Source: Thermosulfurimonas dismutans (GTDB taxonomy: Bacteria; Desulfobacterota; Thermodesulfobacteria; Thermodesulfobacteriales; Thermodesulfobacteriaceae). From it: a stretch of 32,000 nt of DNA. The stretch spans positions 60,001 through 92,000 of the forward strand of contig NZ_LWLG01000003.1 in NCBI RefSeq assembly GCF_001652585.1, given 5' to 3'. The notes under the pieces are model-generated. The model was not told where the DNA came from. It did no database searches and was given only the letters and a program-made list of their open reading frames with translations. The position numbers were made by a program, and so were the translations under genes. Shown here piece by piece: positions 1 through 32,000 of the stretch; position 1 is the first letter of the stretch; the number at the start of each line of letters is the position of its first letter.

Positions 1-387
1 ATAGAGGGTCCTCCTAGGATACATCGCACCGGGGTGTATTCGCACAGAGATCACCACGGGCTTGCGAAGGGTTTTTCCTACCATAATGTTGATAAAGTTG
101 GACAGTTCCAGGAAAGAGAGGAGAAGATCAGGGGCATTTCTTCGGGTTAGATTCAAATATCTAAAAAAAAGCAACGGCAGGATAGCGAGTTTTATCCAAT
201 AGGGAGTGTATAAGGAAAGTCTCGAGAGAGGACGATACGCTACTCCTCCACTGATATCATAAAAACAGTCCTTCTCCAGTCCATAAAAAAGAATACGGTG
301 TCTTTTGGCTAGCTCTCCCACCAGCGTTGCCGCCACCCTCTCCGCCCCTCCGGTAGTGAGAGAATTGATGAGGAATTGAAAAGTCAT
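1..387 (-). CDS. Glycosyltransferase family 4 (GT-B fold), N-terminal 129 codons; gene runs off the left edge
   Basis: Absent from the ORF track because it is truncated. Manual translation of the minus strand from ATG at 387 gives MTFQFLINSLTTGGAERVAATLVGELAKRHRILFYGLEKD... INSLxxGGAERV is the characteristic GT4 N-terminus. The frame stays open to nt 1. ATGA overlap with the stop of the upstream FkbM gene (384-387). Confidence 0.75.
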   Translation of the reverse strand, partial: MTFQFLINSLTTGGAERVAATLVGELAKRHRILFYGLEKDCFYDISGGVAYRPLSRLSLYTPYWIKLAILPLLFFRYLNLTRRNAPDLLLSFLELSNFINIMVGKTLRKPVVISVRIHPGAMYPRRTLY

Positions 388-1364
388 GGTTTAAGATAAT
401 ACATGTGAAAAGAAAAAAGACGATTGGATTGTTCAAAAAAAGTAGCTAAGGAGTCTATATCTTTAATTTCTTCTAATTGTTTGGCAAAAGGATTTAGAGT
501 TTTGAAGAGGTTGACTTTATTTTTAAAATACAAAGAAAATAAGATAGGATAGTCATAGATAACTTTTATTAACTTTCCTCCAAATTCTTTGAAAGTATTC
601 AAGAGCTTTAAAGTGTTCTTCTTTCCAATAATATGTGGATGCACCTCTAATACCAATCCGTAATTTTTTTGTTTGCAGAAAAAATCTTTAAAATGGCAAA
701 ACAGTTCATATTCATAACCTTCAACATCCATTCTTACTAAAAAGCTCTTAGAATTTAAAATGGTTTTATAATGATTTATTAAAGTCTCTAAACTAATAGT
801 CTGAACTTTTTCTAAGTAAAAATTTTTGAAAAAAGGTAAGGTCTTTAAAGAACTCCAATTACCTTGACTAGGGATCTTTATTTCAACCCATTCATCGGAA
901 CGCAAAGAAACAGCTTTTTTAATTAAAAAAGTTTTGCTTATTATATTTTCTTTAGCATTATTAAAAAAGAGATTCTCTTTAAGTAATTCAAAATTTCTAT
1001 GAACAGGCTCGACTGCAACAATATTACTTAGTGAATTCTCGAGTTCCAAGAGACAATAAAATCCTATATTAGCTCCAATATCAAAAATTACATCAAATTT
1101 ATGATTTTCCAAGAATTTCCTAAAAAATAACACATTATGTTCTTCTCTTATTCTAGCCAATAATAACTCATTTGTTATTCCTTCATCATTTAGATCTAAT
1201 ATCATAGAGAATTTATTAAAATATTTAGGTCTTAGAACAATAAACCTGACTCCTTTCTTTTTTAGAGTTCTTTTGAGTAAGCCAATTTTTAAAAAACACA
1301 AAACTTTTAAATAAGTATCTAAAATTTTTATACCAATTGTATAGAGATTAGAAAATATTAACAT
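384..1364 (-). CDS. FkbM-family SAM-dependent methyltransferase
   Basis: 326-aa ORF. It has the FDIGANIGFY SAM-binding motif, then AVEPVHRNFELLKEN, and later VRMDVEGYEYELF plus LEVHPH, which is the typical Methyltransf_21/FkbM layout. Very AT-rich gene (e.g. 661-720 is 14/60 GC). Confidence 0.85.
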   Translation of the reverse strand: MLIFSNLYTIGIKILDTYLKVLCFLKIGLLKRTLKKKGVRFIVLRPKYFNKFSMILDLNDEGITNELLLARIREEHNVLFFRKFLENHKFDVIFDIGANIGFYCLLELENSLSNIVAVEPVHRNFELLKENLFFNNAKENIISKTFLIKKAVSLRSDEWVEIKIPSQGNWSSLKTLPFFKNFYLEKVQTISLETLINHYKTILNSKSFLVRMDVEGYEYELFCHFKDFFCKQKNYGLVLEVHPHIIGKKNTLKLLNTFKEFGGKLIKVIYDYPILFSLYFKNKVNLFKTLNPFAKQLEEIKDIDSLATFFEQSNRLFSFHMYYLKP

Positions 1365-3270
1365 ATGTTTTGCCTGTATGCTCTATATAATTAAAATACC
1401 AATCTAAGAATAAAATAGTTCGGATTAAATAAACACGATAAAGAACAAATTTTTTGCTAAATAACGTATGATAATTTAAAAATTTGTATAATGTAAATGA
1501 CAGTCCTTCCAAAATACCCAAAGCCTGAGCAAGAAAGCTTTTTAGCCACTTCTCTCTCAAAATCCATTCTTCAATAGGAGGAATGAATCCCTGTTTACTC
1601 CTTTGAACGATGATTTCCGGCACAATATCCTTGATAATCTCCCGCATGAGCTTTTTGGTCTTGAAGAGATCCACCTTCCAGCAGGTAGGGATGCGCTGAC
1701 TGAATTCGACAAAGCGGTAGTCCAGAAAAGGGCTGCGCACCTCAAGAGCGTTAGCCATGGAGGCCCGATCAACCTTGGTCAAGAAATAGTCCGGAAGGGT
1801 GTTGTATAGGAGATCAAAAATGCGCAAGGCCTCGGCCAGAGAACCTCCGGCTTTTGGGAGGCAAAAACGAAGTTTTTCGGTGGTCCACTCCCGGTAAATC
1901 GGAGGACGATAGGCATCCTCAGGAAGAGAATCAGCAAAAAATCTCTCGGGCGGACTCAACGAAAGCCGAAAAGCTTCCTTCAGAAGATACAGATTAGACG
2001 AAGGATTTAAATTTTTACGAGCCGGAATTTTAGCCCCCAATTTCCGTAACCATCGAGGAAGTTTGTAAAGGATCTCCATGCGATAACCGTTTAAGTGGTC
2101 CCAGTATCCTCCAAATATTTCGTCTCCCCCGTCACCACTCAAAACTACCGTCACATGTCTTCGGGCCATCTCCGAGACTTTGTAGGTAGGAAAACCCGAA
2201 TAATCCCCAAAGGGTTCATCGTAAACCCGAGAGTAGATTTCTAATAGTTTTTCGAAATCTGGCTCTTTAAAATAATAGTGGTGGTGGCGGGTCCCAAAGG
2301 CTTCAACCCCTTCTCGTATGTAAGGGGTTTCGTCGTATTTTCCTTCAAATCCTATGGAGAAGGTATGAAGTTTGGATAGATCGGTAAACCTCCGCATCAT
2401 GCTTACAACCGAAGAGCTATCCAGCCCGCCACTCAAGAAGGCCCCCACCGGAACATCGCTTCGCATCCTTATCCTGACCGCATCCTGAATCAAAGCTTTT
2501 CCCTCTTCAATCAAGGCCTTCTTATCATAAAGAGGATCGTAGTCTGGAAGTTCCCAGTAATAGCTCTTCCAGAGCCTCTTAGTGGCCAAATCCAGAAAGA
2601 GATTCTGGCGAGCCTCAAGCTTTTGAATCCCTCGATAAATACTCCAGGGAGCCGGAATGAAACCCAGACTGAAGTATAGCTCCAGGGCTTCGGAATCCAG
2701 GTTTTCCAGACTGTTCAAAGGCTTTACCGCCAGGATGCCCTTAAGCTCGGAGGAGAAGATGAATTCCTTCCCGTTCCAAAAATAGTAGAATGGTTTGACC
2801 CCCAGACGGTCTCTCGAGCAAAAAAGCCTGCCTTTCCGCCGATCCAGGATGCAAAAGCTCCACATTCCATTGAAGCGCTCCACACACCGAGGTCCAAACC
2901 GAGCATAAGTTTTAAGAATAACCTCAGTATCAGTGCCAGTTTCAGTAAGGAGCCCTAGTTCCTCTTTAAGTTCCAAGTAATTGTAAACTTCCCCGTTGTA
3001 AACAATGACAAAATCGGCCCGATGGAGGTCTTGTTCCTCCCAAATAACACGGTCATCCTCCACGCTGTAACCCATGGGCTGGTGGCCCCTCACGGAAAGA
3101 TCTAGGATGGCTAGTCTCACATGGCCCAGACCTACCGAGAAAGAATTCGAATTCCATAGAAACATCCCTTCGTCATCCGGTCCCCGATGTCTTATAACTC
3201 TATTCATGTACTTAATTTCTTCTGTCTCAATTCGTTCCTCAAATCTCACGATGCCATTGATGCCACACAT
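1348..3270 (-). CDS. asnB: Asparagine synthase (glutamine-hydrolysing) family amidotransferase, glycan-locus type
   Basis: 640 aa. N-terminal MCGI with the Cys2 nucleophile of Ntn class-II glutamine amidotransferases. SGGLDSS PP-loop ATP pyrophosphatase motif. TAATG coupling to the upstream gene at 3268-3272. Confidence 0.9.
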   Translation of the reverse strand: MCGINGIVRFEERIETEEIKYMNRVIRHRGPDDEGMFLWNSNSFSVGLGHVRLAILDLSVRGHQPMGYSVEDDRVIWEEQDLHRADFVIVYNGEVYNYLELKEELGLLTETGTDTEVILKTYARFGPRCVERFNGMWSFCILDRRKGRLFCSRDRLGVKPFYYFWNGKEFIFSSELKGILAVKPLNSLENLDSEALELYFSLGFIPAPWSIYRGIQKLEARQNLFLDLATKRLWKSYYWELPDYDPLYDKKALIEEGKALIQDAVRIRMRSDVPVGAFLSGGLDSSSVVSMMRRFTDLSKLHTFSIGFEGKYDETPYIREGVEAFGTRHHHYYFKEPDFEKLLEIYSRVYDEPFGDYSGFPTYKVSEMARRHVTVVLSGDGGDEIFGGYWDHLNGYRMEILYKLPRWLRKLGAKIPARKNLNPSSNLYLLKEAFRLSLSPPERFFADSLPEDAYRPPIYREWTTEKLRFCLPKAGGSLAEALRIFDLLYNTLPDYFLTKVDRASMANALEVRSPFLDYRFVEFSQRIPTCWKVDLFKTKKLMREIIKDIVPEIIVQRSKQGFIPPIEEWILREKWLKSFLAQALGILEGLSFTLYKFLNYHTLFSKKFVLYRVYLIRTILFLDWYFNYIEHTGKTYVNIF

Positions 3271-3611
3271 TAGTAATCTTCAACTTTTTCTTTTTTCTTT
3301 AAAATGCTCAGTTCCTGAATTAAACGTCTGATTTTTTTTTCTTTTTTGGTAAGTTCTATGTCCTGAGTTAAGCTTTTCACAAAGAGTAAAAGGATAGCCA
3401 TAGTTACGGGTAAAATAGGGTAATACTCTACTCCCAGGCGCGAAGCTAGCCATATATTTAGTTGGGGGAAGATTCCTAATACTAAGATTATTACAGCCAT
3501 GCTAAGCCAAAAGAGGCTATAAGATAGATAAATTAGGTTTTTTCTAACCAAAAAAAATATGACCAAAGAAGTGCCGATGGCTAAGGTTATTATTAAAAGG
3601 TTAACCGTCAT
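3270..3611 (-). CDS. Small 3-TM membrane protein, DUF2304-like, with Lys/Glu-rich C-terminal tail
   Basis: 113 aa. Three hydrophobic segments (about 4-22, 30-48, 62-80), then KKEKKIRRLIQELSILKKKEKVEDY. Size, topology and position directly after a short GT2 fit my recollection of DUF2304. ATGA overlap with the GT2 stop (3608-3611). Confidence 0.65.
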   Translation of the reverse strand: MTVNLLIITLAIGTSLVIFFLVRKNLIYLSYSLFWLSMAVIILVLGIFPQLNIWLASRLGVEYYPILPVTMAILLLFVKSLTQDIELTKKEKKIRRLIQELSILKKKEKVEDY

Positions 3612-4282
3612 ATTATCCTCCTTTTGGATACAGAGAGAATGAGAGAAAGGGCAAGATAATGAGCGATTTTGAAAGGAGAAGAGAAAAGTTTAGAAGTTCC
3701 TCCTCTACGGTTACAGATTCTTACCGGCACTTCGAGCATCTTAAGACCGTAATGGTTAAGAAGCATCAGAGAGGCAAGATCAGCATTGTCTAGGATGACC
3801 AGATCTTCTTTGATTAAGAGGGAAACAGCCCTTTGGGAATAAGCCCTGAAACCCGAAGTGAGATCCTTTACTTTTACTCCCGTGAGAATCCGAAAAATCT
3901 TCCAAGCTAGCTTTTTGGCTATTCCTCCCCTTTCAAGACAGGCACCTATGACTACCTCGGCCTTTTTCTCTTTTAAGGGAGGCAGTAACTTGGAAACTGC
4001 CTCGGGAGGATGCTGGCCGTCGGCATCCATAGTTACGAAATACTCAAAACCTTTTCGATAACCGTAAAGAAATCCGGTTTGAAGGGCCCCCCAGTATCCA
4101 AGTTTAAGGGGTAAATCCAAAACCGTAGCTCCAGCTTTTAGAGCCTCTTTCGCAGTTCCATCGGTACTTCTGTCATTAATTACTACAATTTCCACATCTT
4201 TTAAAATTTGCTTTATTCCAAGAATGACTTCTTTGATTGTCGTTTCTTCGTTAAAAGCTGGAATAATTATTATGGTGTCCAT
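3608..4282 (-). CDS. GT2 glycosyltransferase, DPM1/GtrB-like polyprenyl-phosphate hexosyltransferase
   Basis: 224 aa. IIIPAFNEETTI start, INDRSTDGT, DADGQH (DxD) motif. Short soluble-type GT-A domain. Confidence 0.85.
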   Translation of the reverse strand: MDTIIIIPAFNEETTIKEVILGIKQILKDVEIVVINDRSTDGTAKEALKAGATVLDLPLKLGYWGALQTGFLYGYRKGFEYFVTMDADGQHPPEAVSKLLPPLKEKKAEVVIGACLERGGIAKKLAWKIFRILTGVKVKDLTSGFRAYSQRAVSLLIKEDLVILDNADLASLMLLNHYGLKMLEVPVRICNRRGGTSKLFSSPFKIAHYLALSLILSVSKRRII

Positions 4283-6351
4283 TTAACTTTGTAAACTACC
4301 ATAAAGGGAAAATCGTCCAGTACGAGTTCGAAAAATTTAGGGTCGTAGTTTTTAAGGATGTACATCTGGTTGAAATTACTCCTGAAGGAGCGTTCGTCCG
4401 CGAGATAGAAAGTCTGACCATAGCGCGAATTTACCACCTCAAGGATTAAACCTCTTGAATCGAAAGAAGTTTTCTGAAGAACTTTGTCCTTCCCGGAAAT
4501 TACTAGAATCTTAGAAAGATTAAACCAACGCGAACCCAACCTTACCGTTCCTTTTTTCAGGTCTAATACGCTGTTTTTACAAAAGAGAAGTCCAGTCTTG
4601 GAAGCTCTTCGACAAGGATTAAGATCATAGACAAAACCGAAGTGACCTTTGCGAGATCCGAAATTCCAAGTGCCGAAATAACCGATCCAGCCGTATTTGA
4701 GCGGGAGGTCTTGGGTGAAGACCCAGTAAACGGGATGGTTCAGGCTTTGATAGAATTTTCCCTGTTTGATGTTCTCCGTGAGTTCTTTAGCTGAAAGTTT
4801 ATCTTCTTTAAGTCGTTTTTTGATACCGGTTAAGCCCTCACGTGCTAGATAAGCAATAATGTGATAAGCCTCTTCCGGGGAAGAGGAAGCAAAACTCAAG
4901 GCTACATAGTAAGTTTTAGGAGAGGTTTGAGAGCCCCCGTCAATAAACACTCCTCGCCTGGAAAAATAACTAAAAGCATATCCATAATCCCACCAAGTCC
5001 ATATCCAGGCCTCGGGAGGCGTTATCTCACCAAGTTTCTTCATATCCCGGGCTACAAAAGCATTTACTTTAGGTAAGGCTACATAGGCCCGGCTGTTCTT
5101 CTGAGCCCAGAAGATAAGGACGCCCAGAATTACGGTTATCAAAAGAATAGCCAGGTTTTTTAAAGAATCTGCGACTTTAAGGTTCAGGATCCGTGAACTT
5201 TTTTCGATCAGGAAGTGAATCAAAAAACCAAGGCCCATCCCTATAAAAGGGGCGAGATACATGGCAAACCGGTTTCCGGAACGGAATACCAAAAGTCCAA
5301 TCAAAAAATAAGGCAAAAGGAAAAATAGGTATTTTCTTTCACGCACAAAAAAGGATGACATCCCTAACAGCCCTATTATAAAGAGAATCCTGTTATGAAG
5401 AGTAAGTGCAGCCACTTGATTTATGCTTTTAGATTGTTGAAGCTCTGAAATAGATTGCATAATATTGGGAAAGTCCCCGAAAAATCCTTCTTGAGCGGGA
5501 GAAACAATGTTTACCAGTAGATTTTTCAAATAATTGAACATGCTAAGGGGAGACTTCCATAGGTACCACATATTAGGTACAAGTAGAATGATCAAGGCTA
5601 CTATGTCCTTTTTTTCTAATCGGCCTTTTTTTTCGAAAAGCAGAACCGCAATAAAAGTGCACACCATGACAAACATAAGATGGGATACGGGATACCAGAA
5701 GAAGAAAATAAGAAGCAAAATTGAAGCTATGGTTGCCCAGAGAAGCGGCCTTCGGCCGCGGAAGTACATGGCCAGAGCCCAGGCGATGGCGAAAGGGAAA
5801 AAGAGGTTGAGGGAGTCGGTGTCGAAGCGGGCGATGCTGGTGCGGATCACATAGATCAGGGCCGTAACCCCGCAAAGCCCGCCCAGAAGCCCGGCCGCAG
5901 TGTAGCCCAGGCTCTCAAGGTAGAGAAACAGGGGGATCACGAAAAGCACCGCCGTTATGGGAGTGTAGTAGAGGGCCAGCTTCTCAAGAGGTACCCCGAA
6001 CCAGTCCGAGAGCTTGGCCGCGGAAAAGCTCATGAGGGGCACCGGGAAGGGATAGGTGATGTTGTCCGTGAGGTAATTGTCGGGCACGAAGCGGTAGGGG
6101 TCGCGTTTTCCCGCCCGATAACGGCCCTCCTGCCAGTCGCGGGCAAGCCGCGCGAAGTAAAAGGCGTCGTAGGAGGTGAAAATGGGGCGATTTTCCTCAA
6201 GATACCAGATATTTTTCCTCTTTTCCCAGACCCGTAGATCGTCGAAACGCAGGGCAAGCCCCGCGCCCATAACCAGGAGAACCAGGAGGAGTTTGAGGGC
6301 GACGACGACCCTCTTGGAATTACCCGAACTTGTAGGCCACGCCGTAACCAC
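4270..6351 (-). CDS. pglB: STT3/PglB-type oligosaccharyltransferase (GT-C fold)
   Basis: 693 aa, polytopic N-terminal half plus soluble C-terminal domain. WWDYG verified in the DNA (minus 4995-4981 = TGG TGG GAT TAT GGA). YDAFYFARLARD (D62), FDTD (D177/D179), SISEL (E303), NRF (R361). GTG start at 6351 overlaps the fixX 3' end by 32 nt. The next in-frame ATG (residue 28) would cut TM1, so the GTG is preferred, but the start is uncertain. Confidence 0.85.
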   Translation of the reverse strand: MVTAWPTSSGNSKRVVVALKLLLVLLVMGAGLALRFDDLRVWEKRKNIWYLEENRPIFTSYDAFYFARLARDWQEGRYRAGKRDPYRFVPDNYLTDNITYPFPVPLMSFSAAKLSDWFGVPLEKLALYYTPITAVLFVIPLFLYLESLGYTAAGLLGGLCGVTALIYVIRTSIARFDTDSLNLFFPFAIAWALAMYFRGRRPLLWATIASILLLIFFFWYPVSHLMFVMVCTFIAVLLFEKKGRLEKKDIVALIILLVPNMWYLWKSPLSMFNYLKNLLVNIVSPAQEGFFGDFPNIMQSISELQQSKSINQVAALTLHNRILFIIGLLGMSSFFVRERKYLFFLLPYFLIGLLVFRSGNRFAMYLAPFIGMGLGFLIHFLIEKSSRILNLKVADSLKNLAILLITVILGVLIFWAQKNSRAYVALPKVNAFVARDMKKLGEITPPEAWIWTWWDYGYAFSYFSRRGVFIDGGSQTSPKTYYVALSFASSSPEEAYHIIAYLAREGLTGIKKRLKEDKLSAKELTENIKQGKFYQSLNHPVYWVFTQDLPLKYGWIGYFGTWNFGSRKGHFGFVYDLNPCRRASKTGLLFCKNSVLDLKKGTVRLGSRWFNLSKILVISGKDKVLQKTSFDSRGLILEVVNSRYGQTFYLADERSFRSNFNQMYILKNYDPKFFELVLDDFPFMVVYKVKWTP

Positions 6352-6616
6352 CCCGGGGGTAGTCCCACTCGATGTTTAAATAAGGACAGGCCACCCTACA
6401 AGAACCACACTCCACACAGGCCTGATAACCCACGGTGATCTCTCCCTGCCGGTCAAGCCGATAAACCCCTGCCGGACAGAAGGAGAGACAGGGTTTCTCT
6501 AGACAACTCTTACAGATTTTGGGATTTTTGATTTTTAAGTGGACGTATTCTTCATCCACATAGTACTTGAGGGTAAAGATCCTGTCGTCAATGTTTACTT
6601 TGGGCAACGGTTTCAT
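6320..6616 (-). CDS. fixX: FixX-type ferredoxin-like protein
   Basis: 98 aa. Cys clusters CKSCLEKPCLSFCPAGVY and CVECGSCRVACP. C-terminal WDYPRGGYGVAYKFG typical of FixX. Confidence 0.85.
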   Translation of the reverse strand: MKPLPKVNIDDRIFTLKYYVDEEYVHLKIKNPKICKSCLEKPCLSFCPAGVYRLDRQGEITVGYQACVECGSCRVACPYLNIEWDYPRGGYGVAYKFG

Positions 6617-6617
6617 T

Positions 6618-7955
6618 TTACCATCCCTTAAAGAACCTGAAGGTTTTTACAAAGTCCCGGAGGAGACCGGTGAGGCCACGCCTCTTTCTAAACAACCCAA
6701 AGATTTCCTGGAAGACCTCCTCCTTGGCCCGTCCCTGGGCGGAAAGATAGAGATGCAGCACCCGATTGATGATTTCCGGATAATCCGCAAATAGACTCCG
6801 GTTCTCTCGTAGGAACTTCTTGAGCCTGCGGAAATACTTTAGATCCCGGTAGATATAGCTTTCCCTGAAGGCCTCCTCATAGAGTTTGAGCGTCTCGTGG
6901 CCAAAGTCTCCTTTCTCATGGGCGAAGACCGCGGCCTTCCCAGCCATGATACCGGAGTAGATGGCCAGATTGGTACCCTCCCTGAAGAGCGGGTTCACCA
7001 GGCCAGCGGCGTCTCCTACTACCATGACCCCTTCGCCGCAAAGCCTCGGAAGACCCTCAAGTCCCCATTCTGGAATGAGATGGGCCCCGTACTCCAGGGT
7101 TTCTCCCCCTGAAAGTAGCCTAGCCATAACAGGATGTTTTTTAAGATTTTCCAAAAGCTCATAGGGCTTTAAGCCCTTTTCGGCAAAGTCCGAAAGAAAA
7201 AGCCCCACGCCCAAGGACACGGAAGTGGTGTTGGTGTAAAGGAATCCGCTTCCCGGAAAGCCCAGAGTGGCCTCCCCTAGGAGTTCCACCGCGAGGCCTT
7301 CATCCTCGGAAAGTCCGAAGCGTTTTTCTACCTCGCCCTTGGGAAGCTGGATAACCTCTTTTACTGAAAGCGCCACCTCCTCCGGGGTGAAATCCCGCGG
7401 AATGAGGCCGGCCTTCTGGGTAAGGAGACGATTTACCCCCTCAGAGATAATGGTCACCGGAGCTCGCACCTCGGCCAGCTCCGAACTCTCCCAGTCCCGT
7501 GGTCTATCAACTAATACTCCCGAGACTTTGCCGTTTGCACAGATGAGATCTAGAACCTTTACCTTGGGTATAACCAGTACGCCAGCCTCTTCGGCCTTTT
7601 GGGCCAGCCAGGGATCAAACCGGGCCCTGAAGGCCGTGTAAGCCCGGGGCGGTTTTTCATAAAGGCCCTTTTCCGTGTGAGTGATCTTCACCACCCCGTC
7701 TTCGGAAAGGAGCCACCAACCCTCCTCCGTTACCGGACGTTCAAAGGGGAGTCTTTTTTCCGAAAAGAGGTCCGGTGCGAGACTTAATACGGATTCCGTG
7801 TAGACCACACCCCCGAAGAGATTTTTGGCCCCGGCAAAACGTCCTCTCTCAAGAAGGATGACGGAAAGACCATGCCGAGCGCAGGTCATGGCCGCGGAAA
7901 GACCCGCTGGCCCTCCTCCTACCACTACTACATCGTAGCGGAAGCTATTGCTCAT
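6618..7955 (-). CDS. fixC: FixC-type FAD-dependent oxidoreductase (ETF-quinone oxidoreductase-like)
   Basis: 445 aa. N-terminal YDVVVVGGGPAGLSAA dinucleotide-binding motif. Sits between etfA and fixX. Confidence 0.85.
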   Translation of the reverse strand: MSNSFRYDVVVVGGGPAGLSAAMTCARHGLSVILLERGRFAGAKNLFGGVVYTESVLSLAPDLFSEKRLPFERPVTEEGWWLLSEDGVVKITHTEKGLYEKPPRAYTAFRARFDPWLAQKAEEAGVLVIPKVKVLDLICANGKVSGVLVDRPRDWESSELAEVRAPVTIISEGVNRLLTQKAGLIPRDFTPEEVALSVKEVIQLPKGEVEKRFGLSEDEGLAVELLGEATLGFPGSGFLYTNTTSVSLGVGLFLSDFAEKGLKPYELLENLKKHPVMARLLSGGETLEYGAHLIPEWGLEGLPRLCGEGVMVVGDAAGLVNPLFREGTNLAIYSGIMAGKAAVFAHEKGDFGHETLKLYEEAFRESYIYRDLKYFRRLKKFLRENRSLFADYPEIINRVLHLYLSAQGRAKEEVFQEIFGLFRKRRGLTGLLRDFVKTFRFFKGW

Positions 7956-8943
7956 AACTTTTTTCCTTCTTAATGGCCTCGATAAGTTCCGGTAGGACTT
8001 CGTAAAGATCGCCTACGATACCGAGATCGGCAATCCTAAAAATGGGGGCCTCAGGATCGGTGTTCACCGCGATGATGAGATCCGAGTTTTGCATACCCAC
8101 CCGGTGCTGAATAGCCCCGGAGATGCCACAAGCGATATAGACTCTGGGCCTTACGGTCTTTCCTGTTTGGCCCACCTGGTACTCGTAGTCGATCCAGCCG
8201 GCGTCTACTACCGCACGGCTGGCCCCTACTTCACCGTCGAGAAGCTCTGCAAGTTCGCGAAGGAGCTTGAAGCCCTCCGGACCTCCAAGTCCTCGGCCGC
8301 CGGAGACCACCACGTCTGCATACTCCAAATTGACGGTTTTTTCCTTAGGAATAAACCCTACTCGTTTTACTTTAACCTCGTTCTCTGAAAGACCGAGGTC
8401 TTCGCGTACGATCTCCCCCTGACGGGTTTCGTCTTTTTCAGGGAGTGGGAAGGTACGTGGGCGGACGGTTGACATTTGGGGGCGATGATCAGGACAGAGG
8501 ATGGAAGCCATGATGTTTCCGCCAAAAGCCGGTCGGGTCATGATGAGGTTTTTGGTCTCCGGATCAATCTCAAGCCCGGTGACATCGGCAGTAAGTCCGG
8601 TTTCAAGCGCAGTGGCGATGGAGCCCGCGAGATCCCGTCCCATAGTGGTGGCGCCCAAAAGAAGAATCTCTGGACGATACTTTTCGCAGAGTTTAATGAC
8701 CCCGTGGGCGTAAGTTTCGTTTCGGTAATATTCAAGGACGGGATCGTCTATCATATAAACCCTTTCGGCCCCGTAAGTGATGGCCTCCTTGGCGATGAGT
8801 TCCACCCCCTGGCCCAGAACCAAGGCCTCTACCTCTCCCGAAAGGGCTTCAGCTAGCTCTCGGGCCTTTCCCAGAAGTTCCCAGGAGACCGGATGTGCTT
8901 TACCTTCCTCCTGTTCCACAAAGACCCAGACTTTGGGTTTCAC
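7945..8943 (-). CDS. etfA: Electron transfer flavoprotein alpha subunit (EtfA/FixB)
   Basis: 332 aa. C-terminal FAD-binding region YIACGISGAIQHRVGMQNSDLIIAVNTDPEAPIF. GTG start in a GTGA overlap with the etfB stop (8940-8943). Confidence 0.9.
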   Translation of the reverse strand: MKPKVWVFVEQEEGKAHPVSWELLGKARELAEALSGEVEALVLGQGVELIAKEAITYGAERVYMIDDPVLEYYRNETYAHGVIKLCEKYRPEILLLGATTMGRDLAGSIATALETGLTADVTGLEIDPETKNLIMTRPAFGGNIMASILCPDHRPQMSTVRPRTFPLPEKDETRQGEIVREDLGLSENEVKVKRVGFIPKEKTVNLEYADVVVSGGRGLGGPEGFKLLRELAELLDGEVGASRAVVDAGWIDYEYQVGQTGKTVRPRVYIACGISGAIQHRVGMQNSDLIIAVNTDPEAPIFRIADLGIVGDLYEVLPELIEAIKKEKSYEQ

Positions 8944-9752
8944 AGTACCCCCTTCTCTTTCAGGGCTGTAATGATTTTTTCCACCACCGTCGAAACTCCG
9001 GCTTCGGAAACAAAGATCCTTTCTCCAGGACTCTTGAGTTCCGGCGTGAAGACACGGTGGACCCGGGTGGGGGAGCCCTTCAGTCCTAATTTGGCCCTCT
9101 CAAGAGGTACCGGATTTTCCGCGGAAAAGACCTCTGGCTTGCTTTTGGCGGCTCGGATGAGTTCCGAAAGGGGCGAGAAAGGCGGCTCTCCCACTTCCCG
9201 GTCGCAGGTTATAAGCACCGGAAGCGGGGCCTTTAAAATCTCTATGCCCCTTTCAGTTTTCCGATGAACAACAATTTCTCGGGTCTCGGTATCTAGCTTT
9301 TCCACCTTTACTACGTAGGTGATAAGGGGTACCCCTAATCTACGGGCCACTCCAGGACCCACCTGGGCGGTATCCCCATCAATGGCTTGTTTGCCGAAAA
9401 GAAGCAGATCAAAAGGCGCCTCACCAGCCAAATACTTTATAGTTTCGGCCAAGGTGTAGCTGGTGGCCAGGGTGTCAGCCCCGGCGAACTTGCGGTCCGA
9501 AAGGAGGATGATCCGGTCAGCTCCATACTCCACGGCCTCTTTCAGGGCGGCTTCAGCTTGGGGAGGCCCCATGGTAATAACGGTAATCTTCGCACCGTAA
9601 CGTCTCTTTAATTTCGAGGCTAGGGCTAAGGCGCTGGCGTCATAGGGATTTATGATGGAGGGTACGCCTTCCCGCACTAAGGTGCCGGTCTCGGGATTAA
9701 TACGGATATTAGTGGTATCTGGGACCTGTTTTATGGAAACCAGAATGTTCAT
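8940..9752 (-). CDS. etfB: Electron transfer flavoprotein beta subunit (EtfB/FixA)
   Basis: 270 aa. MNILVSIKQVPDT start and GKQAIDGDTAQVGP segment. ATGA overlap with the RND pump stop (9749-9752). Confidence 0.9.
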   Translation of the reverse strand: MNILVSIKQVPDTTNIRINPETGTLVREGVPSIINPYDASALALASKLKRRYGAKITVITMGPPQAEAALKEAVEYGADRIILLSDRKFAGADTLATSYTLAETIKYLAGEAPFDLLLFGKQAIDGDTAQVGPGVARRLGVPLITYVVKVEKLDTETREIVVHRKTERGIEILKAPLPVLITCDREVGEPPFSPLSELIRAAKSKPEVFSAENPVPLERAKLGLKGSPTRVHRVFTPELKSPGERIFVSEAGVSTVVEKIITALKEKGVL

Positions 9753-12700
9753 TTCCTTGGCTCCTCTGATTTTATAATGGCAGAAAGATCCTCAAAAATC
9801 AAGTAGCAGGTTGGCACTAGCACCAGGGTGATCACGGTGGCGAAAAGGACGCCGAAAGCCAGACTTATGGCCATAGGAATTAAGAATTTGGCCTGAATAC
9901 TTTTCTCAAAGATCATGGGGGTCAAACCGAAGAAGGTGGTAAGGGTGGTTAGCATGACCGGGCGGAAGCGCCTGAGACAGGCGTTGACCACGGCCTCCCG
10001 AAGCGGCAGGCCCTCACGCCGTTGGCGATTTATAAGGTCAACCAGGATGATGGCGTCGTTTACCACCACCCCGGAAAGCCCCACGATACCAAAAAGACTC
10101 AGGATGGAAAGTGAGTGCCCCAGGAGGAGGTGCCCCAGAAAGGCCCCTACGATGCCGAAGGGGATGGCCAGCATGATGATCAGGGGCTGAGAGAAGGAGC
10201 GCAGGGGGATGGCGATCAGGGTGTAAACGAGGATGAGGGCCAGAAAGAACTCTTTTTTGAGCTCCTGCATGGTGCGGGTTTCCTCCCGTCCCTCACCTTC
10301 AAAGGAATATAGGAGGCCCGGGTAGCGTTCGGCGAGCTCGGGGAGGAGTTCGCTCTTTAGAATGCGGCGGGCTTCGCTTCCGGTAAGCTCGTTTTCGTCC
10401 ACTTCGGCTCGCACATAGATTACCCGCTTACGGTTTAGGCGCTCAAGGGACACATACCCAGGGGCGAAAAAAGGGTCTGCGACCTCAAGGAAGGGGATTT
10501 CCCGCCCATCAGAAAGCCTTACACGCAGTCTTTTAAGGGTTTCGAGGGTCTCTCTTTCCTTCTCAGGAAGTCTTACCAAAACCGAGATTTCGTCCTCGCC
10601 CCGCTGAAATCGTAGGGCCTCGGCCCCGTAAAAGCTCGAGCGTACCGTACGGGCGATATCGGCCAGCGTGACCCCGAGGCTCTTGGCCCCAGGTTTTAAA
10701 CGGAAACGCAACTCCTCTTTGCCCTCCACATGGCTGTCCTCCACGTCATAGACACCCTTTATCTTCGAAAGTTTGCTCTTCAACTCCTCGATCGCGGCCA
10801 AAAGCACCTCTTCTTCAGGATGCGAAAGAGCTACTTCTATGGGTTTCCCGAAAGAAAAGAGTTCTCCGGAGAAGGTAATCGAGTCGGCCTCCGGGATCGT
10901 CCCCACCGCCTTTCTCCAGGCCGAGACCAACGCCTTTACGCTTACGCCGGAGCGCTTTTCGGCTTCCACCAGCCGGATCTCGATTCCGGCGATATGACTC
11001 CCCATTTCCGGTGGCCCCCCGTGAGGCCCTGAAATGGTGGCCCCTACGGAAATTAGACTGTACTCGAGAAGTTTTTTCTCGTACTTTCGTTCGGCCTCGG
11101 CCACGACCTTGAGGCCTGCGGCCTCAATTTTCTTGGCCACGGAGAGGGTTTCCTCAAAAGGCGTTCCGGCAGGCATCCTCAAGGTGCATTTGAGTCGATT
11201 ACCTTCCACCCTTGGGAAAAAGCTGAAACGGAGTTTGCCTCCGATCCAAAGGGAAAAGACCATCAAAAGTAAAGCCGTGAGGGCCGAGAGCGTAACCCAG
11301 CGAACGGAAAGGGCCTTAAAAAGAAAGGGCCGATACAGTTTCTCGACGAACCTTTCAAGGTTGTTTGAGAGGGCCGGTTTCTTTTTGGGGATTTTGGCCC
11401 CCATGAGATGGGTCGGGAGCACTAAAAGGGCTTCAAGCAGAGAACCCGCAAGCACCAGAATGACTACCACCGGGATCACTCGCATGAATCTTCCCATGGA
11501 GCCCACGCCGTAAAGGAGGGGCCAGAAGGCTGCGATGGTGGTAAGCACGGAGAAGATGACCGGATTCGCCACTTCTAGGGTGCCTCCCACCGCGGCCGAA
11601 AGCCGAGTTGCCCCGGCTTCCCGGTGTTTGAAGATGTTTTCTCCCACCACAATAGCGTCGTCCACCACGATACCCAGGACCAAGATGAAGGCAAAAAGGG
11701 AGATCATGTTGATAGAGACCCCGAAATGGGGCATGAGCCAGAGACCGAAGGCAAAGGAAATAGGAATCCCGAGGACTACCCAGAAGGCGAGATTGAGGTG
11801 CAGAAAGAGAGATAAGAGCACGATAACGATGACCATCCCGAGGGCCATATTTTTTAGGAGGAGCTTTATTCGTGACCAAAGGATGTCCGTGCGATCCCTC
11901 ATGATCTCAAGCTTTAAGGGCGAGGGAAGGAGGGCCTGTATCTCCGGAAGATGGGTTTTAACCGTGCGCGCGATGTCAAGCACATTCTGTTCTCCGACCC
12001 GGAAAATCTCGATCACCGCCGCCGGTTTACCGTTGTAAAGGACGGCGTAGTCGAAACTGTCACGGAGTTCTTCACGGATCTCGGAAAGGTCTCGCAGATA
12101 GAGGGTTCCGCCCTTTTCACCGCCGAGGAGCCTTAAAGTCTCGTATTCCTCGCCGAAGTAGCGCTTGCCGCGGACCCTCACCAGGTATTCCTCGTGAGGG
12201 TTTTTTAGACGCCCGGCCGGAAGATCCAGGGATCCCCTCTGAACGAGTTCGGCGATGGCGGAAAGACTCAGGCCGTACTTCCGGAGTTTTTTTTCTGGAA
12301 TTTCGATGTGGATCTCCCGGGGGAAAAGCCCGAAATAATCCACCTCGGTTATGCCCGGAAGGGCAAGGAGGTAGTCCTTTATCCTTTCGGTCCAATATTT
12401 GAGAGTTTCTTTGTCTACTTCGCCGGAGAGGACGAGGTTGATGACTTCGTGCCGGATAATGACCTTTTTCACGATGGGTCTTTCGGCCTGGGCGGGAAGA
12501 GTGGTGATGCCGTCTACCTCGGTCTTCACCTCGTCGAGAAGCTCCCGGGCATCCCAGCCCTCAAGGACCTCCACCGTGATGCGGCCCTCGCCCTCCCGCG
12601 CCACAGAGAGGATACGGTCAATCCCGGAAAGAGAGGCAATCCTTTCTTCGATGGGTTTTATGACCGACTCTTCAATCTCCTGGGGGGAGGCCCCTCGGTA

Positions 12701-12853
12701 CTCCACCTTGATCACGATCTGGTCAGCGGCCACCTCGGGGAAGATCTCCACCTTGATGCTGAAAAGCGTAAGCACCCCGGCCGCAAGCACAAAAAGCATG
12801 AGGAGATTAGCGGCCACATGGTTTTGGGCAAACCAGGAGATAATCCCTCTCAT
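9749..12853 (-). CDS. RND efflux transporter permease subunit (AcrB/HAE-like)
   Basis: 1034 aa. Typical RND N-terminus (IISWFAQNHVAANLLM), two large periplasmic loops and repeated 6-TM bundles. Directly follows MFP and OMF genes. Confidence 0.95.
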   Translation of the reverse strand: MRGIISWFAQNHVAANLLMLFVLAAGVLTLFSIKVEIFPEVAADQIVIKVEYRGASPQEIEESVIKPIEERIASLSGIDRILSVAREGEGRITVEVLEGWDARELLDEVKTEVDGITTLPAQAERPIVKKVIIRHEVINLVLSGEVDKETLKYWTERIKDYLLALPGITEVDYFGLFPREIHIEIPEKKLRKYGLSLSAIAELVQRGSLDLPAGRLKNPHEEYLVRVRGKRYFGEEYETLRLLGGEKGGTLYLRDLSEIREELRDSFDYAVLYNGKPAAVIEIFRVGEQNVLDIARTVKTHLPEIQALLPSPLKLEIMRDRTDILWSRIKLLLKNMALGMVIVIVLLSLFLHLNLAFWVVLGIPISFAFGLWLMPHFGVSINMISLFAFILVLGIVVDDAIVVGENIFKHREAGATRLSAAVGGTLEVANPVIFSVLTTIAAFWPLLYGVGSMGRFMRVIPVVVILVLAGSLLEALLVLPTHLMGAKIPKKKPALSNNLERFVEKLYRPFLFKALSVRWVTLSALTALLLMVFSLWIGGKLRFSFFPRVEGNRLKCTLRMPAGTPFEETLSVAKKIEAAGLKVVAEAERKYEKKLLEYSLISVGATISGPHGGPPEMGSHIAGIEIRLVEAEKRSGVSVKALVSAWRKAVGTIPEADSITFSGELFSFGKPIEVALSHPEEEVLLAAIEELKSKLSKIKGVYDVEDSHVEGKEELRFRLKPGAKSLGVTLADIARTVRSSFYGAEALRFQRGEDEISVLVRLPEKERETLETLKRLRVRLSDGREIPFLEVADPFFAPGYVSLERLNRKRVIYVRAEVDENELTGSEARRILKSELLPELAERYPGLLYSFEGEGREETRTMQELKKEFFLALILVYTLIAIPLRSFSQPLIIMLAIPFGIVGAFLGHLLLGHSLSILSLFGIVGLSGVVVNDAIILVDLINRQRREGLPLREAVVNACLRRFRPVMLTTLTTFFGLTPMIFEKSIQAKFLIPMAISLAFGVLFATVITLVLVPTCYLIFEDLSAIIKSEEPRK

Positions 12854-14004
12854 TACCTTTCCCTTACGAGCATTCCGGAAACCGCGCCTCTCAAACGCTG
12901 AGCCACCACCTTTTCTCCGGCCGAAAGTCCTTCGGTTACGACCACCCGCTTTTCGTCCTCGTAAAGGACTTTAACTGGCCGCCTCTCAAGCCTTTCTTCG
13001 GAATTGACCACCCAGACGAAGGTCTCCCCGAGGTCCCGATTTAGGGCCTCTTTCGGAAGTATAAAGACCTCGGGAAAACTCCTCCCCAGTATTCTCACCG
13101 TGACGAAAACCCCCGGAAGGAGGGGAGGGGTTTGGGAGGATTCTTTGGCCCGGAGATAAAGGGGAAGGAGCCTCGTTTTTTCTTCCACTGCCCCTGCGGC
13201 CCGGATGATTCGGCCGGGATATCGAAAGACCGCTTCCCCGGCCTCCCAAAAGATTTCGGCAGGGGACCCCGGGGCCTTGGCGGGAGCATTAAGCCCCGGG
13301 ACTGCTATGTAGGGCAGGAAGTGGTCAGCCACCGGGGCGTAGATCTCAAGTCCCGAGAGAGGGTAGAGCACGGCTAGGATCCTTCCCGGGCTGGCATAGC
13401 TTCCGACCTCAGCGTGGACCTCAAGGACGCGGGCTTTGTAGGGAGCCCGAATTTCCGTCCGTTTGAGGTCGGTCCGGGCCTTCTTTAAGGCGGCTCTTGC
13501 GGCCGAAACTGCGGCCCGGGCCTCGGCAAGCTGGGGCTTTTTGGCCACCAGTGGCGGAGGAGGGCTTTCGGGATGAAGGGCCCTCCACTCGGCCACGGAG
13601 CGTTCGGCCTCGGCCGAAAGCTCGGCAAGGACCCTTTCGGCCTGTTTGAGCTCGGCCTCGGCCCGGACCACTGCGGCTTCGTAATCCGTAGGGTCGATCT
13701 TTATCAGGACCTCGTCCTCAAGTACTACTTCGCCGGGAAGGAGTTTGGGGGAGACATAGATGATCTTTCCGGAGACCTCGGCCGAAAGCTCGATTTGACG
13801 CGGGGCCACCACCGTTCCGGTGGTCTCCACAGTGTAGGTGAAGGCCTGAGGCTTTACTTCCACAGTCTTTACCACTAGAACGGGTTTTTCCCTCCTTTTG
13901 GCCGGAGGCTTTGGACGAGAGGAAATGAGATGGTAAGAAATACCGAGACCCATCGCAAGGATCAAAGAAGCTGCAAGTGCCTGAAGTAGCCCCCTTTTTT
14001 TCAT
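12853..14004 (-). CDS. RND efflux periplasmic adaptor (membrane fusion protein, HlyD family)
   Basis: 383 aa. N-terminal membrane anchor, Ala/Glu-rich alpha-hairpin (AEAELKQAERVLAELSAEAER...), beta-barrel-like C-terminus. TAATG coupling to the RND gene. Confidence 0.85.
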   Translation of the reverse strand: MKKRGLLQALAASLILAMGLGISYHLISSRPKPPAKRREKPVLVVKTVEVKPQAFTYTVETTGTVVAPRQIELSAEVSGKIIYVSPKLLPGEVVLEDEVLIKIDPTDYEAAVVRAEAELKQAERVLAELSAEAERSVAEWRALHPESPPPPLVAKKPQLAEARAAVSAARAALKKARTDLKRTEIRAPYKARVLEVHAEVGSYASPGRILAVLYPLSGLEIYAPVADHFLPYIAVPGLNAPAKAPGSPAEIFWEAGEAVFRYPGRIIRAAGAVEEKTRLLPLYLRAKESSQTPPLLPGVFVTVRILGRSFPEVFILPKEALNRDLGETFVWVVNSEERLERRPVKVLYEDEKRVVVTEGLSAGEKVVAQRLRGAVSGMLVRER

Positions 14005-15413
14005 GATGCCTCCTTTCCTGGGAGACTGAATCCGCCTCCAAGGGCCCTAAAGAGGAAGATCCGGTTGAGGATGAGCGAACGCCGGGCCCGAAGGACCTTT
14101 CTTTGGGCCTCAAGAGTCTGGATCTTAAAATCCAGATAATCTGGAAGGGATATCAATCCCTTTTTGAAACGATTTTCGTAAAAAGAAAGCCTGAGGTTTG
14201 CGGCCGTAAGTTCTTTTTGAGTTTCTAAAAGCACCCTTCTCAGTTTTTCCTCGGAAAGGAGACCGAATTCTACCTCTCGAAAGGCCTCAAGCACGGTCTG
14301 GACGTACTCCTCCTCGGCCTGCCTTAAAATTTTTCTGGAGGCTTCTTCCTCGGCTTTTAGTTCGCCGGCATTAAAGAGGGGTTGAGTGAGATCGAAAGAA
14401 AGGGTCCAGAGGCGGTTTTGGCGCGAAAGAAGATCCGAAAGGGCGTTGGATACTCGTCCCTCTTCGACGGTAAGCATCAAGTGGGGAAAACGGGCCGCCC
14501 GGGCGACCTTTACCATTTCGGCTGCAGCTCGAAGTTTGGCTTCCGCGGCCCGGATGTCCGGTCGTCTTTTAAGAAGTTCCGATGGCAGGCCTGGCGGAGG
14601 CGGTGAAATTTCAGACTTGCAAACCGAGGAGGTCTCTCGGATCTGGAAAGTCCCCGCGGGGTAGCTACCGGAAAGGAGCTCAAGTTCTTGCAGGGCCTCG
14701 CGAAGGGCCCGTCTGGTCTCCGGAAGTAAGGCCCTTAAAGCTGAAAATTTTTTTTCCTCCTCAAGAAGGCGGGCCGCCGGGAAAAGACCAACCTCAAAAC
14801 GTTTTCGTAGGAGTGAAAGGCGTTTCTCTGAGACCTTGACTTCCTCTGAGAGGACCTTGAGCTCGCAGTTATAAAAGGCGGCCTCGAGATAGCGGGAGAC
14901 TGCCTCAGCCGCAAGGCTCTGGGCCAGGGCCAAACGAGACTCCTCGGCGGAGAGAACTTCGAAATAGGCTGCTTTTTCCGCGGAAGAAAGCCTCCGCCAG
15001 AGGTCAACCTCGTAGGAGGCTAGAACAGCCCCCTGAAACTCTCCATAAATAAAGCCTTGTGGAGGACCGATGCCTCTCGACAAGCGCGTCCGGGAACGTC
15101 TTCCCGAAAAATCGAGGTTTACTTCTGGAAACCTTTCGGCCCTGGCCTTTTTGAGCCTTGCCGAAAGCTCCTCTATTCGGAAGCGGGCCTTGGTTAGATC
15201 GTGATTTGCGGAAAGGACCTTTTCTACCAAACGGTTAAGCTCTTCAATCTCGAAAATCTCCCACCATCTTTCGGGAAGTTGGGGCAAAGTGGAGTTAGCC
15301 GGGGAATTGGCGAAGCTTTCAGGAAGAGGCGGCAGATCTCTTTTTATTTCGACCTTCGGGGCACAGGCCGAAAAAAATATCAGTAAGAAAAGGAAGGCCT
15401 TGGCCTTTTTCAT
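14001..15413 (-). CDS. Outer-membrane efflux factor, NodT/TolC family lipoprotein
   Basis: 470 aa. Signal peptide ending in a lipobox-like FFSAC. Two repeated coiled-coil/beta halves typical of OMF proteins. ATGA overlaps on both sides. Confidence 0.85.
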   Translation of the reverse strand: MKKAKAFLFLLIFFSACAPKVEIKRDLPPLPESFANSPANSTLPQLPERWWEIFEIEELNRLVEKVLSANHDLTKARFRIEELSARLKKARAERFPEVNLDFSGRRSRTRLSRGIGPPQGFIYGEFQGAVLASYEVDLWRRLSSAEKAAYFEVLSAEESRLALAQSLAAEAVSRYLEAAFYNCELKVLSEEVKVSEKRLSLLRKRFEVGLFPAARLLEEEKKFSALRALLPETRRALREALQELELLSGSYPAGTFQIRETSSVCKSEISPPPPGLPSELLKRRPDIRAAEAKLRAAAEMVKVARAARFPHLMLTVEEGRVSNALSDLLSRQNRLWTLSFDLTQPLFNAGELKAEEEASRKILRQAEEEYVQTVLEAFREVEFGLLSEEKLRRVLLETQKELTAANLRLSFYENRFKKGLISLPDYLDFKIQTLEAQRKVLRARRSLILNRIFLFRALGGGFSLPGKEAS

Positions 15414-16036
15414 GCTGCAAGTCCTTTGAGGCCCATTAAAGAGAAGGCCTTTATATGTTCGATGATTTCGTCTTTTAGGTTTTCGGACGAAGGTTCTCTG
15501 AGAAAATCTCGAACAATAGGCCAGGCAAAATTGAAGTAGAGGATTTGCCCGATAAGGCTGAAGACTGCAAGCCGGACCTTCCGTTCCGAGAGATCCGCCG
15601 GCAGATGGGCCTTTAAGGCCTCACCTATGGCCTCAAGAAGAGGTCTCAGGCCCTCGGCCAACATGAGATCAAAGGCCTCGGTGGGCTGGGCCAGCTCCTG
15701 AGCCAGAAGCCGCCTGTGCCGCCATCTTTCTCTTTCCGAAAAAGGATTTTCGAAAAAGGCCCTGATTAGGGCTACAATAACTCCTTCGAGCCCTTGGTGA
15801 GTGCTTTTGAGATTTTTCAAAAATTCCTCCTTTACCTTGCGGGTTCTCGGAAGCCATCTTTCTTTTATCACCGCGAGGTAAAGTTTCTTCTTGCCTCCGA
15901 AGTGGTAGTTTACCGCCGCTACGTTGCAGCCCGCCTGCGAAGTGATCTCTCGAACTCCAGCCTCCGCAAAGCCCCGCTTGGCAAAGATCTCTTCGGCTAT
16001 CTCAAGGAGTCTTTCCCGTAAATCCGATCTTTCCAT
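15410..16036 (-). CDS. TetR/AcrR-family transcriptional regulator
   Basis: 208 aa. N-terminal HTH region [44 protein letters not shown]. First gene of the 14-gene minus-strand array. Confidence 0.9.
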
Positions 16037-16043
16037 ACGTTCT

Positions 16044-16072
16044 TATGTATCAAACAAATGTTTGAAACGCAA
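16044..16072 (-). promoter_or_regulatory. Candidate tetR-operon promoter with operator palindrome in the spacer; predicted leaderless
   Basis: Minus strand reads TTGCGT (plus 16067-16072), a 17-nt spacer, then TACATA (plus 16044-16049). The spacer contains the perfect palindrome TCAAACA-AA-TGTTTGA (16050-16065). The -10 ends 7 nt before the tetR ATG (16036) and there is no Shine-Dalgarno. Confidence 0.4.
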
Positions 16073-16142
16073 GTTTGACTTGCACAAATCGGGTTGTGGT
16101 GGTAAAAAAGCGACTCAAATTAAGAACACACGCCCGAATTTT

Positions 16143-16185
16143 GGGCCCTCGGGGGTGTCCGGTCTAGTCCGGATGGCGAGGGCCT
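16143..16185 (+). promoter_or_regulatory. GC-rich two-tier hairpin in the rpsB 5' leader
   Basis: Outer stem GGCCCTCG (16144-16151) pairs with CGAGGGCC (16177-16184), 8 bp. Inner stem TCCGG (16158-16162) pairs with CCGGA (16169-16173) around loop TCTAGT. No U-tract follows. It lies 36 nt upstream of the rpsB ATG. Confidence 0.35.
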
Positions 16186-16220
16186 GGGGCGGAGGACAAA
16201 ACCCCAAAGGAGGTAGTTCA

Positions 16221-17069
16221 ATGTCTCACCTTACCATGAAACAACTCCTCGAGGCCGGAGTGCATTTCGGTCATCAGACCCGTCGCTGGAACCCCAAGAT
16301 GAAACCTTTTATCTTTGGGGAGAGAAACGGTATCCACATCATTGATCTTCAGCAGACTCTCAAATACTTTGAGACCGCCTATGAGTTCGTGGTGAATACA
16401 GTGGCCGAGGGTGGAAAAATCCTCTTTGTGGGTACCAAAAAGCAGGCCCAAGACACCATTCGAGAGGAGGCCCAGCGATGTGGCATGTATTATGTGGATC
16501 ATCGCTGGTTGGGAGGAACGCTTACCAATTTTAAGACCATCCGGCAGAGCGTGGAAAAGCTCAAACGCATTGAGCAGTGGATGGAGGACGGAACTATTGA
16601 AAGATTTCCAAAAAAAGAGAGGTTGAAACTTGAGCGACTGCGTCAGAAGCTTGAGCGGAACCTAGGGGGTATCAAGGACATGGAAAGCCTACCCCAGGCC
16701 CTCTATGTGGTGGACCCCAAAAAGGAAGAGATCGCAGTCCTTGAGGCTAGGAAGCTAGGTATCCCGGTGGTGGCCATTACCGACACCAATTGCGACCCGG
16801 ATCTCATAGACTACATCATTCCTGGGAACGACGACGCCATTCGAGCCATAAAGCTTCTGACCTCCAAGATCGCAGATGCTGTCCTTGAGGGTCTTGAGAT
16901 CTACCGGGAGAAGATGGCGGCCGAAAGCGACAAGGAGGCCGAGGAGACGGCGGCCGAACTTTCCGAGGAGGAGAAGGCCCAGGCCATCATCGAAGAGGTG
17001 CTTAAGGAAGAAGAGAGAGAGGCCGAGTTTGAGGAAGAGGCCAAGGCTATAGAAAAAGAAGAGGAATAG
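16221..17069 (+). CDS. rpsB: 30S ribosomal protein S2
   Basis: The track ORF 15924-17069 is an upstream extension. The true start is ATG 16221 ([27 protein letters not shown]), preceded by AAAGGAGG (16206-16213). 282 aa including an acidic C-terminal tail. Confidence 0.95.
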
Positions 17070-17081
17070 GGAGGTAGAGAA

Positions 17082-18394
<1,313 letters not shown>

Positions 18395-18398
18395 GAGG

Positions 18399-18953
18399 AT
18401 GAAGGAACTTTTCGAGGACGGCCGACGGCGGATGGATAAAACGGTAAAGACCTTTAAGGAGGAAATGGCCCGGGTGCGTACCGGCCGGGCCTCGGTCAGC
18501 CTCCTTGAGGGTATCAAGGTGGATTATTACGGCACCAAGATGCCCATTCCCCAGATGGCCACCGTGACGGTTTCGGAAGGGCGCTATATTGTGATCCAGC
18601 CCTGGGATGTCTCCACCATCAAGAGCATTGAGAAGGCCATTATGGAGTCTGAGCTCGGGCTTACGCCTACTAGTGACGGACAGGTTATTCGGATTAACGT
18701 TCCTCCTCTTACCGAGGAAAGGCGTAAAGAGTTGGTTAAGCTGGTAAGAAAAATGGCCGAGGAAGCTCGAGTGGCCATAAGAAACATTCGACGGGAACTC
18801 ATGGATGATCTCAAAAAAAAGAAGAAAGAAGGCGAGATCTCTGAGGACGAGTTTCACCGTTTTCAAGATGAGGTCCAAAAACTCACGGATGAATTCATAG
18901 GAAAGATCGAGAAGATCTTGGAAGACAAGGAAAAGGAAATCCTTACGGTTTAG
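18399..18953 (+). CDS. frr: Ribosome recycling factor
   Basis: 184 aa. Typical RRF sequence (RTGRASVSLLEGIKVDYYG...). Confidence 0.95.
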   Translation: MKELFEDGRRRMDKTVKTFKEEMARVRTGRASVSLLEGIKVDYYGTKMPIPQMATVTVSEGRYIVIQPWDVSTIKSIEKAIMESELGLTPTSDGQVIRINVPPLTEERRKELVKLVRKMAEEARVAIRNIRRELMDDLKKKKKEGEISEDEFHRFQDEVQKLTDEFIGKIEKILEDKEKEILTV

Positions 18954-18958
18954 GACCG

Positions 18959-19675
18959 GTGTCGGAACTTGATCCCGAAAGGCTTCCCCGTCATGTGGCC
19001 ATTATCATGGATGGCAACGGCCGCTGGGCCAGACGTCGTGGTCTTCCGCGTTTTTACGGCCACCGGGAAGGGGTAAAGGTTGTCAAGCGCATCATCACCA
19101 AGGCCTGCGAGATACCCATTCCGGTCCTGACCCTTTATGCCTTCTCTCGCGAAAACTGGGAGCGTCCCCAGGAAGAGATCATGGTCCTGATGGAACTTTT
19201 GCGGACTTATCTCCGCGAAGAGCTTCCGGAGATGAAGACCAGGGGCATCCGGTTTAAGGTGATAGGGGAGAGGGAGCGGTTCCCTTCGGACATCCAGGAG
19301 ATGATTGCCCGCTGTGAGGAGGAGACCGCCTCCTGTTCGCGTATGACTTTAGTTTTAGCCCTGAGCTACGGTGGCCGGGCGGAGATCGTCCGGGCGGTCA
19401 GACTGCTAGCCGAAGAGGTCAAGGCCGGTAAAGTCTCGCCAGAGGCCATAACGCCGGAAACCTTTGCCCGCTATCTTTACACCGCGGATCTTCCAGATCC
19501 GGATCTCCTCATCCGCACTAGTGGGGAGCAGAGGATCTCCAACTTTCTTCTATACCAATGCGCCTATACCGAATTTTATTTTACGCCGGTACTTTGGCCG
19601 GATTTTACGGAAGAGGAGTTTCTGAAGGCCCTTCGCGACTATCAGCGAAGGGAGCGCCGTTTTGGAAGGGTATGA
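18959..19675 (+). CDS. uppS: Undecaprenyl-diphosphate synthase (cis-isoprenyl transferase)
   Basis: 238 aa. HVAIIMDGNGRWA motif, RTSGEQRISNFLL. Confidence 0.95.
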   Translation: MSELDPERLPRHVAIIMDGNGRWARRRGLPRFYGHREGVKVVKRIITKACEIPIPVLTLYAFSRENWERPQEEIMVLMELLRTYLREELPEMKTRGIRFKVIGERERFPSDIQEMIARCEEETASCSRMTLVLALSYGGRAEIVRAVRLLAEEVKAGKVSPEAITPETFARYLYTADLPDPDLLIRTSGEQRISNFLLYQCAYTEFYFTPVLWPDFTEEEFLKALRDYQRRERRFGRV

Positions 19676-20454
19676 GTGTCCATTTTCTGAGAGTCTTTAC
19701 TGCCCTGGTATTGATTCCGCCTCTGGTGCTCTTTGTCCTCAAAGCCCCTCTATGGGCATTTTTCGTAGTTTCTGCCCTATGTGGAGGCCACGCCTTTAGA
19801 GAGTGGTGGGAAATGACGGCCTTTCCTCGGGGACTTTTTTGGGTGGGCACTTTGGTCTATTTCCTAGCCTTTCTTTTGGGATCAAAAAGCCTGTTCTTAG
19901 CTTTCTGGGTCCTTTTTTTAGGGCCAGCCCTTTATTTTCTTTGGCGATTCGAAAAAGAGGTCTTTCTTTCACAATTTGGTCGGGCTATTTCGGGGCTCTG
20001 TTATCTCTTCCTCGGTTTTTTCTCGCTGGCCTCCATCCCGACCTACCCTCATGGAAGGCTATATCTCCTATATCTCCTTCTCCTTATCTTTTCTGCGGAC
20101 ACCGGGGCCTATTATGGGGGAAGGCTCTTTGGAAGACACTCCTTTTTCCCTACCATAAGTCCTAAAAAGACCTGGGAAGGTTTCTGGAGCGGGACTTTCC
20201 TGGCAACGGTGCTGGGCTTTATCTTTTCTCGAAAGTTGGGACTATTCGGGGCCCGGGAGGCCTTGCTGGTAAGTTTTGTTCTTTCGGTCTTGGCCCCCTT
20301 GGGTGATCTTTTGGAATCTATGGTTAAGAGGGCCTGCGGAGTCAAAGACTCGGGTTGGATCCTTCCGGGACATGGTGGACTCTTAGATCGGGTAGATGCC
20401 TTGATTTTTATCACCCCACTTTTTTACGGATACCTCTCGGGAGGGATTTTTTGA
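19672..20454 (+). CDS. cdsA: Phosphatidate cytidylyltransferase (CDP-diglyceride synthase)
   Basis: The track start at 19558 lies inside uppS. I prefer ATG 19672 (MSVHFLRVF...), which makes an ATGA overlap with the uppS stop and is preceded by GGAAGGG. C-terminal signature SMVKRACGVKDSGWILPGHGGLLDRVD. Confidence 0.9.
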   Translation: MSVHFLRVFTALVLIPPLVLFVLKAPLWAFFVVSALCGGHAFREWWEMTAFPRGLFWVGTLVYFLAFLLGSKSLFLAFWVLFLGPALYFLWRFEKEVFLSQFGRAISGLCYLFLGFFSLASIPTYPHGRLYLLYLLLLIFSADTGAYYGGRLFGRHSFFPTISPKKTWEGFWSGTFLATVLGFIFSRKLGLFGAREALLVSFVLSVLAPLGDLLESMVKRACGVKDSGWILPGHGGLLDRVDALIFITPLFYGYLSGGIF

Positions 20455-21608
20455 AAAAACTGGTTGTTCTGGGTTCAACCGGTTCGGTAGGAAGACAGAC
20501 GCTGGAGGTAGTCTCCGCCTTCCCGGAGAAGTTTAGGGTCCTGGCACTGACCGCGGCCTCGAACTGGAAACTCCTCGTAGAACAGGCCAGAAAATTCCAC
20601 CCCCAGGCGGTGGTTATTCTCAAAAGTGAATATTACCCGCTTGTGCGTGAGGCTCTTCCTAAGGAGGTTGAGGTCTTTTCCGGAGAGGAGGCCCTTTGCG
20701 AGGTGGCCTCCTGGCCCGAGGCTGAACTCGTGGTCTCGGCCATCGTGGGGATGGCCGGTCTAAGACCCACCCTTTCGGCTCTCAGTGTCGGAAAGACAGT
20801 GGCCCTGGCCAACAAGGAGGCCCTGGTGGTGGGCGGAGACCTTATTCGGAGAGTCAGACTCAAGACCGGAGCCAGAATCCTTCCGGTGGACAGTGAACAC
20901 TCGGCCCTCTTTCAGGTGCTCAAGGGACACCGTCGGCGGGAGGTCTCGCGCTTGATTCTCACGGCTTCCGGGGGGCCATTCCTCAGGACCCCTAAAGAAC
21001 GGTTTTCGGAGATCACGCCCGAAGAGGCCCTGAAACATCCTCGCTGGCACATGGGCGCCAAGATCACGGTGGACTCGGCCACTTTGATGAACAAGGGCCT
21101 GGAGGTCATTGAGGCCCATCAGCTTTTTGGGGTTCCTTACCGGAGAATCGAGGTCGTGATCCATCCGGAAAGCATCGTTCACTCTCTAGTAGAGTTTAGG
21201 GATGGTTCAACTTTGGCTCAAATGAGCCTCCCGGATATGCGACTTCCCATCGCCTACGCCCTTTCCTATCCCGAAAGGTTGCCTCTTCCGTATCCTCGTT
21301 TGAACCTCTCCGAGGTCGGGCGACTGACTTTCGAGGCCCCAGATTTCGAAAAATTTCCCTGTTTGCGGATGGCCTATGAGGCCGGCGAGAAAGGCGGTTT
21401 TTTCCCAGTGGTCCTCAATGCCGCCAACGAGGAGACGGTGGCGGCCTTCCTTTCAGGAAGTATACGGTTTGACCACATTCCGCAGGTTATTGAGGAGACC
21501 CTCAACCGGTTTTCCTTTTCGGGAAAACCCGGTAGTTTAGAAGAAATCTTGAGGGCGGATGACCAGGCTAGAAGGAAGGCTCGACAGATAATAAAGGAGA
21601 TGAAATGA
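20451..21608 (+). CDS. dxr: 1-deoxy-D-xylulose-5-phosphate reductoisomerase
   Basis: The track start at 20355 lies inside cdsA. I prefer TTG 20451 (LKKLVVLGSTGSVG...), which makes a TTGA overlap with the cdsA stop, with GGGAGGG 5 nt upstream. GSTGSVG NADPH-binding motif. Confidence 0.9.
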   Translation: MKKLVVLGSTGSVGRQTLEVVSAFPEKFRVLALTAASNWKLLVEQARKFHPQAVVILKSEYYPLVREALPKEVEVFSGEEALCEVASWPEAELVVSAIVGMAGLRPTLSALSVGKTVALANKEALVVGGDLIRRVRLKTGARILPVDSEHSALFQVLKGHRRREVSRLILTASGGPFLRTPKERFSEITPEEALKHPRWHMGAKITVDSATLMNKGLEVIEAHQLFGVPYRRIEVVIHPESIVHSLVEFRDGSTLAQMSLPDMRLPIAYALSYPERLPLPYPRLNLSEVGRLTFEAPDFEKFPCLRMAYEAGEKGGFFPVVLNAANEETVAAFLSGSIRFDHIPQVIEETLNRFSFSGKPGSLEEILRADDQARRKARQIIKEMK

Positions 21609-22690
21609 TCACCATCGTTGCGGCTCTATTTGTCCTTTCTCTTCTCATTCTAGTGCATGAATGGGGCCATTTTCTGGCGGCTAGGCTCTTTGGGGTAAGA
21701 GTGGAACGATTTTCCATCGGGTTTGGCCCCAGGCTCTGGGGGCTCAAGAAAGGGGATACGGACTTCTGTATTTCGGCGATTCCTTTAGGAGGATATGTCA
21801 AACTCCTGGGAGAAGGTGAAGAGGTTCTCTCACCTTCGGAGAAGCCTTATGCCTTTTCAGAGAAACCTCTTTGGCAACGGGCGGCCATTGTTTTCGCTGG
21901 ACCTCTTTTTAACTTCTTTTTGGCCTGGCTGATTTTTTCTTTATTTTTTGTATTGAAGGGCAAACCCTACGTGCTTCCAGAAGTGGGAAAGGTTATGGCG
22001 GGAAGTCCGGCCGAGAAAGCCGGGCTTAAGGCCGGGGATCTGATCCTTGAGATCAACGGCGTGGCCGTAAAGACCTGGGAAGAGCTCACCCAAGAGGTTC
22101 GCCGGAGCGGTGGAAGAGATTTAAGCCTCACGATCAAACGAGGTGAAGAGACGTTGGTGGTTACGGTGGTCCCCGAGGTTAGAGAAGTCAAAAATCTTTT
22201 TGGAGAGACCGAAAGGGTGCCTGTGCTTGGCATAGTGGCTTCGGGTAGCTTTCGAACCGAAAGTCTTCCTATTTGGACGGCCTTCTGGGAGGGGCTGGCC
22301 AAGATGTTTTCGGTCACGAAGCTTACCTTCATGGCTCTAGTGAAGTTGATAGAGAGGGCGTTGCCCCTTTCCAGCCTTGGAGGGCCTCTGCTTATTGCTC
22401 AGATGGCCGGTGAGCAGGCCAAGCAGGGGTTTATGGCCCTGCTTCTTTTCTCGGGTGTCCTTTCCGTAAATCTAGGAATTATCAACCTTTTACCCATTCC
22501 GATGCTTGACGGAGGACATCTTTTCTTCTATACCCTTGAAGCCGTAAGAGGGCGTCCACTTTCACCTCAAACTCAGGAGAGGCTCCAGAAGATCGGCTTA
22601 GCGCTTCTTATAGCCCTTATGGTGCTGGTTTTTTATAACGATCTCGCGCGATTATTCCCTCGATGGATACCACAATTCAGGCCCCATTGA
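21605..22690 (+). CDS. rseP: RIP site-2 zinc metalloprotease RseP
   Basis: 361 aa. HEWGHF (HExxH), a PDZ-like middle region, NLLPIPMLDGGH motif. Confidence 0.9.
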   Translation: MITIVAALFVLSLLILVHEWGHFLAARLFGVRVERFSIGFGPRLWGLKKGDTDFCISAIPLGGYVKLLGEGEEVLSPSEKPYAFSEKPLWQRAAIVFAGPLFNFFLAWLIFSLFFVLKGKPYVLPEVGKVMAGSPAEKAGLKAGDLILEINGVAVKTWEELTQEVRRSGGRDLSLTIKRGEETLVVTVVPEVREVKNLFGETERVPVLGIVASGSFRTESLPIWTAFWEGLAKMFSVTKLTFMALVKLIERALPLSSLGGPLLIAQMAGEQAKQGFMALLLFSGVLSVNLGIINLLPIPMLDGGHLFFYTLEAVRGRPLSPQTQERLQKIGLALLIALMVLVFYNDLARLFPRWIPQFRPH

Positions 22691-23373
22691 TCCTGTCTTT
22701 TGAAACTTCGGGCGAGACCGGTGGGGTAGCCCTCTACCGGGAGCGCCTTTTAGGGGAGATCGTCCTTTCTGGAGCCGAGACCTATTCTCGTAGACTCCTT
22801 CCGGCTGTAGATTTCCTTCTGGAACATCTGGGCCTGTCTCTTTCGGAGGTTTCGGTCCTCGCGGTCTCTATAGGTCCGGGGAGTTTTACCGGCTTGAGAA
22901 TTGGCTTGGCCACAGTGAAGGGTCTGGCTCTGGCCCTTAAGAAACCGGTAGTGGCCGTGGAGAGTCTCGCGGCCTTGGCGGCGCTCTTCCGTGAAAGTTC
23001 GTGCCCCCTCTGTCCAGTGTTTGACGCCAGAAGGGGAGAAGTTTATGCCGCCCTTTATCGTTTCAAGGATCAGGATCTCGAAACTCTCATGCCTCCGTCT
23101 GTCCTTTCGCCCGACGTTCTCTGCGAAAGGATCGAATCCCCTACTATTTTTTTAGGCGAGGGCTTGAGGGTTTATGGGAGCTTTTTCCAAGAAAAACTTG
23201 GTCCTAAGTTCATTCCGGCCCCGGGACATCTCCGAGAGGCCAGGGCCTCATCGGTAGCCTATCTTGCTGAAAGAAAGGTTAAAGCCGGGGAATTTGCAGA
23301 TCCGGAAACGTTGGTGCCCCTATATTTGAGGCCTTCAGAGGCCGAAAGAAAGAAGGGCTTGAAGAATGTTTAG
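22663..23373 (+). CDS. tsaB: tRNA t6A37 biosynthesis protein TsaB
   Basis: 236 aa. [16 protein letters not shown] start and [11 protein letters not shown] motif. Confidence 0.85.
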
Positions 23374-24352
23374 CTTCCTTGCTAAGCGCCTCGTATCGTT
23401 GGTGATCACCTTTTTCGGCATAACGCTCATAAGTTTTGCCGTCATTCACCTGGCCCCGGGAGGTCCGTTGAGTCCTATGGCGGAATTCAATCCCAAGTTC
23501 ACTCCGGAAATGCGGGAGAGACTGAGGGCGGAATTCGGTTTGGATCAGCCCCTTTACGTGCAGTACTTACGTTGGCTTAAGGGACTATTCACTCTCGATT
23601 TCGGGCGCTCCTTTGCCCCTGATAGGCGACCGGTCTGGGAGAAGATCCGAGAACGTCTCCCGGTAACCATCCTCATCAATGCCCTTTCCATGCTATTGAT
23701 ACTGCTCATAGGTATTCCGCTTGGCGTAGCTTCGGCCGTAAAGGAAGGCCGTCTTTTCGATCGAGCAACTACGATATTAGTCTTTATTGGTTATGCTATG
23801 CCGGGTTTCTGGCTGGCCCTCCTTCTCATGCTCCTTTTTGGGATAAAACTAGGATGGCTTCCCATTTCCGGGCTCCACAGCCTTATGGGTTATGAGTCCA
23901 TGGGTACCTGGGAGAAGATTCTCGATTGGGCCAAACACCTGATTCTTCCGGTTTTTGTGGCTACTTTCGGGGGGCTGGCTGGCATATCGCGCTACATGCG
24001 CTATAGCATGCTTGAGGCCCTTTCGCAGGACTACATTCTTACCGCTCGGGCTAAAGGTCTTTCGGAACGGGAGGTGGTGTACAAACACGCCTTGCGGAAT
24101 GCCCTTCTTCCCATCATTACTATCTTGGGGCTTTCGGTTCCTGGTCTTGTGGGTGGAAGTGTCATTTTTGAGTCCATTTTCAGCATCCCAGGGGTAGGAC
24201 AACTCATGTGGCAGGCGGTTATGGCTCGAGACTATCCGGTAATCATGGGTAACTTGGTGTTAGTTTCGGTGCTCACCCTTTTGGGCAACCTACTGGCTGA
24301 TATCAGTTATGCCTTGGCGGATCCCCGTATTAGACTCGAAGGCCGATCCTGA
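23366..24352 (+). CDS. ABC transporter permease, peptide/nickel (OppB/DppB) type
   Basis: 328 aa. N-terminus [30 protein letters not shown] typical of DppB/Opp[14 protein letters not shown]-loop region. Confidence 0.85.
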
Positions 24353-25182
24353 TGGAGACTTTCAGATTACTTTGGAGTCACCCTTGGGGAAGGCGCTCCC
24401 TTCTGGCCGCCGCGGTCATCATCTTGATAGCGCTGTTTGCGCCTTATATTGCCCCTTACGATCCTCTGGCTATCGACGTTCAACACGTCCTTGAACCGCC
24501 TACCCTTAAACACCCTTTGGGAACGGATCTCCTCGGACGCGACCTCCTCTCTCGGATGATCTATGGTACCCGCGTTTCCCTTGAAGTCGGACTGGTGGCG
24601 GTGGGTATTTCACTAGTCGTGGGAACGATCCTTGGAGCCCTCGCCGGCTACTATGGCGGACTGGTGGACACCGTGATCTCCCGCCTCATCGATATCATGC
24701 TCTGTTTCCCTTCCATTTTTCTGATTCTGGCGGTAATTGCCTATCTAGAACCCTCCATCCTCAATATCATGATTGTGATCGGACTTACGAGCTGGATGGG
24801 GGTAGCTCGATTGGTGCGGGCGGAGTTCCTGAGTCTTAGGGAGCGAGAGTTTGTGTTTTCAGCAAGACTGGCTGGGGCTTCGGATCTACGGATTATCTTT
24901 TACCATCTTCTACCTAACGCCCTGCCTCCCATTTTGGTCGCTGCTACTTTGGGGATCGGAAATGCTATTCTTATAGAGTCTGCTCTTTCCTTTCTCGGCC
25001 TCGGAGTGCAACCGCCCATACCATCTTGGGGAAACATGCTCACTGAAGGCAAGAGTTGCCTTGAGGTGGCCTGGTGGCTTTCGGTTTTTCCGGGGCTGGC
25101 GATCCTTTTTACCGTTCTCACTTTCAATCTCTTGGGAGAGACCCTTCAGGAAATCACTAATCCCAGAAAGAGACGTTTTTAG
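24352..25182 (+). CDS. ABC transporter permease, peptide/nickel (OppC/DppC) type
   Basis: 276 aa. HPLGTDLLGRDLLSRMIYG motif typical of DppC/OppC. TGATG coupling to the preceding permease. Confidence 0.85.
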   Translation: METFRLLWSHPWGRRSLLAAAVIILIALFAPYIAPYDPLAIDVQHVLEPPTLKHPLGTDLLGRDLLSRMIYGTRVSLEVGLVAVGISLVVGTILGALAGYYGGLVDTVISRLIDIMLCFPSIFLILAVIAYLEPSILNIMIVIGLTSWMGVARLVRAEFLSLREREFVFSARLAGASDLRIIFYHLLPNALPPILVAATLGIGNAILIESALSFLGLGVQPPIPSWGNMLTEGKSCLEVAWWLSVFPGLAILFTVLTFNLLGETLQEITNPRKRRF

Positions 25183-25183
25183 A

Positions 25184-25215
25184 CCCTTGACTCTTGTTTT
25201 CTTAATACCTATTTT
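25184..25215 (+). promoter_or_regulatory. Candidate hsp20 promoter (sigma-70-like and sigma-32-like readings)
   Basis: Sigma-70-like reading: TTGACT (25187-25192), 17 nt, TATTTT (25210-25215). Sigma-32-like reading: CCCTTGAC (25184-25191), 15 nt, ACCTATTT (25207-25214), resembling CCCTTGAA-N13-17-CCCCATNT. AAGGAGGTGA RBS at 25237-25246. Confidence 0.4.
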
Positions 25216-25231
25216 CTTTTTAGAGAAAATA
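25210..25231. promoter_or_regulatory. Perfect 8-bp inverted repeat TATTTTCT-N6-AGAAAATA over the hsp20 -10/start region
   Basis: 25210-25217 is the exact reverse complement of 25224-25231. Confidence 0.35.
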
Positions 25232-25249
25232 ATATAAGGAGGTGATAAA

Positions 25250-25693
25250 ATGGCTGAGCTGGCCATTTGGCGTCCTCTTCAGGAATTAAGGCGAGAAATT
25301 GACCGTATTTGGGATGAATTTTTTGGAAGGACCCAGTTCCCCGAAAGGTGGGAGAGATTCGAATGGGCACCGGCGGTAGATGTCTCAGAGACTGAGGAGG
25401 CCGTAGTAGTGAGGGCGGACGTGCCGGGCCTTGAGCCGGAAGATCTGGAGATCAGTCTTTCTGGAAACTTCTTGACCATCAAAGGGGAAAAGAAGCAGGA
25501 ACGAGAAGAGAAAAAGGAAAACTTTTACCGTATGGAGCGGCTCTATGGAAGCTTTGTGCGTTCCATCGAACTTCCGGCTGAAGTGGAAGCTGATAAGGTA
25601 GAAGCTACTTATAAAAATGGAGTTCTTAAAATAGTCCTCCCCAAAAAGGCGGAGGCCAAAGGCAAGACCATTAAAGTAAAGGTTGAAAAGTAG
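25250..25693 (+). CDS. hsp20: Small heat-shock protein, Hsp20/alpha-crystallin family
   Basis: 147 aa. Alpha-crystallin domain (PAVDVSETEEAVVVRADVPGLEPEDLEISL...ATYKNGVLKIVLPK). Confidence 0.95.
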   Translation: MAELAIWRPLQELRREIDRIWDEFFGRTQFPERWERFEWAPAVDVSETEEAVVVRADVPGLEPEDLEISLSGNFLTIKGEKKQEREEKKENFYRMERLYGSFVRSIELPAEVEADKVEATYKNGVLKIVLPKKAEAKGKTIKVKVEK

Positions 25694-25728
25694 TACCTAT
25701 AATTTACAGCTTTTTACCATAGAGCTGA

Positions 25729-25749
25729 TGGCGTGTGCCCGGCACGCCA
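25729..25749. terminator. GC-rich hairpin between convergent genes; possible bidirectional terminator, but no U-tract
   Basis: TGGCGTG (25729-25735) pairs with CACGCCA (25743-25749) around a 7-nt loop. Neither side has a T-run, so this is weak as an intrinsic terminator. Confidence 0.25.
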
Positions 25750-25759
25750 GGACATTAAA

Positions 25760-25900
25760 TCACCCTTTCCTTCCGAGGAAGGCGTCTTCCTTGGAAGGAA
25801 TGGGTTCTCCACAAATGCTGCATCTAGGTTGCTGGCCGTATTTCTTTTGAGCCTTCCACATTTCTTCGGCCAATTTTTTGGCTCCCATAGGTTTTGCCAT
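25760..25900 (-). CDS. Unannotated 46-codon ORF, basic N-terminus with a single CxxC; function unknown
   Basis: Manual translation: MAKPMGAKKLAEEMWKAQKKYGQQPRCSICGEPIPSKEDAFLGRKG*. Its ATG shares one nt with the stop of the yibQ-like gene (TAATG, 25898-25902). It is below the 60-aa cut-off of the track. Confidence 0.35.
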   Translation of the reverse strand: MAKPMGAKKLAEEMWKAQKKYGQQPRCSICGEPIPSKEDAFLGRKG

Positions 25901-26802
25901 TAAGGCCTTACCTCCACCAATTTTTGAACCGGAACTAAGGTTACTTGATCTATGAGATCTTTCCGATGATGTTTTAAGAGTTTTAGGGTTTGAGGATGAG
26001 GATGGGCAATAACTATCAAACGTCCTTGCTTTCTGGCTTTAGCTAACATATTTTCAAAACTTTTCTCAAGGGCAACTTCCTGTAGATTATTATCTAAAAA
26101 GTGCCCTCTTTCTGCAAACGGGATTTTAAGGCTTTGTGCCACGAAAGGAGCTATCGTGTAAGGTGTAGTGCGACTATCGATAAAGAAGAGGTGATTTTCT
26201 CGTAATACTTCCAAGACCCATTTCATCTTTAGGGGGTCTTGTGAAAAGAGTGAACCCATGTGCTGATTGGCCCCAGAAGCGAACGGGACTCTTGAGATCA
26301 TTTCTCGGACTTTATCTTTGATTTCTTTTTCGGTCATAAAGAGTTTCAAGGTTCCGGGACCGGAATTTTTTTCGTTTTCGGCTTCCATAGGAATGTGGAT
26401 CATGACGGTAAAACCTTTTTGGTGGGCCTCCCGGGCGAGTTTTTCAGTGAAGGGGGCATAAGGTAAAAAAGAAAAGTTTAGGGTTAAGCCTAGCTTAAAA
26501 AATTTCCTTTCGAGGATCGGCCGTTGGCCCATGTCATCAATAATGAGGGCTACCCTTGGTCTTTTGAAATTTTTAGGAGCCCTGTGACTTTTGGAAGGTT
26601 TGATTTGGGATGAGGCCAAGGGTTTGCCTTTAGGAATTTGGGGCCTTGTTGGGTAGACTTTTTTGGGCGTTCTAGGTCTCAAAACTGCCAGAAGAGCCAA
26701 GAGCGTGAAAAGAAGAAAGAGAAGGACCAACGCCCAGGCCAAGACCCCCGGAATAATACCAGGTTTTGATCTTCGGGACCTTTTTCGTTTGCTTTTAGGC
26801 AA
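25900..26802 (-). CDS. Divergent polysaccharide deacetylase family protein (YibQ-like), membrane anchored
   Basis: 300 aa. Basic N-terminus plus TM anchor. RVALIIDDMG, LNFSFLPYAPF, HIPMEA and ANQHMGS motifs as in YibQ/DUF610. Confidence 0.8.
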   Translation of the reverse strand: MPKSKRKRSRRSKPGIIPGVLAWALVLLFLLFTLLALLAVLRPRTPKKVYPTRPQIPKGKPLASSQIKPSKSHRAPKNFKRPRVALIIDDMGQRPILERKFFKLGLTLNFSFLPYAPFTEKLAREAHQKGFTVMIHIPMEAENEKNSGPGTLKLFMTEKEIKDKVREMISRVPFASGANQHMGSLFSQDPLKMKWVLEVLRENHLFFIDSRTTPYTIAPFVAQSLKIPFAERGHFLDNNLQEVALEKSFENMLAKARKQGRLIVIAHPHPQTLKLLKHHRKDLIDQVTLVPVQKLVEVRP

Positions 26803-26803
26803 A

Positions 26804-28078
26804 TCAGTACTTGATTTGAGAGAAGGCCTTGAGACTCTTTAAGACCTTTAGGGCCTCTCTCAACTGAAAATCCTTTTTTAGTAGGTCTTGAGCCTTGGTA
26901 GTAGTTTCATTATCGGAGGTCTTTTCTGGATTTTCAAGATGGCCTTCAAGATCCTTTTCTCGAATAAGGGGATGATTCCGGAGGCAATCCGGCTTGATTT
27001 CCGGTATCTCAAGGTCAGGCTCGATGCCTTCGGCCTGGATGGATCGGCCACTCGGGGTGTAATACTGAGCGGTGGTGAGTCTTACTGCCGAGCCATCCGG
27101 TAGAGGAATAATAGTCTGTACGGAACCTTTGCCAAAGGTCTTGGTCCCGAGAATTACAGCCCGGTGGTGATCTTGAAGAGCTCCGGCCACGATCTCCGAA
27201 GCCGAAGCCGTACCGGCATTTACTAAAATGACAATGGGGTAGGCATGTTTGTGCCGATTGGGACGGGCCTTGAATTCGAAGTTCTGATCCTTCCGGCGTC
27301 CTTTGGTATAGACGATAAGGCCCTCGTCTAGAAATTCATCTGCCACTTCGACCGCGGCCTCCAACAGGCCTCCCGGATTGTTGCGCAGATCAAGGACCAG
27401 GCCCTTTAGAGGTTTGTTTTGTTTTTCAAGCTTTTGTAAAGCCTCCCGAAGTTCTTTGGCTGTTTTTTCTTGGAAGCTTGAAATCCTTACATATCCATAA
27501 CCCGGCTCAAGGGTTTGAAAACGTACACTTTTAATGGGAATCACGTCTCGAACAATAGTGATGTCCTTTAATTCTTTGAAGCCCTCTCTGAAAATAGAGA
27601 TGGTTACCTTAGTGCCTTTAGGCCCCCGAAGAAGCTTGACGGCTTCCATAAGGGATATGCCCTTGGTGGGCTTACCATTAATCTTTATGATTTTGTCTCC
27701 GGATTTGAGCCCCGCTTTCCAGGCAGGAGTGCCTTCAATGGGAGCTACTACCGTAAGTACACCATCCTTAATAGTGATTTCGATGCCTATACCTGTAAAG
27801 CTGCCTTTGGTTTCGATCTGGAGTTCCTTATAATCTTCTGGTTTGAGAAAAGAAGAGTGGGGGTCAAGATTGGCCAACATGCCTTCAATGGCCCCATAGA
27901 TAAGATCTTTAGTGGCCACTTCTTTGACATAGTTTTCTTCTACCAGTTCAAGAACCTGAGAAAAGAGTTTTAAGGCTTCGTAAGGATCTTCCTTACGATT
28001 GGCCTCTTTGGCGTAAATGCAAGAGCATCCGAAGAAAGTCCATAACAACAGAATGATAACTGAGACTTTCCTTTTCAT
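26804..28078 (-). CDS. ctpA: S41 carboxy-terminal processing protease
   Basis: 424 aa. Signal peptide, PDZ region (GIGIEITIKDGVLTVVAPIEGTPAWKAGLKSGDKIIKING), catalytic GTASASEI Ser and TFGKGSVQ Lys. Confidence 0.9.
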   Translation of the reverse strand: MKRKVSVIILLLWTFFGCSCIYAKEANRKEDPYEALKLFSQVLELVEENYVKEVATKDLIYGAIEGMLANLDPHSSFLKPEDYKELQIETKGSFTGIGIEITIKDGVLTVVAPIEGTPAWKAGLKSGDKIIKINGKPTKGISLMEAVKLLRGPKGTKVTISIFREGFKELKDITIVRDVIPIKSVRFQTLEPGYGYVRISSFQEKTAKELREALQKLEKQNKPLKGLVLDLRNNPGGLLEAAVEVADEFLDEGLIVYTKGRRKDQNFEFKARPNRHKHAYPIVILVNAGTASASEIVAGALQDHHRAVILGTKTFGKGSVQTIIPLPDGSAVRLTTAQYYTPSGRSIQAEGIEPDLEIPEIKPDCLRNHPLIREKDLEGHLENPEKTSDNETTTKAQDLLKKDFQLREALKVLKSLKAFSQIKY

Positions 28079-28082
28079 ATTT

Positions 28083-29246
28083 TTACCTCAGAATCTTTAG
28101 TTTCTTTAAGTTTAACCATTCTAAAGGATTTTGCGGTTTTTGGCCATATCTCAATTCATAATATACTCCACTTGGTCCATAAGGGGAGGCTCCCACGGTA
28201 CCTAAAAGTTCTCCCGTATGGACTTCTTGTCCGGGGAAGACCTTAGTTTCTCCTAGCCCTCCAATGATGGAAGTAAAATCGTAGCCGTGATCCAGAACTA
28301 CGACTTCGCCTTGACTCTTTATCCAGCGAACCTTTACTACCTTGGCCGAGAAAGGGGCCACGACTTTGCTTCCGGGAGGAGCCCCGATAAAAATTCCGGG
28401 ACTGAAACTTACCTTGCCGGTAAAAAGATCGCGATCTAGGCCAAAAAACCTTAAGACACGCCCTTCTACCGGGGGATAAAGAAAACCCTTAACTTCAAAG
28501 AGAGGCCGCAGGATTATACCTTTGGAGGTTACTTCAGAGGAGGCTCGTTTGATTTTTCGGGTCCTAGAGATTTCTTGTGTCAGCTTTTCCAATTCTTTTT
28601 GGGCCGTCAGTAAGATACTTAGAGTTTCTTTGTATAATTTTTTATTCTGCCTTATTTCGGTTAATAGGGTTTCCTTTTCTTGTTTTAATAGTTTTAATTC
28701 CTTTTCTTTTTCTTTATATTTTTCTTTGTTACTTTCTAGTTCTTGGAACTCCTTCTTCAGTTTTTCCTCGAGGCTTTTTAGTTGTTGTTTCGTTTTCTTG
28801 ATTTCTAATAATTTGTTGGCTTCGCTTTGTATAATAGCATATAAGTAGTCTTCTCTTCTTAAGAAATCATTTATATCTTGTGGATTGAATAATAAGTTTA
28901 TCCATGTAGTTTTTGAAATGGTAATTAATGTACCAATTTCTTTGGATATATTGTTTTTTAGTTGTTGTTCTTTTTGTTTTAATTTTTCTATTTTTGTGTG
29001 AATCCTTGTGAGGTTTTCTTTTGTGTTTTTGATTTTATTTTGGATTTCGGTAATGGCTAGGGATAGATTTTTTATCTGTTTAGCTATATCATTAAGTTCT
29101 TTTAAGATATATTTTTCTTGAAAGTTAGCTTTCTGAAGTAGATTTCTGTTTTCTTTGATTTTCTCTTTTAGAGAACTAGCTTGAGCGTAATGCGCTAGAA
29201 TTAGGAAAAATAGCGCCGTACAGAAAGCCAAGACACTAATGCGCAA
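28083..29246 (-). CDS. envC: EnvC-like murein hydrolase activator (coiled coil plus degenerate LytM/M23 domain)
   Basis: 387 aa. TTG start with signal peptide MRISVLAFCTALFFLILAHYAQA. About 200 aa of K/E/Q/L-rich coiled coil. C-terminal LytM fold in which the Zn ligands are replaced (SPGIFI for HxxxD, GVYYE for HLHFE). Confidence 0.85.
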   Translation of the reverse strand: MRISVLAFCTALFFLILAHYAQASSLKEKIKENRNLLQKANFQEKYILKELNDIAKQIKNLSLAITEIQNKIKNTKENLTRIHTKIEKLKQKEQQLKNNISKEIGTLITISKTTWINLLFNPQDINDFLRREDYLYAIIQSEANKLLEIKKTKQQLKSLEEKLKKEFQELESNKEKYKEKEKELKLLKQEKETLLTEIRQNKKLYKETLSILLTAQKELEKLTQEISRTRKIKRASSEVTSKGIILRPLFEVKGFLYPPVEGRVLRFFGLDRDLFTGKVSFSPGIFIGAPPGSKVVAPFSAKVVKVRWIKSQGEVVVLDHGYDFTSIIGGLGETKVFPGQEVHTGELLGTVGASPYGPSGVYYELRYGQKPQNPLEWLNLKKLKILR

Positions 29247-30067
29247 AATAATCCTATTCCTCCTACCCCTAAAATTAAGTATTTTAAAGGGAATAATATT
29301 AGGTGGGTTTTATAAAAGGGCAATAATCCGGAGAGAGATCTTTCTAGATAGTTTTTGAGAGCCAAAAGTATGCCCAAAGATAGCAGAGAAGAACTTATAC
29401 CTATAAAGAAACTCACTAATACTTTGGGCTTCGCTATATAGCCTGGTGTAGCCCCTAGAAGAGAAAGGATTTCTATTTCCTCCCGTTGTCTTTCTAGAAT
29501 TAAGGTTATAGTTATGCTCATCAGAAATATTAATGATACTATCATTAATCCTATTCCTAAAATAGTCAATAATTTTATCGATTTAGCAAAATTGTTTATT
29601 CTTCCCAGCCAACCCTCCTCATATCTAACCTTCAAAACCCCTTCTTCTTTTTCAATGAGTTTCAGGTAGGGTTTTGCCTTTTCGAAGTCCTTGAGTGGAT
29701 TTTTGAAAGTAATCTCTATAAAGGAGGGTATATTTTGCAGGTCTAGTTCCTCGAGGATTTCAGGAGTTCCCTTAAATATTTCTTGAAGTTTGGCCAATAC
29801 TTGCTCCGATTTGATTAGTTTTATGTTTTCTATTCCCGGTAAATTTTTTATCTTCTTTTGGATGCTAAGCTTTACTTTTTCTTCGAGATCAGGTTTTAAA
29901 TAGATAGTTACGGCCAAACTTTGGGCTGTTTTTTGAGAGAATAAATAAAGATTGAAATATATAAAAGCGAAGAAAAGTAGGAGTGTTACCGAAATATTGA
30001 TAACTAAAAATGAGACAAAATAAGAGCTTTTGTTATTTTTTATTTCCTGAAGAAATTTTTCAAACAT
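29201..30067 (-). CDS. ftsX: Cell-division ABC transporter permease-like protein FtsX
   Basis: 288 aa. TM1, a large periplasmic loop, then three C-terminal TMs. TAATG coupling to ftsE (30065-30069). Extremely AT-rich. Confidence 0.85.
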   Translation of the reverse strand: MFEKFLQEIKNNKSSYFVSFLVINISVTLLLFFAFIYFNLYLFSQKTAQSLAVTIYLKPDLEEKVKLSIQKKIKNLPGIENIKLIKSEQVLAKLQEIFKGTPEILEELDLQNIPSFIEITFKNPLKDFEKAKPYLKLIEKEEGVLKVRYEEGWLGRINNFAKSIKLLTILGIGLMIVSLIFLMSITITLILERQREEIEILSLLGATPGYIAKPKVLVSFFIGISSSLLSLGILLALKNYLERSLSGLLPFYKTHLILFPLKYLILGVGGIGLFCALVSWLSVRRYFS

Positions 30068-30735
30068 TATTGTTTGGTGATAATGCGTCCTTTGTCTAAA
30101 TGTACAACTTTTCGATGGCGATTTTGATATAGACTTTCATCATGGGTAGCGAAAAGTATGGTTATGCCCTCCGCGTTCAGTTCTTCCATAATTTCTAAAA
30201 TTTCACGACTTGCTTGAGGATCGAGGTTTCCGGTGGGTTCGTCTGCTAGGATGAGTTCCGGTTCCCTCACTACGGCCCTGGCAATAGCTACCCGTTGCTT
30301 TTCGCCTCCGGACAGAGCCTTTATTTTCAAATTTTTTCGACCAACTAGTCCTAATCTCGAAAGCACGCTATCTATGCGTTTGCGGGCTTCTTTTTCCGAT
30401 ATTCCTAAAACTTCTAAGCCGAGATAGACGTTCTCATAGACCGTTTTTTCTGAAAGGAGTTTGAAATCTTGGAAAACAAAACCCATTTTCCTTCGCAATT
30501 TCGCAAGATCTTTGCGTTTGAGATTATGGTATTCCAGATCCATGAAGGATATCCTTCCAGAGGAGGGCCTTTCTAAACCGAAGATAAGGTTCAAGAGAGT
30601 AGTCTTCCCAGCTCCGCTCGAGCCGGTAATGAAAACGAATTCTCCACGGGTGATTTTTAGAGAAACTTCGTCCAGAGCCTTAATATAAGGTGGATAAACT
30701 TTAGAAACCTTCTCTAAGGTGATCAGGACATTCAT
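30067..30735 (-). CDS. ftsE: Cell-division ATP-binding protein FtsE
   Basis: 222 aa. Walker [10 protein letters not shown], signature LSGGEKQR, Walker [12 protein letters not shown]. Confidence 0.9.
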
Positions 30736-30767
30736 TTTTGAGATTTTCTTTTGTCGAATTTTTGGCT

Positions 30768-30773
30768 ATTATA
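30768..30773 (-). promoter_or_regulatory. Candidate -10 element (TATAAT on the minus strand) for ftsE
   Basis: Plus-strand ATTATA at 30768-30773 is a perfect TATAAT on the minus strand, 32 nt upstream of the ftsE ATG. The -35 is poor (TTCTTT-like). The mirrored TATTAT/TATACT on the plus strand could serve pilT. Confidence 0.3.
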
Positions 30774-30805
30774 CTCGATAGTCTGAGGAAAAGAAGGGGG
30801 GGATC

Positions 30806-31897
30806 ATGGCTAAAATCGACGCCTTCCTGAAACTGATGGTGGAGACCGGAGCCTCAGATCTTCATCTTTCGGCTGGTAATCCCCCCATTCTTAGGGTGCA
30901 TGGAGATCTCCAAAGGGTTAAATACAAAGCCCTTGAAAATGAAGAACTTAAGTCCATGCTCTATGAAATCACTCCTGAAGAAAAGATCAAAGAGTTTGAG
31001 GAAAGCGGGGATGTGGATTTTGGTTTCGAGATTCCGGGACTAGCCCGTTTTAGGGTGAATTTCTTCCAGCAGCACCGAGGTGTAGGGGCAGTCTTCCGAT
31101 TGATTCCGAGTCAGGTTAGGACAGTGGAGGAACTGGGACTTCCTCCCATTTTGAACAAGTTGGCCCTCCTCCCCAAAGGTCTAGTTTTGGTAACCGGACC
31201 TACAGGTTCTGGAAAATCTACTACTTTGGCGGCTATGATAGACTATGCCAACCGTATGCGCAAAGATCATATTATTACCATTGAAGATCCTATCGAATTT
31301 GTGCACAAGCCCAAAAACTGTTTGGTCAACCAGAGAGAAGTGGGGGTGCACACCCGTTCTTTTGCTGCGGCTCTGAGGGCGGCCTTGCGTGAGGATCCAG
31401 ATATCATCCTGGTAGGTGAAATGCGGGATCTCGAAACCATTCAGCTTGCTCTAGAGGCCGCTCTTACCGGACATTTAGTAATGTCAACCTTGCATACCAT
31501 CTCCGCCTCCCAGACCGTGGACCGAATTATCGAGATCTTTCCCCATGACCAGCAACCACAAATTCGTTCCTCTCTGGCAGAGTCTCTTAGAGCTGTAATT
31601 TCACAGACGATGTTCAAACGCATAGATCGGCCTGGACGGGTGGTGGCCCTAGAGATCATGATTGCTACCCCGGCGGTGCGCAACCTCATCCGGGAAGGCA
31701 AGACCTATCAGATACCTTCCATTATCCAGACCGGCCGAAAATACGGTATGGTTTCTTTGGACGATGCTATTATGGAATATCTCCAAAAAGGCATCATTGC
31801 TCCGGAAGAAGCCTTAAACAAGGCCCTAGATAAGAGCAGATTCATTCCTTTTGTTAAAGAGGCTAAACTAGCCGACTTTACGGAGATCCCCGGATGA
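30806..31897 (+). CDS. pilT: Type IV pilus retraction ATPase PilT
   Basis: 363 aa. Walker A GPTGSGKSTT, Walker B IILVGEMRD, His box GHLVMSTLHT, PilT-specific AVRNLIREGK. Confidence 0.9.
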   Translation: MAKIDAFLKLMVETGASDLHLSAGNPPILRVHGDLQRVKYKALENEELKSMLYEITPEEKIKEFEESGDVDFGFEIPGLARFRVNFFQQHRGVGAVFRLIPSQVRTVEELGLPPILNKLALLPKGLVLVTGPTGSGKSTTLAAMIDYANRMRKDHIITIEDPIEFVHKPKNCLVNQREVGVHTRSFAAALRAALREDPDIILVGEMRDLETIQLALEAALTGHLVMSTLHTISASQTVDRIIEIFPHDQQPQIRSSLAESLRAVISQTMFKRIDRPGRVVALEIMIATPAVRNLIREGKTYQIPSIIQTGRKYGMVSLDDAIMEYLQKGIIAPEEALNKALDKSRFIPFVKEAKLADFTEIPG

Positions 31898-32000
31898 TCG
31901 GAGAAATAGACATTAGTGAGTTAATAGCTGCTCTGTCTAATCATCGTGAAAGGATTACCGATATCCTTTTTATCGTTGGTCGCCCCTTGCAGGTGGCGGC
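31894..32000 (+). CDS. Second PilT/PilU-like ATPase, N-terminal fragment (runs off the right edge)
   Basis: ATGA overlap with the pilT stop. Manual translation: MIGEIDISELIAALSNHRERITDILFIVGRPLQVA... This resembles the N-terminal domain of PilT/PilU paralogs (xDLHLxxGxPPxxR region). Only 35 codons are visible. Confidence 0.5.
   Translation, partial: MIGEIDISELIAALSNHRERITDILFIVGRPLQVA

What the first reader, a model, noticed from the sequence alone, without database searches (positions are those of the whole stretch)
3270..6351. Gtr-like three-component layout: STT3/PglB-type GT-C enzyme, short GT2 and 113-aa 3-TM protein as one overlapped unit
pglB, the GT2 and the small membrane protein overlap by 13 and 4 nt. 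The GT2 (224 aa, DADGQH) is of the DPM1/GtrB kind that makes polyprenyl-monophosphate-hexose. The 113-aa protein has three TM helices plus a charged tail. It is DUF2304-like, a family with no assigned function that I recall as habitually adjacent to such GT2 genes. This follows the logic of GtrA (small membrane flippase), GtrB (GT2) and GtrX (GT-C) in O-antigen glucosylation, and of the Dol-P-sugar branch of archaeal N-glycosylation, but with an N-oligosaccharyltransferase in the GT-C slot. No pglC-like initiating phosphoglycosyltransferase, Wzx/PglK flippase or multi-GT ladder is visible in the 4 kb that follow; only AsnB, FkbM and the start of a GT4 are there. My hypothesis is one of two things. 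It could be a minimal N-glycosylation route using a monophosphate-linked or very short donor. It could instead be a periplasmic decoration step. In either case the DUF2304 protein would act as flippase or accessory subunit.
Basis: partly seen in the sequence, partly recalled or inferred. Interest (0 to 1): 0.7.

Follow-up and report, generated by a model that had tools for sequence, protein, structure and literature searches.

The report
PglB transferase with lipid-sugar synthase pair
A bacterial protein N-glycosylation enzyme (PglB type) sits in one tightly packed gene cassette with a two-protein enzyme that loads a single sugar onto the membrane lipid carrier; the same trio recurs in several heat-loving bacteria, which suggests a bacterial N-glycosylation route fed by a monophosphate-linked sugar, as in some archaea.

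Summary
On the minus strand of this Thermosulfurimonas dismutans window, a PglB-type STT3 enzyme (4270-6351), a 224-aa GT2 (3608-4282) and a 113-aa three-helix DUF2304 protein (3270-3611) overlap by 13 and 4 nt.

DUF2304 is not functionless. It is the GacJ/Rv3632 family, a membrane subunit that binds and stimulates a polyprenyl-phosphate HexNAc synthase (GacI, PpgS). This favours "accessory subunit", not "flippase".

The trio is not a chance neighbourhood:
- Six of the seven closest GT2 homologues I could place lie within 3.5 kb of an STT3 gene. None of 80 more distant ones does.
- Arrangements vary, and one partner STT3 is only 25% identical.
- STT3, GT2 and DUF2304 are the only families these loci share.
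- GC3 drops from 0.75 to 0.43 at codon ~210 of pglB and stays low through GT2 and DUF2304, so the distal two-thirds of pglB appears to have arrived with them.

However, most STT3 loci lack the pair, including the closest orthologues at the same fixX-pglB junction.

Best reading (about 0.45): the pair makes the monophosphate-linked sugar that this STT3 uses or that starts its donor. The main rival is side-branch decoration through another GT-C enzyme. I rate it a new variant of a known kind. All evidence is genomic.

The parts
4270..6351 (-). pglB: a PglB-type STT3 oligosaccharyltransferase (GT-C fold), 693 aa from a GTG start (NCBI aa). The key motifs are intact: D62 (SYDAFYF), D177-T-D179, S-I-S-E303, R361 (GNRFAMY), W453-WDYG-Y458 and an MI-type NQMYIL motif.
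5722..6351 (-). The 5' roughly 630 nt of pglB, with native composition (GC3 0.75). The protein here is 83-96% identical to Thermosulfurimonas orthologues over residues 71-210.
4270..5721 (-). The distal two-thirds of pglB, with island-like composition (GC3 0.43; orthologues stay at 0.60-0.73). It encodes EL5, R361, WWDYG and the periplasmic domain. I infer a recombination breakpoint near 5720.
3608..4282 (-). GT2 polyprenyl-phosphate glycosyltransferase of the GacI/PpgS/AglJ class. It is a catalytic domain plus one C-terminal helix (residues 203-222) with no transmembrane segment. Its start lies 13 nt inside pglB.
3270..3611 (-). DUF2304 (GacJ/Rv3632 family): a three-helix membrane protein with a Lys/Glu-rich tail, inferred to be cytoplasmic from the charge distribution. 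It shares an ATGA overlap with GT2 and has an AGGAGG Shine-Dalgarno sequence. Predicted membrane subunit of the GT2.
1348..3270 (-). AsnB-type glutamine amidotransferase. It is part of the low-GC island downstream. It is not part of the trio conserved in other lineages.
384..1364 (-). FkbM-family methyltransferase with extremely low GC (26%, GC3 0.22). It is an island gene, not part of the conserved trio.
1..387 (-). N-terminal 129 aa of a GT4-type glycosyltransferase that runs off the left edge of the window.
6320..6616 (-). fixX (an ETF-QO-type ferredoxin), the last gene of the conserved TetR-OEP-MFP-RND-ETF-FixCX block. The fixX-pglB junction is conserved in six related genomes besides this window.

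Best explanation
The three genes form one functional, co-inherited cassette. I grade the parts of this claim separately.

**Step 1. Well supported by homology and literature, about 0.85.**
The soluble GT2 and the three-helix DUF2304 protein form a GacI/GacJ- or PpgS/Rv3632-type complex on the cytoplasmic face of the membrane. This complex transfers one sugar from a nucleotide sugar to undecaprenyl phosphate, giving a monophosphate-linked lipid sugar. The sugar is possibly a HexNAc, but its identity is not established. DUF2304 supplies the membrane part that ArnC, GtrB and DPMS carry in the same polypeptide, and it improves binding of the lipid. It is not a flippase.

**Step 2. Inferred.**
The lipid sugar reaches the periplasmic leaflet, either as it is or after extension by glycosyltransferases encoded elsewhere. 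The flippase is unidentified.

**Step 3. Inferred, about 0.45.**
The adjacent PglB-type STT3 is the GT-C enzyme that consumes this lipid-linked donor and transfers it to Asn in sequons of periplasmic or surface proteins. That would be a bacterial counterpart of the euryarchaeal AglK/AglJ-AglB route, which uses monophosphate carriers. It would differ from the Campylobacter route, which uses diphosphate carriers.

**In T. dismutans.**
The cassette appears to have entered the resident fixX-pglB locus by recombination inside pglB. It brought the catalytic two-thirds of pglB together with GT2, DUF2304 and a low-GC glycan island.
For: **Identity of the parts**
- establish what each protein is.

**DUF2304 role from the literature**
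- Rv3632 assists PpgS (PMC9671496; PMC3485146).

**The GT2 lacks a membrane part**
- The GT2 model superposes over its whole length on ArnC, DPMS and GtrB, but covers only about half of those proteins (TMq 0.72-0.75 against TMt about 0.5).
- It has no hydrophobic segment of its own, whereas DUF2304 has three.

**Linkage to STT3**
- Seven distinct close GT2 homologues (52-60% identity) were looked up, and six lie within 3.5 kb of an STT3 gene.
- L165 and L171 have the same order and strand as the window, with gaps of 3 and 22 nt.
- L168/L169 have the GT2 overlapping STT3 by 19 nt.
- L166/L167 and L016 are divergent, and L162 has the genes 3.5 kb apart.
- None of 80 loci with GT2 relatives of 30-49% identity has an STT3 gene (Fisher p = 1.4e-8, or 7.5e-7 using only loci with at least 3.5 kb of flank).

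**No other shared partner**
- STT3, GT2 and DUF2304 are the only families shared among the linked loci. There is no second GT-C enzyme, no phosphoglycosyltransferase and no shared flippase.
- Flanking genes are unrelated housekeeping genes.

**Deep divergence of the partner**
- In L171 the STT3 is only 25% identical to the window's. Its GT2 is 57% identical and its DUF2304 56% identical, in the same gene order.

**Co-acquisition signal**
- GC3 inside pglB steps from 0.75 to 0.43 at about codon 210 and continues at 0.37 and 0.36 in GT2 and DUF2304. Five orthologues are flat at 0.60-0.73.

**Compatibility with an OST role**
- The STT3 keeps all catalytic and sequon-binding motifs. These include the Tyr after WWDYG, which in C. 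lari PglB contacts the C2 acetamido group of the reducing-end sugar; that attribution is from my own knowledge of PDB entry 5OGL.

**Precedent**
Against: - To my knowledge, every bacterial PglB characterised so far uses an undecaprenyl-diphosphate donor.
- The closest orthologues lack the pair nearby. These are 53-67% identical and sit at the same fixX-pglB junction in Thermosulfurimonas sp. F29, T. marina and four MAGs. No F29 or T. marina protein appears among the named entries of the 120 best GT2 hits. The pair is therefore not generally required by this STT3 lineage.
- Only 1 of 79 STT3 loci from species representatives carries the pair.
- No alignment column separates linked from unlinked STT3 proteins, so there is no sequence signature of a change in donor.
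- GacI makes beta-GlcNAc-P-Und. An inverting STT3 would need an alpha-linked donor to give the usual beta-Asn linkage. AglK does make the alpha anomer (my recollection of Larkin et al. 2013), but the anomer made by this GT2 is unknown.
- No flippase is found in the cassette.
- Everything here is genomic context. The sugar, the lipid intermediate and the acceptor are all untested.
- The region left of the window, the rest of the genome and the locus of the second pglB paralogue (P0011) could not be inspected.
Confidence: 0.45

Rival explanations
1. This is a decoration module. The STT3 is an ordinary diphosphate-donor oligosaccharyltransferase. GT2 and DUF2304 make an Und-P-sugar that a different periplasmic GT-C enzyme, encoded elsewhere, adds as a side branch. 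The target would be the N-glycan or its lipid-linked precursor. This follows the pattern of GtrA/B/C, GacI/J/K/L, PpgS/Rv3632/Rv3779 and Haloferax AglD/AglS.
For: - Every characterised GT2-DUF2304 pair serves decoration: GacIJ to GacL, and PpgS/Rv3632 to Rv3779.
- In Mycobacterium and Corynebacterium the consuming GT-C is not adjacent to the pair, so adjacency is not required.
- The distribution is patchy and island-like, typical of variable surface decoration: 1 of 79 STT3 loci, absent from the closest orthologues, low GC in T. dismutans.
- There is no sequence signature of a donor change in linked STT3 proteins.
- A beta-linked GacI-type product does not fit an inverting OST that makes beta-Asn.
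- L170 shows the pair with a Wzx-like flippase and a sulfotransferase, and no STT3 within 10 kb upstream.
Against: - No second GT-C gene is shared by, or visible in, any linked locus, including the free-standing trios L171, L016 and L165.
- It does not explain why the pair is tied to STT3, often translationally coupled to it, instead of to its supposed consumer.
- It does not explain why the catalytic two-thirds of pglB shares the composition of the pair.
- It does not explain why the same pair clade sits beside STT3 proteins that are only 25% identical.
Confidence: 0.3
2. The STT3 consumes the Und-P-sugar but is not a protein N-glycosyltransferase here. It would transfer the single sugar to a non-protein acceptor such as a polysaccharide, a lipid or the cell wall, acting like GtrC or GacL.
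For: - The three-component layout matches Gtr-type systems, whose GT-C enzymes modify glycans.
- Und-P-monosaccharide donors are typical of such enzymes.
- In T. dismutans the cassette is followed by polysaccharide-type genes: AsnB, FkbM and GT4.
Against: - The peptide-binding WWDYG and MI motifs and all catalytic residues of PglB are conserved in every linked STT3.
- The model matches PglB far better than other GT-C families: TM 0.76-0.79 against 0.35-0.49 for ArnT, AftA and DPY19.
Confidence: 0.1
3. The adjacency has no functional meaning. The site downstream of pglB is a hot spot for variable gene islands. The GT2-DUF2304 pair would belong to the neighbouring exopolysaccharide or LPS island and have nothing to do with pglB.
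For: - The sequence downstream of pglB differs in every Thermosulfurimonas-like genome: toxin-antitoxin genes plus a Wzx/DegT cluster in F29; SLT/ZnuA/SecDF in T. marina; housekeeping genes in L001 and L004.
- The island in the window has mixed, foreign composition.
- The run of overlapping genes extends well beyond the trio.
Against: - Recurrence in 6 of 7 independent lineages, with different arrangements and different flanking genes, against 0 of 80 controls.
- Free-standing trios exist with no other glycan genes.
- The compositional break lies inside pglB, not at its end.
Confidence: 0.07

Closest known systems
GacI/GacJ(/GacK/GacL) of Streptococcus pyogenes, and PpgS/Rv3632(/Rv3779) of Mycobacterium tuberculosis and Corynebacterium
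   Same: A short GT2 with no membrane helices is followed directly by a roughly 113-aa, three-helix DUF2304 protein. GacJ is itself 113 aa. The product is a polyprenyl-monophosphate HexNAc that a GT-C enzyme uses outside the membrane. The small protein is a stimulatory subunit of the GT2.
   Different: The linked GT-C here is a PglB-type oligosaccharyltransferase with intact sequon-binding motifs, not a glycan-modifying GT-C such as GacL or Rv3779. No Wzx-type flippase like GacK is present. The NCBIfam PpgS model matches only residues 2-132 at 90 bits against a cut-off of 370, so this is not an equivalog and the sugar is unknown.
Euryarchaeal N-glycosylation on dolichyl monophosphate (AglK-AglC-AglB in Methanococcus voltae; AglJ...AglB in Haloferax volcanii)
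   Same: A DPM1-like GT2 charges a polyprenyl monophosphate with the first sugar, and an STT3-family enzyme transfers the monophosphate-linked glycan to Asn (PMC8993221). AglJ is the second-best NCBIfam hit of the GT2 and aligns over residues 3-199.
   Different: The organism is a bacterium and the STT3 is PglB-type: MI motif, TM 0.76-0.79 to PglB against 0.55-0.59 to AglB. I know of no DUF2304 partner in the archaeal systems. The AglJ score (68 bits) is far below the family cut-off of 325. The donor chemistry here has not been tested.
Campylobacter pgl system (PglB with PglC, PglA/J/H/I, PglK)
   Same: The oligosaccharyltransferase is homologous over nearly its full length and keeps the catalytic residues, the WWDYG motif and the MI motif. 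PglB homologues in Deltaproteobacteria and Aquificae are already known, and some are active in E. coli (PMC4894442).
   Different: No PglC, PglK or glycosyltransferase ladder lies next to it. In this thermophile clade pglB is normally an orphan among housekeeping genes. The NCBIfam PglB equivalog model scores 103 bits against a cut-off of 1300. The only recurrent glycosylation neighbours are the GT2 and DUF2304.
GtrA/GtrB/GtrC O-antigen glucosylation (Shigella and Salmonella phages)
   Same: The three-component logic is the same: a polyprenyl-phosphate GT2 plus a small membrane protein plus a GT-C enzyme, encoded as one compact and mobile unit. GtrB is among the best sequence and fold matches of the GT2.
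   Different: The small protein is DUF2304, not a GtrA-like protein, and it acts on the synthase, not as the proposed flippase. The GT2 lacks the two transmembrane helices of GtrB. The GT-C enzyme is an STT3.

Membership tests
STT3/PglB/AglB oligosaccharyltransferases (GT66, GT-C fold) | Matches to the Pfam STT3 and STT3-PglB_core models above their gathering thresholds | tested here: met
   44.4 bits (cut-off 24.5) and 45.7 bits (cut-off 23).
STT3/PglB/AglB oligosaccharyltransferases (GT66, GT-C fold) | A multi-pass membrane domain followed by a periplasmic domain, with the overall fold of PglB | tested here: met
   The model has pLDDT 90.8 and pTM 0.90. Foldseek finds C. lari PglB entries 6GXC, 5OGL and 3RCE at E 3.5e-28 to 6.3e-27 and TM 0.76-0.79. 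Nine strong hydrophobic segments lie in residues 15-414.
STT3/PglB/AglB oligosaccharyltransferases (GT66, GT-C fold) | Catalytic acidic residues (EL1 Asp, DxD, Glu of the EL5 TIXE-type motif), the conserved Arg, and the WWDYG sequon-binding motif | tested here: met
   D62, D177/D179, E303, R361 and W453-G457 are invariant or nearly invariant in 23 homologues. D177/D179, R361 and WWDYG align to their C. lari counterparts; D62 and E303 are assigned from motif similarity and my recollection of the Campylobacter PglB sequence, because that alignment starts at residue 121. All are conserved in every linked STT3.
Bacterial PglB subtype | An MI-type motif in the C-terminal domain instead of the DK motif, and closer to PglB than to AglB or eukaryotic STT3 | tested here: met
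   NQMYIL aligns to YIQMFLL of C. lari. TM is 0.76-0.79 to PglB against 0.55-0.60 to STT3 and AglB. It is not an NCBIfam equivalog (103 bits against 1300).
Bacterial PglB subtype | Transfers an undecaprenyl-diphosphate-linked glycan to Asn in a sequon | not testable with these tools
   This needs biochemistry. It is the very point in question.
Polyprenyl-phosphate glycosyltransferases (GT2; DPM1/GtrB/ArnC/PpgS/GacI class) | A GT-A catalytic domain with a DxD motif, whose closest relatives are polyprenyl-phosphate transferases | tested here: met
   Pfam GT2 at 83.5 bits; D86-A-D88. NCBIfam top hits are PpgS, AglJ and a Dol-P hexose transferase. PDB sequence hits are DPMS, ArnC and GtrB only. 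The top fold matches are ArnC, DPMS and GtrB; soluble glucosyl-3-phosphoglycerate synthases follow closely.
Polyprenyl-phosphate glycosyltransferases (GT2; DPM1/GtrB/ArnC/PpgS/GacI class) | Makes a polyprenyl-monophosphate sugar; identity and anomer of that sugar | not testable with these tools
   All NCBIfam scores are far below the equivalog cut-offs. HexNAc is a guess from the best hit.
DUF2304 / GacJ / Rv3632 | A Pfam PF10066 match, about 110-120 aa, three transmembrane helices, encoded directly after a short GT2 | tested here: met
   73.4 bits against a cut-off of 25.5. Three hydrophobic segments and a 4-nt overlap with GT2. The same pairing is seen in L016, L162, L165, L166, L170 and L171.
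DUF2304 / GacJ / Rv3632 | Forms a complex with the GT2 and stimulates it | not testable with these tools
   Known for GacJ and Rv3632. The structure tool takes single chains only.
Gtr three-component system (GtrA/GtrB/GtrC) | A GtrA-like small flippase (Pfam GtrA family) | tested here: not met
   The 113-aa protein hits DUF2304, not GtrA. No other free-standing small ORF exists in 1-7000.
Gtr three-component system (GtrA/GtrB/GtrC) | A GtrB with its own C-terminal transmembrane helices | tested here: not met
   The GT2 has no hydrophobic segment. The model covers only about half of GtrB and ArnC.
Campylobacter-type pgl locus | PglC-type initiating phosphoglycosyltransferase, PglK/Wzx flippase and a ladder of glycosyltransferases next to pglB | tested here: inconclusive
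   None lies in the 4.3 kb downstream or in the upstream block. The window ends inside a GT4 gene, and the contig could not be retrieved.
Euryarchaeal monophosphate N-glycosylation route (AglK/AglJ + AglB) | The GT2 product is the donor, or the first intermediate of the donor, used by the STT3 enzyme | not testable with these tools
   Only conserved linkage supports it.

The most novel reading that the evidence does not exclude
A self-contained, horizontally mobile three-gene N-glycosylation cassette exists in Bacteria. In it, a GacI/GacJ-type synthase makes an undecaprenyl-monophosphate sugar. A PglB-type oligosaccharyltransferase then uses that sugar directly as its donor, or after minimal extension. 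This would be euryarchaeal monophosphate chemistry, and possibly a single-sugar N-glycan, in a bacterial periplasm. It would need no phosphoglycosyltransferase.
Probability: 0.3. Interest if true: 0.8.

Novelty: new variant of a known kind. Interest (0 to 1): 0.62.

Why it matters
**Biology.** Bacterial N-glycosylation is understood almost wholly from the Campylobacter model, which uses a diphosphate-linked donor started by PglC. A PglB-type enzyme fed by a monophosphate-linked sugar would show that the split between the two donor strategies (P versus PP) does not follow the archaea/bacteria boundary. It would also give a natural system for asking what in an STT3 enzyme decides which donor phosphate it accepts.

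**Practical use.** A three-gene cassette from thermophiles that installs a defined small N-glycan would be attractive for glyco-engineering in E. coli.

**If the decoration reading is right instead.** The finding would still be the first case I could find of a GacI/GacJ-type module recruited to an N-glycosylation enzyme. It would extend the known role of DUF2304 beyond Gram-positive and mycobacterial cell walls.

**Literature status.** No paper in the searchable library links PglB or STT3 with DUF2304, GacJ or GacI in a natural system.

Tried and rejected
- **Sequence beyond the left edge.** Exact-protein look-ups failed for DUF2304, GT2, the NCBI version of PglB (P0001) and the second paralogue P0011. 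The genome-collection scan did not return the T. dismutans contig.
- **DUF2304 homologue search.** It returned only 4 proteins because of the word index. I could not obtain natural GT2-DUF2304 fusions for a structure-based test of the complex, and the structure tool does not accept multimers.
- **Residues that separate linked from unlinked STT3 proteins.** No clean discriminating column was found. The best is L329, present in 6 of 7 linked against 5 of 38 unlinked. There is thus no sequence evidence for a donor switch.
- **Neighbours of more distant GT2 relatives.** Among 31 multi-pass membrane proteins nearby, a few hit GT-C families (PMT_2 in 3, YfhO in 1, PMT in 1) and most hit nothing. This fits the general "pair plus GT-C" pattern only weakly, so I did not use it as evidence.
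- **Promoter and terminator scan of 1-10000.** Counts were no higher than in shuffled sequence. One 10/12 promoter-like site lies at 4295-4266, just ahead of the GT2 start, but it is not interpretable alone.
- **Mosaic test by protein identity alone.** It was ambiguous, because orthologue pairs show the same segment-by-segment pattern. The GC3 step made the case.
- **The 433-aa gene upstream of the pair in L170.** I checked it as a possible GT-C. It has no hydrophobic segments, so I rejected it.
- **DUF2304 as flippase.** Rejected as the leading idea. There is no GtrA or Wzx similarity, and published work shows a different role.

Full report
**1. What is in the window**

The window is from Thermosulfurimonas dismutans: the NCBI PglB of that species is 100% identical to the 693-aa ORF.

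From about coordinate 15400 down to the left edge, every gene is on the minus strand and tightly packed. The order is OEP, MFP and RND efflux genes, then ETF-beta, ETF-alpha, FixC and FixX (6320-6616). These are followed by the STT3 gene (4270-6351), GT2 (3608-4282), DUF2304 (3270-3611), AsnB (1348-3270), FkbM (384-1364) and the first 129 codons of a GT4 (1-387).

There are 13 nt between pglB and GT2. There are 4 nt (ATGA) between GT2 and DUF2304, with an AGGAGG 8 nt upstream. Overlaps or abutments continue on both sides, however: fixX/pglB, DUF2304/asnB, asnB/fkbM and fkbM/GT4. The trio is therefore not set apart by overlap alone.

**2. Identity of the three proteins**

*The 693-aa protein* is a PglB-type oligosaccharyltransferase.
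- Both Pfam STT3 models score above threshold.
- It aligns with C. lari PglB over residues 121-688.
- The model has pLDDT 90.8. Its best structural matches are the three PglB entries (TM 0.76-0.79), ahead of eukaryotic STT3 and archaeal AglB (0.55-0.60).
- The catalytic Asp and Glu residues, the conserved Arg, WWDYG, the following Tyr and an MI-type motif are all present. They are invariant or nearly so in 23 homologues.

*The 224-aa protein* is a GT2 of the class that glycosylates polyprenyl phosphates.
- Best NCBIfam hits are PpgS, AglJ and a haloarchaeal dolichyl-phosphate hexose transferase. All are far below equivalog cut-offs.
- The only PDB sequence matches are DPMS, ArnC and GtrB.
- The model (pLDDT 86) superposes over its whole length on ArnC, DPMS and GtrB, but covers only about half of those proteins.
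- It has no hydrophobic segment.

*The 113-aa protein* is a clear DUF2304 member. It has three hydrophobic segments and a Lys/Glu-rich tail, and no solved relative.

**3. DUF2304 is not functionless**

Rush et al. (bioRxiv 10.1101/180810) identify GacJ of Streptococcus pyogenes as a DUF2304 protein. GacJ is also 113 aa.
- It co-purifies with the GT2 GacI.
- It is sometimes fused to GacI homologues.

In M. tuberculosis, Rv3632 assists PpgS in making polyprenyl-P-GalNAc, which the GT-C enzyme Rv3779 then uses (PMC9671496; PMC3485146).

The GT2 here lacks the membrane part that ArnC, GtrB and DPMS carry in the same chain. The simplest reading is that DUF2304 supplies that part in trans.

**4. Is the link to STT3 real?**

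*Starting from STT3.* A scan of species-representative genomes returned 79 loci with STT3 relatives. Profile searches of their six-frame ORFs found the GT2-DUF2304 pair in only one, L016.
- The closest orthologues sit at exactly the same place, right after fixX, in six related genomes. What follows pglB differs each time.
- Thermosulfurimonas sp. F29 has toxin-antitoxin genes and then a Wzx/DegT cluster. T. marina has SLT, ZnuA and SecDF. L001 and L004 have housekeeping genes.
- Across 20 well-flanked loci of this family, the neighbours are mainly housekeeping genes (amino-acid kinase in 9). A PglC-type transferase appears in only 2.
- An orphan pglB is therefore the norm in this clade. The missing pglC in the window is not informative in itself.

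*Starting from the GT2.* The picture reverses. The 13 closest homologues (52-60% identity) form a small clade, and the metagenomic sources that could be identified are hydrothermal or thermophile samples. I could place seven of them on contigs, and six lie beside an STT3 gene:

| Locus | Arrangement |
|---|---|
| L165 | STT3, GT2, DUF2304 in the window's order; 3-nt gap |
| L171 | Same order; 22-nt gap; flanked by an acyl-CoA synthetase gene and ftsZ/ftsA |
| L168/L169 | GT2 overlaps STT3 by 19 nt |
| L166/L167 | Divergent |
| L016 | Divergent |
| L162 | 3.5 kb apart |
| L170 (exception) | Pair followed by a Wzx-like flippase and a sulfotransferase; no STT3 |

None of 80 metagenome loci carrying GT2 relatives of 30-49% identity has an STT3 gene. 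Fisher's exact p is 1.4e-8, or 7.5e-7 when only loci with enough flank are counted.

An all-against-all comparison of the linked loci finds only three shared families: STT3, GT2 and DUF2304.

The linked STT3 proteins fall in several branches of the tree. The STT3 in L171 is only 24-29% identical to the others, while its GT2 and DUF2304 are 51-61% identical.

**5. A breakpoint inside pglB**

Third-position GC in the window's pglB is 0.75 for the first 630 nt and 0.43 for the rest. Five orthologues are flat at 0.60-0.73.
- GT2 (0.37) and DUF2304 (0.36) continue the low level.
- fixX and fixC are at 0.60-0.61 (overall GC).

Protein identity to orthologues is 83-96% for residues 71-210 and 40-80% afterwards. 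That pattern is partly mirrored between orthologue pairs and is not decisive alone.

The composition step implies that the distal two-thirds of pglB entered together with GT2 and DUF2304. That part encodes EL5, the conserved Arg, WWDYG and the periplasmic domain. Entry would have been by recombination within the conserved 5' part of the resident gene. This is inference, but it ties the catalytic part of the STT3 physically to the pair.

**6. How it most likely works**

*Step 1 (strong).* GT2 and DUF2304 form a membrane-bound synthase that makes an undecaprenyl-monophosphate sugar.

*Steps 2 and 3 (inferred).* The lipid sugar, possibly extended by enzymes encoded elsewhere, is flipped and then used by the adjacent STT3 as donor for Asn glycosylation. 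All known consumers of such donors are GT-C enzymes, and the STT3 is the only GT-C that travels with the pair. The STT3 family can use monophosphate carriers, as in Euryarchaeota, where AglK or AglJ starts the glycan on Dol-P (PMC8993221).

*Against this:*
- Orthologous pglB genes lack the pair.
- There is no sequence signature of a donor change.
- No flippase is found.
- All studied bacterial PglBs use diphosphate donors.
- GacI makes the beta anomer, whereas an inverting OST would need alpha.

I put this reading at about 0.45. The other readings are:
- Decoration, with another GT-C as the consumer: 0.30.
- A non-protein acceptor: 0.10.
- Meaningless adjacency: 0.07.

**7. Comparison with known systems and novelty**

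The parts are all of known kinds. PglB homologues in Deltaproteobacteria and Aquificae have been catalogued and tested (PMC4894442), and the GT2-DUF2304 pairing is published. What I could not find in the searchable literature is any natural link between the two.

The system works like a Gtr or GacIJL three-component system with an N-oligosaccharyltransferase in the GT-C slot. It is not a member of the Gtr family: there is no GtrA, and the GT2 has no membrane helices. I rate it a new variant of a known kind. Interest is moderate to high because it yields a sharp, cheap experiment (three genes in E. coli) on an open question. It stops short of high because all the evidence is genomic context.

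**8. Limits**

- I could not see left of the window, the rest of the genome or the locus of the second pglB paralogue (P0011, 53% identical).
- The sugar, its anomer, the flippase and the acceptor are unknown.
- The seven GT2 look-ups are a small sample, although they are mutually divergent (47-66% identity).

Noticed in passing
window 4270-6351, step near 5720: Third-position GC in pglB falls from 0.75 (first 630 nt) to 0.43 (the rest), while five orthologues stay flat. This implies a recombination breakpoint inside the gene and a mosaic pglB.
   Followed up: yes
window 6320-6351; also L080, L081, L001, L004, L002, L003: The start of pglB overlaps the end of fixX, and this junction is conserved in six related genomes besides this window. 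An N-glycosylation enzyme thus looks like the last gene of an ETF/FixABCX electron-transfer operon. No reason for this pairing is apparent.
   Followed up: partly
protein P0011 (T. dismutans, a different contig): T. dismutans encodes a second PglB paralogue that is 53% identical to the one in the window. Its neighbourhood could not be retrieved.
   Followed up: partly
window 384-1364: The FkbM methyltransferase gene has 26% GC (GC3 0.22) in a genome region of about 53% GC. This is far lower than the rest of the island (asnB GC3 0.49), so the island is itself a mosaic of several origins.
   Followed up: no
L168 3951-7661 and 11172-12298: In this locus the GT2 next to STT3 has no DUF2304 of its own. 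It is followed by a weak GNAT-like 342-aa protein, an NAD-dependent sugar epimerase and a PEP-CTERM protein. A second, complete GT2-DUF2304 pair lies 6.5 kb further on. An epimerase homologue also precedes the trio in L165, which recalls the UDP-GlcNAc/GalNAc epimerase of the PpgS system.
   Followed up: partly
L170 10001-13500: This is the one close GT2-DUF2304 pair with no STT3 gene nearby. It is followed directly by a Wzx/MurJ-like flippase and a sulfotransferase, which suggests how the lipid sugar might be flipped in other genomes.
   Followed up: no
L162 6860-9980 and 11129-12214; L016 3-953; L163, L164; L080 6992-8056: Genes for archaeal-type ATPases (Pfam ATPase_2 with an MJ1010-like domain) recur around the GT2-DUF2304 pair, in three copies in L162. 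One is also inserted between the ETF-alpha and fixC genes in strain F29. They may mark mobile or defence elements.
   Followed up: no
window 28000-30100: A second low-GC stretch (33-38%) covers the EnvC-like M23 peptidase and FtsX-like genes, in contrast to 51-55% GC in the central part of the window (about 19-25 kb).
   Followed up: no
window 6270 versus 6351: The start of pglB is ambiguous. NCBI calls a 666-aa product, while orthologues are called at 691-694 aa with a start that overlaps fixX. That matches the GTG at 6351.
   Followed up: partly
window 4295-4266 (minus strand): A 10/12 sigma-70-like promoter match (TTTACA-18-AATAAT) lies inside the 3' end of pglB, overlapping the GT2 start codon at 4282. 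The total number of such sites in the region is no higher than in shuffled sequence.
   Followed up: no
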